A DNA stretch of 63,217 nucleotides, filler included. It is 8 parts of 8 records of this genome, joined end to end, with 100 filler letters (N's around TTAATTAATTAA, not from the genome) between each part and the next. Parts side by side here need not be neighbours in the genome. Positions count along the whole stretch, not along the records: positions 1 to 5,937 come from SRR7504441_1204; 7 more parts are not named here. The stretch is one strand, 5' to 3'. Under the pieces are notes generated by a model that was not told the origin of the DNA, searched no databases, and was given only the letters and a program-made list of their open reading frames with translations. Below are positions 1-63,217 of the stretch, piece after piece. The translations under genes were made by a program, and so were the position numbers. Numbering within the stretch: position 1 is the first letter of the stretch; every line of letters begins with the position of its first letter.

Positions 1-612
1 GAATCTGACACTGAAGCCAAACGGAGGAAGGCCGAGGCCGAGAGCCGCCAAGCTTCTCAAGTGAGTGTGACGGCACTCGAGCAAGTGAATCGACTCAAGC
101 AGAAGCTAGACGAGGAGAGGGCTAAGGTGCAGTCAGTCGAAGCGGACGAAACCGATGCGGACAGCATTGCCAAGGAGCAAGCCGTTCGCAAGCAGAATGC
201 CGACCAAAGAGCTCAGACGGCCCAAAGCCTTGTGGAAACCACAAAAGTTGAAGTGCAGGCGTTAAAAACCCGATTGGAGAGCGCGAGTAAACAAAATCAG
301 GCGGCTGAATTAGCCAGGGCCAAGGCGGAGGCCGAGGTGGCGAGCGAACTTGACAGCGCCGAGCCGGTGTCAGCAACAGCTGTCGAGGACGAAGAGACCC
401 CGGCCAGGGCACAGCCTGCAGCTGAGGAGAAGGCAGCCGACACGGTTCCCCAGGAGGCTGATGCCAGCAAGGAAGATGCTAAGGAGACTGAGGTCAAGAA
501 GGAAGATGCTCAGGAGGTTCAGACCGAGAAGAAGGATGCCAAGGAGGCTGAGGTCAAGAAGGAAGACATCAAAAATGAAGGTGTCTCGGAAATGTCCAAC
601 CAAATGCTATAG
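1..612 (+). CDS. Coiled-coil/low-complexity protein, 5'-partial, with C-terminal KKEDAxExEx repeats
   Basis: Open frame from the window edge to TAG 612; E/K/A-rich; ~30-nt repeat units at ~469-570. Confidence 0.6.
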   Translation, partial: ESDTEAKRRKAEAESRQASQVSVTALEQVNRLKQKLDEERAKVQSVEADETDADSIAKEQAVRKQNADQRAQTAQSLVETTKVEVQALKTRLESASKQNQAAELARAKAEAEVASELDSAEPVSATAVEDEETPARAQPAAEEKAADTVPQEADASKEDAKETEVKKEDAQEVQTEKKDAKEAEVKKEDIKNEGVSEMSNQML

Positions 613-1105
613 GACTTCGAGTATGTATTATTCGAGGATACTATCAATAAAAACCACTACAAAATTCAAAAGTCGAGAACGACTCGATTCTTACGCGATT
701 AACGATGATGTCTCCGTTAGGCAACGCTCTCACCTGGCAGACGCATGGGGCCACGCGCGCGCCTTCGTCCGCGGGGTAGTTTTGATCGATTTGATCGATT
801 GGAAATCCGAACTCGTTCGCTACTAGTTCGGCGTGTACATCGGTCCACCAGTTCCCACCACAGCTGACGTGCTGGGCTAGCGGTGTGCCTTGCCTTGCGG
901 CGATTGCTGCAGGAGGAAGACAACATGGCGAAGCGGAGGAAATGGGCAAAAGGCAAACGGATATGGTCAGCGAAGCGATGGAAAGATGTAGCTGTAAGTT
1001 AGTGTATTAGTACAATCATGCACTCGTCGTGTCGGATTAGTGTCGGATGGCAGATCTAGATTGTAGCCCCGCTGGGGCTCTCGCTTCTTCTTGGCGGAGC
1101 GCCCA

Positions 1106-1704
1106 TCAATCTAAGTAGCAATGTACATTAAGCGAACGATCGAACGGACTCACATACGGCACCCGAGTCGGCTCGCCGTCTTGATGTCCCGGCTGGCGCA
1201 TCCCCGGTCTGAGACCCTGTCAGGCCGGGCGCAGGACGGAGCACCTCTTGACTGTATGCGCCCCGATCAAGTGCAGCTTGTCCCCTCCCCGGGTCGCCGT
1301 TGCACGGAGCTCGCTCGCCACACGATCGCCGAGCACATGGCTCAATGGCAGCCCCACCCTGCCCGCGTTCGCATCCCTGCCCCAGCCTCGCCCCAGCTTC
1401 CGGACCGGCAGGACCAATACTGCTGGGACTGACGAGCCTCGTGCTCGAGCTCGGCCGCGTCAAAGTCGCGCAGCTGGGCCTGGCGTGCCGCGAGCTCCCG
1501 GTGGAGTCCGCCGACGGCACGCTCGACCCCAAAGTACGGGCTGAAGCTGCCCCGCTGCGAGCGGCTGTGCGTGCCGCGGGCCGGGTGCGGGGACAGGTGT
1601 GCGCGCCGGTTCCAGCCCTGCCGGAACTGCCGCTCCCAGTACGGCAGGGCACGCGGTATGTCTGGCGTCTCGCTGAGCCGCGCATGTGACGTCTCGCTGA
1701 GCAT
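1106..1704 (-). CDS. Hypothetical spliced gene, head-to-head with ATM1
   Basis: ATG 1704 (MLSETSHARL...); frame can be continued through short GT-AG introns of the same style as elsewhere; no recognisable domain; 3' end approximate. Confidence 0.35.
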
Positions 1705-1771
1705 GTCTCCGCCCCCGCCCTGGGCCAGTGGACGTCCGTTAAAACCGGCCCGGCTCGACTCGGCGACTGGC

Positions 1772-4181
1772 ATGCTATCTGTCTGCCGGCGGGGGGCGCG
1801 TTCGGTGCTCAGCGCCGTCCCGGCAGGGCTCCCATCAGACCGGAGGGAGCGGCGCGGCCCTCCCCGCCGCTGGATCCGCAACCCGGGGGCCGCCTTCGCC
1901 GGTCCAGCTACCGCCGGGCCTGAAGCGGTGTCGGAGCGGCGCATCCTCGGGCGGCTGCTGCCCTACCTGTTCCCGGCGGACCGGCCGGAGCTGCGGGCGC
2001 GGGTGGTGGCGTCGATGGGGCTGCTGGTCGGGGCCAAGCTTCTAAACGTGCAGGTGCCGATCATCTTCAAGCACGCGGTCGATTCACTCTCGGACCCGTC
2101 GGCCTCTAGCTGCTACCTGGGGCTGATCGAGAACCCGGCCTTGCTCATGCTGGCCTACGGCACGGTCAGGGTCGGACAGGCGTGTGCCCGCCCGCCGGCC
2201 CGTGAGCGCGGGCGCAGGCCGTCTGCAACGAGGGACGGACCGCGGTGTTCGCCTCGGTGACCGAGCACGCCATCCGGCGGTTGTCCACGGAGGTGGGCCG
2301 GCCGGGGGGCGAGCTGAGCCCGGGCGGAGGTGTTCACGCACCTACATCGGCTGGATTTGAGCTTTCACCTCGGGCGGCAGACTGGAGCTGTCACCAGGTG
2401 CTGTCCCGCTGCACAGTCGCTGGTCAGTCGAAGGCAGGTGGGTGGATCGTGGCACCCAAGGAGTCAGCTTCGTGCTGAACGCGCTGGTGTTCAACATTGC
2501 ACCGATCGCGCTCGAAGTCGGGCTGGTGAGTGCGATCATGACATACACTTGCGGCCCGCAATACACGGCAGTCGCAGTAGCAACTGTGGCCGGATACTCA
2601 GCCTTCACCATATCAGTCACCCAGTGGCGGACCCAGTTCCGGAGGCAGATGAATCAGCACTCAAACTTGTCCTCCTCTTACTTGGTTGACTCTCTCGTAA
2701 ACTATGAGACGGTTCGTCTCCTCCGCTGGCCGGCCGCAGCCTCAGGCAGGTCAAGTACTTCTGCAACGAAAAGCTCGAGCACGACCGGTGCCCAGCCCAC
2801 CCGGCCCGGCCCGACCGGGAGCTGTCAGGTACGACCGGGAGCTCGAAAAGTACCAGCAGGCCGCTGTTCAGACCGCTACCACGCTCTCGATGCTCAACTT
2901 CGGCCAATCGGCCATTGTAAGCCTCGGGCTGGCCAGCTCAATGTACTTGGCGGCGGGGGACATCCAGGCCGGCCTGATGACAGTCGGCGACCTGGTGATG
3001 CTCAACGGGCTTCTTTTCCAGCTCTCGGTTCCGCTCGCAATGCTCGGCACTTCATACAGGCTGCTCCGCCAGTCCGTAGTGGACATGCAGAACCTATTTG
3101 GGCTTCTCGAGACCCAGCCGCAGGCAGCCCGGGCCGGCGCGCCAGCGAGCATTGGCTAGGTGCTGGACCTGCCGGACGCGCGCAAGCTGATCGTCTCCGC
3201 GCCGCCGGCAGTTGAATTCCGAGACGTCCACTTCGGATACACGTCCGACCGCCGGATTTTCAATGGCCTTAGCTTCGCAGTAGAGCCCGGACAGACAGTC
3301 GGCCTGGTCGGGCCGTCGGGAAGCGGCAAATCAACTGTGCTCCGGTTAATCTCTAGAATGTACCAGCCCAGCACCGGCGAGCTTCTTATAGACGGTGGCT
3401 CACTCGGCTGTCGAGTGGTTGTGACTGGGAGGCAGGCGAGCCGCTGTCGGAATTGGACAGTGACTCGGTGAGGCGGGCGATTGCGATGGTGCCGCAGGAC
3501 GTGGTATCGAGCATGGCTGTTGAGGTCACTGAGGAGGCGGGTGCAGGTCTTGTTCAACGATACTCTCAAGTACAATATCGCCTATGGGGACCCTCAGGCC
3601 TCACTGGAGCAGGTAGCTTTGGCGAGCGTGCACCGTTTCATGCCCTGCTCGCCAGATCATGGCAGCTGCGAGCGCTGCCCAACTCGACGGCACAATCACC
3701 AGCTTGGAGCATGGGCTAGACACGATGGTGACTGCTGTTGGGTCTCGCTGATGCCATTGCGTCAGGTGGGCGAGCGCGGTCTCAAGCTTTCTGGTGGCGA
3801 GAAGCAGCGGGTTGCTATTGCGCGGGCTGTGCTCAAGAACGGCCCGTTGCTGCTGCATGACGAGGCCACCTCGGCGCTGGACGGCGCGACGGTGGGCAGG
3901 CGGGGGGGCGTGTGTGACGTGGGGGGCAGGAGCGCGATGTGGCTAGTGCGCTGCACAGGATGGCGCACCATACTAGCTTGCTAGTGGCGCACAGGCTGAC
4001 CACCGTGATGGACGCCGATAAGATCCTGGTGCTCGGGAACGGTGGCTGGGTCCGGCTGGTTGGTGCGCTGAGCCTGTTGGCGGCAGGACGGGTGATCGAG
4101 GAGGGGCCGCACGCCGAGCTCTTGGCGATTCGAGGCGGAGTCTATGCTAACATGTGGGAAGAACGCAAGGACGAGCTCTAG
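1772..4181 (+). CDS. ATM1: Mitochondrial ABC half-transporter ATM1/ABCB7, 12 introns
   Basis: Arg-rich presequence; [28 protein letters not shown], Walker [30 protein letters not shown]. Introns 2180-2217 (GC), 2293-2329, 2398-2437, 2712-2749, 2788-2828, 3124-3159 (GC), 3395-3435, 3504-3546, 3613-3655, 3728-3765, 3892-3929 and 4042-4086 give one continuous frame. Confidence 0.93.
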
Positions 4182-4230
4182 TGCATGGCACTACGGCACT
4201 TAGTACGTGTATGCGTACATGCTCATGCAG

Positions 4231-4310
4231 GCTCGGCTTAGCTCGGCTTAGCTCGGTTGCACTCCTGTTTAAACCGGCGCGCCTTGCTGTTTAGGCCGGC
4301 GCGCCTTGCA
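4231..4310. repeat. Short tandem repeats in a convergent intergenic region
   Basis: GCTCGGCTTA x2 plus a partial third copy; CCGGCGCGCCTTGC x2. Confidence 0.7.
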
Positions 4311-4406
4311 GGCGCGATAAAGTCATTAGAAAGTGTTAAGAAAGTGTGATCTCACTTTTTACTTTGGCTCAATTACAGTACGTGGGTACGCAGTATGTAC
4401 GTCGAC

Positions 4407-5717
4407 TCAGTGCTTGAGCTCTAGCTCTCGGAGGCCAGCCACTGCTTCATTGCACAAGCCCAGTACTGATGTGAACCGGTCCTTATACACGATCAGCTTG
4501 TTTCTGTGCTCTTCATTCTCGGCCGCGACCTTCGTGTCGTGCTCGCGCTGCACTTCTACTCCCGTCTGCTCCTCCTCCCGCGTAGCGGCCTCTGCCGAGG
4601 CCTTTTGAGTGCGCTGGTCACTTGCCAGCGTCTGAGCGGCTCCGATCTCATTTGTTATTGCCGTGTTTGTAGCCTCCAGCTGGGCCACACCCACAGCCAG
4701 CAACCGCCGGGCCGGGGCGCTCATTGCCGCCCGAGCCGCATCGAGGTGCTGCTCTGCCTGTTGCTTCTCGGCCTGCATGCCAGAGACCTGACTGAGCTGC
4801 TGGTCCAGGCTCTCTTGGCCCGCCTGGATGCGAGCCTCCGCCTGCTTCCTCTCACGTGTGGCCGAGGCCGCCCGCTGCGCTGCCCGCTGGTGGGTAGAGA
4901 GCGCGGCCAGCTTCTGGTTCTGTTGCTCAGCCGCGCGCTCCTCCAGCTTGGCAAGCTCCTCCGCGCTATCTCCGTTTGACCGGGCCGCGCTCACCTCGCG
5001 CTGCGTCGCCGCCAGACTTTGTGAGGCCTGCTCGACCGGCTCCTGCGTCCCTGCCACCGCCCCGATCGCGGATTGCTCCGCTTGCTCCAGATTGGGCGCC
5101 TGGTCGCGCAGGGTCTGGATCCGGATCTGCAGCCGCTCGGCCGCCTCTTGTGCGGCCCGTAGACTCGTCTTGGCTGCCCCCAGCGCCAGGCTGGCTTGCT
5201 TGACCGCGTGCAGCTTGGGCTGGCAGGCGCCCATTTGATTGATAAACTCGGCGTGCATTTGGTCGACCTCCCGCTCGTGCTCTTGCTCCAGCCTGGCCAG
5301 CTCCTGATTGCAATGGGCCCGCAGCTCCGAGGTCTGGGCCCGCTGAGCATCGAGCTGGCTGTTGGCCGCATCCAGCTCCGACTTGGCCGCGGTTTGCTGG
5401 TCGGTTGCCGACTTGAGCTCGGCCTGGAGCCGTGCCTGCCGCTGCTGAAGTTCCGCTGCCCGGCTGGCAAATCTTCCTTCGGATCGACCATGCCTGTTCC
5501 AGTGATTCAAGGCTGCACGGCAATTGGTACCATATGCCCTTCTCAAGTCTGCATACTTGTTCAAGTAGTACTGGCAATCAAAGGTCGGGTGCCGCTCAGC
5601 GGTGGATTGGTCCGACTCCAGAGCTGCCGAGTGTCCCGCTTGAGCCTGAACCTCGAGCGCGACGGCGTGAGCCAGGACAATCAAGAGTCCTGCCGCCTGG
5701 ACGATCTTGAGCGCCAT
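4407..5717 (-). CDS. Secreted coiled-coil protein with an N-terminal FDxxYYL...HW..HG..EGR module
   Basis: Signal peptide MALKIVQAAGLLIVLAHAVA; FDCQYYLNKYADLRRAYG...ALNHWNRHGRSEGR; then ~350 aa of A/Q/E-rich heptads; no intron needed. Confidence 0.75.
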   Translation of the reverse strand: MALKIVQAAGLLIVLAHAVALEVQAQAGHSAALESDQSTAERHPTFDCQYYLNKYADLRRAYGTNCRAALNHWNRHGRSEGRFASRAAELQQRQARLQAELKSATDQQTAAKSELDAANSQLDAQRAQTSELRAHCNQELARLEQEHEREVDQMHAEFINQMGACQPKLHAVKQASLALGAAKTSLRAAQEAAERLQIRIQTLRDQAPNLEQAEQSAIGAVAGTQEPVEQASQSLAATQREVSAARSNGDSAEELAKLEERAAEQQNQKLAALSTHQRAAQRAASATRERKQAEARIQAGQESLDQQLSQVSGMQAEKQQAEQHLDAARAAMSAPARRLLAVGVAQLEATNTAITNEIGAAQTLASDQRTQKASAEAATREEEQTGVEVQREHDTKVAAENEEHRNKLIVYKDRFTSVLGLCNEAVAGLRELELKH

Positions 5718-5937
5718 GGCTGTTTTTGAGGCGATGATAATCTCACCGGCAACGATTAATATTGCGCGGCAAAGCCGACTGACTGGCTGCACTAAGGGAC
5801 CAAGGCGCCAGGGCGGCGGGGCGGGCACCATACATACCATACAGGTATGTCAGAGGGCCAACGGAAAAATGCGCGCGCGGGGCTGAGCGTTGGGGCTGAG
5901 CGTTGGGATGGGCGGGCAGTGGTGGGAGGTGTTGGCG

Positions 5938-6037
5938 NNNNNNNNNNNNNNNNNNNNNNNNNNNNNNNNNNNNNNNNNNNNTTAATTAATTAANNNNNNN
6001 NNNNNNNNNNNNNNNNNNNNNNNNNNNNNNNNNNNNN
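5938..6037. other. Artificial contig spacer (also 14139-14238, 25656-25755, 32513-32612, 41225-41324, 47510-47609, 59254-59353)
   Basis: Identical 100-nt N-run/TTAATTAATTAA/N-run linker with stops in all frames. Confidence 0.98.
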
Positions 6038-6491
6038 GCTCTCGCGGACAAGGTCGCCACCAAGCTCGCCGGTCTCCTCCAAGTCCAGGTCCGGTCATGC
6101 GACGAGATAATAGTCGGCGACAGCGGGACCGTCGATGCTCTCGCGAAAGTCACGGTTCATGGAGGAGACCCGCTTGAGCAATGCGGCACCCCTGCTTCGG
6201 ACGGCGGCTGCGACAAAATACAAGGCTATTGCAACGGCGCATGCGCAACCCGAACAGATTGCGACGCTTGCTGCGACGGCACCCCGCCGAATGCGAATGG
6301 TGGATGCGGGTCCGTCCAGCTCCTCCAGACCAAGAAGACGTGTCCCGCAGGACAAAGCTCCTGCGACGGAGGCGCCGGTTGCACGGGTGGCCTGTGCGGC
6401 GATATTTGCGTCCACGGTGAGTGCGTGGACACGTCAAACAAGGTCAACACTGGTTACTCCTGCATTGGATGTTGAAGTCTACAAGCTCTGA
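6038..6491 (+). CDS. 3' fragment of a hypothetical protein
   Basis: ORF near the contig start ending TGA 6491, followed by AT-rich terminator-like sequence. Confidence 0.4.
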
Positions 6492-6818
6492 TCGTACCAA
6501 CCAATGCGAGTACATCAATCGAGTTTGACAAATTACCCACGAGTCAGACAGAGTAGAGAACATAGTGAAAACTATGGTTCGGCATTGTATCACCATAGCT
6601 ATCACGTTTACTCTTAAGACGTTTACTAATGTTTATTGAAATGAGTAATCTACTCAAAATTAATATTAGGTAAATGGCCTTGAGGTGGCTGCAGTCTGGT
6701 GCTGAGCTCGTCGCAGATGGTGCTGCAGCTTACCAACCTGGTTATGATTATATGGTTCATCCCGACTTTCTAAGAAATTTACTCATATCAGTCATGAGGA
6801 TATAGAAAACCGGCCGAT

Positions 6819-9800
6819 TTAGGTCGTTTTGGCTGTTGTGCCAATGATCAGCTCGCCGTTGGGATACATACAGCTTTGATACGCGTCGTGCACAGGCTGG
6901 TGGAGCCAGGCAGGGTCCAACTGATCATTAGGCCCCGACGCGTCCTCCATCCACAAGTCACACACGCAGCTGACCTAGCCAACATAGGTCAGAGCCAAGG
7001 CGGAAGCCACCATTGATGGTCGGAAGGTGAGCTCAAGCCACTGATGTCGCTCGACCGTGTTTGACACCACCGTGTGCTGTCCTTCATAGAAAGTGAACCC
7101 ACCACGGTACTTCAAGTCAATTCCAAGCAACTCTGTGAACGGATACAAAAACGCTGCCATCGTGCTTGACACTCCATGGCACTGACCCTGCCCCCGTGTC
7201 GCCAATTTTGCCACGTTGTCAGTGCGACCAACCCTACCGTGCACGACCCCTCTCCAACCCTTGAAACTTACAATGTCTAGACAGGCTCTCACAGCGTGCA
7301 CACACTGCTGTTGCAGCTCCAGGCAGCGGACTGGCTCCGCAAAGTCGAGTTTCTCAACAATTGGAGCCACCGCCAGCACAATTTGGTAAAGCTTAGCTTG
7401 GACGGCTAGGCTGCTGTAGTCGCACCAAACGCCATCCTCTAGTCGGACTCCACGGATAGGGTCTTGCTCGAATTCGTGCGGGTTATTCAACCGCTCCAAC
7501 TCGCTCATCAAAACTTGGACAGACTGGCTCTCGCCCAAATCCGTCTCCACCAAGACTGTGGCCATTTCGCCCTCACATTGGACAAACTCGGCACGATGAG
7601 TCACGAACAGCTCAGACTGAGCACTGGCATCTGCAGAGATCCGCATGTACCCTGGGTGAGTGACATTTGAGATCACCGGTGCCCGCACTAGCACCTGCCG
7701 ACCTTTATAAAAGCGCGGTGACTGCGCCATCATCTCCCAGTTGCGTGGCCCATTGAGCCACACCCCAAGCGCCAGCAGCTGCTGTGGATGAGCAACGGGA
7801 ATCTGGACCAGGGGAGGCAGACTGCCAAACAGCCGCACTGCCTCCGTGTGCAGCTCGTTGGAGCCGAGCAGCAGCGCCGCCTCAAGCAGCTGCTGCATCC
7901 TACCAGATGAGAACACGGCCCTGAAAGCCTCGACAGCAGCCGTCTGTTGACTGCCTTGCTGCAAAATCTGACGGGCCTGGCACAGGTCCAGCTTTCCATC
8001 GTCCACTGCTATCAGCGGTTGGAAAGACACCTGCCCGCCGTCACACCCTGCAGAGGGCGAGTCCAGGCCTGGTTGCCATACACGTCCTGTCCTGAAGCCT
8101 CGGGGAGCGGCCCGGCAGCAGCTTGCTGGTCTAGGAACGGATTCCTCCCAGTGAGAAACTCGAGCATGTGCCCAATCATTTGAGGCCTCACGCTCTTGCG
8201 GCTCTTCTTGGTGAACCCGCTCTTGATGAGCTTGATTGTGCCGTTAGGAATCGACTTTGCGAGTGGCTGCCACATGTTCCACGGATGAAATTGGTCCTCC
8301 TTTTGCCAAAGGACTAAGCTGGGCGCAACAAGCCGCCGTAGCTCGCCCTGCCGCCGCTCCTGCCAGGGCATTGAGGCCCACAAGCTTAGGCTAGGCGCCT
8401 GATAGCTGGCGTGGATGATCACCAAATATTCCACCACGGCCGGTGACCTGATCACGGCTGGTCAGGGCAAGGTGGAGCGCAGTTGAGACCTGAGGGCCAG
8501 CGAGATGGCAATTCCTGCGCCCCAATCTGAGCCAACCATTGTAGCATTGTGCACGCCCAGCGCCTCTAGCACAGCTGCTACTATATCCACCGCCCCACCC
8601 TTATCAAGATTGAACTCTGACCGCGCAGACTTGTGCTCGCCACCGTTGATCATGTGAACACCAGTGGAGAGCCCGCAGCCTGGCATATCTGGTGCCACCA
8701 CTGCGAAACCACTGGAGATTAGCGGACCGAAACACCAGCTGTACTCCTCCGAGCATGATGGGTACCCATGAAGGAACACGGCCACCGGTTGGTTGGCCAC
8801 GTCGCCGTACACGCGCACGGATAGAGTGCCGAGTGGAGTCTGCACCGGCCGCGGTCCTCCGAGCTCGTCTAGCTGAATTGACTCCCACGGCATGGTTCGG
8901 GGCTCGGACCTTGGATTGGGCTTAGGCTTTGGCCTGGTATTGGGCGGCAGCGTGGATCTAGGCTTGATCAGGTTCACAATCGGTTTGTTCTTGACGCTCG
9001 AGAAGCTCCTGGCAAAGCGGAGCGTGGCGATGGACTCGGATGCCGAGTCGAACGAAGATGACACGGTGGCAAGCAGCACGGTGCGACAGTTACCGCCGAG
9101 TGAGTTGGACAGCAGCCGAGTTAGCGTACAGTTGCGGTACGGAATATGCGATACGCGCTGTTTGCTCACCAACTTGGAGACCACTTCTGCCAGGAATTGG
9201 AGTGAAGAGTTGATTGCACATGCCTCGGCTGCCCGGTTACCAGTCGCGCCCGACCTCTTGATCCTCTCCGAGCCGGCCAGATCGACCAGGTGCAGCTGGG
9301 CCACTCGCCTGCTCTCGAGATTGCCGGTCTCGACAGTGAAGCTGGTGATCAGGTGAGACCGCGATGAGAGTTGGTTCATTTCCGTCGCGCCAGTTGCCCG
9401 CCTGCTGTACGCGCGACCCAGCAGCTCGGCCGCGTCGGCCGCCTCTCCGATCGGCTCTACGGAGGCGCCCTCAACGAACACCCCGCCGCCGGGGCTCTCT
9501 CGCAGCCGGACTGGCGGGGTTGTGGGGTGGAGCAAATCGGTGAGTTGCTCCCCGTACAGCTGCAGACAGGTCAGCTGGAGCAAATCGGCCGGCCCCAGCT
9601 GCCCGACCAGCTGATCCACCGCCCGCGGCACCACCCCACGGCCCGGACCGGACCAGTGCTCGCCCATGGTGTACGTCTTACCCGAGCCGGTCTGGCCGTA
9701 CGCGAATACAGTACCATTCACCCCGGCGGCGGCCGACTGGACCACCGGGTTGATGAGCTGGTATACCTCCTCCTGGGAGGCGGCGGGGCCGAGCACCCGG

Positions 9801-10051
9801 TCGAATCTGAACCCGGCCACGTCGGCGCTGTCGAGCGGCCGGTCTGAGTTGATCACCACCGGCTTGTCCGACTTGCTCACAAGCACGCACTGTTCGGCCA
9901 CCGCCACGCCCAGTCGGACCACGGCGCCCGGGAGCACCTCGCGCGGGAGCGGCGGGCGAACGCGCACGCCGACCAGGATCCCGGGCCGCTCCTGCAGCGA
10001 GGCAGTGGCCCCGGAGCAGTTGCTAAGCCCGAACTTACCCGCCCGCTCCAT
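6819..10051 (-). CDS. Kinesin motor + alpha/beta hydrolase + transglutaminase-like fusion
   Basis: Kinesin VRVRP, FAYGQTGSGKTYTM, NQLSSRSH, LVDLAGSE, HIPYR; hydrolase FLHGYP and GSDWG; C-terminal GQCHG/RHQWLE/VCDLW. Introns 8448-8489, 8360-8398 (putative, in frame), 8031-8068 (GC) and 6975-7010 join three ORFs; stop 6819-6821; start codon uncertain. Confidence 0.85.
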
Positions 10052-10229
10052 GGATCTCGCCGTTTTCAAGGGAGTTTCCACATTGGGGGATCGCTGGCCC
10101 GCTGGCCTTGGTCTACAATAGCTTGATTCAACTGCACAGACAGAGGTCAACTCCAAAGCGTATTTAACAAGTACCGGAGCGGTTCAAGCTTCAGCTTGTA
10201 GGCTGGTCTGGCTAGTCTTTACTCGAAGC

Positions 10230-11057
10230 TTAAAATCTAAAGCTAGCAGATCGGGAGTCCGGCGGGATGATCCGACCGGCCACGTTAGGAAATCGCTTGG
10301 GTATCCGAGCCCGGAGCTCCAGCGGATTGTCCGAAAGGTTAACAAACGACCCCACCGTCACTTGGTCAAAGCACTTGGGAAGCGAGACAAGCTGGTTATC
10401 CCACAGGCCCAAGTACCCTCCCACAACAATACGGCCAAACCTTGCCGGGAGCCCCCTCAGGCAATTGTGAGCGAGGTTGAGGTCCCCAGAGCACCGGAGA
10501 GTGCCAAACGACTCAGGCAGCTGCTCTAGGTGGAGTCTCGTCAGATTCCACCCTTGCAGAGTGCCGCCCCAGCTATATTCGGCTTCCTCGTGCCGCCCGT
10601 TGCCCTCTAGCCACGGGTTCAGCTCGACCAGATCGGCCCACAGCATCTTTACGGCCTCTTTGTGCCGGCCCTCCGCCCAGAAATACTCCAGCTGCTTCAG
10701 CCGCACCTCCGGCGCCGTGTCAGCCGGTGCCACCGCCCGCAGCTCGGCGCCCTGACCCCGGGCTCACCGCGGCCAGAGGCTCACACGCGCCTCGCAGACT
10801 CCGTGGTCGCACAGCCGGTGGTCAGGCGGCATCAGCACCTCGCTGAACCATATCTGGGTGCAGACAGCCACCGCCTCGGCCGCCTCCGAGGCCGGCCTGA
10901 GGGCGGCGATGGCCGCGCCGGCCAGTTGATTGAACCGGGCGTTGGCCGGCAGATAGAGCGGGGCGGTCTGGCCGTCCAGCACCACCTTCACCTCGATCGG
11001 AGCCCCGGCGTCCCCAGCCGCCGCGTCCGCCTGCTCTTCCGACATACCACAGCCCAT
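10230..11057 (-). CDS. Acylated ubiquitin-like + leucine-rich-repeat protein
   Basis: MGCGMS start; Ubl-like IEVKV...RLCDHGVCE/GAEL; LRRs LEQLPESFG, LAHNCLRGLP, LWDNQLVSLP; GC-AG intron 10752-10790. Confidence 0.7.
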
Positions 11058-11164
11058 GGGCGACTACCACCCGGTGACCCGAAGGGGAGCTGCGTCAGAA
11101 TGTCCGTTAGATACTTTTTATTCTGCAAAATAATGCATTGAAGTGCCAAGGCGGAGCGCTGAGT

Positions 11165-12198
11165 ATGGAGGGCGGGGACCCTGTAGGGGACATCGTGGCG
11201 ATCCGGCAGCTGCAGGACGAGCTGCAAGCGCTGCGCCAGCAACGGCTGGACGAGGCCAGCGAGGGCTTCGGCGTGGCCGCCCAGGGGATGGATCCCGAGG
11301 CCGAGCTGCGCGCTGGGCGCGAGGGGCTAGAAATGCTCAGTTCCAAGTACAGCGCGGCCTGCAAGGCGGAGGACGAGCTCAAGGCACCCGCCTAGCGCCG
11401 GCTGCCCCGAGCCGGGCCCAGGGTGGGCTAGTGGATGTGCTCAGCAAGCAGGTCGAAGCGGAGGAGTCGGCGCTGAGCACCTGGACACACCAGTGCGAGA
11501 CGGTCGGACGGTGCCCGCCGGGCCGGGCCGGGCTGAGCCAGCGCAGCGCGTTCGACGGGTTTGAGGCCGTGCTCGAAGCGGCCTGGCAGAGCCACCTCGC
11601 CTCGCCTAGGAGCCCCGGGGCCAAAACGCTCTCCCCGACCGGCGACACCCCGACCGAGCGCGGGCCGCCGAGGGAGTCCAAACTCAACTTTGACAAGATC
11701 CGCAGCCGCCGGCGCCAGGCGGCCGGCTGGCTAGATCCGGGCTCAGCCTGGGTGCAGGCGAGGAGGCAAGTGAGCGATCAAATTGACAACAGCGAGCTGA
11801 TAGATTCGGCGTTCGCCAGGCTGCAGCAGAACGCGCACCAGGAGCAGTTCCAGGCCCGGATGCTCAAACTGGCGCTGGAGCACCTCACGCTGCCGTATTT
11901 TTACGATTTCGCGGCATATGGCGAGTGGAGATCTGAACGAGTCAAAGAGCAGGCCAAGAAGGTGGAGACCAACACTTCTAAACAGAAGGCCGCCCCGCCC
12001 AAGAAGAAGCCGGCGCGACCGGCCAGCCCGCCTAGTGGAGCGGCGGCCGAGGGGAGACAGACAGCTAGAACTTCACGAAAGCCTGCTGTGCCTAGTCAGA
12101 ACAACAAAGAGAATCGACGGGCACCGGCAGGCACGGCCGACAAACAGCGGCGGAGTACGAGCAAGGACCCACCGGCCTCCCGACCGACCTTCAAGTGA
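11165..12198 (+). CDS. Hypothetical coiled-coil protein with basic tail
   Basis: ATG 11165; GC-AG intron ~11384-11421 links two ORFs; head-to-head with the LRR gene. Confidence 0.55.
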
Positions 12199-12487
12199 CA
12201 ATTCTAGGCCTAAGGCGCCGAAATCGATTGTAAGATAGGGTGCGATAACGCGATTAGGCTCATCGCAGCACACATGAGGTGATTTTCAAAATGAAATATG
12301 AGGTGCGACCGTATTCACACGCGATGCCGACACAATCTTGCATCTCTAAGAACCGATTAGCACATGGTTGCTTTACCCAGCTCGCCCAGCATCGCAGCAT
12401 GTGCAACCAGTCAACTGAAATACTGAGCGGCAAGTCTGTCATTTCGACCGGTGACACACTACTGGCTCATCACGATAGGGACGGAGG

Positions 12488-13264
12488 ATGCCAGAGCCGC
12501 TGCTCTACGCCCAACCTGAAGTGCAGGGAATGCCACCAGACACCATGTACGCGCTAATGGTGCTGGCGATGATGATCGGGCTGCACCTGTCCGTCGCCAC
12601 GCTCACCGCGGTCACGCTGACCCGCCGGGTCCTGCCGCGGCTGCTGCTGCTCGGACTGCTGATGCCGGCCAGCCTGGTAGTGCTTTGCTTCATGTTCCCG
12701 CTGTTCAATCTGGCCTTCCAGCCGTTCGAGCCGCATCAGCTGTCCATGCTGTACGTAGTCGGCAACCGGGTGGCCCCGGACTTTGTGGATGGGGATGTCA
12801 TGATCACCAGCCACAGGCTGCACCCGCTGGCTCCGGACATGGTGGTGCTCCAGGTGGACAGCACCCGGGGCGGGTTCGCGTTCGACGGGCTCAAGACGGT
12901 GATACGGCTCCGTCGGGTGCTTGTCGCCGGGCCTGGGCCATATGTGACGCTGGCACCCACGCTGGATAACAGCGGCAAGCCGCAGACCGGGTCCCAGAAG
13001 GTCCCTCTGAAGCAGGTGGCCGCCAAGGCGGTGGTGCGATTCCCTGGGCTGGCGCTGCCGCTGCGCTGGACCCAGCGGGCGATCCACGCGGCCAAGGGCG
13101 CGCTGTTGTCTGGAGGCTCGTTGGAGCAAGGACTAAAGCTGCTCCGGTTAGTCTGGAGTTCGCAGTGGGGTGGCCGGCAGGAGGTGGAAAAGATAGCGGT
13201 GCCGAGGGGGATCTTGCCAGATGAGGCCGGACTCAGCGAGCCGGAATTGGAGGATGAGCTATGA
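12488..13264 (+). CDS. Membrane protein with a degenerate S26/SEC11-like signal peptidase fold
   Basis: Two TM helices, then VVGNRVAPDFVDGDV...IRLRRV...TLDNS...VAAKAVVRFPGL, mirroring SEC11 motif order. Confidence 0.5.
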   Translation: MPEPLLYAQPEVQGMPPDTMYALMVLAMMIGLHLSVATLTAVTLTRRVLPRLLLLGLLMPASLVVLCFMFPLFNLAFQPFEPHQLSMLYVVGNRVAPDFVDGDVMITSHRLHPLAPDMVVLQVDSTRGGFAFDGLKTVIRLRRVLVAGPGPYVTLAPTLDNSGKPQTGSQKVPLKQVAAKAVVRFPGLALPLRWTQRAIHAAKGALLSGGSLEQGLKLLRLVWSSQWGGRQEVEKIAVPRGILPDEAGLSEPELEDEL

Positions 13265-13521
13265 CGATACATATGAGTATTCGGCTCACAAGCATTGCCG
13301 GAAAGTCGCCTCATGGTTTCCAGTCTTGTTGATCCCGATAGGCCTATGTATAAGTTACTGATGAAGCAAGGTCTAATACTGAGCTCAATGAAAGATAACT
13401 CTTATACGCATTCGAACATATGCAAAAAGGCACACGAGTACATCTACATGATTGCACGTAAATTGGTTTTAAGTAAGATTATGCAAGCAAAAAGGAATCG
13501 CACAACCGTCGAACCCAAGGA

Positions 13522-14138
13522 CTATGCCTTATCGGCGCTACTCCAGGCTTGATGTAGTGCAGTGCACCACTGCAAGGCCGACTCGTCCGTCGCAGCGCGC
13601 ATCAAATAGGTCCTACCCTCGCCCTGGGTCGGAATGCTGATGTACCGTCCTTGCCTTTCGATCACAGGGCAGAGCTCGGCGCTCGCTAGGGCCCTGGTTT
13701 CAAATTTTCGGAGCTCGAGCGCACCGGCCTTTTCGCATTTGACCGGGCGGCAGCCGGCACTGTCACTAGGCTCGTTGGCGAACCACATCAGCTGGTCCGA
13801 GACCAGCTCAAAGTATCGGGTTTGCCAAAAGATATTGTTGGGGCCGAGCTTCTCCATCCGACCGGCCATCAACGGCTCGCCGTCCGCTGCCGCCCGCATC
13901 TCGACCAGCTCCTCGGTGCTTCGGCACAGCGGCTCGTCATCCGGGACGGCGGCGGCAGCCCCCTCCAGCAGTATCGCCAGCTTCTCCACTTCATCAGCCT
14001 CGGACGGCTTCCCCTCGGCCCGGAGCTTTTTGGCCCGCCGGTGAGCGTCGTGCGCAGCTGCCATCGCCTGCAGCTCCCTGTCCTCTTCCTGCAGCTGTGC
14101 CTCCTCGCCTGCCGGTTGAGTGCTGGCCCCACAACCCC
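13522..14138 (-). CDS. PH-domain protein, 5'-partial
   Basis: MAGRMEKLG...WQTRYFEL...LMWF...RTYLMRA...ALQWCTAL. Confidence 0.8.
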
Positions 14139-14364
14139 NNNNNNNNNNNNNNNNNNNNNNNNNNNNNNNNNNNNNNNNNNNNTTAATTAATTAANNNNNN
14201 NNNNNNNNNNNNNNNNNNNNNNNNNNNNNNNNNNNNNNCACCTCCATCGGCGTGATCTCGGTCCTATCCGCCGCGAATTGCCTGGTTTATATCGTCATTG
14301 TCACACGTGGTCGTATTAATTACTATGTATACAACTCGTTCAGTCATGCGCAGAGGAACCTCAC

Positions 14365-15944
14365 TCAACGCCGGGTCAAGTCGTAGTTGAGGACTTCGGG
14401 AGGCAGCACCACTTGACTGGGCGCAATGTGTAAGTACAAGTCCCGAATGTTATGTATGTACTCCAGTTTCTTCCAGAACTTTTGGCTGATGAACGGCGAC
14501 ACAAACGTGATAGCAGCCCGGATCCAAAACGTCGGGTGAACAATGTACAAGGCCCTGCACCCGCCGGTCAGCGCCGCACGTTGGCCTGGCTCACTTGAGG
14601 TTTTTCTTGTATTTCCGGTTAAACACCTTGTACGCCGTGCGGAGAAACCCGAACGAAGGCCGCACGAACCGGCCTCGCGCACAGACCAGCACAAGAGAGT
14701 AGTCGCGGTCAGTCACAGGGTCCTGCAGCAGGCTGGGCGGGGGGCGGGCCGGGCGGGCACCATGGTGAGGATGAGGTAGAGCAGCAGCCGCTCGTAGTCG
14801 ACCTCCATTGTGGGTGTGATCAGCGTGACTACCATCCGCCCTTCCACATCCACGCCAGACTTGTACACTATATTGAGCGCTCGGATGTCTGACAGGTCCT
14901 GGCTGGTCGCCTGATTCAGGTACCACATGTAGGTCGACTCGGAGCTAATCGCGGCCGAGTTTTCCTCGATCCTATGCTGCCGGATCGCGTCCTGAGAGGC
15001 ACTCGACACTGTCATGTTTGCAAACTGCGCAATGTCGTCCTGGTTGGCGTCGGTTTGCTCGATCGCCTGCTCGCAGGTCTGCGGGCCGGTCCGCTCCTCC
15101 ACCGGCACCGAGAGCACGGAGTCGGCGATGCTCATTGCTCGCTCAGGGATAGTAGTCTCCCCAAACTCGTTTCCAGTGTCCTCGGGTAGGTTGGCGCACG
15201 CCCATTGCTCCTCAAGCACGTCGCGCGGGAAGTACATGGCTGCGATGCTCAGGTACATGTCCAGGTCGGCCTCCGAGCTGAACACGAACGCCACCGTTTC
15301 TATTGAGTCCATCCCAAACTTTTCAAGGAATCTCCTCACAGTTCGGAGAGCTATGTGGCAGCCGGCCTCGCGCGGATAGCCCTTCTCCTCGCTGTGCAGG
15401 CAGTCGAACGCGATGCTGTCCAGCTTATTCTCCATCAGAACCTCCAGGCACTGCCAGTAGGCCATGTGCAGCTGCCCGCCGGTCAGAGCCCGGGCCCGGC
15501 GGCCCGCACCGTGTTCTCAGCGGCGGTCTTGTACTTAACACTAAACCTCGGCCCCACAGTGTGCACCACCGCCTCCGCCGGGAGCAGCCCGGCCGCGGTG
15601 AGTTTCGCCTCGCCGGTTTTGACCCCTTCCAGCTGCTGGCAGGCCTGGTTCAGCTGCGGGCCGGCGTGCGAGAATATCTGGGCGGCCTGGGTGCTGTGCG
15701 GCCGGAGGTTCTCGCTGGTCGAGTTGACCACCGCGCCGCACTGCACCTCCCAGAGCGGGCCCTTCCAGAACCTGAGCTTCTCGTTGAGCACGCTGCTCAT
15801 CGGAAAGGGGGTGCTCGTCCGAGGGGCCGCCATGTGGGTGGTGGCCTCGGAGGTCAGGTGCGGAAGAGCCTCATAACTCGGGAGCTCCCCGATGCTTCGC
15901 CCAGCCAGCTTGGCGCCCGTGGCCGCCCCCGCCTCCTCCAGCAT
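14365..15944 (-). CDS. GDAP2: GDAP2-like macro domain + CRAL-TRIO/BCH protein, 3 introns
   Basis: Macro motifs AVVNS, TGEAKLT, VVHTVGP, YPRE...HIALRTVRRFL; LPEDTGNEFGE; RKYKKNLK-ALYIVHPTFW; introns of 38, 38 and 40 nt. Confidence 0.88.
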
Positions 15945-16099
15945 CCTTTGTGTGAAACTGCTGGCCCGTCCCCACCTCTGCTGTGCGCCTGAGCAAACTC
16001 CCTTGGCAAAACTCTCTGCTGGAGCACAGCCTTGGACGCCAACGGATCCACGAACGGCGGGAACTCGTAGTGCGGGAGCGTAGTGCCGAGCCTGGCAGC

Positions 16100-19000
16100 A
16101 TGTCGATGTTGCAGCAGCAGTTGGAGTTGGCCGGGGTGGCCCAGTACAGCGCTGGGCCGGTCAAGGCGGCCAAGTTCGGCGGCCGGGCCTCCTTCCTCTT
16201 CGATGGGGTCGCGGCGCTCGAGGTGCCGCGCCCGGCCGGGCCCGCCGCCCCAGCCGCCCGGCCAGGTGGACATGGCCACCGCGCACGAGATCGGGCGGAA
16301 CGGGATCGACGAGCTGATGGCCCAGGACGCGGACAGGTTTGGGCCGTTTGTCAAGCCGTTCTTCTCGGCGGGGGCCCGGGACAAGGACCGGACGCTGTGC
16401 ACGCAAGCCGAGAACGACCAGATCGACCAGCAGCTGGCCAAACTGCTCCGGGCGCTCTCGCCATACTTCCTGGCCCGACCCGCGCACAAGGTGTCGCCCC
16501 GGCCCGGCCCGGCGCCAGCAGGCTGTCAGGTACTCGAATGGCTTATCCGACGGTTTAGGATCCACGAGCTCAACCCGGGTGCCCAACGGCCCGGGCCCGG
16601 CCGGAGCGGGCAGCAGGCCCGGTGGTCGAGTGCATGCTGCCGTACCACCACACTCCACTGTTCGTGAAGATGTTGCAGCTGGTAGCTCCGGCGCTTCGCA
16701 GGACTGCGGCCGGCAAGCCGTGGCAATGGCTGGCCGCGGTCGCCAAATCCGGCGAGCCGTTCGGGCGGGAGCTGCTGGTCCGGCGGTGCGCCAAGGACGC
16801 CTCGCTGCTGGCGCTGCTCTGCCGGCTGGGCACCCAAGAGCCGTCGGCTGGCCGGAAGCCGGGCTACACCGAGTTGTTTGCAGTGGTGGCAGTGGAGACG
16901 ATACGGGCCAGCGAGCACCTGAGCCCGACTATGGTGGACACGCTCAAGAAGGCGGTGCTCCGGGGGCTCGAGAGCAAGGCGGGCGAGCCGCTCCGTCTGG
17001 CCGCGAGCATGGTGTTGGCCGAGCTGGCCGGGCGTGTCAAGCTAGAATCGGAAGCGCTCGCGCTGCTGCTCGAGGCCGTTGCCAAGGGCGGCGGCCCGCG
17101 CTTCCCCACCAAGAGCACCGTCGAATGTGAGCGCCCGCCGACCTGGGTCTGAGTAGGCCGCAGGTCTGGCGCTGCTGGTCAACTCACAGGATCTGGAAAG
17201 CTTGCCGCAGCGGTGCGTTCAGCACTTGGTCCGACTGCCGGTGAGCCTGGCCCTCCGCTGGAGCTGACTGGCCGGGGCAGGACCTGACGGCGGTGGTGGC
17301 CCAGCTGACCGACCAGTGCTCTGCTGAGCCGTTTGTGGCCGTGTACGTGGCTTGTCTCATGCAGAACGCTCTCGTGCACAAGAATTATCTGCAGCTGCTC
17401 GAGGAAGCGCTCACCGGACTGCCGGTGCGCGACTTGCTCCCCAAGCTGCTCCAGCCGCACCTCGGTCGGTTTCTGGCCCCTCCAGAGGTGCAGCGCAGCT
17501 GTGTTCGCGCGAGCCTTGGGCAGGGCGAGGACAACCAGAGGGAGCTCGTGCAGCTGATCCTCCAGCGCTGTGGCCAGCGGTTTGGCCCGCAGGTGGACGC
17601 CGCGCTGCAGGCTGCGCTCAAGCGGCACTCGTCGAAGGCACGCCGGGCTGCGGCCCTCCTGGTGATTGGGTGTGCAGGCCCAGCGCAAGCAGTTGGTTGG
17701 CTTGCTTGAGGCCACGTGGGAGGGCACGCGCAAGCTGGAGCACTCGGTGCTGGCCTGTCCGACCAGTGCAGGTGAGCGGGCCATCGTTGGCTGCTTGCTC
17801 ACTGCTAGCGCAGGCGGTGGGAGCACTACACTCTACCTGGCCTTGGAGCACCCTGCGGCTGCGGTTCGAATCGCAGCCATGACCTGTGTCGTGGACGGGG
17901 TGAGCGGCCCTGGTGAGCCTGGAGCGCTCGGGCACGGGCTGAGTGCTGTGTCAGATGGGGCTGATGTGGACACAGTGTCTGGTTCGCTGGTTGAGAGCTT
18001 CAGCCAGAGGCTTGAAGACGACGAGCAGCAAGTGGTGCTGGCAGCGCTCTCACAGCCCAAGCTGTTGCTCCGCGCCGAGCTGAGCAGCCTCGAAGCCAAG
18101 CTGACCAAGCTCGCCAGTCGCTCTGATGCTGCGAGGGATCCAAACGGCAAGTGTGCGGCCAAGGCCGTTTCCGTGCTGGCGCGGCATGTCTTGCCGCTTG
18201 GACAGAGCCAAGACAGGTTGCCCGCGGTGGTCAGCGCTGTCATACGTGGCATGATGCCGAGAGACGGCAACCTGGCGACTGCACTGCGCGTGATGAGGCA
18301 GGCTGCTGAACTCAAGGAGCACTGCCCCGTGTTTGGGCCGCTGAACGATCTGCACGCCATGCTAACAGACCAGCAGGCAGACACAGGCAAAGCCAGCTCT
18401 GACAAGTCAGCGAAGAAGAACAAGCGTAAAAAGGCAGGACAAACCTCGGAGGTATCAGCTTTGAGCCTCAAGAGCTTCATTGTCGGACTTGCCCAGGCCA
18501 TTGGTGAGTGGCCACGGTTGATTTCTGTGAGCTCTGAGCTGGTGATTGGCGCAGGTGAGGGCTCTGCGGACGAGATTGAGCGACTTGCTCTTTACAAGGA
18601 ATTTAAGGGGTTGGATGACCAGCATGCCAGCTTTGTGCTGATGCTTGCGCTAGCTTCTGCAGCCAAGCAAGGGCCCGAACGTGCTGCCGAGGCAGGCCTG
18701 ATGCTCCATTATGAGCTCACAGCTGCCGCCAGCCAAGCCAAGTGGCCATCGATGCCGGCTGACAAGTCCGAGGAAGATGCTCTTTGGGATCTGCTGCCAT
18801 CCATGCTCCAGGGAGAGCTGGCGCCAAGGCTTGCAATTGCCATCAGCTTGGTGCCTGAGGTGCTGGAAAATCTGGAGCGCACAGTTGAAGATAAGTTGCT
18901 GCAACATATGATGCAGCACTTCCCTGCGACTCCTGGGCACACTGCTCTAGTCTCTGGAGACATAGCTCTCTATCCTGAGCCAGCTCCAGAGGCACAGTGC

Positions 19001-22000
19001 TTAGCAGCTGTGACTGGAACTTACTTAGCTCTTTCATACGTTCCAGACATGCAGCTCGTGGAAGCTCAGCTGCAGGCAGTCTTCAGGTGCTTCAACGGCT
19101 CAGCATCTGCACTGCGCTTTCTAGCCCCATTCTGGTTGGCATCACCTAACAACGCAAGTACCGGCCTGCAGGTGCGCTCGCTTCAGCTAGCAGCATGTGT
19201 GCTCAAGTCTGCTTCTGATGCCACTAAAGCGGCAGCATTCGCTTCCTTGCTACCTCCCTTAGCATCTGAGCACAAACAAGTCAGGCTGGCGGCAGTTGAG
19301 TGTATCAAGCTTGCTGCAGCCTCAGCTCAGTCAAAAGACACGAGTGAGCCACCATTTGTCATGCTGCGATGCTCCGGTTCGGACAAATGGGAACCCAGCC
19401 ACGCCACAAAGGCAGAGACCAAGCAAATAAGCAAATTTGCAGCAGCTGCTGCTGCCTCTATTGTCTTGGAGGACTCAGCTGTCCTTTCACGCATATTCTG
19501 CATGGACAGCAAGACGACTGCAGCAGCACTACCCCTGCTGCTCTCTCATGTGGTTACCTCGGGTGGAGCACCCGCACTGCTGTGCTTGTTAAATGCCGCA
19601 AAGAGCGTGGAGTGTCCTGCTAAAGTCGCGTTTGCTCAGACTGGCATGGTCTCACATGACGATCCGCTTGCAGAGAGCATCTTGGACGAGGCGCTATCAG
19701 GAGTAGTGCCCCATGCAATCTGGGCTGAGGACTCTGGGCTGTTTGAAGCCCTGCTTGGGATTATCACAGCCAAGACAGCCAGTGCAACGAGTGCAGCCAA
19801 GGCAGTGCAGCACCTCAACTCCGCATTTTACCTTGAGCTTCCCTCGCCCTCACGAAGCTCAAACCAGCGGGAGCAGCTGTTTGGCATGCTGTGTGATGCA
19901 ATTCATGCTGGTGTCAGTGGTGCTGCAGCTCAACTTGCCACATTGCCAATCGAGGCAAACCTCATGGTTGAGGCACTTGGAAGTGGGCCTCTGCAGCCTG
20001 GAGACATTAAAGATGTCCCAGCAACATGCAGTGCTCTCGCTCAAGCATTGCCAGTGGTCGAACTGGCGGCTGATACCCAAAGCGAACTCCAGGACCGTGC
20101 TGAGCTATGCAGCCCACTTTTGAATCTTCTGAAGATTCTTAGTGACAGCCGAGTTGCTGCAGAATTCCACTCAAGCGAGTATATGAAACAAATGGTCTTC
20201 AATGCACTGCTTGCGTCAACGTCCGATTCCACGCTCACACCTAAGCAAATTGCAGAATTCGACATCCAGAGCATCATTGAGTGTGCACGAGGCGGCTCAG
20301 GCCCAACACGCTCGCATGCCCTGCTTCTGCTTTCTCAACTTGCATCACAGCATGGGCTGCAAATTGTCAAGCAAGCCATGCCACTCTTTACATTGAGCCT
20401 TGAGAGTGGCGATTCTGCATTCACATACACAGTCCTACACAAGGCATTGGCTGCAATTGCTCCGGCAGCTTCTGAGGCGAGTGGATCAAGTGTCGAACAA
20501 GTTGTAGATCTGTTTCTTGCATCACTAGCATCGGTGAGCACTGTATGGCTTTATAGTCCTGACTTGTGCTGCAAGGTGCCATCACATCGACGGATTGGCC
20601 TGCTACAATCTCTTGTGAAAGCACTTGGTACTTCAACTGCTCTCGAATTGACAGTTTCAAAGCTAGTGGCTGGTCATGAAGCTGCTGAGACAGTTGCCGA
20701 GCCACTTCTGTTGGCTTTCACAGCGGAAGAGCAGGTGGCTCTGCTAACCTGATGTGTCAAACCCTAACCCTGTTGCACCAGGTGGAGGCTCTTACTCATA
20801 TGCTGAGCCGGGTGGCCTCCAAAATAACCAGTGAGTTAGCAGATGAGACCAGGAAACACATTTCAGGGCTATTGCTCTTTGTGGCCGACCATGTGGCTTC
20901 GTCGTCGTTCATTATGTCCGAAGGTATGGGAACAGAATGTGCTGCGTTTGCAGGCCGGGCAATGGAGCTTGCTCAAGTCGCTTCCAAGGCTCGCCAGCCA
21001 GGTCCAGTATCAGACAAACACCAAAAGCGCGTGGCAAAATTCTGGAAAAGTGTCAAGAAGGCCGCACTCAAGATTTTGGGACAGCTCAATTCGCTGATTT
21101 CAGCCCAAACCTTTGTTGATGTCACATCCAAACTCTTGCAACACCACGACTCATTAATCCAACGGCATGCCCTCAATAGCTTCATTGAACGGATTGGTGA
21201 CACCAAGGATACTATGTCACCCCACGAGAAGAAGCTGTTTGTATCTAAACTCGACGACCTTCGTGAACTCTTCAAGAAGCCGCCAGCAGGAGCTTCAGAA
21301 GCTGTGAAGACTGAGGCCATCACCAACTGCCAGACAGCCTTGTGGACCATGGAGGTGCTGGCACAGAATTTCGGAGCCAGCGAGCCCGAATCCTTTCAGC
21401 CTTGCGTGGCCGACGTTATTTCATTCATTGAGGAAAGCAATGTCAGTACAAGCACTGCAATGCTATGCCTTGCTCAACTAGTGGCTGCATTGGGAGTGCG
21501 GATGCTGATGCACCTACCACATCTCATGCCACTTCTGCTCACAAGGCTGGGCGAGGCTGTCGAGCAGCAAGCCGCCTTGGTTGCCCAGGCGGCGCTGCGC
21601 TGTCTTGCAGCTATCCTCGAGCACCTTAAGGATTTCCTACAGAAGTATCTTCCTGAGGTGCTCAACTGTGTGCTTCACAGGAACTTATCTGATCCGGCGC
21701 CCCAAATGGCCAATCCTGCCTTGCGAGAGCAGATAACACTAACCCGAGCTGCACTTTCAGCGCACCTTCCGCCAACCCATCTTCTCTGTGCTGTGATTGG
21801 ACACTACAGGGCCGCAATTGAGGGTGGGTGTGTCCCAGCACTAATGGAACTAGTCCGAGGCGCGGTTGGTAAAATGAACGACAATGAGGTCAAAGACTTT
21901 CATAAGCGCCTGTTCAAGTTCTTGCTCGTTGTATTCGACTTTCGGCGGGAGCAACTGAAGGCTTCAACTGCTGAAGCGGTGATTAGCGAATCAGAGGCAG

Positions 22001-22863
22001 CAGCAATCCAGGCTTTTGTTGTTCTCCTCCTGAGATTGTCTGAGAAGAACTTCAAGCCACATTTCCTAAAGCTCTGCGATTGGGCCCTGGAATCACCTGA
22101 AGTGGGCGACGTGGCGTTGAAGCTGACAGTGGGAGGAGATGGCGAGGAGTCACAACTGGTCGGGCTGTCCCGCTCGCTTACATTCTTCCGCCTGATCGAC
22201 GCCATTACTACTAGCTTGAAAGGCATCTTTGTGCCATTCTTTGGGCACTTACTGGACTCAATCATCCTTCACTTATCGGCTGAAGCCACAACTGCTGAAC
22301 CTGAACTGCCAAAGCAGTCATCGCCACCCCCCAAGAAACGCCGGAGGAAATCAGCAGCTCCGAGCGCTGTTGACTGCGTGCAGCTGCAGAGTCAGGTCAT
22401 CACCTATGTAATTGATTCTCTCTACAAGTGCTTTCTCTACGATTCCAGTGGGTTTCTCAGTGAGAGTCGCTTCGACAAGCTGCTTCATCCTATTGTAGCT
22501 CAGGTAGAAAACACCCTGGGAGGTGAAGCGGCCTATAACGAGCGAGTTGAGGGCCATGTGATGCCATGTGTTGTTCAAATGGCGGTCACAATGCACGAGG
22601 ATACCAAATGGCGTGCACTCACCCATGGAATATTGCAACATACTCGCCACGAAGAACGGTGTGTCAGGTCGGCCGCACTTCGGATCCTCCAGCAACTATT
22701 TAACACACTTGGAGAGCCTTTCCTAGTTTTGCTTCCTGAGACAATTTCTTATCTTTCAGAGTTGTTGGAAGACGAGGATGAGGATATTGAGAAGCAATGC
22801 AGAAAATTTATTCTTGAATTAGAGGAGCTATCCGGCGAAAGCTTGCAAGAGCAATTCCAATGA
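16100..22863 (+). CDS. UTP10: HEAT-repeat SSU processome protein UTP10/HEATR1
   Basis: MSMLQQQL...RASFLFD; LSPYFL..PAHKVLEWLIRRFRIH; C-terminal BP28CT region LSEKNFKP and LLPETISYLSELLEDEDE; short introns clustered at the 5' end, plus others such as ~20734-20781. Confidence 0.93.
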
Positions 22864-23144
22864 TGTTAAATGATTATTGCGAAAAGAACAGCATGTCAAT
22901 CAACTGTCCATGGATCCATGACCTTTGCACTGCAGACTTATTCATGATGAATTGTCGATAAGGATAATGAAAGGCACAATCACATACTTGAGCGCATACA
23001 TGAATCTCGCACATACTGTCATTGTCAAGCTGACAAGTCATATGCATGTTAATGATCTGACAATCATAAATCTTACCATCATAATGTTACGATACAATGA
23101 CGTATAGTGACATTATTATTTTTTGCTTTATGGATTTTGCGGTG

Positions 23145-23678
23145 CTACCTATAGAACCGTCTCTCCACCCCATTACCATGAGAAAATGCCACGCCGTCAA
23201 GCACCATCCCTCGCTTATCTTGATCCGTGATGCCAAGTGTTGACATGTGCCGTTTTCGCTCACGAGGCGTGGTTGCTACTCTCGTCATCTCATCGTGGAA
23301 GTATTTCCAAACTAGGGGAGGGCAGTCACCAGGGCGCTCCATTGGTTGCTGAAGCATGGACCGGACAGCTCCCCTGGGAGTTTTGTACTTTGGTATACTT
23401 AAAAGCTCTTTGTTGTCCTTTCGGCTATATGACTTTCTCCTCTGCTTTGGCACCACTGTCGTTGTCTTACTCGCAAATGTAATCTCCTGGAGTTCCTTAT
23501 AATCTAATTTTCTCATGAGCTTCTTCATGCCACGGATCTCCTTCCGCGTTGTCGATGCCGTGACGGGTCTTGCCAGCTTTGCTTTGATGTCACCCACCGA
23601 AGCCTGCCGAGCTTTTGCAGTAGATGGCCGTGAAGCCTTGGCAGGAGGCTCCAGCTGACAAGACACCGCCATGGTCAT
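23145..23678 (-). CDS. Hypothetical basic protein
   Basis: 177-aa K/R-rich ORF convergent with UTP10 and divergent from the EF-hand gene. Confidence 0.5.
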   Translation of the reverse strand: MTMAVSCQLEPPAKASRPSTAKARQASVGDIKAKLARPVTASTTRKEIRGMKKLMRKLDYKELQEITFASKTTTVVPKQRRKSYSRKDNKELLSIPKYKTPRGAVRSMLQQPMERPGDCPPLVWKYFHDEMTRVATTPRERKRHMSTLGITDQDKRGMVLDGVAFSHGNGVERRFYR

Positions 23679-23849
23679 ACCAAATCCCTTCGGCTTGCCA
23701 AGGGTGTTGCAGGTACCGATTGCCTACTACAACGTCGCTGTTGAGCACCAGTTTCTCCACCAGTCCCAACAAGCGGTAGCCCTCTGCATATTCTGCTCAA
23801 CGCATACTCAGCTCGTTCTGGATACACTGCATCGCCATCTCCCCCACAC

Positions 23850-24997
23850 ATGGTATCTGATAGATTGAAGCTAGAGCGCCGACGTGCCAAATCTGAAAAG
23901 CCCAAACGAAAGCCATTGCATAAGCCCTTTCAGTCTGAACAAAAGTTGCTCCTATTCTTCGAAGGAGTGTTTTCTGCTGACCGCCACGAACGCAATGGCA
24001 AGCTGACCATAAACGAGTTGCAAACATTTCTGAAAGGCACCGCATATGAAGACTTTCTTGACTGGCTTCTAAAGGACCGAGCAAAACGTCTGAAATCAAA
24101 TGACACCAACAATGACGGTTCCCTGGATCGGCAAGAGACTTTGAAAGCAATAGCAGAATACCTCGCTGAACAAGCAGGGAGCGAAACAAGCCTTGACGAT
24201 CACGAGGATGTCGACGGCCAACTTGGGATCGCTGATCTCGACGGCGCCACAATTTAGGCAAGGAAGCTGTGAAGGTAATGGAGTCAATGCCCCCTGCTGC
24301 TGTGGCCGCACTCGTTTTATCACACCTCATGGAGATAGAGGTAATGCGCAATAAGTCACAGGAAACACAGCCAAGGCAGCTCTATTCAGAAAAGGGGCCA
24401 CCAACGATGAGCCTACACGGGCTTCAAACTCGGTATCTGTGGGATGGATTCCCATCATCTACGCAGCAGCTTTTGACATTGGAGCAGGCAGGGCTTCCTC
24501 GACCCGAGGGGCGAGTAGCACTTGAACAGGAACAGCACTCGAACTCTGAATCACCTAGTACGTCTTCAATTGTACAAGCTGTACTGTCCATGTCGACAAT
24601 TCAACCGATAGATGAGGATGACGACGATGAAATGGAATTTCGGCGACTCCTGCAGCAGAACGCGGAAGATGTGCAAGAAGAATTGGCTGTGATCAGCAGA
24701 ATTGAAGAGAAAGAAGATACAGAGTCAGTAGTAAATGCGGTGCTGGATCACATGCTTTCTCCCGAGGCTGTATCGACTTCTCGGTCGTCGTCATCAGAAA
24801 GCTACAATGATTGTTCAGGCGGGGTTGGCAGCTCGAGCATCGTGGATCATGTGCTGCAGCAGTTAATGGCAGATGAAGAAGCGGAGGACTTGCACGATGG
24901 TCTGCCTTCGCCACAGCAAGTCTTGTCCCAGTCCATCCGAGATGCTGTCCTCGAGGCAGAGCGAAGCGCAGCGGCAATAGCATCATGGTCACCCTAA
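23850..24997 (+). CDS. EF-hand protein with acidic, repetitive C-terminus
   Basis: DTNNDGSLDRQE canonical EF loop and RNGKLTINEL degenerate loop; GC-AG intron 24217-24257 joins the two ORFs; repeated S(I/V)VxxVLxxM motif. Confidence 0.7.
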
Positions 24998-25165
24998 TTG
25001 ACACAATTCATGTACAAAGTATACATGTAATATTAATGAATTGTATTCGAGTTAAAAATCAGTACACTGCAGTGTACGTAATGCAATACAATTACGTGTA
25101 ACATGCTTGTGCATGATTTGACCATCTTGCTTGAGGTAGAGAGTGCCAACTATTTAAATCAAGAC

Positions 25166-25655
25166 TTACATTTGCTCCTCGAATGCATCCTCCCCCGCAG
25201 CTGCTTCTTCGATATTTGCTTTGTCTTGCTCGGCAGCCTTTCTTGTAAACCAACCGTTCTTCATTGCTGCTTGATTCTTGGACCAACCGAGGGAGCCAGC
25301 AACGCGCTCATGCTCGGTCTCGGCCTGGTTAGTAAACTGAGCCACATCAATATCTTGGTTCCCCTTGTAGACATCCTCATAGCTCATATTATTGTTCTCA
25401 GGCTTCTTCTCCTTCCAGGCTTTGCCACCATCCACATGCACAGTCGTATTGAGGCTCAACACAACTGTCTTCTGCCCATCAGGTCCGCACGGGAAAAGAT
25501 CCGCTCGGACAGCGTCCTTTTCGAGCACTAGTCCCTCAGCCGAGTCATCGCACACATTGTACAAGACCAGCCCCCTGCCCTTCACCCGCTTTGCTGTCAC
25601 GTTCACCAGGATCGAGTCCTCTACTTCCAGATGCTCCACGCGGCACTTGGCCACC
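25166..25655 (-). CDS. C-terminal fragment of a globular protein of unknown function
   Basis: Open from the contig edge to TAA 25166; composition typical of a folded domain. Confidence 0.6.
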
Positions 25656-26271
25656 NNNNNNNNNNNNNNNNNNNNNNNNNNNNNNNNNNNNNNNNNNNNT
25701 TAATTAATTAANNNNNNNNNNNNNNNNNNNNNNNNNNNNNNNNNNNNNNNNNNNNTCAAGCACCCTCGACAGCGCGCACTACGCTGACCGGGTGGATGGC
25801 AACTGCTGCTACTGTGGCGCTTGTCTCTCTTATGCTGGCAGTGCCTCCGGCTCTGGCTCCGGCATGTAGCTACTGACCACTAACGGTAGAAATGGACGGT
25901 GAGACTGGACGGTGAGCACCGGGATACCCCCCCGCTACTGGACGAGCTCATCTAGACGACCCAGAGGAAGGGCTAGAACATTGAAGATGTCGACCATGAT
26001 CATGGCTATCACGTTTATGCGGATTATGAAATAAACTCAATTTATTCATTAGTACTTGGACAGTCTAAATAATTATTTCATGAGCACTGTGTGTACGGAT
26101 AATGCGTCATTATTGGTTATTTTGCCAATCTCCATATGATTGATATCAAGCTTATAATTGACTTGTGAATATGAATTAATGTACATTGAACGGTCGAGTC
26201 CCCAAGTCTGCGTTAGAAGGAGTAAGAAGGAGCTGAAGCAATAGCAGCATACGGCCTCGAGCTGGCCTTCT

Positions 26272-27458
26272 CTAGGCCGTGATCTCCACATCAGCGCAAT
26301 TCTGCCAGATTTGGTTGGTCTGCTCGCAATCCCTGCCCACACACCGTCAGCGCTCCTGCCAGCCCACACAGCCCACCAGCGCCACGAGAGCAGGTACTTG
26401 CCCGGCTCCAGCTCGGCCGGCACCGCGACTCGGTCAACAATGTTGGTCGCTATCATCGTGGCGTTGGAGCAGCTTGCGCCGGGAGAGTCTGCCAGCCTGG
26501 CACCACACCACTTCCAAGTCGACCACAGCCCACTCATCCCGGCCACCGGCTCCGCGAACTGCAGGTGGCCAGCCGGGCAGCTGCCGGGCAACCCGTTACC
26601 AGCGCACCCGGCCACGCAGTCCTGTGCGCGCCACCAGGTTTCGTTTATCCGTGGATGTCTGGGCGCCGGCACCTTGGCCGGGTCGTGGCAGCAGCCGGCG
26701 CAGTCCCCGGGGCAGCTGGGCCAGCCGAAGTCGGCCCCGGTGTACTTGCAGGCCGGGATGGGCACGCGGGCCCACTGGCTGCCTGCAGGAGTGGTGCCCT
26801 CGGAGATTGTCACGCGCCGGATGGGCAGCCTGGTCTTGCTCGGCTCCAGCTGCAGCCACTGAAGCTCGCCGTCAAACGCCAGGTGCCCCCGCTGGAAGCA
26901 GGCCTCGTCCACCAGGCCCTCCTGACGGCACAGCCGGAAGCTGTACCCGCCGCCGTGGTTCGCGTTGTTCGCCCACGCTACCTCCTGCACTGACCCGCGC
27001 CGCCACACCGCGGGGGGGAGCGGGGGCAGCTCCAGCCCGTCCATGTTCTGGATCAGCCCGAACTCGCGCGCCGTCCCCCCGTCCATCTCCCGGAGCGGCC
27101 CGCCGCCGGCCCTGCCGCAGCCAGACCCGAGCACTCCGGCCGAGCCTGGCGCCCGCCAGGGTGAGGTGCGCGTGTAGTCGGCGGGGCCACTCGAGACGTT
27201 GACGTTGTATGTCCGGAGCCGGGGCTGGTTGAGTGTGGGCGGGCCCGGGATCCGGGCGGTCCGGTCGGCCTCGGGGTGAGAGTAATCGGCATCCGGCTGG
27301 GAGAACCACATGCACTCGCCCTTGAGGCAGTCGGCTGCTTTGGACATGGATCCCCCGTTACGGGAAGCCGGGAGCGTCAGGTGGCCGTGCCCGAGGCAGC
27401 CGGCCGCCATCGAGAGCCACACGAGCAGGCCGCCAGGGAGGCTGCAAGACCTGGACAT
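26272..27458 (-). CDS. Secreted LPMO-like copper protein (His brace)
   Basis: Signal peptide then HGHLTLPASRN; NHGGGYSFRLC; intron 26333-26376 restores WRWDCEQTNQIWQNCADVEITA*. Confidence 0.85.
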
Positions 27459-27610
27459 TCCTTCAGAGCAAAATAACGGAAACTCAATAAATGTTCGTTC
27501 AGACATGTCGATCTGAAGTGTCTCGCCGCTTAGCAACGCAGCCGCAGTAGTCCCGCTCCGCGCCACGCCGTAGTGGGACTGCTCCCCAAGACTGCAGGCG
27601 CCTCTCGCCG

Positions 27611-29206
27611 ATGGAAGACACGGCTGAGAGCGATGCGGCCGGCCTCAGCGACACTGAGTACCGCAGTGCAGCCTCCTGGCCGCTCACCGACACCGAGGAG
27701 ACCGCCCGGACCTCCACGCTCTCCACCGGGCCACTCGCCGACCCGCCGACTCCCCGCGGCGAGTGCGATTCGCGCACAGTGCTCCGTGCGCACAAGGGGG
27801 GGACGCGGGATCGGCTGGGGCTGGTGGTCCAGACCACGGTGGCGCCGCTGCTGGGCTCGCTCGGCTGTGCCAGCGCGTTCATGCTGCTGCCGGCCCGGAC
27901 GGCGGCGGGGGCGCAGTTCTGGGTTGTGGAGCTGGTTCACTACCTGCTCTGGAGCAGCTGCTGCGCGCTGGGGACGGTCATGTACTTGGACGCGGTGGCG
28001 CCGGTCACGGACAACAGGCTAGTGCTGGGGGCGGTGGCCGCGGGCGCCGTGTCCTGTCCCGGATTCTGGCTGGTCCGGCTGGCAGTGACGGGCAGCTGGG
28101 CGTACGATCACCAGAATCTTGCTTACAATTACGTGATTCTGGTCGCGATTGCAGTGCCACTGACCATCTGGCTCGTAGCTGGCTCTCAGCTGCAACAGTG
28201 GCAGCCGCCAGCTGCGCTCACCGTGGGCTTGCTCCCCAGCCCCGTCCGGGATCCGCTCGCCCCAGACGGTCCCGCCAGCCAAGCCCGGGATAGCGACGTC
28301 GGGCTGATCATCAGCTCAGGGCGGCTGCAGTCTCCAGTCAAACTGTATGAGCCGTGGATAGTCCAGGCGCGCATAGGCTGCTGTGTGGTGATCTTCTGGG
28401 GCGGGGTGTACACCACTCTGGCCACGTTCATGAAGCTGTTCGAGCAGCAGGGTGAGCTGACAATGCTAGGCTTCGGGCTCTGGTACGCTGGCTTCCAAGT
28501 AGTATGTCAAGCGTTTAAGACAGCTGGCAAGCGCTTGGGCGTGATGGCCGACTCGGGCAAGGTGGGCACCTTCTCGCTCTACTTTGCAATGGAGTTCCTA
28601 GTCACCCTGTTCTACTATACGTTCTACCGGACCTTGTTCGATAAGATTCTCTCTTATTGGATATTCGCACTGCTGCAGGCGCTGCACTTGTCCGGCGAGT
28701 GGCTGTTTTATCCTTTCAAGGCGACGGAAATCTTCTGGCGACGGTACAAGCGGATGGACGAAGACTCGGCCGGCTCGGTGCGCAGGGTGCTCAGGCTGGT
28801 GGTGCTCGCGCCGGGGGTGGAGACGAGGCAGGATCTGCAGCATGTAGTCGCGATGGAGCTGGCTCTCCGTGCCATCTGCTCGGTGTTCAGTGCATTGAGT
28901 ATGATTCTGATTGTGCTGCTCACTGATCACGGACCGCTGTACGTGAAACATCAGTTCATGGAGGTGGACCTGGGAAATGGCGGTGATGTGCAGTTCCTTG
29001 TGCTGGTCTCGATTGCGGTGGTGATGGAGGGATTGAACATGTTCTTGATGGATCGCTTGTTCTTCGCGCCTCGCGGAGTGCCTGTGTTCACCACAGCTAG
29101 TCTGAAGCACTTTGGGCTCCGACGGTGTGCGTTCAACCTCTTTGGGGTGAGCACCACTTTGCTTATCAATCTCATTTACCCAAAGCTACAACTCGACAGT
29201 AGTTAG
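27611..29206 (+). CDS. Multi-pass membrane protein, unknown family
   Basis: 531-aa uninterrupted ORF with about 10-11 hydrophobic segments. Confidence 0.75.
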   Translation: MEDTAESDAAGLSDTEYRSAASWPLTDTEETARTSTLSTGPLADPPTPRGECDSRTVLRAHKGGTRDRLGLVVQTTVAPLLGSLGCASAFMLLPARTAAGAQFWVVELVHYLLWSSCCALGTVMYLDAVAPVTDNRLVLGAVAAGAVSCPGFWLVRLAVTGSWAYDHQNLAYNYVILVAIAVPLTIWLVAGSQLQQWQPPAALTVGLLPSPVRDPLAPDGPASQARDSDVGLIISSGRLQSPVKLYEPWIVQARIGCCVVIFWGGVYTTLATFMKLFEQQGELTMLGFGLWYAGFQVVCQAFKTAGKRLGVMADSGKVGTFSLYFAMEFLVTLFYYTFYRTLFDKILSYWIFALLQALHLSGEWLFYPFKATEIFWRRYKRMDEDSAGSVRRVLRLVVLAPGVETRQDLQHVVAMELALRAICSVFSALSMILIVLLTDHGPLYVKHQFMEVDLGNGGDVQFLVLVSIAVVMEGLNMFLMDRLFFAPRGVPVFTTASLKHFGLRRCAFNLFGVSTTLLINLIYPKLQLDSS

Positions 29207-29577
29207 ATCGCTTGGGTGCCTATAAATATACTATAAATAAATCAGGTACGGAATCAGACCATGGCGTACAGGTGGTAAGCGATTGTCCAGGGTGTAAATG
29301 GAGTGATGAACGGTGGTTAGACGGTGGTGTGGTGCTATATTAATAGTGTGGCGCAGGATTCCCTTTTGAACAGTGACCTTACACGATTGATAATTGAGGA
29401 TCTGGGTGGTAGCTGGCCATGGGTAGTTGGCGGGGGTGGGGGGAATGGCTTTAGGACGGTCCTCGTGATACACACACCCGCCCCTTGATGCAACACGCGC
29501 TGGTTTTGCTGACTTGGGGGGTCCTTTCTAGTGCATTTAATTGGGCTAACTCGCATTAAACTCCATGTGTCGTGGCT

Positions 29578-31503
29578 TCACGCGCCGGACAGTTGGTTAG
29601 CCGGCCGCTTGAACTGCCAATACGGCAAATCCTGCTGCTCCATGTCCATCCTCTTGTCCAGCTCCGGGTGGCTAAGCCAGTGCAAGAGCTCTCCTGCCTT
29701 CCGCCCCGTTTCGCCGCTTGCCAGCTGGGCCAGCTCGAGCTCGCGCACCGCGTGCTGCAGGTTGCTTCCGTCTATGTAGTTGCCAGATATGGCCACGAAA
29801 TTATCCAAGTTTCTCACCTGGTGCGGTGCCCCCGCCGGGATAAAGATAATCTCGCCCGGCCTCAGCAGGTGTTCCTCTGGCTCCACCGGCCAGCCTTGCT
29901 CGCTGAACCCATCCACTCCAAACCCTCCACGCAAATAGTCCGGCCGCAAGAGGCTGTCAGCAAGGGTCATTCTTCCACCAGGGGCTTACTCACTCGGCAT
30001 GCTCTGGTCTGAAGACTCGCCAGTGCTTTGTGCCTTTGAGCACTGCCATCCAGAAGTGGCTGCCTATAGAGTCTGTATGCAGCCCACAGCCTGACCCAGC
30101 CGAGCCCACAAACAGGGACGGCCACTGCTCGCGGTAGTGGTCCGGGTGTACTACTGGTATCCGCTGCATCAGGTCCTGTGCAAAGTACTTTGGGATGGTC
30201 AGCTGGCCAAGCAGATTTGGGCAGTACTTGGGTAGACCCCAGTCAAACAGCATCCACTCGCTCTCATTGGCTAGCCCCGCCACAAAGCTTTCCAGCCGCA
30301 TCCCTGCCGGCCGCTCATCCAGCTGGGCCCACCCGCTTGTGTTGGGTCTGTGCCTCCGGAGCACTACCTCGGAGCTGCCACACGCCTGCGCTATCGCTTT
30401 CTGATTCCACTCAGCAGGCCGCGGCCGGCAGCTGAGCACAACTGGTCGGCCTGGGACGGCATACTGACTATAGAACTCGGCCAGGCTCAGGTTACACCGC
30501 ACAGGGATTGGGCGGGCCGCGAATGTGGCCGGCTGGTTGGGTCGGCTCCGGTCTGCTGCCTTCTGCTTGGCACAGAGCGCAGCAGCGTACACCGATCCAT
30601 TGGCCCTGGGCAGAGCAGTTGCGGCCAGTTCGAACTGGGCACAGGCCGCCTCCTGCCGGTCGGCTGCCAGCAGGGCTGCTCCGTTGGCATAGAGTGTCTC
30701 AACCGCCTGCTCCTGCAGTCCGCTCCCGGGTGCCGCCACCGCCAGCACCCGCCGCAGCCACCCTAGCCCCTGCACCCGCTGTGACAGGCCGACCGACGGC
30801 CAGGGCACCTGCGCGTGCTCCTGGTCGGCGCTGGCGGCCTGGGCTAGGGTAAGCTCGGCCAGCGCCCGAGTGCCAGCCTTGGCCCCGAGCTCAATCGCCC
30901 GTTGCAGCATCGCACCGCCTTCCTTGGTCCGGTTGGCCGCCACCAGTTGCACTCCAAGGTCCACCATCGCGCTCACGTGTCCGGGGTCGCACGCCAGCGC
31001 CCAGCGGTACCCAGCCAGCCGCCCGCCGCCACCCCCCGCCGCAACCGCCAGATGCCTGCCCTCCGGTCGCCCGACCCCGACCATAGGTCGCACCGGGCGG
31101 CAGCCGCGTCCGGGCACGAGGTTCGGGCGAGCGCGGCGGTGCACAGATGCAGCGCCTGGTCCGGCTGGTCGGCATGCAGCAGCCGCTTGGCGAGGGAGAG
31201 CGCCGGGGAGCCGGTGGCCCGGTCGCCAGTTAGCATGAGAGGGCGCGGGAGCTCGGGGGGCGTCCGTGCCTCCGCCCCGTCCCGGTCCAACGCCCGCAGT
31301 GGGCCGCCTGCCCCGAGCCCCGCCTGCGCCATGACTGCACACCAAAGCACCACTTGTCGTCCTGAGCCACGCGACCAGGCGCTGCGGCGGGCGCGGCTCT
31401 GCGGTAACTCTGTTTTGCCCGGAGAGGGGTGGCCGGAGGGCGGACGGCTGAGGTTGGTGACGTCGTGCAGCAGTGCGGGTGCAGCAGGCCGGGGCTCGAG
31501 CAT
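29578..31503 (-). CDS. TPR + JmjC 2OG/Fe(II) oxygenase (JMJD4/6/8-like)
   Basis: TPR-like helices; WPSLFVG...GLHTD, GTKHW, PGEIIFIPAGAPHQVRN; 40-nt intron near 29956-29995; 5' exon structure uncertain. Confidence 0.8.
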
Positions 31504-31580
31504 GCCCCCCCCCTCAGTGGGCGCTGCCACACGCCCCACACCAGTCAGCTGACAGTGTGTGCTGCACCCGAGCAACGGAA

Positions 31581-31696
31581 AATCGGGCACAATCGGGCAC
31601 TTTCGGGCCCTATTCAAGGCCTGGGTTAGGTCCATTTTCATAATCAACCAACGGATTATCGGCACAATCGGGCACAATCGGGCACAATCGGGCACC
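31581..31696. repeat. AATCGGGCAC decamer arrays upstream of the JmjC gene
   Basis: Two copies plus a variant at 31581-31608 and about four at 31658-31696. Confidence 0.85.
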
Positions 31697-31939
31697 GCCG
31701 TTAAATTCTGAGAGGAAGACGTCAACGGACACCTGCCGAAAAACGGCAAGTGTCCGTTAAAAAATCTGCGACCAGTATAGCGCCACAAGAGAGCTTGGGC
31801 CACTGTGAGGACAGGCTAGGAGCTACAGCCGAGCAGCAGGCCGTGGCCCGACAGAATGGCGGAGCTCAACTCCACCAGGGACGGGCCGACCGCCAAACCG
31901 ACCTGGTTCGCCCGATCCAGACCCAAGCTGAGCCAGGAG

Positions 31940-32512
31940 GAGAGGGTCTCCAGGGCTGCAGCCTAAAGATGGCTTTATGCTGACGTGCTCTATCCTCGTC
32001 AAAGTACGCGTCTGCTCTGTGGCATTCGCTGACAGGCCTGCACTGCTTTAGGACCTCAAATTTAAGCTGAAAATCAAAGACGTGGTAGCTCGCCGTATAA
32101 AGGACACAAACACCACCAATGGTATGGAACACCTCCCTTTTTTACGATACGGTTTCCGCAGGCTTTCAGGAGATTCTTAGGAAAAAGGGGAGCGAGCAAT
32201 TACTTTCTCGAGGTGTTCCTGCGTCATTTGATCCTCGAGTGGTTTTAGACATTGTGCACCACCTCAAAAATGAGATACCAACGGCTGCTTCGCACAGGCG
32301 GAAACGACTGTACCACGGGTGCCAGCTTTGATTTTGACTGCATTGGTCTCAACTCCAGCCTCACTGGCAATGATTGAGGTCAGAAGCGATGCGTGTGTGA
32401 TGCTAGCTTTAGTCTTCTGGCAGTTGGTCTCTCGTACATGGCGATTGCATGCGTCTTGGGTAAGAGACATACTCTGGAAGAGCGGACACCCAACGGACAC
32501 CCAACAGACACC
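31940..32512 (+). CDS. Hypothetical spliced gene, partial
   Basis: Short GT-AG introns join ...CSILVK/DLKFKLKIKD...NG/FQEILRKKG; ends not resolved. Confidence 0.35.
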
Positions 32513-32612
32513 NNNNNNNNNNNNNNNNNNNNNNNNNNNNNNNNNNNNNNNNNNNNTTAATTAATTAANNNNNNNNNNNNNNNNNNNNNNNNNNNNNNNN
32601 NNNNNNNNNNNN

Positions 32613-35348
32613 AGCTTTGATGCAGGAGCTTGAGGCAGCTGAACTGCGGGACCAGATCCAGGCAGCCGAGCAAGAGCAGAGTGCTGGCGGGGCTAAGTCT
32701 GAAGAGGTCGAAGAGGCGAACCAAGCTCTGCAGCAGGAGATCGAGGGATTGCAGCAGCAAGTATCGGATCTGCGAAGCAAGAATGACTCGTTCGAGGAAG
32801 ATGCGTCTCAGGCGCGGACTGAGCTTGCTTCAGCCATGCAGGAAGTGGCCAAGACACACGAAGAGCTCAAACAATTGCAAGCCGAAGCCGACCAGCTGCG
32901 TGAGAACCAGGAGAACGAGGCGCCAGTGGAGATTGAGACTTCTCACCTCGCACCAGAGGTCAAGCTCCTGCAGCAGAAGAACAACCAATTGCTTGCTAAG
33001 CGGAAGAAGCAGGAAGAAACCATCTGCTCGCTGCGCAAGCAACTCAAAGAGCTCAAACAAGGCTCGAACGCCGGTGCTGTGGAGGACGTGACTGCGCTCA
33101 CCACCCAAGTCGATCAACTGCGTGAGAAGCTGAACGCTGCCGAAATCGAGATCCAGAAGAAGCAGGCCGCCATGGACGTGCCCCAGAGCCCTTGCATCGA
33201 CGTGCGTGCACTCACTCGTCTGCAAAGCGAGCTCGAGGAGGCCAGCCATGAGATTGAATGTCGCGATTCCACAATTGCACTGCTTGAGCAAAAGGTTGCT
33301 GAGGCTGAGGAACTGTGCGGATCGCACCAGCTCGCCGCGGAGGCAAGTGCAGAGGAGCTTGCATCTATGAAAGACGAATCGGTTGAACTGCAGGATCAGC
33401 TCCGTGCTGCCCAAGAAAGGCTCGAGGGCTTCGAAAACACGCAAGAGGATCTTGCAGAGACTCTCGTGCGGATTAGCGAGAAGGAAGCAAGGCTTGACAA
33501 GGCCAGCAAGCAAATGGAGGGTGATATCGCAAAGCTGCGGGCCGAGAACAATATGATTACCTCTCAGAGTGCCAACAACCAGAACGACCTGGAGAAGGCG
33601 CAGGACTTGGCATCAGAGTGGAAGGACAACGGAGAGACCTGGCGACAGCGGTGCACTACTCTCGAGGCCCAATTCAACATGCTCCAAGAGACTGCCGAGG
33701 CTGATAAGAAGAACTACAAAGAAACGTTCGACCGCACTCTTCAGCTGCAGGAAGAGAAGTGTCAGGTGGCAATGGAGCTCCAGACCAAGGCCCAGGAGGC
33801 ACTGCTTGCTGAGCAGCGCAATGCAACTCTTGAGGAGCAACTCACAGCAGTGCAGCAGCAGGTGACTGATAAAGAAGTGGAACTGCGAGTGGCTCTGTCC
33901 AAGCTCGAGGAGACCAGTGCTGCTCTGAACAGTGCAGAGGAAGAGCTTGCAGCAGCTAGGGCGACCAACAAGGAGTTGGCGGAGGAGAAGCTGACCGCAC
34001 TCGAGGCAGACTTGGAGCGCACACTCGGGGAGAAGCAGTCTCTGGAGCAGCAAGTTGAGAGGCTTGAGGCTGAAGTGTCCGTGCTGCAGTCTGACTTGCA
34101 GAGTGAGAAGAACCATGCTGCCAAGCAGGAGCTGGAGCTGCTCAATGCTGCCGGCCAGATGCAAGAGCAGAGCGAGTCTGAGCGCAATCAACTCATGGCT
34201 GAACTGCAGGCTGCTCAGGAGAAGACGTCTGAGGAGCAAGAGCGGGCCATCGAGGAGGCTAAGGTGCAGACCAAGCTCGAATGCGAACTCAAAGAAACAA
34301 AGGCTCTGCTCCAGGCGGCTCAGGGTCAACACCAGGACTCTAGTGCCACCATCGATCAGCAGAAGGCGGCTCTCGAGGAGCTTCAGAGCCAAGGAGGCGA
34401 GCTGGGCGCCAAGCTGAAGGAGCAGAGCTGCAAGAACCAGCAGCTCCGGGCCGCATTGTCATCGACTCAGGATGAGCTGGCAGAGCTGAACGCCTCTTCC
34501 ACTGCTACAGCGTTCAAGATGAGCAAACAGGTATCCGAATTGCAGGCTTCGTTGCACAAGAGCTCGCAAGAGAACGCGGCGCTCCATGACCATCTGGAGC
34601 AGACCCAAGGGGAAGTGCAGGCGCTCAAATCCGACAAGCACCGCTTGCTCCAAGTAGAGGAGCAACTTGTGCTGAAGGCGGACAAATTGACTAGGGATGG
34701 TGAGGAGACACAGGCCAAGACAGAGGACGAGGCTCACATGGCCGGTGTGAACCTCAAGCGGATGCAAGGGCAGCTGCGCGATTTCAAAAAGGACAAGGAG
34801 CAGATGCAGCAGGAGATCGACGAGCTCAAAGCGAAGCTTGCGGAGGCCAATGTGCAGCAGAAGGTCAACCCAGTTCGCGCTCTGATGGGCAACGCAGTGG
34901 AGTCTGAGAAAGAAATGACAAAGGACCAGATGCGTAAGCTCAAGGAGGAGCTCGAGACGACGACCATGCAGCTGACTTCTGAGACCAACAAGCGGTTGGG
35001 GCTGGAGCGTGAGGTCGCCAAGCTCAAAAAGGTAGACCAACTCGATAGCTGATCCGTCTGAGCAGGTTTGTCAGGTGGGAGGTGTTGGTCGGCGGCGTGG
35101 TGCTGTGCTCGACCCCGTGCCTACGAATTGTCCGGAGAACGAGTCAAATAGTGAGGAGGCTTTGGAGGGTATGCAGCCGGTGCCGGTGCGGAGGTCTTTG
35201 CGGAATGCCAAAAAGATGGCTGCAGTTGGTGGACAGGCCCCAGCAGCTGAGGTGACCCCCCCGCAAGTTCCTGTGTGTGAGATTGTGCGTGCTGACATTA
35301 CAGGCTGCTGTGGCAAATGGCGAGGGAGAGAATTGCAAGCAGCAATGA
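32613..35348 (+). CDS. Long coiled-coil protein, 5'-partial, ending in CaaX-like CKQQ
   Basis: >800 aa of heptads; introns 35032-35074 and 35252-35303 give ...GEGENCKQQ*. Confidence 0.8.
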
Positions 35349-35739
35349 ATTATACTATCGAGTACATTTTAGCTAGTTGCCACATTGGTGGAACACTGTA
35401 GAGTAACACAGATTTGCACAAATTGGAACCACACACCATCATACACACAATTGATTCGACTTCACGTGAGCGGCTCAACTCTATGTGTGTGGATATACGA
35501 GTAGTGTGTGGCCCCTTTTATACCATCAATTGATGTTTACTTCTTGATTCTTGAAGTAAAAATCAATTCATACGTACAAAAAATAACAACTGTTACAAAA
35601 TGCCATGTACCTGTACTGTATACTTGTACGTAATTATGCATGTAATGAGAGCTGCGGTTAATAAATTAATTAAGCTGTTAATTAAGCTGCGGTTATCGAG
35701 AGCCGGTAAACTATGAAGCACCGCAGGATTACCACAAGA

Positions 35740-36816
35740 TCAGCCGGGCTGTGCCTGCTGCTTAAGCCTGAGACTCTCCTCCTTTCTAGCATGGAAATCC
35801 TGGTCCGACCTCCTAGCCAAACTGAAAATCCTGCTTGGCCCTACATCTGTGTTGTAGTCCATTCTGCCGGCCGCCCCCGGGCTGGCGGTGCTGTGCAGCA
35901 GCTCCAACGGCGCCTCCCGCAGCTCAAACCTGAGCTCCAACCGCCGGAGCAGCTCGGTGTAAAGCGCCGGTTTATTCCCGCGCTCAGCCAGCCCGATCAG
36001 TATCAACGTCTCAGGACCCGACAACTCCCAAATCGTTTTGATTAGTTTCCCCCAGACACCGGCGTTCTCCAGCACGTAAAACACGTCGCTGGCCAGCACA
36101 ACGTCACACGGCAGCTCCAGCCCGAGCTCGCTCACCGGGTCTTGGCCCCAGCGGAGCCGCTGCACCCTCACACTACCTTCACCGGGCTCGGCGCCTAGAA
36201 TAAAATCGACATTCGCCTGCGCCATCGGCAGGGTGGTGGCGTCGCCGTCGGTGGCCAGCGCAGTCGCCCCGAGCAGCCCAGCCACGCATGAGGGCAGCGC
36301 CAGTCCGGCCCCCAGCTCCACTACCGTCTTGCCGGCCCAGTCCCAGCTCGAGTCCAGCCGAGGGTGCATCTCTGCAAGGACCGGCACCGGCAGGGTCACA
36401 AAGTGGGCGAGGACCACCCCCGAGTCCCACAGCGCGCTCCCGGTGGTGTGGTGGTCTACTGGCCCCTCCTCTTCCCCGCTGCTCCCCGGTGGCTCCCGGC
36501 TCCAAAACTGCTGTACTGCCACATCCCGCCCGAGTAGGCGCACCGTCCGGGTGGGCGCGTTCAGCCGGCCCTCATAAGCCCAGGTGTTTCGCGGGTCCTC
36601 GTCCGGCCACCCGGTCGGATCTTCGCTAACTGGCAGCCGCCCGCCCGGGTGCCGGTCTGCCACTGCCCCGAGCGCCGCCTGCAGCATCTCGGCGTCTGGG
36701 GCGGCCCCTGCCGGGCTCCGGTACTTGTGCGGCATCAGCCGGGCCAGGAAGCGGCTCAGCCGCTCCCGATACTCGGGCGAGCCGCAGTAGTCCGGCGGCA
36801 GCGTCGCCTCCTCCAT
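35740..36816 (-). CDS. METTL21-family (family 16) protein-lysine methyltransferase
   Basis: TGSALWDS, VVELGAG, ATD, LRWG, VLASDVFY. Confidence 0.85.
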   Translation of the reverse strand: MEEATLPPDYCGSPEYRERLSRFLARLMPHKYRSPAGAAPDAEMLQAALGAVADRHPGGRLPVSEDPTGWPDEDPRNTWAYEGRLNAPTRTVRLLGRDVAVQQFWSREPPGSSGEEEGPVDHHTTGSALWDSGVVLAHFVTLPVPVLAEMHPRLDSSWDWAGKTVVELGAGLALPSCVAGLLGATALATDGDATTLPMAQANVDFILGAEPGEGSVRVQRLRWGQDPVSELGLELPCDVVLASDVFYVLENAGVWGKLIKTIWELSGPETLILIGLAERGNKPALYTELLRRLELRFELREAPLELLHSTASPGAAGRMDYNTDVGPSRIFSLARRSDQDFHARKEESLRLKQQAQPG

Positions 36817-36965
36817 CTGCTGCCGTCCCGGCCTGGCCGTTGGCTTTCCCGCCCGGCGACTCAAAAGTCATCAAGACGGCTGGCCGAGCTGCGGCGGGCG
36901 GAGGGGCTGGCTAGCACGAGCAGCAGTGGGGGGCGTGGTGTGGGTCAGGGAGGTACGGGGACAGA

Positions 36966-39449
36966 ATGCATCGCTGGGCCGACCGCCGCTGGCTGTGCGG
37001 CCTCATGTTGGGTTGTGCCCTCGGATATGGCCTAGCTGCACTGCTCTTGCTCTCCGCCTGCATGCCGATCGAGATCCTGCCTGCTGTCCCGGTCTCCCAA
37101 CGCGCCGCAGCCTTCACACTGCCGCACCCACCCGGCCAGATCCGACTGCAACTTCCCTCAGGCCACCCCCCACGCCCTACAGTCACCCCGCCTCCAGCTC
37201 GCAAAGCGCCCGTCGCTGTGCGGACAGCGAGACCGGCAAAGGGCCCGCGCAACAATGCTGGGCGCGAGGCGCGCAGCCCACTGCGCCAATCTAAAGCCTC
37301 AAAAAGCGTCACCCAACCCAGGAGGACTGTAAGGTGTGGCTAGCCTTTGCAGCCCGGCGCTCGGGTGTAATCGAGCCATCTGTGCAGGGCGAGATGCGCG
37401 CTGATGTGCTCACTCTGCAAACCTGGAGGAAAAGCCGATGGGGGTGTCGCCATTGCAAACAACGGGCTCTGCACAGCCTATTGCTCGAATGGATTGTTTT
37501 GTGGCAATGGTGAGCTCTATCAGCAAACCGATTGCACAGGGTGCCATAAGTGCAAGCGTGTGGGGCGCCCTGTGTTGCCTGAGATTGCCGGTGGGCAACC
37601 TGGCAATCCAGGTATGTTGCTCGATCTAATGATACCCGGTGGCACGAACAGGGTGTGCCCTGGTGATAAGAACAACACGACATCTTGGTGGCATCACGAA
37701 GCGAGTGATCATTACCTTCGTGCACCTCCAGCCACCAAGGTGAGACCTAGTGAGGGAGCGAATGCTCCATCGGACCCAGCTCTGGACTTTTTTGCACGTT
37801 TGTATCGATTTCACGACCAGTTGATGAACCCATCCAGTCGGATAAGTGTCTGTATGACTCGTTCGATTTCCCATCCGAGGTATGAGCTAATTAAGCGAGC
37901 AAAGTTCGAGGCCAAGGCAACAGTCTTGCCGAAACAGTCGGCACACGGGTGGCTGCAATTGGGTGTGAACGTGAGCATCGCTTCACAAGAGGTGAACACT
38001 CCCGTCAGGAGGCTGTTGAGTTTGGGTGTAGGGGCAGTCAGGAGTCATCCAAGGTAGCGAATTGTGGGAATACATTTGTGGGCTCTCTTTAGAGGTTACA
38101 GTCGAAGATCCGCTGAACGAGATGCACACGCGCTGTTTTATCGTGCCAGAGCTGCTGACCGACACTAATTACAAGCACCAATTCAGTGCAGGTGCCTTCC
38201 TGCCAGACGTGGAGGAGCCATCAACAATCAAGGTCAGCAACAATGACTTGGAGAGACAATCCGTCTGAGCGGTTGTTGTCAGGTGACGGTTCGTTTATTG
38301 CATCAAGGCTTCGATGGTTGGATCGATGATCGGAAGCCCAACCATCATGCTTCAGTCACAATGAATGCACCCACACGGTCGTATATTGGTACAGTTCTGT
38401 TGTCGTCAACCTTGACACGACATCCACTCCCTAGAGGTTCGCCACAATTCGCATGCTTGCAAAGTCTGAGGTGTGCGCGTGCTTTACTGGCGAATTCACT
38501 CAACTGGTTTCAGCTGCGGCTGTTGGTCAAATAAGCTAAAGAAATACATTGCCGTGCGACCACTTGCCGACAAAGCTTACTGGTCAATTCCCTGTGGCGG
38601 TCGAGGCAATCCTGCTGTGTTCATGTTTTCGGGTGACTCCTTGACCCGGTTCGAAGATAAGAATCCAGAGCTGCATGACGAGTCTTTGATTGCAGGTATC
38701 AAGTCTCCACAAACTATTTCCGCAACACGTTTTACGATCAAGGGGTTTGGTATCAAGGTAAGTGACACACACTTAGTTGTGGCTTTTATTCGTTCCTTTG
38801 ACAGACGTTGGGGAGCTAAGGTTAAAAGTTCATACGCACATGGTGGGGCAGTGGAAAACCTTAGGAGGAAAGGTGAGCTTCCTAGCGTCACCAACGTCGA
38901 AGATTCTTGTTGGTTTCAGGTGCTTATTGACTATTTGACTGCACTGAACAAGACAATGTACAATGAGCCAAAACTGCAAGCAAATTCCAAAATTGTCTTT
39001 GTGATAAGTGTAGGTGTTCGTGATGTGGCTAGAATGAATACATTTGAGGGCTTTGCTCGAGCCGTGAAATTGCTCAAACATGTGACAAGCTCTAGGAGCA
39101 TCTTGATGACTAATATCTGTGGCAGGTCTTGATACACATGCATCCATCATTTATACCAGTTTGGCGTACAGCTAGCGCCATACACAATCAGAATGTGCCC
39201 AACACACCCGGAAACGTGATTGTGAAGAAGAGGGTAGACTACCGCAATACTCTGACTGAGCTGCGGAGCCAAGTGAACAGCTTTCTCGCCGGACAATTGA
39301 TGGCGCCTGAAGTGAGAGTGATTGATGGATATACTCCGTCGCTGGTGGTCCCTCTGAGTATGATGAAGAATGGGGATGTTGTACATTACAAGGATCACTT
39401 CTATGGAACATGGACGGACATGCTGCTAGAGAGATGTGCAGAATCATAA
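36966..39449 (+). CDS. Type II membrane protein with Cys-rich module and C-terminal SGNH/PC-esterase-like domain
   Basis: N-terminal TM, Pro-rich stem, Cys-rich CTAYCSNGLFCG; FSGDSLTR and GDVVHY (GDS...DxxH); consecutive ORFs separated by intron-sized gaps, not all junctions traced. Confidence 0.6.
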
Positions 39450-39770
39450 TAGTGACACAATGATGGCCAGCCTCCTCTCGATTTTGCATGGGTGGATAAC
39501 AACGATGATCACATGCTTGTGAGCATGTGCATTCATACTCGTATAGGGCATTCATGTCGCTTACGTATCGCTTTCATCTTTGACGGAGTGCCGGACCGTC
39601 ATGTAATAGTCATGTACTCGTAACTAGTCTAGCTATGACTTACTGATGTATGATATAACTATGATTAAAATGTTGGCCGATGAATACTACTACTGCTACT
39701 ACTACTGCATTTACTTGTTACTTGTTATTTGTACAAGTGCCGTACATGCCTTTTTAAAGCACTCACCGAC

Positions 39771-40786
39771 TCACAAGGCGAACCCTAGCTCGAGTGCACC
39801 AGGTTGGGACATGCTGTGCTTGTCAGTAAATAGCACGCAATTGCTGTGGGTGTGAAGAAAGGACGCGGGAACATTAGGTTCAGGCTCCGACGAGTGCAGT
39901 GTGCGGTATATTGCGTCAGCCTTTCTCTGATCAGGGACAGTACATACTAGAGCGTCTGCCTTGCATATCTGCTTACAGGACATCGAAATCGCTTGCTTGG
40001 GGACATCGTCTAGTGTGGCGAACCAGCCCTCCCCCATCTGCTGCTCCCGGCACGCCTTGTCTAAATCGACCACAGCGTAGGCATTCTCATTATCAAAGTC
40101 AGCCGGCGGGTCATTGAATGCAATGTGAGCGTTCTGGCCAACACGCCTTCGGTCAGCCTCACTCAGCTGGCCAGCCAGCCAGCTATGGTGTGAAACCTCG
40201 CCAATTCCGATCAGCGCGGCATCGATCCTGGGGGCGGCTCCTATCAGCGCTCCCAGCCGCCTGTGCCACAGGCCTGGATGAGGCCACGCCGGCTAAGGGG
40301 CAGGGCTACTCGATCTCTGCGAGTGGATCGCCCTTTCCTGATATGTAATGGAACGCCTTTGGCGGGGAGCTCAAGCGCTCGACGAAGCGCTCCTGCCATC
40401 CCCGATGGATGGGCACCGTGCGGTGTGACCGCTCACCCGAAGATATTTGCAGAAGCTAGCCGGGTGGTCAACGGGGAGTCCGACGTACTCATCCAGGTGG
40501 AAGCAGCTCACCTGCAGGGCGCCATTGGACATAGCTGCTGCTGCTCGAGCCCCACCTTGCTCCAGTCGATCGCGGGGGCGGTCACCAAGGTTTCCAACAC
40601 CTCAAACTGCCGAGAGCAGTTCTCAGACCCGAGCTGGCTCACGGGAAGGTGTGCCTGTGATGCGCCAGTGGCCACGATGACGAAAGCTTCGCCGTGTGCG
40701 GTGATGGCTTCTTGGATCAGTCGCGCGGCGTGGCAGCCAGCCATACGGCCGCAGAGCTCTTTGGAGCTCGAGGTGACCAGCTGCAT
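39771..40786 (-). CDS. nagB: Glucosamine-6-phosphate deaminase/isomerase, 5 introns
   Basis: After splicing: [50 protein letters not shown]. Confidence 0.88.
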
Positions 40787-40798
40787 CTGCGCCGTGGC

Positions 40799-41224
40799 CT
40801 AACGGATATCTCCTACGTTGAGGCCTGCATACAAATTATGTACAAGGATCCTTCCGTCCTTCGGCTCATGGTCATTATCATGATCATGAGCGTGCGTCCG
40901 TGTGCAAGAGTCGTATGGCACTTGGGTTGCGCCAGGCAGTCCACCAGCAGTGGGGAAGTGGGCTACGCTGGCCGGCCTGGCCAGTAGGCCAGGCAGCTGG
41001 TGCTCATCACCGGAACGCCATCGATATCTTCGATGCCAGGGTACGTGATTGATCGGTCTGCAGTGTCGGTCTTCAGCTTGTGCTTGTTTGATAAGCATGA
41101 TGAGCTTGGTTCGAAGAATGAAGTCGTCGATGCTCAGGTGCTGCCGGAACAGGTCGTCAGCGGTCGCTTGGGCCGCCATGTGCCCGATGAAGGCCCGGGT
41201 CTAATTCGGCCTTCGATGTTGACT
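40799..41224 (-). CDS. Hypothetical protein fragment
   Basis: ORF from the contig edge; probably spliced; no domain recognised. Confidence 0.3.
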
Positions 41225-41324
41225 NNNNNNNNNNNNNNNNNNNNNNNNNNNNNNNNNNNNNNNNNNNNTTAATTAATTAANNNNNNNNNNNNNNNNNNNN
41301 NNNNNNNNNNNNNNNNNNNNNNNN

Positions 41325-43612
41325 CCAGGTCAATGTGAGTGGTCGTACAGCATGGGTAGGCGCGGGAACAAAGGTGTGCTGCTGCTTAGTTTATATTCTA
41401 GCCTTGCTCTGAGTTGGGTTGCAGATGGGTGTGTTGCAATCTGAGCTGATGCAATATCAACTCTACGGAGTTGCAGGTACGTCCGATACTGTGGGCATCA
41501 GTGGATACACTCTGGGTGGAGGGTGGGGCCTGACTTCTCGATTAGTTGGCCTTTCTGTCGACCAAGTTCAAGCCATTGAGGTTGTACTCGCCAATGGCAC
41601 AGTTGTCATAACCAACCGTACTCACGAGCCACTTCTCTTCTGGGCAATGCGTGGTGCAGGTGGAGGCAATTTCGGTGTTGCGACTCGCTTTCGCCTGACT
41701 GTACATCAAAACCCAGCGCAAGGTGTCATCTATTCTGAAATGCGGTGGCCAGCAAGCCAGCTCTCACTTCTGGCCAACATAGCCCAAATGCTTGGCCCAT
41801 CTGGGGAACTCGCAGACCGTGTTGGTTTGATTCTTTATGTGATAAAAGCCAACTCTACTGTGCAACTGGCTGCCACAGTGCTTGTAATGGACAATGATCG
41901 TGAGCTCCTGGGCCCGTTGCTTAGGCTCAAGCCAATCAAAAGCACAGTGACCGTCACTCAGCTGCACAGGGTCAACTCATTGATTGCCGCGTTTGAGTCG
42001 AGCTACATGCCTGATGTTCCCCTCTTTGAGAAGAAAAAGAGCGGCTTCCTCAACCCAAGGCTGCGTCCCGAACAATATTCTACTTTGTTATCTGCATTGA
42101 TAAGTGGAGTAGCGAACTCACCGTCTGGGGTATCATCCGCCTACTTGGAAGCTTGGGGTGGCAGGATCAATCGAGTGTCTCAAAGTTCCACCTCCTTTGT
42201 TCACCGTGAGTTTGTTCTTGATCTATCCATATGCGCCTTTTGGCAACAGCGGAACCAAGCAAATGAAAACACAAAGTGGCTACAAAATCTTTACAGTGGG
42301 ATTAAGCCTGGGCTCTCCGGTTCTGTTTACCAGAACTATGTCGACTCAGAGCTGACAAACTTTGCGGTCGCCTATTACGGCAATTCGTCGACGCTTGAGA
42401 AGCTTGAGGCTGCCAAGCATGCCTATGATCCGAATAGGCTGTTTTCCTTCCCTCAAGGCATCGCGCACTTCCCCAGCTTAGGCACAAGGGTCGCTAGCAC
42501 ACCCAACAATCTGCGGGCCGGGCTGATCCCGGCGAGCGGGGCCTGGCGTGGGGCCGAGCTCGGGGACCAGTTTGGGCCGGACTCGGACGGAAAGCTGGCG
42601 GTCTACGGTCAACACTACGGCCGGACCCCCCTCCACGTGTACAGAATTTTCAACCAGACTGTCGGGCCTAAGATTAAGTCCTGGGTAGCCGATGGCGGGA
42701 TTCTGTGGTACAACATCAAGGCTGGGAAGCAGATGAGCTGGAAGGAGGCCGCCGAGGGCAAGTTCGACGCTCAGGCAAAGCTCTGGGCCAGCCAGGTGCG
42801 GTCGCTGGCTCCTGCCAAGGCATTCGTGGCTTTATATCATGAGCCAGGTGTGTGATATGAGCCTGACTTTATATCATGAGCATTTGTGTTGGCCAGATCA
42901 CAACGTCTGCTTCAGCACCTGCAGAGGTGGCGGCGTCCCTGGGAACACGCCAGCAAACTACCGGCGGATGTGGCAGCGGATCCGGGCGATCTTTGACCAG
43001 GAGGCAGTACGGAACGCGGTGTGGGTGATGGACTATTCGGTCCAGATCAGTAACAATGCGAGCGACTGGAACAGCGAGTGCTCCGAGGAGTCGTGCTCGC
43101 CAGCAGCAGCTGTCGCGCCGCTGTGGCCGGGCGATGATCATGTGGACTGGGTCTTCTTCAACGTGTTCGAGAAGGGGAAGAACGGCGGCAAGGTGAAGGC
43201 CACGTTCAACGAAATGGTGACCGCGAGCTACGGGCTGCTTCAAGGAATCACGACTGCCGCCGAGCACTGTAATTGCGTGCCGAAGAGGGATCGCAACTGC
43301 TCTGGCTGTGATCTGTCTTCAAAGCCCTGGGGACTAGGAGCGTTTGGCGCCCATGGGTTTGAAGTGACCCCTCCTACAAAACACGATAAACCTGTCACTC
43401 CGGATGCACACGCACAGTTTCTGCAGGACGCTGCCAACGGTTTTACCAAGTTCCCCAAACTATTGGCATGGCTGTACTACGATTCCAAAGAGTGCGAAGT
43501 AGCCCTAGCTGCCAACAAAAGCCTTGCGGCGGTGCAGCGCGCGTTTCAAGAGTATCTGGACAGTAAGTCGTTCGCTATCAATGACGCGGGCGCACCCCCC
43601 TTGCAAGACTGA
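41325..43612 (+). CDS. FAD-dependent BBE/AA7-like oxidase fused to a GH26-like domain, 5'-partial
   Basis: VGISGYTLGGG, LFWAMRGAGGGNFGV, YQNY, YYGN, K..YDPNRLF; then LYHEP, YRRMW, WPGDDHVDW, KPWGLGAFG; intron 42848-42896. Confidence 0.85.
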
Positions 43613-44027
43613 TGGCACATGAAATTTATGTACCAGCTAACCTTCTAAAGGCTACATGTACAACAATATCATTCTGTACGAGTGTACGTGTCACTATTCC
43701 ATATAGCTATCATATGCATGCATGCACAATCATTCGCTTAATTAGATTACAATGCCATGTACAAGTAATGTACAAGCCATAATTATACATTTTACAAGCA
43801 TGCTTGAAAGTATCATGAAATCAGATCTAGAGTGTTTATTAAAAGACTGATCGGATATGTACAGATCAAATCCAGAACCTTGGAAGTTTCTTGGACGTTT
43901 TAGACACGGTTTAGATTATAGCGTCATGTCAAAGTAGTCACAAAACTGGGTCCTGGATCATTTGACTCATCTTTGTCGTGAGCACGCTTTGAACAGATAA
44001 TGCTTAATGAACCTGGGTAAGGCCGCT

Positions 44028-45400
44028 TTATGTGCAAGTGAACCCCGACATCGGTGGGTTCGTTTGGACCATCTCTTTGAACATCGTAAATCCGTTCGGA
44101 TCCTCGGCTGAAGCAGCGGCTTTTGGGCTGATGGTACTACTAGCTCTATTATGCCACAACCTGCGCTGCTGGTGCTCCATGATTGTTCCTAACTTGTTGC
44201 CACAGCGTAGCATCAGAGATTCATGAGCCTGATTCTGAAGTGCCATCTGCCTGTCAGCAGCCTCGATGTCCATCTGTTGCTTCAATGCCGGTGGGCGGAA
44301 ATCCACATACAGTCTCGTTACACAGAGTGCCAACAACGCAGCATGTTCAGTTGCAAAGAAACCCCAGAACCGGTAGCTCAGAGAGCGGTGGCTTGTGGCA
44401 TAAGCAATGCAGAAGATATAGGCTGCATTAGTGGTCAATGCAATGCCTCCCATTATCCTCCTGATCGTAGACCAGATCCCAAGATCGTCTGCTTGCTGTG
44501 CCTCACAACGTTGGTACACTGAGCACATTTTTAAACCATCATTTCGGATTTCAACGAAATTGTTCAAGACGTGTAGTGCTGGAACGAGTGGACACGCAAA
44601 GGCAAACATCACTGTGTACCCATAGTGTATAGCCACCTCGCTAAAGTCATCAAACATTTCAAGCGGTCCGTATGGATCGTACTTGGCCTCAATCTCAGCA
44701 GGCGCCATCTCGCCAGCTGCAACAGCTGCTTCATAGTCCGGTGGTGTCTCATTGTCCGCTTCCTCCAATTTGCGCTTAATGTGCGCCTTGAGCATCGGGA
44801 TTGCGATTTCGCATGTGTTGTTGACAAAGATTCCAACCACAAAGATGATCAGCAATAACGTTCCAGCCGGGGTCTGGCAGTCGTGTCTTGAACAGGTGCA
44901 GCCAGCTGGGGTGACATCTCCATTTGTTGCCATGGATGCCTCCGAACATCCCTTTGGCCCACTGAACTCGACGCATGGACATGGATTGAACGGTTGCCCA
45001 TCTAGTGGTTTGATAAAAGCCGTGATAAATATTGTCATATAACTGTTGATGAATTGAAAGCCAAAGCTCTTTGCAACTAGCACGTTGTCGTACTTTTCCT
45101 GGGTTCGGTGATCCTCCCAATCGCAAAGTATCACAGCAATCCTCTTGAAGGTCTCCGTGAAAACACCGACCAAAAGTCCATTGAGGATCGAGGCCACGAT
45201 TCCTGCTTGAAACTCATTTTCAAGCCAGTCCTCCAGAAACAATGTGGAAAGCATGATGGCACCGACGATAAGAGATAACAGAATAACTGCCAAGTGCCCT
45301 GCACATTGTCGCGCGGCATACTTGTCGCCCTGTCGCCGTACGTATGCCCCTCGCCGTACATCGTACACTCCATTAAATTCTGGTCGGAGAATCGTCATAG
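44028..45400 (-). CDS. Anoctamin/TMEM16-family protein (C-terminal part)
   Basis: RPEF, WEDHRT..YD, K.F.FQFINSY, NNTCE, DDFSE...YGY..MF...CPL, NNFVEIRND; 5' end unresolved. Confidence 0.85.
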
Positions 45401-46053
45401 TCATATCGCACAAAGAGTTGCTCGAGCACGGTTCTGACCTCACACGGCACCGGTCCTGGGGACACAGCCGAGTTCCCGTTGCTCATGCTGCACCGACTCG
45501 ATGACCAGCTGGTTGCTTCGGCCAATCAGGTGCCTAACTGCGCCTGAACAGACGCTCAGTTGGCTGGGGGTCCCGGGGCAGGGGTGGGATTGCCAGACGA
45601 CCCAGCGCGCCTTCGTGCGATACTCGCGGCGGTGGGGCAGGGGAGGTGTGCCGGCGCCAGCCCGCCAGCCGGGGGATGCGGACCTAGTACAAGATAAGGG
45701 GGGGGAGGGTCACCAAACACGCCTGCGCCGTCATCAATCTATCAACGGATCTGACGACTCCGAGATGGCAAGAAAGATGATAGACTAGATTGAATACAAC
45801 AATATCTAGAAATTGAATACTCGACGTACAATGCCGGTCATGCAGTAATGTTTGCCCGAATGGAATCAACCGATCGATATCAAATTATCAACCGATAATA
45901 CGAGTGTAGTTTGAGGTTTTCATTCTTGAAAAGAGGTATTATGTAATAATGTTGAGATGTTGATGCGCCACGGTGGATCTCGTGAGGAGTAAACAACCCG
46001 AGAATTGCTTGAGGGAGCATGCACGTGTACCAGCTACAAGTCACACAAGATGC

Positions 46054-47358
46054 CTACATGAGACAAGCCGGGTCCTTGTATGTGCGGCCTAGATGGTCCC
46101 AGTACATGAACAGATGGCCGTAGTTGTGCACAAATAGCTTGTGGTGCACGTGATGGTCGGCTGGGGTGCCCATGCCCAGCAGCTGGAACATTCGGTCCCA
46201 AGGGTGGTGCACCTCCGAATGGATCAGAGTGAGCCAGTTGGCATACAGCGAGCCGAACGCAATGTACGACCACAAGTTGCAGTGCACCATCTGCGCAGTG
46301 AGCGCCAGAGGGATCAAGATCATCAGACAGGTGTCGGTCGGGGAGCCATTGAAAGCGTCAAACAGCCGAGGGTTTGTGAACCTGTGGTGCGGTTTGTGGC
46401 TCTCTTTGTAAAGCTTAGCAAACTGGTGCTCCACCAGATGCATACCGTACTGGAGCGCGTCGGTGAGCAGCAGCTGAGCCAGCACCAGATGCCATTGCAC
46501 GCCGCCCTCGAAATTATAATACGAGTCCGGCATTACGCGAAGCATCCATGTGACGGTAAGGTAACCTCCGAGCAGAACAAACCCTTCAGGCTGGGCCAGA
46601 TGCGTGACCACCCCCTCGCTGAACTCGTACCGCCGCGGCTCCTTCTTGGGCTGGACCCGCTCGGCTGACCCGAGCATGCCTTGCCTGCACCGGACCCAAT
46701 GGTACAGGAGCACCCATACTTGCCCAACCGCGACCCCAAGCAACCCCAGGCTGAGCCCGAGTGCGGACGGCCACGCGTCTGGGCCGGGCGTGGCGCACCA
46801 CTCCGCCGGGAAGACCCGCCGCCACAGATCGCCCGACAGGACAAGCGGGAGCGAGAGGATCCCAATCCAGACCGACCATCCGGCCGCGTCCGAGAGCCCA
46901 GCCCGCGCGCTCGGGCGCCAAGCCGCAAGCGCGGCCATTGCCAATCCGAACGCAACTGCCGCGAGGGCCAGCTGCTTGGGACCGGTTTGCTTGGTATCAG
47001 CTCCCTCCGAACCGGGGGGCTGCGTTTCAGAGGGTTGATCATGCGGGATTTGCATCAGTCGGCGGTGCTGTGACGCCGAGGCCTGGCGGGCCGGGGGCGG
47101 CTTTGCGGGAGGCATCTTGCAATGCTCGGCCGGCTCCAGCTTGGCCGGCACGGCGGTCGGCAGGGAGGGCTGGGCCGGTTGGGTCTCCATGCCGGCCTTG
47201 GTGGTGTTGGCCACGTGCTGCCGGAGGTGCGAGTCGAGCCCGGAGCCGGCCGAGTCGTCCAGCGCGCTCGTCATCCAGAAAGACGCCTCGAGCGCGCACA
47301 CCACCACCAGCACAACCGACACGTGACGGGGAAGCCGCCAGCCAGAGACGCGAGCCAT
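46054..47358 (-). CDS. Sterol desaturase/fatty acid hydroxylase family protein
   Basis: His boxes HLVEH, HKPHH, IHS, HHVHH, then NYG..F..WD. Confidence 0.88.
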   Translation of the reverse strand: MARVSGWRLPRHVSVVLVVVCALEASFWMTSALDDSAGSGLDSHLRQHVANTTKAGMETQPAQPSLPTAVPAKLEPAEHCKMPPAKPPPARQASASQHRRLMQIPHDQPSETQPPGSEGADTKQTGPKQLALAAVAFGLAMAALAAWRPSARAGLSDAAGWSVWIGILSLPLVLSGDLWRRVFPAEWCATPGPDAWPSALGLSLGLLGVAVGQVWVLLYHWVRCRQGMLGSAERVQPKKEPRRYEFSEGVVTHLAQPEGFVLLGGYLTVTWMLRVMPDSYYNFEGGVQWHLVLAQLLLTDALQYGMHLVEHQFAKLYKESHKPHHRFTNPRLFDAFNGSPTDTCLMILIPLALTAQMVHCNLWSYIAFGSLYANWLTLIHSEVHHPWDRMFQLLGMGTPADHHVHHKLFVHNYGHLFMYWDHLGRTYKDPACLM

Positions 47359-47704
47359 GCTTCCTGAGAGCGCCCCTCGCGAAAATTGGTCAACAACGGC
47401 ATTTCGATCCACCTCAGCTGCCGATCGCGAGAAGAGTGTATCATCGCCGCCCGCGCCTGAGAGTGTAGACGGTACGCCGGTAGCGGGCTAGCGGAGGGGC
47501 CGGGGACACNNNNNNNNNNNNNNNNNNNNNNNNNNNNNNNNNNNNNNNNNNNNTTAATTAATTAANNNNNNNNNNNNNNNNNNNNNNNNNNNNNNNNNNN
47601 NNNNNNNNNCGGCGTGTTGGCCGCCAATGCGCTACTCGACGAGCCCTGGGGCATCCAGCCGATCAACGACCTGAGCAACAACAACGACAACGGCGGTGTA
47701 ATCG

Positions 47705-49097
47705 ATGGCACGAGCGGTGCTGTGTGTGCAATCGATGGCGCGAGCGGTGCTGTGTGTGGTGCTTGCGGGGGTTCTGCTGGCAGGTCCGGCGGCTGGGATG
47801 GAGTACTCCGGAGTGGAGGAGCTCAAGTCGCTGATGGCGCACACCGAGGACCAGCTGGTGCTGGGGGTCACCACCCGGAGCAACTGCGGCGAGCCTTGCG
47901 AGCTGTTCGACCAGTTCCTCACCGCGCTGGCCGGCAAGATGGAAGGCTTCTTCCAGGTCAAGCAGGTGCCGCCCCGCGGGCGCTGGCCCGGCTGACCGCA
48001 CTGGTCAGGCCGACGTCAGCACCCAGATCTCGATCGGGGCTGAGGAGAGCAACATACAGTCGCTTTATAATATCTCGACCATACCCACCATCCGGGTCTT
48101 CCCGTACGGGCTCAAGAGCTGGACCACTGCGTATGCGATCGACACCAACGCCACTTCGCAGATGATGGGCGCTTACCTGAAGGCGCCGGCCGCTCAGCTC
48201 CCGATGGTCCACAAACAAGTCCACGACGTGCTGCTTCAGTTCCTTCCGAGCGGCCCGATCGAGTCTCTCGCCGCCAGCTCGCTCGATGAGTGGCTCTCCG
48301 GCGAGCCTGCCAAGGCCAAGGCGCTGCTGCTCACCTCCAAGTCCAGCACGCCCACCATGTTCACAAAGCTCTCTCTGGACTTTGGAGCCGGGGTGCGGTT
48401 TGCGGAGCTCCGATCTTCCGAGACTGCCGCGCTCAAAAAGCTCAAGGAGCTGGGCTCGAAGAGCCTTGCAAAGCTGCTCGAGACCCCAAAGTTCCCGATG
48501 TTGCTGCTGGCCGGGCCAGGCGGCGGCGCCAAGAAGCTCAAAAAGTATGACGGCCCGCTCAAGCTCGCTGCGATCGCGGAGGAGCTCAAGAAGATCTCGC
48601 CGGGTGTGATTGTTCCAGAGTTGCATAAACAGACCATGTTCGAAGAGGTCTGTGCCAGCAAAGGCGGGATATGCGTGGTCGGGCTGCTGCCAGGACGGTT
48701 TGATGAGCCGGTCGAGACCCTCAGGCAGGTGGCTGGGCGCCAGTTCCCGGGACAGCCTGGGCAAGCCGCGCAGGCCAATGTGCACTTCGCGTGGATCAAT
48801 GCTGATAGGCAGGAGGCTTTTGCTGAGGGGTTTGACGTCGAACACTTTCCGTCTCTAATCGCCGTCAACCCACGGAAGAAGCGATACAGGTGCTTTGAGC
48901 GAGCCGGCGCGGCTGAATGGGGTGGGGGCAGTGCGATGAAAGGGACGTTTGATGTGGAGAGCATCCGCGGGTTTATTAGTCGGACGCTCACGGGGAAAGA
49001 GCCGCTGGCCCGACTGGAGAAGGTGCCAAAGCTCGAGAAGAATGGGCCGTCGGTGAGCTCTGCCAAGATGGATAAGCTGATGCGAGGCGAGCTGTAG
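47705..49097 (+). CDS. ER-lumen thioredoxin-fold (PDI-like) protein
   Basis: Signal peptide; CGEPC; IPTIRVFP; multiple Trx-like folds; C-terminal RGEL; 43- and 42-nt introns. Confidence 0.75.
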
Positions 49098-49328
49098 ATC
49101 TAAGTTTAGAGTGCGTAGAGTGTTGTATGAGAGTGTTGCACACACATGGCTGGGAGTGACGCAAGACGTCGCAAGTACTCCGAAGCCTGATGTGGCTCTT
49201 GTTATAATTATACGTAGCAACGCTCTGTCATTGATTACTCAATGAAGATCTATTAAAGATCTATAGCTTGAAAACCTATCTTTAATACCGTACGACACTG
49301 AGCCGGTACGGATGGACTACTCTAGCAG

Positions 49329-50141
49329 CTAGTGCATCATCAAGCTCGAGATGAGAGCGACCCCACTCGCGGCAGACATCACTACAAACAGCATCAACGC
49401 CGCCACACAAAAGTAGGTCGGCTGGCTACCAGACGCCATGTGCGATCCGACCACAAGCGCCGCGGCCACATACCCTGAAAGCATCCCGAGATGCGCCTTG
49501 GCGTCCATCGGCGCCTCAGTCGAGGCAGCGGCTGCAGTCATCACCGCCACGCACCCCGCAAACAGGCCCACCCAACGCAGCAGCATCAGCTCGAGCGCAC
49601 TGGGCTCTAGCCCAGGCGCCGGCGAGTACCACAGACGGCTGGTGGCGGCCGTGGGGCTGCCGGGCCCGAGCGCTGCCACCCTCAAGCTCCACAGGCTCAG
49701 AGGCCACACCAGCCCACAGCAGGCGACCAGACCGAATAGCCCCGTATCCAGCCAGAGCACCGGCCGCCGCGCGAGGGCCCCGTTGTGCTGAGGCAGGAGC
49801 ACACAGCCGCACCCGCCCAGCACCAGCACCAGTGCTCCCGCCACCTCAAGGCACCGCGCCAGCAGTCCAGAGCCTTCCGCGCCGCGGACTAGGACCGAGT
49901 GGTCCGGCCCGGCGCGTGCGGAGGCCCAGCCCTTGTACGCCGGGCTCTGCTTCCACTGGCGGAGGGTGTGCTGCTGGAGTGAGCTTTGGCCGGCCTCCAT
50001 CGTGCCGTAGTTGCCCAGCCAGGCACTCCTGTGCGCCTCCAGCGTCTCGGGCCGGGCCGGGCTCGCGTCCCGGCTGGTCGGGGGCGAGCGGTCCTCCATC
50101 GGCAGGAAGATCAGCTCAGGCACGTCCTCGACGTCCTCCAT
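49329..50141 (-). CDS. Multi-pass membrane protein, unknown
   Basis: ATG 50141; about 5 hydrophobic segments. Confidence 0.6.
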   Translation of the reverse strand: MEDVEDVPELIFLPMEDRSPPTSRDASPARPETLEAHRSAWLGNYGTMEAGQSSLQQHTLRQWKQSPAYKGWASARAGPDHSVLVRGAEGSGLLARCLEVAGALVLVLGGCGCVLLPQHNGALARRPVLWLDTGLFGLVACCGLVWPLSLWSLRVAALGPGSPTAATSRLWYSPAPGLEPSALELMLLRWVGLFAGCVAVMTAAAASTEAPMDAKAHLGMLSGYVAAALVVGSHMASGSQPTYFCVAALMLFVVMSAASGVALISSLMMH

Positions 50142-50183
50142 GGATTCGACCTGATCCTCGGCCAACGGTCGAGGAAATGGAGC

Positions 50184-52985
50184 ATGATTGAGGCGGTGCT
50201 GCCTCTGCTCCGGCGGTCGCAGGAGACTGAGTACGAGCACAGCCAACGGGACTTGAGCTTCGCAGAGCGGCAGCACCGGTTGATATGCGACCCGATCGTG
50301 CTGATCTTGTTCGGGTGCGTCTTCGCATGCGCGATATGGATGCCGAGCACCCGAACACCGCCATGCCGGCTGCTGGTCTGGCGGTTCGTGTGCATGACCG
50401 TGGTGGTGATCAACTCGCTCGTGACCGCGATCCTGAAGTGGCCCTACTTTAAGAACGTCTTCTTCCTGGCCTCAAACCAAGCCTTCTTCCTCATGGCCGT
50501 GCTCCTCACGGCCATGTCAGTATGGGAGACTGTGTTCATCGCCCGTAACCCGTTCAAGAACGATCGGTTCGGCGCGTCCGGGTTCGTGTTTGTGCTGCTG
50601 TTTGGGGCGATCCAGTACATGGGCGTGGTGCTCGACTTCTACAAGTCAACATACACTGATGACCGGTCGTACGACTTCGCGCTTTTCAAAACGGCCGAGG
50701 ACTACTGCCAGGACACCTTCTTCATCTTTGCAGTCTCGCTGGTCGGGATCTCGGTGCTGTTGAGCGTGCTGACTGCGATGGAGCTCAGCTGGGGGCTCGA
50801 GCTTTCGAGGCGGTCACGGCAGCGTGTTATTGTCCAGCAATTTTGCATCACTGCAGCGTTTGGGGCGTCCGATTTGCTTCGAGGCATCCTGCTGCACAGG
50901 TCGGTGGATGAGTACAGGCACGGGCACGAGGAGACGGTCGATTTGGTGCTGACGCTCAGTTGGATGTACGATGCAGTCATGTGGTTTCTACTAACGGGGG
51001 CTGCCTGGACTCTGATCTCTCAGATTCGGGGAGCGGACGGAGAGCAGGAGGACGCGCAGAACGAGGACGCGACGGGCGAGGTGAGCTGGATGCGGCGGCT
51101 GGAGGACTACTGGGCCGCCGACAATTTCGAGGCCGACATGAGGCATCAGCTTACAGTGATGACCGCCATAGGAATCAACTATTGCGCAGAGAGCTGTGTC
51201 GCCCGGTTCGAGGGCAAGACCGAGCTGCAGGATAAGTACCGCCAGCTCGTGGAGCGGTGCCTCACGTCCAATGGGACCATCTCAAAGGATGAGTTTACTG
51301 CAGCCGGCTTCTCGCCCGAGCTGTTTGCTGAGCTTCACAAGTCGGATTCAACAGACGGGCTGACTGCCAAACAGCGGTGTGGGTACATGGATCCTCGGGA
51401 TATGGAGGTCTATGGGGACTCGATCGAGCTGAATAGCACCTGCAGCCAGGGACAGAGCAGCTGTGGTGTGAGAGATTCAATGGATTGGCAGACAGCGATT
51501 CGTCTTACCCCGGTAAGCAATAATTGCCCGTCCCAGGGCGAAGCTGCAACGCGCACGAGTCTCGGAAGGTCGAATTCTGCTGAGAATCGGCGAGCCTCGC
51601 ATGTCCTTCAAGCGGCCGAGAAGGGATACGGAACTGCCTCCAAGACGGGTGGGCTGCGGATGCCAATCATGATGGGAGGCAAGGCTCTAGAATTTTTCAC
51701 TTATGAGTCGATGGTTTTCGACCTGGTGCGTCTTGCGCTGTTGAGTTGATGCTGACTGTGAGCTGGGCAGGTGAGGTACAAGCTTGGGGTGAAGCCCGAG
51801 ACATTCTTGGAGGCGATTGAGCCAATAGTTGAGGCATGTGGCGAGCGCGTGCTGAAGCGTGGGGTGACGGATCAAACCGAGCCCTCGTCGGATGAACCAA
51901 AACTTGCCCGGGCGCCTTCTCAGGTGGAAAGCTTTCACGATCTCAATTTCAGGGAGATTATGTCCTCTGGAGCCTCCGGGAGTTATTTTTATTTCACGCC
52001 GAATCAGATGTTTATTGTGAAGCAGATAGACCTAGGCGAGAAGGACCAACTTCAAAGCATGGCCTACGCGTACGCAAAGCACTGCTGCGAGAACCCAGAG
52101 ACAATGATCCACTATTACGGCTTGTACTCACTTCGTCTGCCGATGTATTCGTCGGCTAAGATTTACTTTGTCGTGATGAAGAACTTCCTGTTTGCCCCGA
52201 TGTGCCAGGAATTGGGATCAGAACCTCTGCGGAGAGAATCGCGCTTGGATAAGATTACGCTCACCTTTGACCTCAAGGGCGCCACCACCAACCGACGGAG
52301 GATCAAAGACCTAGAGAAGCTGGAGGCGATTAATCAGGGCGCCAAGGGAAGTTCGCTGCTCGATTGGGATTGGATGGGACTTGGCTACCAAATGCTGCTC
52401 AGCAACCAAGCCAAGCGATGGATGGCACTCCAGCTGAGGGAAGATCTCAAGTTTCTGGCTTCTTGCCAGCTGCTTGATTATAGCCTTCTGCTTGGGGTCA
52501 CGGATAGTCATAGACAAACTTTGGCTAGGTCGACAGCTGAGGTGACCCCACTTGCGGGGCCCGCACACGAGCTGCTCGCCTCTTCCGATCACGGTCAGCG
52601 AGGTCTGCAGCTGGCGTCGACTGATGGGAGAATAGCGTACTGTTTCGGGATGATTGACATCCTCGAAGGTTGGAACTGTCGGTGGTCCATGCAACAGAAG
52701 GTGCTAGGGTGTGTGCTGAGCTGCTGCAGCCGGCTGGGCAACCCCCGAGGGATCACTGCCATACCGCCTCAGGAGTACGCCTGGAGATTTGAGGAGTTCA
52801 TGCTCGATCAAGTACTTGGGATCAGACTGCCCAGTTTCCCGGTGGCCGCAGCGGCTGTTAACCCGGTAGATATAGATAGACAAGACAATGCGCTAAGCAT
52901 AGAAGACGACGTGCTAAGCATAGAGGAGCTAGAGGATCATGGATGGAAGTCCGCTGGTGCTCCAACCTGGATACCGTGGAAATGA
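50184..52985 (+). CDS. GPCR-PIPK: 7TM domain fused to a phosphatidylinositol phosphate kinase
   Basis: About 7 TM helices; SGASGSYFY, FIVK, VVMKN, FDLKG, LLDYSLLLG, FGMIDIL; intron 51726-51770. Confidence 0.88.
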
Positions 52986-53207
52986 CGTGCTGACCTGTGC
53001 TGACTATGGTGCTTTTGATTAAAATTAATCTAGGCTTTGAAAACATTTGAAATCATCGACTTTTTTTAAATTATACCCTCGAGTACCCTCTAGGAGAGCA
53101 CCTTTAAATACATGTTCAAGGACTTGCTCAAAGCTATAGCTATGTTACGAACTCTACATGATTACTACATGATCATGATACTAAGTAGATACTAAGCTAG
53201 CTCAAAG

Positions 53208-54380
53208 CTACGAAAGCTTACTCAAAAGATCAATCGTGAGCCACGCCCCAGTCGCCCCTAGTAGCATCCCAAGATCCATGTTGGACCGCTCCCTGACAAC
53301 TGTAGATCTCCGCGATGTCCGCTCGGTCTCGCCAAACATTCGCTCGAATAGCGTCGGCTCTAGGCCACTTTCAGGCCCTCGATCGTGGAAGATCGACGCT
53401 TCCGCCAGCCGTCCTTCCTGAAGAGCGCTGTACACCAGCCAAGTACTGTACGCTAAGAACCCGGCCAGCAGAAGGAGCATCATGGCCCCGAGACCGGTGT
53501 GCATTAGCTGGTACAGGGCATACGCCACTATAATTGTAATCACCACCACTGAAGTCCCGATGATGCACCGAGCAATCGGTATGGGCCGCCAGCCGCTGAG
53601 CGCTAGAGCGTTGACCAGGATGGTGGAGCAATCTAGCGGGAAACATGGGACCAACGCATTGAACGCGAACATAGTGATATTGAGCACAAGCTGCGATATG
53701 CACAGCATCGCACACCACTCGCTGAATTGGACCACCGAGAGCCCCGCTGTCGACAGCGTTACTCGGCCCAGCAACCCAGCCAGCAGACCCAGCCAGAGCA
53801 GGCAGAGTGGCGCGTGCGTCGCAGGGCCCAACGCCGCGACGTAAATCCGCTCCTTGTGGGTCGGCGCGCTGTTGGCGCACACGGCCAGCCCTCCCAGCGG
53901 CCAGAGCAGGATTTGGACCGGAGGCACCCCGCAGTGCGCCGCCGCGAACACGTGGCCAACTTCGTGTATCAGGACTGTCGCGTAGAGGAACAGCCCGTTC
54001 GAGAAAAGCACCAGCATCATGGCCGCAAACACCCGGTCCATCTCAGCCCTCTGGGCCAGCCCCGACCACAGGATGGCCAAGCAGCCCAGCCCTGGGATCA
54101 ACCCAAGCAGGTAGTGCACACGGATCGGCACTGGCGCCCCGCCCACTGCCCGCGGGAGCCGGACCCACAGGGCTTCGGGGAGCAGCCAGGTGCCTCCAAG
54201 CACCCCGAGAGACTGCTGGAGCGGCGCTGCGCTGCTCGGTGGGCCTGGCGGCTGGTACGGCGGCGGCGGCGGGTCAGCGGCCGGCCATGCGGGCAGGGGC
54301 TCGGCGGCCGGCGTTGTTGGAGCCGGGTCGGTGCCCGACTGCAGCTGGGTATGCCCCTGCTGGCTGGCGGTGGCGCCCAT
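53208..54380 (-). CDS. M50 (site-2) intramembrane zinc metalloprotease
   Basis: HEVGH, LWPLGG, AALGP, FNALVPCFPLD; start MGATAS. Confidence 0.88.
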   Translation of the reverse strand: MGATASQQGHTQLQSGTDPAPTTPAAEPLPAWPAADPPPPPYQPPGPPSSAAPLQQSLGVLGGTWLLPEALWVRLPRAVGGAPVPIRVHYLLGLIPGLGCLAILWSGLAQRAEMDRVFAAMMLVLFSNGLFLYATVLIHEVGHVFAAAHCGVPPVQILLWPLGGLAVCANSAPTHKERIYVAALGPATHAPLCLLWLGLLAGLLGRVTLSTAGLSVVQFSEWCAMLCISQLVLNITMFAFNALVPCFPLDCSTILVNALALSGWRPIPIARCIIGTSVVVITIIVAYALYQLMHTGLGAMMLLLLAGFLAYSTWLVYSALQEGRLAEASIFHDRGPESGLEPTLFERMFGETERTSRRSTVVRERSNMDLGMLLGATGAWLTIDLLSKLS

Positions 54381-54474
54381 GGCCCCAAACGATAGGACCA
54401 GCTGCAGCCTGGCGCTGGGCGCTGGCAAAAGTCCAAATCGAACTGGCTGCAGCAGCCAGGGGCACGAGAGGGTC

Positions 54475-55091
54475 ATGTCGGCGTTCAGCATGGAGTCGAT
54501 GCTGGCGGATGCCAACGCCATCTCGGACGCCAACAGAACAGCGCTGCAGGAGCTCGCCCGGAACCGGAAAGCATCTCACAAGCTCGAGGAGTACAGCCGC
54601 AAGTCCCGCAAGCAGCCCCGGTGCCGCCGCAGGGAACCGGCGCACTGACCGGCGGCGCAGGCAGCAGCAGGAGGGCGAGGCGGTGGGCTGGGCTGTAAGC
54701 GTCCAGGTGTGAGCTTGGGCGGCCAGGTGCTCCAGCGGCAGCTCGAGGAGGCGCAGGCGGCGCTCAAAGCTCGGACGGAGGAGAACGACAAGTTAAAGGC
54801 GCGCGGCTCGGGCCTGGTGTAGGCTCACCGGGTGGCCAGGCCGAGCTGTCGGCGGCCAAGGCGCGGGAGGCCGAGCTGACCGAGGCGAACGCTGAGCTGG
54901 ATTTGAAGTGAGGAGGCGGGCGTGGGCGCGGTGAGAGGGCTGGCGGCAGGGCCAGGGCGGAGCAGCAAGCGATGCGCACAATGTGCGAGGCTGTAAAGGT
55001 GAGCAGTACGCGATGTCCGCCGCTTGCTAATATCGCGTGTCTTACGCAGGGACTGATGACCAATCCGCTGCCATCTGTAACGTATAAGTGA
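54475..55091 (+). CDS. Small coiled-coil protein with 5 introns, absent as a unit from the ORF track
   Basis: MSAFSMESM...; five 40-51-nt introns (two GC donors) give a continuous frame to TGA 55091. Confidence 0.6.
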
Positions 55092-55230
55092 TTAATTGAG
55101 GCCGCCACCAATATAAAATAACATTTAGCACACAGGTAAATAGTGCGATCATAGTGCACGAGCAATCGAACCAATCCTCGACTGTACATAAATTTATCGG
55201 ATTGCCGCGCTAGATCTAGACAGCGCTTAC

Positions 55231-56460
55231 TCAGGGGTTGAGTGTGGGAGTGCACGGAGTGTTGTGTCGATCTGGGCTCATCAGTGCAACAGCCTCATTA
55301 TACTGGCCATGCTCGTGCAGCCACAGTGCCGCCCACACTAGCTGGCGTGCCCGGGGAGCCGCGCGCCAGTGCTCCAATTTCAGCAGGTATTCCTCCTCGT
55401 CATACATCCCAGCCGAGTGCAAGAATTCTGCTTGAGCTGGCAACGACATGCCATTCCATTTATCGAGCGACTGAGACCTCAGCCGCGCGTCCTCAAAGGT
55501 CTGCTGGATACTGCTTGTGCTAGGTCCATTCACTGGAAATCCCATAGGGCTCGCGGCAGGTGGCACGTGTGTACTGGTTGTGGCCTCCTGGAGCTGCTGC
55601 AGCTGTGTCTGAAAATCTTGGACTCCAGCAGCTGCCCTGTTGACTCGCATAAACGCCACCTGGAGAGCGTCTGCTAGCTGCTTTGGAGGCTCGGCGGGGA
55701 CCAGCTGGGCGTCCTGGGCTCTGTCTCTCTGAGTAATAGAGCTAAGGTCTGGGGCTAGCTGAGCGGTGCGGTTGGATCCAGGTGCAGGTACGCAAGAGCT
55801 CGATGTGCGCTCTGTTCGGGTCACAGGCCTGGTAGGCGACCTGTGCGGTCGTTCGTTGACCTCCTGGCCCGCGTTGGCTGGCTTACGTACAGGCTGGAAG
55901 GCGAATGCCCCAGTGAACCTCGTGCCTTCCCCCAAAGGTGAGCCCTGGGCCAAACTGGATTCAGCAGCTGCACATGCACATGAATCAGCCGAGGAGGACC
56001 AGGAGCTCGGCAGCAAAAGCGAGCGGCTATATTCGGCCCGGAGTTGGTCGACCTCCTTGTCTAGGAGAGTGATCTGCCGCTTCGTGGCCTTTCTTTGGTC
56101 CTTGGGGGCCTCGAGCATCGCTTTCTGCAGCTCATACAATCGCCTGTTCTTAGTCTGTAACTCTGTATTGAGCAATGCTGTGCGATCTCCCCCAATCGGC
56201 TGCAGTGCAGGCGGAGCCTCAGCAGCGGGTGGTTGGTCTTGTAGCTCTGCTGTCGGGGCTGTGCCCGCCGGCCCGTCGACTATGAGCGCCATCGACCTAT
56301 TGATCGGGTCCTGGGACAGCCGTTTGGCCTGGCCAGTCAGCCGGCCTCGCCAGCTTGCCCCTCGGTCGCAGGCGGGGTCCCTCTGTGCGACCAGCGCGTC
56401 TGCAGACTCCTGTGGAGCCAGCGGGTCTGCTGGCTCGCCCGTACAGGGAGCCGAACTCAT
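55231..56460 (-). CDS. Hypothetical protein (coiled coil plus low complexity)
   Basis: 409-aa ATG-initiated ORF with AT-rich flanks. Confidence 0.6.
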   Translation of the reverse strand: MSSAPCTGEPADPLAPQESADALVAQRDPACDRGASWRGRLTGQAKRLSQDPINRSMALIVDGPAGTAPTAELQDQPPAAEAPPALQPIGGDRTALLNTELQTKNRRLYELQKAMLEAPKDQRKATKRQITLLDKEVDQLRAEYSRSLLLPSSWSSSADSCACAAAESSLAQGSPLGEGTRFTGAFAFQPVRKPANAGQEVNERPHRSPTRPVTRTERTSSSCVPAPGSNRTAQLAPDLSSITQRDRAQDAQLVPAEPPKQLADALQVAFMRVNRAAAGVQDFQTQLQQLQEATTSTHVPPAASPMGFPVNGPSTSSIQQTFEDARLRSQSLDKWNGMSLPAQAEFLHSAGMYDEEEYLLKLEHWRAAPRARQLVWAALWLHEHGQYNEAVALMSPDRHNTPCTPTLNP

Positions 56461-56879
56461 CCCAGCCCGCCCCTCGCACCTGCGTGGTCCTGCAGTTGTC
56501 TGCTGCCCATCCCGACCAGCAGCCTCGTCGCCGCTGGGCTACGTCCCACTCACTGACTACCCGGGACGCCGCCGTGCCTTCTCTCGGCACTGGGTGCCCG
56601 GAGCTTTGTCGCCTTTCCGTTAAATTATTCCTCGACTCCACAGATCTCCATGGTACTCGGCAAACATTTGCCACAAGTTTACCGTACATTACAATAACAA
56701 CTTGAGAACTGAATCCTTCTACTCGTATGTATACGATTCTATTGATATGCATGAGTTCATAGGGTGCCTCACAATCATAGGGTATCTCTAGTTCAGTCAC
56801 GTCGACGTCGGCGATGAAAATAGCGATGAAACAATAATGAAACGGCGATATGATGTTTCATCAATCACGGAACCTTGTG

Positions 56880-59180
56880 TTAATTCGGCCGTAAGGCATT
56901 TGAATAGGTCCTCGGGTCGCACATGTTTCCACTATCGTCAGCGGCGCGTAGCCACACTCTCGTAGTCGCTGCCCCGGCCATCTCGTGGCGCCACTCTCCA
57001 CTGCTCAAATCGAGCCGCGCCACGGGATGCCACCGTTCACCGCCATTCAGCGAGATCTCCACAGCTGCCACGACGCCCCCTCCGTCGTCCTCCGCGTGAC
57101 CATGCAGCCAACCGTCATATATGCCGGCTACAGTCACCACCGGTGCGCTACTGTCAGTCGAAGGACCCGAAACAACCAACCCAGCCTGCGGAGCAGCAGG
57201 CTGCACTCCCATGTCTGCAAACAGATTGACCGTGGCTTGCTGGATGTCTCTGTCTCCATCGGGCACTAATTGATCTCTCGACACGCGCAGGCTGTAGCAG
57301 TTGTTGCCCAGCTGGCGGTCGAGCCCTCCGACCAAGTCGTGGTGTCCGTCAAGACCCCACGACCACTGACAAGTCCCCGCACCAAACACCAAGGCGCCCC
57401 CGGCTGTCTTGTACAAAACTAGGCGATGCGTGGCAGTCCCCGTATCAAATGTAGCGCCCTCGTCGGCGATGTACTGCACATCCTCGATCGTAGTGCTACT
57501 CAGACGCTGAAGCCCGGCCGGTCGAAACCCGTTGTCTATGTCCTCGTCAAACTCATGACCCAGCAGCCCCACCACAGGGACAATATATCTGCCGCCGGCA
57601 GGCTGTCTAGCCACAGCCGTGTGTCGCCAGAACCTACCAACAGGTTCATGGGCCCCAGCCGAGTCAGCCACCGGTGGCGAGAATACTCGAAAGGCACTTC
57701 CAAGAAGTCATTCCGCCAGGCGTTGACGGTGAAGATAGTCCCAGTCAGCTCATTCTCCGGGTGTGGCCTGCCACCGACTCAGCGGCACCGTCTGGCCGCC
57801 TTCACCCGAGTGGATTTATGCCCCGACCGTCTCGGAAAGTGCCCTGCGCTGAGCTTGAGCACAGACCAGCCCAGGAGGCACCGTCCACTCGTTCGGCTCT
57901 GGATCTATCTTCTCACTGGCCTGAGTCTCTTTGTACACCACCATCGTGCGGTGCGGGTTACCGGCCGCATCGGGCTCCCAGCGCACCCGCCAGTAGACCT
58001 TGAGCCCGCCCCCTCAACCCACGCGACACGCACAAACAACCTCGTTCGCGGAGAAGAATGCCAGTGACATGCCGTTGTCGCGCGCTGCCGTCACGTGCTC
58101 TCTTTGCAGCCCACTCCAGTACTCGTCTGCCGCAGTCCAGTCAGCGCCTGTGAGGCCAGTGGCAGCACCATGTCCTACAGAGAGATACACGCGGTGCCTG
58201 CTGCTAAGCAGCAGCTCCCCGGACCGGTGAGCATCCACCCCAGTCCAGTACGATACGTCGTACCCGTTGCGCTCGAGCCAACGGATCATTGGATACTCTG
58301 CATTCAACGGCATGTTGGAGGCGCGGTATGCTCGAGTGGCGGTCGGCCGGTTGTACGAGACTTTGAATGCCCTACGTGAGCGGTCCAGCGGTGGCGGGGA
58401 GCCGGCGTGGATGTCCGGTTTGTCGCACGGGGTTCCGTACGTGTTTGTGGCGCCCCAGCAGTTGTACGCCTGGTATGTGGTGTCCATCGTCTGGAACAGA
58501 AGCTGCGAGCAATGCCGGTCGTCGCGAACTACCCAAAACACGTGGCTCGCCCGAGGCTCCACCAGAGCGTTGGCCCGGTGACCCATCCCTGCTGCGCCAT
58601 ACCCGTGCGTGCCCATTGTGCCATTGGGCCGAGCCGATGGGTTGGCACCGGTCCTGGCAAATTTCGAGTCACCCTTTACGGGACTCGCATCCTCCCTCCA
58701 CCCACGCTTGCCTGGCAGCACCAGTCGGGCAAAGTAAATCCCGGAGACTGCGTCGGCAGGCACCTGCCAGCGCATTGAAACCGCCCAGCCGGCGCAGTCG
58801 ACTAGAAGCGTGTCCGGCTCATTGTGGCACGCCGGCTGGCGCTGCTGCCCGCGGATATCCTGCGAGTGGACCCGACGGGCGCCACTGCCGTTGTACCAGC
58901 CCATACGGTAGATGTCCACGCGGTAGCTGGGCAGCCGGCTATCGACCTTGAGCTGGAGCTCGGCGCCCGGCGGCAGCGAGGCTTCGGTGCTGAACCCCTG
59001 GATCTCGGGGCTGCCGGCTCCGTTCACGTCCCACTCCGCGGCCGGCGAGCCGGGCAGCTGGTTCTCAGCCTCTACTCGGTTGACATACTGCTGGCAATCG
59101 CCACAACGCTGCGCCAGAGCCGAGCTGGGCGCTGGTGCCAGCAGCCCGGCGGCCAGGCAGCCGAGGACAAGGACTCGCAT
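56880..59180 (-). CDS. Secreted N,N-dimethylformamidase large/beta-subunit-like protein with Ig-like tail
   Basis: Signal peptide; ENQLPG, IQGF, YRMGWY, SGIY, TYQAYN.WG, VSYNRP, WLERNGYDV, GH/DEYWS, VFGAGT.QWSWGLD; at least two 42-nt introns. Confidence 0.85.
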
Positions 59181-59353
59181 GTGTTGTACGGTATTTCGTA
59201 TTTGAGAGTAGGGGTTCCGTTGCCTGCGATGGCTTCTGTCCATCAAGGCAATTNNNNNNNNNNNNNNNNNNNNNNNNNNNNNNNNNNNNNNNNNNNNTTA
59301 ATTAATTAANNNNNNNNNNNNNNNNNNNNNNNNNNNNNNNNNNNNNNNNNNNN

Positions 59354-59503
59354 GGCGACCATCCGAACGGTGGTCACAGCGTGGTGATGACTGGCAACGA
59401 GCAGGTCTACACCTTTGGGTGGGGCAAGTTGAACGAGCTAGGGCACGGCTCAACACAGAACGAGCGCACTCCGAGGCTGCTCGCCGGGCTCAAGACGAGT
59501 TAG
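59354..59503 (+). CDS. RCC1-repeat protein, C-terminal fragment
   Basis: GHSVVMT..QVYTFGWG....LGHG......P then TAG 59503. Confidence 0.75.
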   Translation, partial: GDHPNGGHSVVMTGNEQVYTFGWGKLNELGHGSTQNERTPRLLAGLKTS

Positions 59504-59797
59504 AGTGTTAGACGACCGTATAATTATGCGACTTCCTGCCAATCCGCAATAGACTACGTACATATAATGGTATCGTCTGAAGTGAATAGGCTTCAAGATA
59601 GGCTGGAACATTTTAACTAGTACGCCCGATCAGTCTAGCGTCACAATGTATAAATAAAGTTTCGAACGGCGAAACTCGTAAAACGACATTGATAGGTATA
59701 ATTATTGAGTAACTAAGCTCGGTGAGACTTAGGTGAGACTAAATACGCCATTACGGTAACTGTACTTGCAGTACAGGATCGCATCATCACAATGTCA

Positions 59798-62700
59798 TCA
59801 TCGCCGCGACGGGAAGCTGCCATCGGCCCGGAGCGACGCCCGGAGCGACGAGAACTTGAGCGGCCCGCTGCTGGTCGAGTCGGTTGGCACGATCCAATCA
59901 AGCGACTTCATCTGCACCAGCGGCGCCACCGACGGCCGGCCGTGCGCGCATTGGAACGGGAAGGCACACGCCGACAAGTCTTGCACTAATTGAGTCGCTG
60001 TCTCGGTACTCAGCCTGTGTCCATTCCGTTTAGACGAGTGAGCGGCGAATGAAAGTGGGGCACCGGTCGCCAAACATGATGGCGCCACGACAGGCGCTCG
60101 AGGCGAGGATCCTGCCCCGGCTAGCTGAGGGGCGCCAGGTCGCCGGCTGCCTGTGCACTGCGGGCGGGCTGCTGGCTGCGCCATGCGTTGCCTCCTGCCC
60201 GGGGAATCGGCCACGGCGCTCTGAATCAGCAAACCAGGGCGCAGATGAATTCGACCAGGTCGCTGACGGTGAGCTGGGTGGCTTCAATCTCCGGGGCTTG
60301 GGTGGCCACTTTGAGCTCGGGGTCGAACCGCCAGCCCCAACTGTGGTCCTGATCACGCTGAGCAGAGCGCGGGGGCACCGCTGGACTGGAGTCATGTGCT
60401 GGGACAGGAGCGCTCGGTGTCGGGCAGGCAGGCATAAGCTCAGGCTAGCTGGTGCGACCGTGATTTGCCCGGCTGCACAGGCCTGAGCGTGTCATATACA
60501 ACACGGGATGCGCCTTGGTATTGGTCAGCGAGTCGCTTTTCTGCCGCCTCTAGCCGAATTCTCTCGTCGGCCGCGTGTTGGTCGACAACTGCCGGCGGTG
60601 AGTGCGATCGTGGGAGGGGCACCGGTGACTAGGCCCTCGGGGGTGACGCAGAGGAGGAACTTGGTTTCGAGTTGGCCGGAATAGCTCGCCTGCCGGGGCA
60701 TCTGTCTATGTACTACTACTGTGTATACTACTGCTATATCGCTGTACTGATATACTACCAGGCGGTAGTATATGGCTTGCCTGCTGGAGCATCTGCCTCG
60801 ACAGTCGTTGCTCCTCCCCTGGAGTGGCGTCTCAATCCAGTGAAGCACGTTGCGGGCACCTTCCGAGTTGCACGCCAGCACCTTCGCGGCGCCAGTAAAA
60901 CAAGGATTCACCCTGCACCGACTGCTGTCACGCCCCAGACAGCCAGAGCATGCCCACCATCCGTCAATCAGCGCGCCACGACCGATGTGAGCTTCATACA
61001 GTGCGAGGGCTCGGAGGCAGGCGCTGTCATCATCTGCGAGATGACTCACAAGCAGCGCGAGTGGGCGACTCGGGCGACTCGCCGTCTGACGTGCCGTAGG
61101 GATCCACAGGGATGATTGGCTGGATGGCTGGCCGAGGGGCTGCCTGGCTCTGGGGCGCGCGATGGAAGATGTCAGCGCTCACGTATCTGGCGGGCGGGGC
61201 TGCCGCCCTCCTGGAGGCAACGGCCGGAGCAGGGGGCGGGCAGGAGTTGGCAGAGGGCTCCGCAGGCTTGGCTGGCGCGGGTGCTGGCAGCGGCCTCGTT
61301 TCTGTTGCTGGCTCCGCAGGGGCGTCGTCGGTTGGGGCTGGGACTGGCAGCGGTCGCTTCTCTCTGCGCATGGCGCCTGAAGAGACCCCGCCCACCAAGT
61401 GCTGAGCCATGGCAGCCCTGGCCATCGGGGGGCGCTGCGGCCTGACGGCAAGTAACTGGCGGTGCGCTCGTTGCTGAGCTGCTTGCGCTATCAACTCATC
61501 TACGGTGGGACCTGGCAAACGCTGTTCAAGCACGATTGACTGCAGCAGAACCGGTGGTGATGCACGAGATTGCGTCGCTTCGGATGATCTCTTCAGGCAG
61601 CCGAGTCGCCTTGCGGGCTGGGACCAAGGGCAGCAGCTCGTCAGCGACTGTGTGGCCGCACTCGCGCAGGAACCTAAGCCCGCAAGGTGTCAATGCGCGC
61701 GGTGTCGTGTGGTCGCCTGGCGGCAAAGTTGCGCGCCACGACACTCGCGAGCTTGTTATCGTCGAATTGGACCGAAGCCTTGCTCGGCTCGAGCAGAACG
61801 CAGAACCGGGACGGGCAGCACTCAACAGAAACCACAAACTGTCAACAGCGCTCACATCAGCTGATTCGATGCCTCACAGCAGGGTGCATCGCGCTCTGGA
61901 CTGTATCCTTCGTGCGATGCCAGACCACTCGCCGCTGTTTCGCTGGCCGCTGGTCTGCTGCCTCGCGGCTGCTCAGCGAGGCGTAGAGGCTGTTGATTGC
62001 TTCGTGCACTCGCGACGATTCGCTGAGCCTGAAAGATCAGAGCTGAAAGAAGCACCGAGAGCGCGTCGACCTTCGTCCGTTGAGAAACACAAACTGCAGG
62101 TCGCCGGTCGACAGGCAGCACGAGGGCCGGCTGAGCAGCCCGCTGATCGAGAACCCCGCTGACTCATACGACGGCGCCGCCTCGAGCGCCGCAGCTCTTG
62201 GATCGTCGAAACTCTGCGCAGTCTGGCTCAGATTGATCCCTCAGGCCCGCAGCTGACCAGCGACTGGACGGCATCCAATAGTGTGTCATGCCTGCGGCTC
62301 TGAAAGACGAGCGTCTGAGTCGAAGCATCCACAAGCGAGAAAGCCACCCCAAACTCCGCCAGCGACAACTCCTCCAGTCTTCGTCTGAGCAATTCTAGCT
62401 CGCGGCGGGTCTCGCCCAAAAGCAGCCGCTGACGGACTGGCTGGTAGCGGAAGATCTCAGAGACAATCACAACAGTGCCTGCCAGCCTTTATCAGAGTCG
62501 CTAATCTCGAACGCGAAGACCCGGGACAAACGGCCTGCCCTGCTCGGTTTCGGTGATCGTGTGCTCGGACGGCTGCTGAGCGGACGGGCGGCTGACGACT
62601 TTGGTGGCCGACCGCTGCTCGGCTCGAGAGCCGGTGGTGATCTGGACAGGCCTCAACCGCCTGGTGCGCGTGCCGGTGCCTGCAGCCTGGCGATGCTGGC

Positions 62701-63084
62701 GACGTTGGCAAGCGCCTCGCCCCGAAAACCCTTGAGCCTGGGCGCGCCCGGGGCGGCCGGTTGTTCGAGCTCGGCCAGGCTGCTCAGCTTGGAGGTGGCG
62801 TGCCTGTGCCCCACCATCGGCAGGTCGGCCATCCGGATCCCGCAGCCTGTCCCCGCCATCAGGCCCGGCCCGGCCCAGCGCCAGCCACCGTTGTCGGTCA
62901 CGCTGAGCTTGAACCCGCGTAGGTTGAGGCTGCACACGACTTGGCTGGCCCGGGCGTCCAGCGCGTTCAGCACGAGCTCCTCGGCCAGCTGGGCCACCGA
63001 CGTGATCGACTGGCCGGTACGGATCGCGTCGCGCAGCTCGGGGCCCAGGACCCGCACTCGGCGGGCGTCATCAACCTGCTGCAT
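59798..63084 (-). CDS. MLH3: MutL homolog MLH3, multi-intron
   Basis: GHKL motifs ELVLNALDA, VTDNG, HATSK, GFRGEAL; DQHAADERIRLE; ACRGAIMFGD; CAFPFQCAHGRPS; middle exons not all traced. Confidence 0.9.
60690..60780 (-). other. Atypical 91-nt AT-rich GC-AG intron with duplicated junction and hairpin
   Basis: Splicing gives RQMLQQ/ASYSGQLETKF; junction repeats CAGATGCTCCAGCAG|GCAAGC and CAGATGCCCCGGCAG|GCGAGC; internal ATATACTACC-gcct-GGTAGTATAT. Confidence 0.7.
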
Positions 63085-63217
63085 CGAGGGCAACGAGGCC
63101 CCAGAGGTTCGGCAAGTGGCAACACGATCGAGCAGCACTGACCCAAGCCTCCTCCCGGCCCAATCCGCCGAGATCGCTCATCATCAACAATGCCGAGGAC
63201 CCGAAGCAAGACGTCGA

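Follow-up and report, generated by a model that had tools for sequence, protein, structure and literature searches.

Short, G-rich introns of probable U2 type and without pyrimidine tracts in a GC-rich protist

The gene for an ATM1/ABCB7-type mitochondrial ABC transporter at 1772..4181 (plus strand) is interrupted by 12 segments of about 40 nt, and the question raised by this locus is whether such segments are ordinary spliceosomal introns or, as the initial annotation proposed, imply divergent U1, U6 and U2AF. We addressed this question in the whole stretch of DNA that contains the gene (63,217 nt with filler, termed the window), which joins eight contigs of 3.9-11.6 kb from a fragmentary assembly, with spacers between them, and for which one source organism is assumed. 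Introns of the 40-nt type were found on contigs 1, 3, 5, 7, and 8, and the sharing of one intron type by five of the eight contigs supports the one-organism assumption for those five only. With a probability of roughly 85%, judged from the sequence, the segments are true introns of the U2-type (major) spliceosome, in a GC-rich protist whose genes are locally dense in introns, and are near the smallest accepted size and shaped by GC pressure.

Introns of ATM1 and five other genes

A total of 32 introns are supported in six genes, 12 in ATM1 and 20 (37-63 nt) in the nagB, UTP10, DMFA2-like, GDAP2-like, and MutL genes. The borders of 28 introns, from four genes, were assigned by spliced alignment to protein homologues, and those of the remaining four by continuity of PDB numbering, of Pfam profiles or of motifs; protein homology is the basis of every predicted junction. 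The initial annotation had counted dozens of similar introns outside ATM1, a number reached only if 15 further introns predicted by a PWM-driven gene finder alone are added to the 20. These 15 were kept as predictions, since the PWM was trained on ATM1, which makes its use circular, and a gene finder relying on codon usage only had no discriminating power; run with decoy donors, it gave 16 calls for GT-AG and 6-18 for 15 decoys, and was dropped.

The ATM1 gene consists of 13 exons and 12 introns, with the ATG at 1772, the stop at 4179-4181, and a GC3 of 0.79. Its spliced coding sequence of 1932 nt is open and encodes a complete ABCB7/ATM1 protein that matches the Pfam ABC_membrane and ABC_tran domains. 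Spliced alignment to 40 full-length ABCB7/ATM1 homologues, in which introns had to be at least 30 nt long, recovered all 12 introns of 36-45 nt at coordinates identical to those first annotated, each with the support of 31-40 of the 40 homologues. Ten are GT-AG introns, each of which was found in at least seven of eight homologues in a smaller run, and all lie on the plus strand: 2293..2329 (intron 2, 37 nt, 40/40 homologues), 2398..2437 (intron 3, 40 nt, 40/40), 2712..2749 (intron 4, 38 nt, 38/40), 2788..2828 (intron 5, 41 nt, 38/40), 3395..3435 (intron 7, 41 nt, 40/40), 3504..3546 (intron 8, 43 nt, 40/40), 3613..3655 (intron 9, 43 nt, 35/40), 3728..3765 (intron 10, 38 nt, 37/40), 3892..3929 (intron 11, 38 nt, 66% G, 39/40), and 4042..4086 (intron 12, 45 nt, 35/40). 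Since intron 12 is in frame and stop-free, it is the gap relative to the homologues that argues for it. The other two introns have GC donors. Intron 1 (2180..2217, plus strand, 38 nt, GC-AG, phase 0) was chosen by 32/40 homologues, with a GC variant at 2186-2217 preferred by 7/40; its sole GT-AG alternative, 2184-2206 (23 nt, five additional residues), was picked by 2/8 homologues when introns down to 20 nt were permitted. Intron 6 (3124..3159, plus strand, 36 nt, GC-AG, 31/40 homologues) is in frame and contains a TAG stop; no GT occurs within 3080-3159, and all alternatives picked by homologues also have GC donors.

The UTP10/HEATR1 gene contains five GT-AG introns on the plus strand, at 16223..16265 (43 nt, 10/14 homologues), 16491..16529 (39 nt, 13/14), 16579..16616 (38 nt, 13/14), 17127..17163 (37 nt, 12/14), and 17241..17280 (40 nt, 10/14). 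A sixth intron on the same strand, the frame-shifting GC-AG intron 17638..17677 (40 nt, 1/14 homologues), is resolved only by the closest homologue, P0241 (45% identical), with gap-free continuity over the junction (HSSK|AQRK); it was predicted by the PWM gene finder as well and is missing from the initial annotation. In-frame candidates in UTP10 at 17488-17523 or 17503-17529, 17766-17813, and 17913-17954 have alignment scores (867, 872, and 856) that do not separate intron from insertion, and were left outside all counts.

In nagB (minus strand), all five introns were found with 12/12 homologues. Intron 1 (40607..40654, 48 nt, GC-AG) is in frame and stop-free and, as far as its sequence goes, could in principle stay in the product as 16 extra residues. 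Introns 2 (40512..40555, 44 nt), 3 (40393..40436, 44 nt), 4 (40261..40309, 49 nt), and 5 (40134..40196, 63 nt) are GT-AG; introns 2, 3, and 5 kept the same borders in 3/4, 3/4, and 4/4 homologues, respectively, when no dinucleotide rule was applied. Intron 5 is also in frame and stop-free, and in the translation its removal fuses IGIGE with a stretch of ten residues. The DMFA2-like gene (minus strand) contains five GT-AG introns, at 58127..58168 (42 nt, in frame, 10/12 homologues), 57999..58040 (42 nt, 10/12), 57844..57881 (38 nt, 12/12), 57768..57805 (38 nt, 12/12), and 57634..57671 (38 nt, 12/12), of which the second and third were exact in 3/3 homologues without the dinucleotide rule. The named homologues matched by ATM1 are from animals, those matched by nagB from bacteria, and those matched by the DMFA2-like gene from bacteria, E. 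huxleyi, and Diplonema.

Three GT-AG introns are supported in the GDAP2-like gene (Macro and CRAL-TRIO domains, minus strand). For the intron at 15472..15509 (38 nt, 3' end CTGACCGGCGGGCAG), the match of the upstream exon to 4uml_A runs as far as residue 144 and stops one residue before the exon end, and the downstream exon matches from residue 147, at the second residue of the exon, so that the numbering is continuous across the junction. The intron at 14723..14760 (38 nt) was called by the gene finder (PWM 13.7), and position 30 of the Pfam CRAL_TRIO_2 profile begins at the downstream exon; its support is weaker than that of the others. The intron at 14555..14594 (40 nt, 3' end CTGACCGGCGGGTGCAG), likewise called by the gene finder, separates a CRAL_TRIO_2 match of 30-75, ending at the upstream exon, from one of 74-135 that starts downstream in a different frame. 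In the MutL homologue, the in-frame GT-AG intron at 62847..62888 (minus strand, 42 nt, PWM 11.7) corresponds to a 13-residue gap versus E. coli MutL (1b63_A), and removal of the 42 nt yields SVTDNGCGIRMADL. Two other MutL segments had no match in PDB, and a GC-AG intron at 62679-62642 of this gene is a prediction only.

Without the dinucleotide rule, removals of the same length at most 9 nt away were obtained in 33/36 homologue-by-intron cells for ATM1, 15/15 for the DMFA2-like gene, and 10/18 for UTP10. The 20 homologue-by-intron calls for nagB comprised 10 with exact GY-AG borders, 7 of the same length 1-3 nt off, 2 further off or of other length, and 1 missing, with three extra calls downstream. 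A random pair of positions would form GY..AG with p ~0.01, according to dinucleotide counts, or ~0.2 within ±9 nt, and the presence of GY..AG at every supported intron is therefore far beyond chance. Removal is also required to keep the reading frame for the 21/28 introns whose lengths are not multiples of three. Lengths divisible by three are found in the other 7/28 and in the MutL intron at 62888; those at 4042, 40654, and 40196 are in frame and stop-free, and the frames around those at 16491 and 58168 are open as far as read. In principle, segments of this kind could be retained as coding insertions.

Splice signals and GC donors

The terminal dinucleotides of the 32 supported introns are all GY-AG, with 28 GT-AG and 4 GC-AG. 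For 31 of them, the median length is 40 nt, with 28/31 introns within 36-45 nt, and the introns contain 40% G, 12% A (21% in exons), and 72% G+C (59% in exons). Their consensus reads G|GTG ... A ... GGCAG|G(T), where the A lies at -17..-11 and frequently belongs to CTGAC. Signals were assessed in 28 introns against 1490 exonic GY..AG pseudo-introns as controls.

The 5' splice site is conserved only at -1 G, +1 G, +2 T, and +3 G. Exon position -1 is G in 28/31 introns (93% vs 27% of controls for the 28-intron set, p=9e-13), and intron position +3 is G in 22/31 (68% vs 24% for the same set). Positions +4 to +6 carry nearly no information (0.03-0.31 bits), +5 G shows no preference (9/28 vs 28% of controls), and none of the 28 donors matches GTRAGT. 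The earlier statement that the donors share little beyond GT or GC is slightly too strong with respect to -1 and +3. In genomes with many introns, donors are commonly weak.

At the 3' end, (C/G)TGA(C/G) occurs at -26..-8 in 12/28 introns (43% vs 8% of controls, p=8e-7), and an adenosine lies at -17..-11 in 28/28. The putative branch A is inside CTGAC, CTGAG or GTGAC in about half of the introns; the branch site is a motif call, and a T-N-A type motif at -30..-7 is missing in 10/28. The branch consensus of U2-type introns is yUnAy or CURAY, of which CTGAC is a canonical form. Introns end in GCAG in 17/28 cases (61% vs 16%, p=1e-7), with C at -3 in 86% (37% of controls), and the downstream exon begins with G in 26/31 (86% vs 22% for the 28-intron set) and with GT in 46% (4% of controls). 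The region -18..-4 contains 42% G, 17% T, and 45.6% pyrimidine, with G at -4, -5, and -11 in 19/28, 18/28, and 18/28 introns, respectively; a run of at least five pyrimidines was found in 1/28 introns, and GGG anywhere in the intron in 20/28 (71% vs 37% of controls). With 46% pyrimidine and an abundance of G, this region has no pyrimidine tract. These results bear out the description in the initial annotation of a (C/G)TGA(C/G) motif followed by a G-rich spacer and GCAG, in place of a polypyrimidine tract. The same source suggested that introns are defined by length, branch point, and exonic AG|G; the narrow lengths and the adenosine found at -17..-11 in 28/28 introns agree with this suggestion, but the exonic signal is G|G instead of AG|G, with A at -2 in only 13/28.

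Beyond the terminal dinucleotides, the introns have a median leave-one-out signal score of ~8.5 bits, and 116 of the 78,690 GY..AG candidates in the window score at least 8, which indicates that sequence signals alone under-specify the introns. With that number of high-scoring candidates, a PWM-only scan was dropped as a means of listing introns.

GC-AG introns represent 4/31 (13%, 95% interval 3.6-30%), a loose rate because only 32 introns of six genes were analysed. The supported GC donors are those at 2180, 3124, 40654 (nagB), and 17638; the donor at 3124 is forced by the in-frame stop together with the lack of a GT in reach, and that at 17638 because the frame shifts there while continuity with the homologue is exact. 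Seven GC donors had been listed originally, of which 2180, 3124, and the one in nagB are supported. The donors at 8068 and 10790 are predictions of the gene finder only: the former belongs to a 38-nt GC-AG intron of a kinesin/hydrolase gene (8031..8068, minus strand), which has the top PWM score (6.2) of 60 frame-compatible GY..AG options, 11 with GT donors, and the latter to a 39-nt, phase 0 GC-AG intron with an in-frame stop (10752..10790, minus strand, PWM 12.5). The donors at 24217 and 60780 are unsupported (PWM -6.9 and -4.0, respectively). Most likely, the G+C richness of the introns and their GC donors follow the mutational GC pressure of the genome, not a changed spliceosome. In the accessible portions of the sources on GC-rich algae, GC donors amount to 56-65% in Emiliania huxleyi (PMC4028052) and 14-17% in the pelagophytes Aureococcus and Pelagomonas (bioRxiv 10.1101/2024.10.30.620910), and are ascribed there to GC content with altered snRNAs neither described nor invoked.

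Recognition and origin of the introns

If the segments are U2-type introns as we propose, their lengths (~36-49 nt, median 40) would be near the lower limit accepted by the host spliceosome, and the whole intron would probably, by analogy, be recognised as a single unit (intron definition). The only partner of U1 would be G|GUG, and U2 would pair with a branch site of the canonical CUGAC type; between the two lies a G+C-rich, A-poor body of ~20 nt. After the branch A and its short G-rich spacer, the 3' AG would be picked via the short fixed branch distance, helped by a C at -3 and a G at +1. Since a pyrimidine tract appears uninvolved, the large U2AF subunit may be unnecessary or have a substitute, a situation also met in human short introns, and, again by analogy, the G-runs and the drop in A (12% vs 21% in exons) may help to flag the intron.

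Other intron classes were considered and rejected. U12-type (minor) introns have a highly conserved donor, RTATCCTT, and branch site, TCCTTAAC; none of the 28 introns starts with RTATCCTT, the nearest being GTATCGAG at 3504. The non-conventional introns of euglenids and diplonemids have variable non-GT-AG borders and base-paired intron ends, according to two reports (PMC12621601, PMC11170887), and do not fit with GY-AG at all borders and a mean folding z of -0.19 vs shuffles over 28 introns, a value on which structured or end-paired introns were also rejected. A pyrimidine tract between branch point and 3' splice site is typical of the U2 type as found in metazoans and plants. The lack of a tract is still compatible with the U2 type, because the tract is dispensable in some U2-type introns (PMC4463651).

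As a tentative and rather unlikely extension, the default intron of this lineage, throughout its genome, could be a ~40-nt, G-rich, tract-less unit with its 3' site read without a pyrimidine-binding U2AF65, and with introns still being gained, also by genes of seemingly bacterial descent such as nagB and the DMFA2-like gene. The 3' site would then be set by the branch-to-AG distance and GCAG|G, perhaps with G-run binding proteins, and splicing would run mainly through a pathway that in human cells is rare and specialised.

We consider it improbable that the machinery itself is divergent, with altered U1/U6 pairing at the 5' splice site and a U2AF65 lost or retargeted to G-rich RNA, as was first read from this locus. 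The uninformative donor positions and missing GTRAGT matches, the preference for G at -4, -5, and -11 without a pyrimidine tract, and a signal content too low to specify the introns speak for such a change. However, the branch motif CTGAC is canonical, and the conserved donor positions (-1 G, +1 G, +2 U, +3 G) still permit four to five base pairs with the 5' end of an ordinary U1. Moreover, ultra-short introns that are G-rich and have weak sites are spliced in human cells (PMC4463651), and the GC-rich algae cited above use many GC donors with no altered snRNAs described. Divergence of U1, U6 and U2AF does not follow from the intron features. A divergent machinery should be visible in the assembly as changed ACUUACCUG or ACAGAGA boxes, or as an absent U2AF65. 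Within the window, no snRNA was detected by Rfam at the gathering score or at E<=0.5, no tRNA gene was found, and the Pfam scan gave no splicing-factor domains, including U2AF.

A recent spread of introner-like mobile elements, or tandem duplication at AG|GT sites, is quite improbable as the source of the segments. Either would account for the flanks (G|GT...AG|GT) and for a size that varies so little, and the junctions resemble proto-splice sites in the frequency of -1 G and of exons starting with GT. Compared with the window, introns show a 9-10-fold enrichment of the hexamers GGCCCG, GCCCGG, and CCGGCC, and (CCCGG)n-like runs occur in several introns. In addition, nagB and the DMFA2-like gene have five introns each and mostly bacterial homologues among the named ones listed, which suggests intron gain after acquisition of the genes. 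In contrast, the intron ends share 5.0/15 identities with their flanks, equal to the 5.0 of mismatched pairs, and on this 28-intron sample tandem duplication was rejected. The introns show no excess of secondary structure or paired termini, as noted above, and a size of 38-45 nt is too small for much of a transposon. Introner-like elements come in numerous near-identical copies that carry terminal repeats or target-site duplications. Apart from the short GC-rich hexamers, no family sequence was recognised among the 28 introns, compared by eye only, and 63 kb is too small to show that a family is absent.

That the segments represent insertions of coding sequence peculiar to the lineage, or indels that arose in assembly or sequencing, is scarcely credible: the fragmentary assembly, the 8/32 segments divisible by three (at least three of them stop-free), and the failure of the codon-usage finder to separate GT-AG from decoys leave some room for it, but most segments shift the frame, that at 3124 holds an in-frame stop, GY-AG is found precisely where homology demands, the lengths cluster at 36-45 nt, and the signals are position-specific (p 1e-6 to 1e-13 vs controls), none of which random indels would yield.

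Comparison with known intron systems

If the six genes are representative, the organism would offer a natural system in which near-minimal, G-rich, tract-less introns are the rule, useful for the study of 3' splice site choice without U2AF65-type tract binding, of the minimum U2-type intron length in a GC-rich setting, and of GC pressure on splice signals, such as the change of GT to GC donors and of +3 A to G. Standard gene finders built around GTRAGT, pyrimidine tracts, and introns of more than ~50 nt would annotate such genomes wrongly, by fusing frames or truncating proteins, a risk relevant to environmental eukaryotic assemblies such as the source of the window. The traits have been published one by one (GC donors at high frequency, ultra-short introns rich in G, and introns of ~40 nt), and their combination is uncommon. 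In a search of mainly open-access literature, no description of ~40-nt G-rich introns as the default class of a genome was found.

The tiny introns of ciliates and nucleomorphs are AT-rich. These introns and those of gregarines resemble the present ones in having canonical termini and a narrow spread of lengths close to a minimum, although the best-described examples are shorter (15-30 nt). Among gregarines, the modes of intron length are 28 bp in Porospora and 37 bp in Gregarina niphandrodes, and the conserved A lies 6 nt from the acceptor in Porospora, compared to 11-17 nt here (PMC9250747). The BOC1 introns of the Mamiellales (Bathycoccus, Ostreococcus, and Micromonas), of 40-65 bp, are likewise small and numerous per gene, but are described as AT-rich, confined to one low-GC chromosome region, and reportedly devoid of conserved branch or splice motifs (PMC3491373). 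The introns studied here have 72% G+C, occur on at least five contigs, and possess the -1 G, +3 G, CTGAC, and GCAG signals, which excludes the BOC1 type.

The GC-rich algae of the papers cited above are similar in their GC-rich genomes, their retention of AG acceptors, and GC donors far above the 0.3-2% of plants and animals, and the GC-donor rate observed here (4/31, 13%) matches the pelagophyte figure. However, in pelagophytes the introns are 103-177 bp long on average and number less than one per gene, compared to ~40 nt and up to 12 per 2.4-kb gene in the window. Human introns of 37-65 nt, which are G-rich with weak sites and of which 15 of 22 screened had evidence of splicing (Shimada et al., 2015, PMC4463651), and the SPF45/RBM17-dependent human short introns (bioRxiv 10.1101/784868 / PMC8363638) are close systems. 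The human ultra-short introns agree with ours in length range, in G as the commonest base, in frequent G-triplets, and in weak or absent 3' signals. Many of the human introns score near zero at the branch site, whereas about half of those described here carry, at a fixed distance, a CTGAC-type motif of good quality, and what is a rarity in human cells is the sole class seen here (32/32).

Introns recovered by spliced alignment

We wrote a protein-to-genome spliced aligner for this analysis and retrieved ABCB7/ATM1 homologues using one exon as the query. In the main ATM1 run, 40 homologues, each of at least 600 residues, were aligned, and introns had to be at least 30 nt long. Every one of the 12 ATM1 introns proposed in the initial annotation was found at its exact coordinates, in 31-40 of the 40 homologue runs, with lengths, in order, of 38, 37, 40, 38, 41, 36, 41, 43, 43, 38, 38, and 45 nt. 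A run with eight homologues recovered each of the ten GT-AG introns in at least seven. The spliced coding sequence (1772-4181) is 1932 nt long and open, has a GC3 of 0.79, and encodes a full ABC half-transporter. The short gap between the ATM1 stop and a convergent gene (4407-5717) holds a 22-nt unit, CTGTTTAAACCGGCGCGCCTTG, present twice in tandem (91% match, 4265-4309), a candidate 3'-end element or terminator.

Introns of the same kind were supported in five other genes. On contig 5, nagB (39804-40786, minus strand) contains five introns of 48, 44, 44, 49, and 63 nt, found with 12 of 12 homologues. The UTP10 gene on contig 3 (16100-22863, plus strand) has five GT-AG introns of 37-43 nt (10-13 of 14 homologues) and a frame-shifting GC-AG intron (17638-17677), resolved by the closest homologue only (45% identical) with gap-free continuity at the junction. 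Five GT-AG introns of 38-42 nt were recovered with 10-12 of 12 homologues in a DMFA2-like gene on contig 7 (56883-59180, minus strand). In the GDAP2-like gene, the intron at 15509-15472 is confirmed by unbroken residue numbering against PDB 4uml_A, and two further introns fit match breaks in the CRAL_TRIO_2 profile. Excision of the MutL homologue intron on contig 8 (62888-62847) closes a 13-residue gap relative to E. coli MutL and yields DNGCGI. The supported introns thus number 32, on contigs 1, 3, 5, 7, and 8.

A gene finder driven by a position weight matrix (PWM) of the intron signals predicted 15 additional introns. Since the codon model alone fails to call introns in a decoy-dinucleotide control (16 calls for GT-AG, 6-18 for decoys), these were kept separate as predictions. 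A 38-nt exon (57806-57843, minus strand) lies between two homology-supported DMFA2-like introns, and a 22-nt exon (54661-54682, plus strand) was seen in the gene-finder model only; exon definition would be difficult for exons this small.

With the GY-AG rule (GT-AG or GC-AG) switched off in the aligner, we asked whether homology alone cuts out a piece of the same length. For ATM1, 33 of 36 cells lost such a piece no more than 9 nt away; the DMFA2-like gene gave 15 of 15 and UTP10 10 of 18. For nagB, 10 of 20 calls fell on the exact GY-AG borders and 7 of 20 had the same length shifted by 1-3 nt. From dinucleotide counts, the chance of GY..AG at a random position pair is p ~0.01, yet it is present at every intron, and is therefore not due to chance.

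Splice signals and GC donors

The introns have a median length of 40 nt, with 28 of 31 measuring 36-45 nt. Base composition is 11.6% A, 32% C, 40% G, and 16% T in these 31 introns, and 21, 28.5, 30, and 21%, respectively, in exons of the same genes. The description in the initial annotation of tiny introns with weak donors and a G-rich 3' tract was right, with its bare-GT donor to be corrected to G/GTG: exon position -1 is G in 28 of 31 introns and donor position +3 is G in 22 of 31. Information content at +4 to +6 is 0.03-0.31 bits, no GTRAGT donor occurs among 28 introns with aligner-defined borders, and G is not enriched at +5. At the acceptor, position -3 is C in 27 of 31 and the intron ends in GCAG in 20 of 31; the downstream exon begins with G in 26 of 31, and with GT in 13 of 28 compared to 4% of the controls (1490 exonic GY..AG pseudo-introns).

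All 28 introns have an A at -17 to -11, surrounded by [CG]TGA[CG] in 12 of 28 compared to 8% of the pseudo-introns (p=8e-7). Pyrimidines are not enriched from branch to acceptor (45.6% pyrimidine, 17% T), and a pyrimidine run of at least 5 occurs in only 1 of 28. Instead, G makes up 42% of positions -18 to -4, with maxima at -11, -5, and -4, and GGG is present in 20 of 28 introns compared to 37% of controls. The 3' tail recurs among predicted introns, e.g., CTGACCGGCGGGCAG. Leave-one-out signal scores had a median of ~8.5 bits, while 116 of 78,690 candidates score at least 8 bits; the motifs alone are thus insufficient, and length and context must contribute.

Many introns (2180, 2293, 2788, 3124, 16223, 16491, 16579, 14760, 15509, and 62888) contain (CCCGG)n-like runs, and the 28 introns are 9-10 times richer than the whole window in the hexamers GGCCCG, GCCCGG, and CCGGCC. 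Slippage, shared origin or a protein-binding motif are possible sources.

GC-AG introns account for 4 of 31 (13%, 95% interval 3.6-30%). The GC donor at 3124 is forced, because the intron has an in-frame TAG within its 36 nt, no GT in reach and only GC alternatives in the aligner; that at 17638 is forced by the frameshift with exact continuity. At 2180 the GC donor was preferred in 32 of 40 runs, the sole GT option giving 23 nt and five more residues, and the nagB donor at 40654 was found with 12 of 12 homologues, in frame and with no stop. Homologues thereby uphold three GC donors listed initially (2180, 3124, and nagB). Those at 8068 (top score among 60 frame-compatible options, 11 with GT donors) and 10790 (12.5 bits, in-frame stop inside) stand as predictions, while 24217 and 60780, both in AT-richer sequence, found no homology support and scored -6.9 and -4.0. 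Further GC-AG candidates of 38-41 nt are predicted at 62642-62679 (minus strand), 11384-11421 (plus), and 54799-54839 (plus), with PWM scores of 9.0-11.7; none found homology support, and PDB searches for the MutL candidate at 62642-62679 gave no match.

Gene content and genes of apparent bacterial affinity

The eight contigs (3.9-11.6 kb) are joined by seven six-frame stop spacers, each of 44 N, TTAATTAATTAA, and 44 N (5938-6037, 14139-14238, 25656-25755, 32513-32612, 41225-41324, 47510-47609, and 59254-59353). Given these joins, the window is not a single locus and gene order across them carries no inference. All 504 stop-to-stop frames of at least 60 residues were scanned against Pfam, which revealed eukaryotic genes for ATM1/ABCB7, kinesin, Macro plus CRAL-TRIO (GDAP2-like), UTP10/HEATR1, NagB, anoctamin, PIP5K, MutL, and others. 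No tRNA genes were found in the window, and no Rfam families at the gathering score or E<=0.5.

A kinesin motor (residues 101-395) and an alpha/beta-hydrolase fold (residues 461-566) share one open frame (8465-10183, minus strand), either an unusual fusion or two genes merged in reading; the gene finder extends this model to ~6819 via three predicted introns, adding 340 residues that match no Pfam family. In the gene-finder model, ~510 residues that by eye look hydrophobic and multi-pass precede the PIP5K catalytic domain (model 50184-52985, plus strand), an arrangement presumably resembling the receptor-PIP kinase fusions of oomycetes and Dictyostelium.

Across 2-kb windows, G+C content varies between 47 and 68%. 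The first 1.6 kb of UTP10 (68% G+C in the 16-18 kb window) holds six supported and up to three possible introns, and the remaining 5 kb (48-57% G+C) at most one predicted intron (20735-20781). Lower GC3 is also seen in long intron-free frames encoding an anoctamin (44031-45482) and a coiled-coil protein (32614-35052).

The nagB product is of the short type (~250 residues), and all its organism-named matches are bacterial. Among the matches listed for the family of the DMFA2-like gene, bacteria predominate, and the few named eukaryotes include E. huxleyi and Diplonema. The five tiny introns in each, together with this bacterial affinity, suggest that the introns were gained after acquisition.

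Interpretation and comparison with known systems

Judged from sequence and homology, the tiny introns are a real and well-supported observation. They have exact GY-AG borders, a length window, position-specific signals and no pyrimidine tract, and fit ordinary U2-type introns of nearly minimal size. The whole intron would be recognized across its length, with U1 pairing briefly with G/GUG and U2 with a canonical CUGAC-type branch. The AG would be picked by its 11-17 nt spacing from the branch, together with a C at position -3 and a G at position +1. The large U2AF subunit would contribute little or nothing through tract binding, and G-runs and lowered A content may assist recognition.

The mechanism suggested initially, in which splicing is defined by length, branch point, and exonic AG/G, is partly reasonable. 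A changed spliceosome with divergent U1, U6, or U2AF, as that suggestion implied, is possible behind these features, but the data do not demand it, and GC pressure most simply accounts for the G+C richness of the introns and the GC donors, as reflected in the GC3 of ATM1. Three features suggest a mobile or duplication origin: the G/GT...AG/GT flanks, the enriched GGCCCG-type hexamers, and the occurrence of introns in nagB and the DMFA2-like gene, for which the named homologues among the matches listed are mainly bacterial; however, intron ends are unlike their flanks beyond the consensus, and the introns show no excess structure. Coding insertions or assembly errors are ruled out for the 21 of 28 introns that shift the frame and for the stop-containing intron at 3124.

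Ordinary, nearly minimal U2-type introns may be set beside systems described elsewhere. Among GC-rich algae, GC donors reach 56-65% in E. huxleyi (PMC4028052) and 14-17% in pelagophytes (bioRxiv 10.1101/2024.10.30.620910). Human introns of 37-65 nt are G-rich and have weak splice sites (PMC4463651). Intron lengths in gregarines peak at 28 and 37 bp (PMC9250747), and the introns of Mamiellales BOC1 are small and AT-rich (PMC3491373). In the literature searched, which covered a minority of subscription journals, no compared system had G-rich introns of ~40 nt with no pyrimidine tract and ~13% GC donors as its sole intron class; given this scope, a published account of such introns may exist. The full combination was not found among the compared systems, and each trait, such as GC donors or short introns, has precedent.

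Follow-up and report, generated by a model that had tools for sequence, protein, structure and literature searches.

A junction-spanning 27-nt direct repeat suggests birth by insertion of a 91-nt GC-AG intron in a MutL/MLH3-like gene

Background

The origin of new introns is still disputed, and beyond a small number of model groups clear footprints at single loci are seldom seen. One review counts the insertion of transposons at AGGT among the routes to new introns, along with tandem duplication and break repair (PMC3443670). Here we analyse a predicted 91-nt GC-AG intron in a MutL/MLH3-like gene. It lies in a 63-kb window, by which we mean the whole stretch of DNA studied (63,217 nt including filler, joined from 8 parts of 8 records of one genome). 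A 27-nt direct repeat spans both of its junctions, and an AT-rich insert lies between the two copies. The locus belongs to a known kind of intron gain. It is unusual in that the duplication is long, the copies sit exactly in register with the splice sites and the donor is GC.

The closest described systems are introners. Among the introner families described by Gozashti et al. 2022 (PMC9860276), some have median lengths down to 30 nt, some have up to 50% GC donors and in some the insertion site provides both splice sites; for the transposon types, target duplications of 3-9 bp are reported. The Florenciella-type introners of that study share several properties with our locus, namely an insert of lower GC content than the exons, a duplicated target that supplies the splice sites, an unchanged mRNA length and tolerance of GC donors. 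However, they occur in multi-copy families with the short duplications given above, whereas our locus has a 27-bp duplication and an insert present once in 63 kb. Introners derived from non-LTR retrotransposons are described in PMC12130899. Long target duplications of variable length are usual for non-LTR retroelements and would suit our locus, but our insert shows no reverse-transcriptase relative, poly(A) tail or family.

In Daphnia, new introns are attributed to the repair of staggered double-strand breaks and carry repeats of 4-12 bp; they are young and polymorphic (Li et al. 2014, PMC4202315). As in those introns, the direct repeat of our locus places the end of the exon again at the far end of the intron, the insert is foreign and it contains short internal repeats. 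By contrast, our repeat is 27 bp long and 19% diverged.

Introns formed by tandem duplication of an AGGT site, as outlined in the above review (PMC3443670), also derive donor and acceptor from a duplicated proto-splice site in a precise gain. In that case the entire intron is a copy of exon sequence, whereas only 27 of the 91 nt are so here, and the duplicated site at our locus is AG|GC rather than AG|GT. Finally, direct repeats of 4-30 bp close to intron borders are reported by Rogers and Bendich 2025 (PMC11782384). Their account is a survey over intron classes, and our repeat falls at the long end of its range and is exactly in register.

Gene models and ordinary introns of the window

The gene structures discussed here are purely predicted. 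A coding model was fitted to 18 long ORFs from the window, and we seeded splice-site matrices with 15 hand-picked short introns and then with the model's own predictions. A first codon-based finder and an iterative retraining over-predicted introns (852) and were dropped, and a version with fixed matrices was adopted. Since the splice matrices and the set of introns both come from our own gene finder, the tests of junctions and introns below are partly circular.

A conservative run predicted 35 introns, 33 of which are 36-51 nt long; their mean GC content is 0.72 (range 0.43-0.93). They typically have a GTG(C/A)G donor and a G-rich stretch followed by CAG|G. In an ATM1/ABCB7-like transporter, removal of the predicted introns leaves a contiguous conserved protein. 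One of its introns, at 3124-3159, has a GC donor, and the exon ends flanking it fall at adjacent residues of two homologs of solved structure (344|345 of 4mrn_A and 334|335 of 8k7c_A). Thus, this genome does make use of GC donors, which bears out the permissive splicing assumed in an earlier note on this DNA. Six GC donors are predicted in total, and the one at 3124-3159 is alone in being verified by homology. The share of GC donors is uncertain because five of the six have frame-compatible GT alternatives of ordinary length.

A MutL/MLH3-like host gene

The host gene lies on the minus strand at approximately 59801..63084, and tblastn with database homologs together with the gene model indicates a MutL/MLH3-like mismatch-repair gene with many short introns. 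When MutL and MLH3 homologs from the database were compared to the window with tblastn, the N-terminal GHKL ATPase region of the gene matched MutL with E-values of 4e-22 (P0001) and 2.7e-19 (P0008). Its C-terminal blocks, recognized in translated ORFs and in the tblastn alignment to homologs, are QLETKFLL, VVDQHAADERIRLE, RILASSACRGAIMFGD and FQCAHGRPS. In translation, VVDQHAADERIRLE and FQCAHGRPS contain the C-terminal endonuclease motifs of MutL (DQHAxxExxxxE and CxHGRP), and both align to homologs.

The top named match to the protein is a bird Mlh3 (39% identity). Pfam searches with single exons, HATPase_c included, gave only matches below the cut-off. Two large protein searches returned no relatives closer than 46% identity (MLH3 N-terminus) or 40% (a lipid kinase). 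The lineage is one with very short GC-rich introns and without close relatives in the protein databases searched.

At the most lenient intron setting, the relevant part of the predicted exon chain reads ...VLACNSEG / EEQRLSRQMLQQ / ASYSGQLETKFLLCVTPEGLVT / VVDQHAADE.... The first of the three introns in this chain is an ordinary GT-AG intron of 41 nt (60819..60859), whose donor score of 10.5 equals the highest in the 33-intron reference set. A 38-nt exon at 60781..60818 follows and is predicted from the gene model and codon statistics; it lies between the ordinary intron and the 91-nt intron. The next exon (60623..60689) lies at the start of the MutL C-terminal domain and aligns to the homologs P0002 and P0008. 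Downstream of it is a 34-nt GT-AG intron (60589..60622), removal of which gives the spacing from QLExKF to DQHAADE that is seen in P0002.

A predicted 91-nt GC-AG intron

The intron that is the subject of this report occupies 60690..60780 on the minus strand, with its GC donor at 60780-60779 and its AG acceptor at 60691-60690. Its boundaries read CAG|GCAAGC...CGGCAG|GC, as expected of a U2-type GC-AG intron. The donor score of 3.6 and the acceptor score of 7.7 are both inside the range of the reference set, the donor lying near the bottom of its range (1.9-10.5). We scored all frame-compatible GT-AG and GC-AG options, and these boundaries, which are those drawn in the earlier note, are the best with 12.9 bits versus 6.4 for the runner-up, a margin of 6.5 bits. 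We also considered a nested (twin) intron and recursive splicing at the CAG|GC that is regenerated; the internal sites score poorly.

The intron was described earlier as long and compositionally foreign, and the comparison with the 36-51 nt and mean GC content of the predicted introns agrees, given its 91 nt and GC content of 0.46. Its removal leaves the open frame EEQRLSRQMLQQ|ASYSGQLETKFLL..., which continues into the MutL C-terminal blocks. The gene finder calls this intron solely at the most lenient intron prior, and under stricter settings the gene model breaks up. Forbidding the GC donor costs 2.6 bits and gives a 79-nt intron at 60781-60859 instead, with the AT-rich stretch translated.

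The whole 91-nt stretch is open in one frame. Alignments of the spliced and read-through products scored 91 versus 85 against P0008 and 88 versus 90 against P0002, such that these two homologs do not discriminate between the products. The codon statistics favour the intron. As a string of 22 codons, the insert looks less like coding sequence than any of the 8973 windows taken from the training ORFs, and the full 29 codons of the intron fall below all but 0.034% of them. Synonymous codon choice taken by itself is unremarkable in this stretch (3.5th and 7.9th percentiles). In addition, the 38-nt exon scores -5.27 per codon in the spliced frame versus -6.21 in the read-through frame, which favours splicing. 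On the basis of these models, we consider it very likely that 60690-60780 is an intron.

A direct repeat in register with both splice sites

The earlier note described a repeat of roughly 21-24 nt over both junctions. We find that it is 27 nt long, with copies at 60681-60707 and 60772-60798 that are identical at 22 of 27 positions (81%) and have a start-to-start spacing of 91, i.e., the length of the intron. The upstream copy (60772..60798) consists of the last 18 nt of the exon and the first 9 nt of the intron and contains the GC donor, while the downstream copy (60681..60707) consists of the intron's last 18 nt together with the next exon's first 9 nt and contains the AG acceptor. The 9 intronic nucleotides of the upstream copy resemble the next exon, and the 18 intronic nucleotides of the downstream copy resemble the previous exon. 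Each copy is an uninterrupted exon-exon sequence (18+9 nt), aligned in register to the donor and the acceptor.

The edges of the copies are sharp. With the sequences held in register, identity is 13/42 to the left of the repeat, 22/27 within it and 12/52 to its right, and gapped alignment did not extend the repeat past its edges. The five mismatches are all transitions, as would be expected of true copies that have diverged. About 4 of the 22 matches are attributable to the splice consensus.

That one copy supplies the donor and the other the acceptor had been proposed before, and this arrangement stands out from the controls. The in-register score is 17, while the 40 other predicted introns score at most 7, and none of 1640 control pairs of donors and acceptors reaches 17 (maximum 14). 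Direct repeats with a score of at least 17 and a spacing of 25-300 number 11 in the window, compared to 1 in five control sets with far spacing, so the junction repeat taken alone is only moderately rare.

The insert between the copies

The 64 nt between the copies (60708..60771) are AT-rich and show no likeness to the flanking exons. An inverted-repeat search located a perfect hairpin of 10 bp with a 4-nt loop at 60750..60773, which shares 2 nt with the upstream copy. Its arms, at 60750-60759 and 60764-60773, are 10 nt long and 100% complementary, in agreement with the stem reported earlier. Only two perfect stems of at least 10 bp (loop 3-12) occur in the entire 63-kb window, and 6 of 5000 shuffled versions of the intron reach a 10-bp stem, which marks the hairpin as non-random. 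The predicted RNA fold of the whole intron is unexceptional (-21.1 kcal/mol, z -1.88; 9 of 200 shuffles as good or better). We note that the hairpin is perfect despite the 19% divergence of the repeat copies, which would be odd if all parts were equally old and neutral.

A tandem search also found a TAC/GTA-rich 12-nt unit in two tandem copies (60709..60733), and a single motif, in short copies both direct and inverted, makes up the insert. In the orientation of the gene, the hairpin comes first and is followed by a GTA-rich tail of short repeats that adjoins the downstream copy. By eye, 9 of 12 bases match when the ends of the insert are compared as inverted repeats; the hairpin is at one end only.

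Searches for relatives of the insert found little. There is no second copy in the 63-kb window, where the best other matches are 11-nt exact matches in a TAC microsatellite (39685-39707), and no dispersed repeat of any kind was found in the window. A search for a nearby template gave no matches beyond the hairpin itself. Neither a poly(A) tail nor an A/T-rich nick site was found at the edges of the copies. Rfam gave four matches, all far below the gathering scores (best E=2.1), and an exact-match scan with two stretches of the insert in a collection of prokaryote genomes, which holds no eukaryotes, yielded 0 and 0 matches.

Exon-derived copies in two other introns

Two other introns had been grouped with this one as cases of duplication-driven intron birth. 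Both contain exon-derived sequence. The intron at 42848-42896 has a 17/18 copy of the end of the upstream exon, with a spacing of 37, and the intron at 2788-2828 has a 12-nt exact copy of the downstream exon, with a spacing of 20. Their 15 and 12 exact bases, respectively, are beyond chance, as just 1 of 1418 control pairs has 12 exact bases. However, the copies are out of register with the splice sites and the introns are of normal length. Both are cases of local duplication within introns, not of intron birth. With the 91-nt intron, 3 of the 39 predicted short introns in the window have exon-derived copies, which is above chance.

For the intron at 42848, we also considered that the sequence past the intronic copy was once coding. 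We rejected this idea since the present junction appears to keep a HEP motif.

Origin of the 91-nt intron

We consider it probable, judging from the sequence, that this spliceosomal intron was made by insertion into a formerly continuous exon, whatever the inserting agent. According to this model, the 27-mer would once have been contiguous in an intron-less stretch of MLH3-like coding sequence. Some 64 bp of AT-rich, partly palindromic DNA would then have entered, leaving a copy of the same 27 bp of target on each side of it. Within those 27 bp lies CAG|GC, which would serve as donor in the first copy and as acceptor in the second. The spliceosome would remove one copy together with the insert, 91 nt in all, and thereby bring back the original frame, ...LSRQMLQQ|ASYSGQLETKF.... 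Because both splice sites come from the duplicated CAG|GC, splicing would restore the old message, and splicing at a duplicated AG|GC would work because the genome accepts GC donors. The earlier note had called the mechanism active. On this point the data disagree: 5 of the 27 sites differ between the copies, and the gain, as dated from these differences, is not recent.

The probability that we give to insertion is shared between two kinds of agent, with the larger part going to repair or template switching. Tentatively, we regard error-prone repair or template switching during replication as somewhat likelier than a mobile element. In that case, snap-back and slippage on TAC/GTA-rich DNA could have generated the filler. 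Repair is favoured over a transposase by the way in which the repeat and its spacing vary among the three affected introns (27/91, 18/37 and 12/20 nt), by the insert's make-up of short direct and inverted motif copies and by its single copy in 63 kb. On the other hand, 27 nt exceeds the 4-12 bp repeats given for the break-repair introns of Daphnia (PMC4202315).

That the insert was copied from a mobile element, i.e., that it is an introner, is possible but doubtful. The most plausible form of this idea is a 5′-truncated non-LTR retroelement or a SINE-like tail integrated by target-primed reverse transcription; we give less weight to a very short MITE-like element. Insertion of non-LTR retroelements leaves long target duplications of variable length, which could account for the 27 bp. 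The hairpin followed by a GTA-rich tail of short repeats beside the downstream copy fits an element, and it may resemble the tails of LINEs and SINEs. The pairing of the insert ends at 9 of 12 bases by eye also fits. Introners derived from non-LTR retrotransposons are known (PMC12130899), and the AT-richness of the insert relative to exons is as described for introners generally (PMC9860276). Against an element are the lack of a second copy or a dispersed repeat within the 63-kb window, the missing poly(A) tail and A/T-rich nick site and the empty Rfam result. Moreover, duplications of 3-9 bp are reported for introners of the transposon type (PMC9860276), and the one here is far longer. With this duplication length and no second copy or dispersed repeat in the window, an element of the transposase type is unlikely. 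Thus, of the earlier proposal that an AG|GC-containing target was duplicated around filler or MITE-like DNA, the duplication and the insert fit the contiguous copies and sharp edges, while the MITE-like part does not agree with the absence of another copy in the window or with 27 bp versus 3-9 bp (PMC9860276).

Other explanations do without an insertion into an exon, or without the intron as we have drawn it. The AT-rich part could be translated after the 79-nt intron, or a smaller GT-AG intron could lie within the stretch with both copies coding, in which case the repeat would be a 9-codon duplication (RQMLQQASH ... RQMPRQASY). In line with this, one open frame spans the stretch, the 79-nt alternative is just 2.6 bits worse, the homologs are blind to the difference between the products and the insert offers frame-compatible GT-AG introns of 37-46 nt; 27 nt is also exactly 9 codons, and the copies read alike, each in its own frame. 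However, the inner 22 codons are the least coding-like of the 8973 windows, the internal GT-AG options are at least 10 bits under the 91-nt intron and the 38-nt exon favours the spliced frame, and we find this explanation unlikely. We would give still less credence, and call it quite improbable, to an old intron at an old position whose junctions became similar later (for example in a cDNA-mediated or conversion event) or look similar by chance atop the CAG|G consensus. Copies that are merely 81% identical carry no mark of a recent event, about 4 of their 22 matches are due to the consensus and a repeat scoring this high somewhere in the window at a spacing of 25-300 is no extreme rarity, with 1 in five control sets. 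Yet none of the 1640 donor-by-acceptor pairs reaches this score, the copies have sharp edges, 5 of 5 differences are transitions and the intron has no feature of the genome's ordinary introns. In addition, the uninterrupted exon-exon sequence in both copies is most simply understood if it was once contiguous in the genome.

If a 91-nt exon segment with AG|GY in it had simply been duplicated in tandem and its middle had since diverged past recognition, this would explain how a duplicated AG|GC gives both splice sites and why the length of the intron equals the spacing of the repeat, and such a mechanism has been demonstrated in vivo according to the review cited above (PMC3443670). However, just 27 of the 91 nt are similar, identity drops abruptly to background (13/42 and 12/52) without a gradual decay, and the upstream exon, of only 38 nt, does not resemble the intron over its first 20 nt. 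Because of the sharp edges and the compositionally foreign middle, we regard plain duplication as ruled out for practical purposes, with a residual probability close to nil. Insertion into a continuous exon thus stays our preferred origin. It assumes that the intron is indeed spliced and that the gene formerly lacked it, both of which we infer.

Implications

A single locus here unites exon sequence that is present twice, an unrelated insert, two splice sites drawn from the duplicated target and a GC donor. It suggests that, where GC donors are tolerated, AG|GC can act as a proto-splice site. It is conceivable, though we think it unlikely, that the intron is the footprint of an undescribed insertion process in this sparsely sampled lineage, of a template-switching or reverse-transcription type, that duplicates tens of bases of its target. 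If so, any AG|GY within the duplicated interval would yield both splice sites at once. Should the rate of 3 in 39 prove typical, introns and intron sequence would regularly arise by local duplication in this genome, whose ordinary introns are approximately 40 nt long and GC-rich.

Ordinary introns and the GC donor

Ordinary predicted introns in the whole window are very short (36–51 nt; for example, 2712–2749, 16223–16265 and 47966–48008), with a mean GC content of 72%. In place of a pyrimidine tract, G-rich sequence precedes the CAG|G at their 3′ ends, and many of the genes contain very long exons. One GC donor in the window is verified by homology. It belongs to a GC-AG intron of the ATM1/ABCB7-like transporter gene (3124–3159), whose flanking exon ends correspond to adjacent residues of solved homologs. 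Among the other predicted genes, one on the minus strand (6978–10051) has a predicted architecture that combines a kinesin motor, an alpha/beta-hydrolase-like region and an additional C-terminal part.

Exon-derived copies and repeats elsewhere in the window

Two other introns contain copies of neighboring exon sequence. The 49-nt intron at 42848–42896 holds a copy (42864–42881) that matches the final bases of the upstream exon (42827–42844) at 17 of 18 positions, with a spacing of 37, and a third, partial and weaker copy lies between the two. These copies exceed the level expected by chance, yet they are out of register with the splice sites. In the transporter gene, the 3′ end of the 41-nt intron at 2788–2828 carries an exact 12-nt copy (2812–2823) of sequence at the start of the exon that follows (2832–2843; spacing 20).

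Besides that of the 91-nt target intron in the MutL/MLH3-like gene, the only perfect 10-bp hairpin in the window occurs at 50492–50516; it has a 5-nt loop, is GC-rich and is located within a long coding exon. A tandem array of 10-nt AATCGGGCAC units occupies 31581–31695, with a second block 85–95 nt away. This array is inside a long minus-strand ORF (30973–31815), immediately upstream of a predicted minus-strand gene (29993–31332).

Seven pairs of 44-N runs, with 12 bases between the members of each pair, occur roughly 6–12 kb apart (5938–6037, 14139–14238, 25656–25755, 32513–32612, 41225–41324, 47510–47609 and 59254–59353). Their appearance suggests masking and not gaps in the assembly, but the 100-letter fillers joining the record parts, which are not genomic, have this form. 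None of the seven is close to the target intron.

The insert and the reading frame

A TAC-rich microsatellite (39680–39710; TACTACTACTGC twice) in AT-rich intergenic surroundings shares an 11-nt motif with the 64-nt AT-rich insert of the target intron. The insert is thus similar to AT-rich non-coding DNA of the genome itself. The introns flanking the 38-nt exon (60690–60859) measure 41 and 91 nt, or 132 nt together, and a single open frame runs across both. Retaining the two introns would thus preserve the reading frame and add 44 codons.
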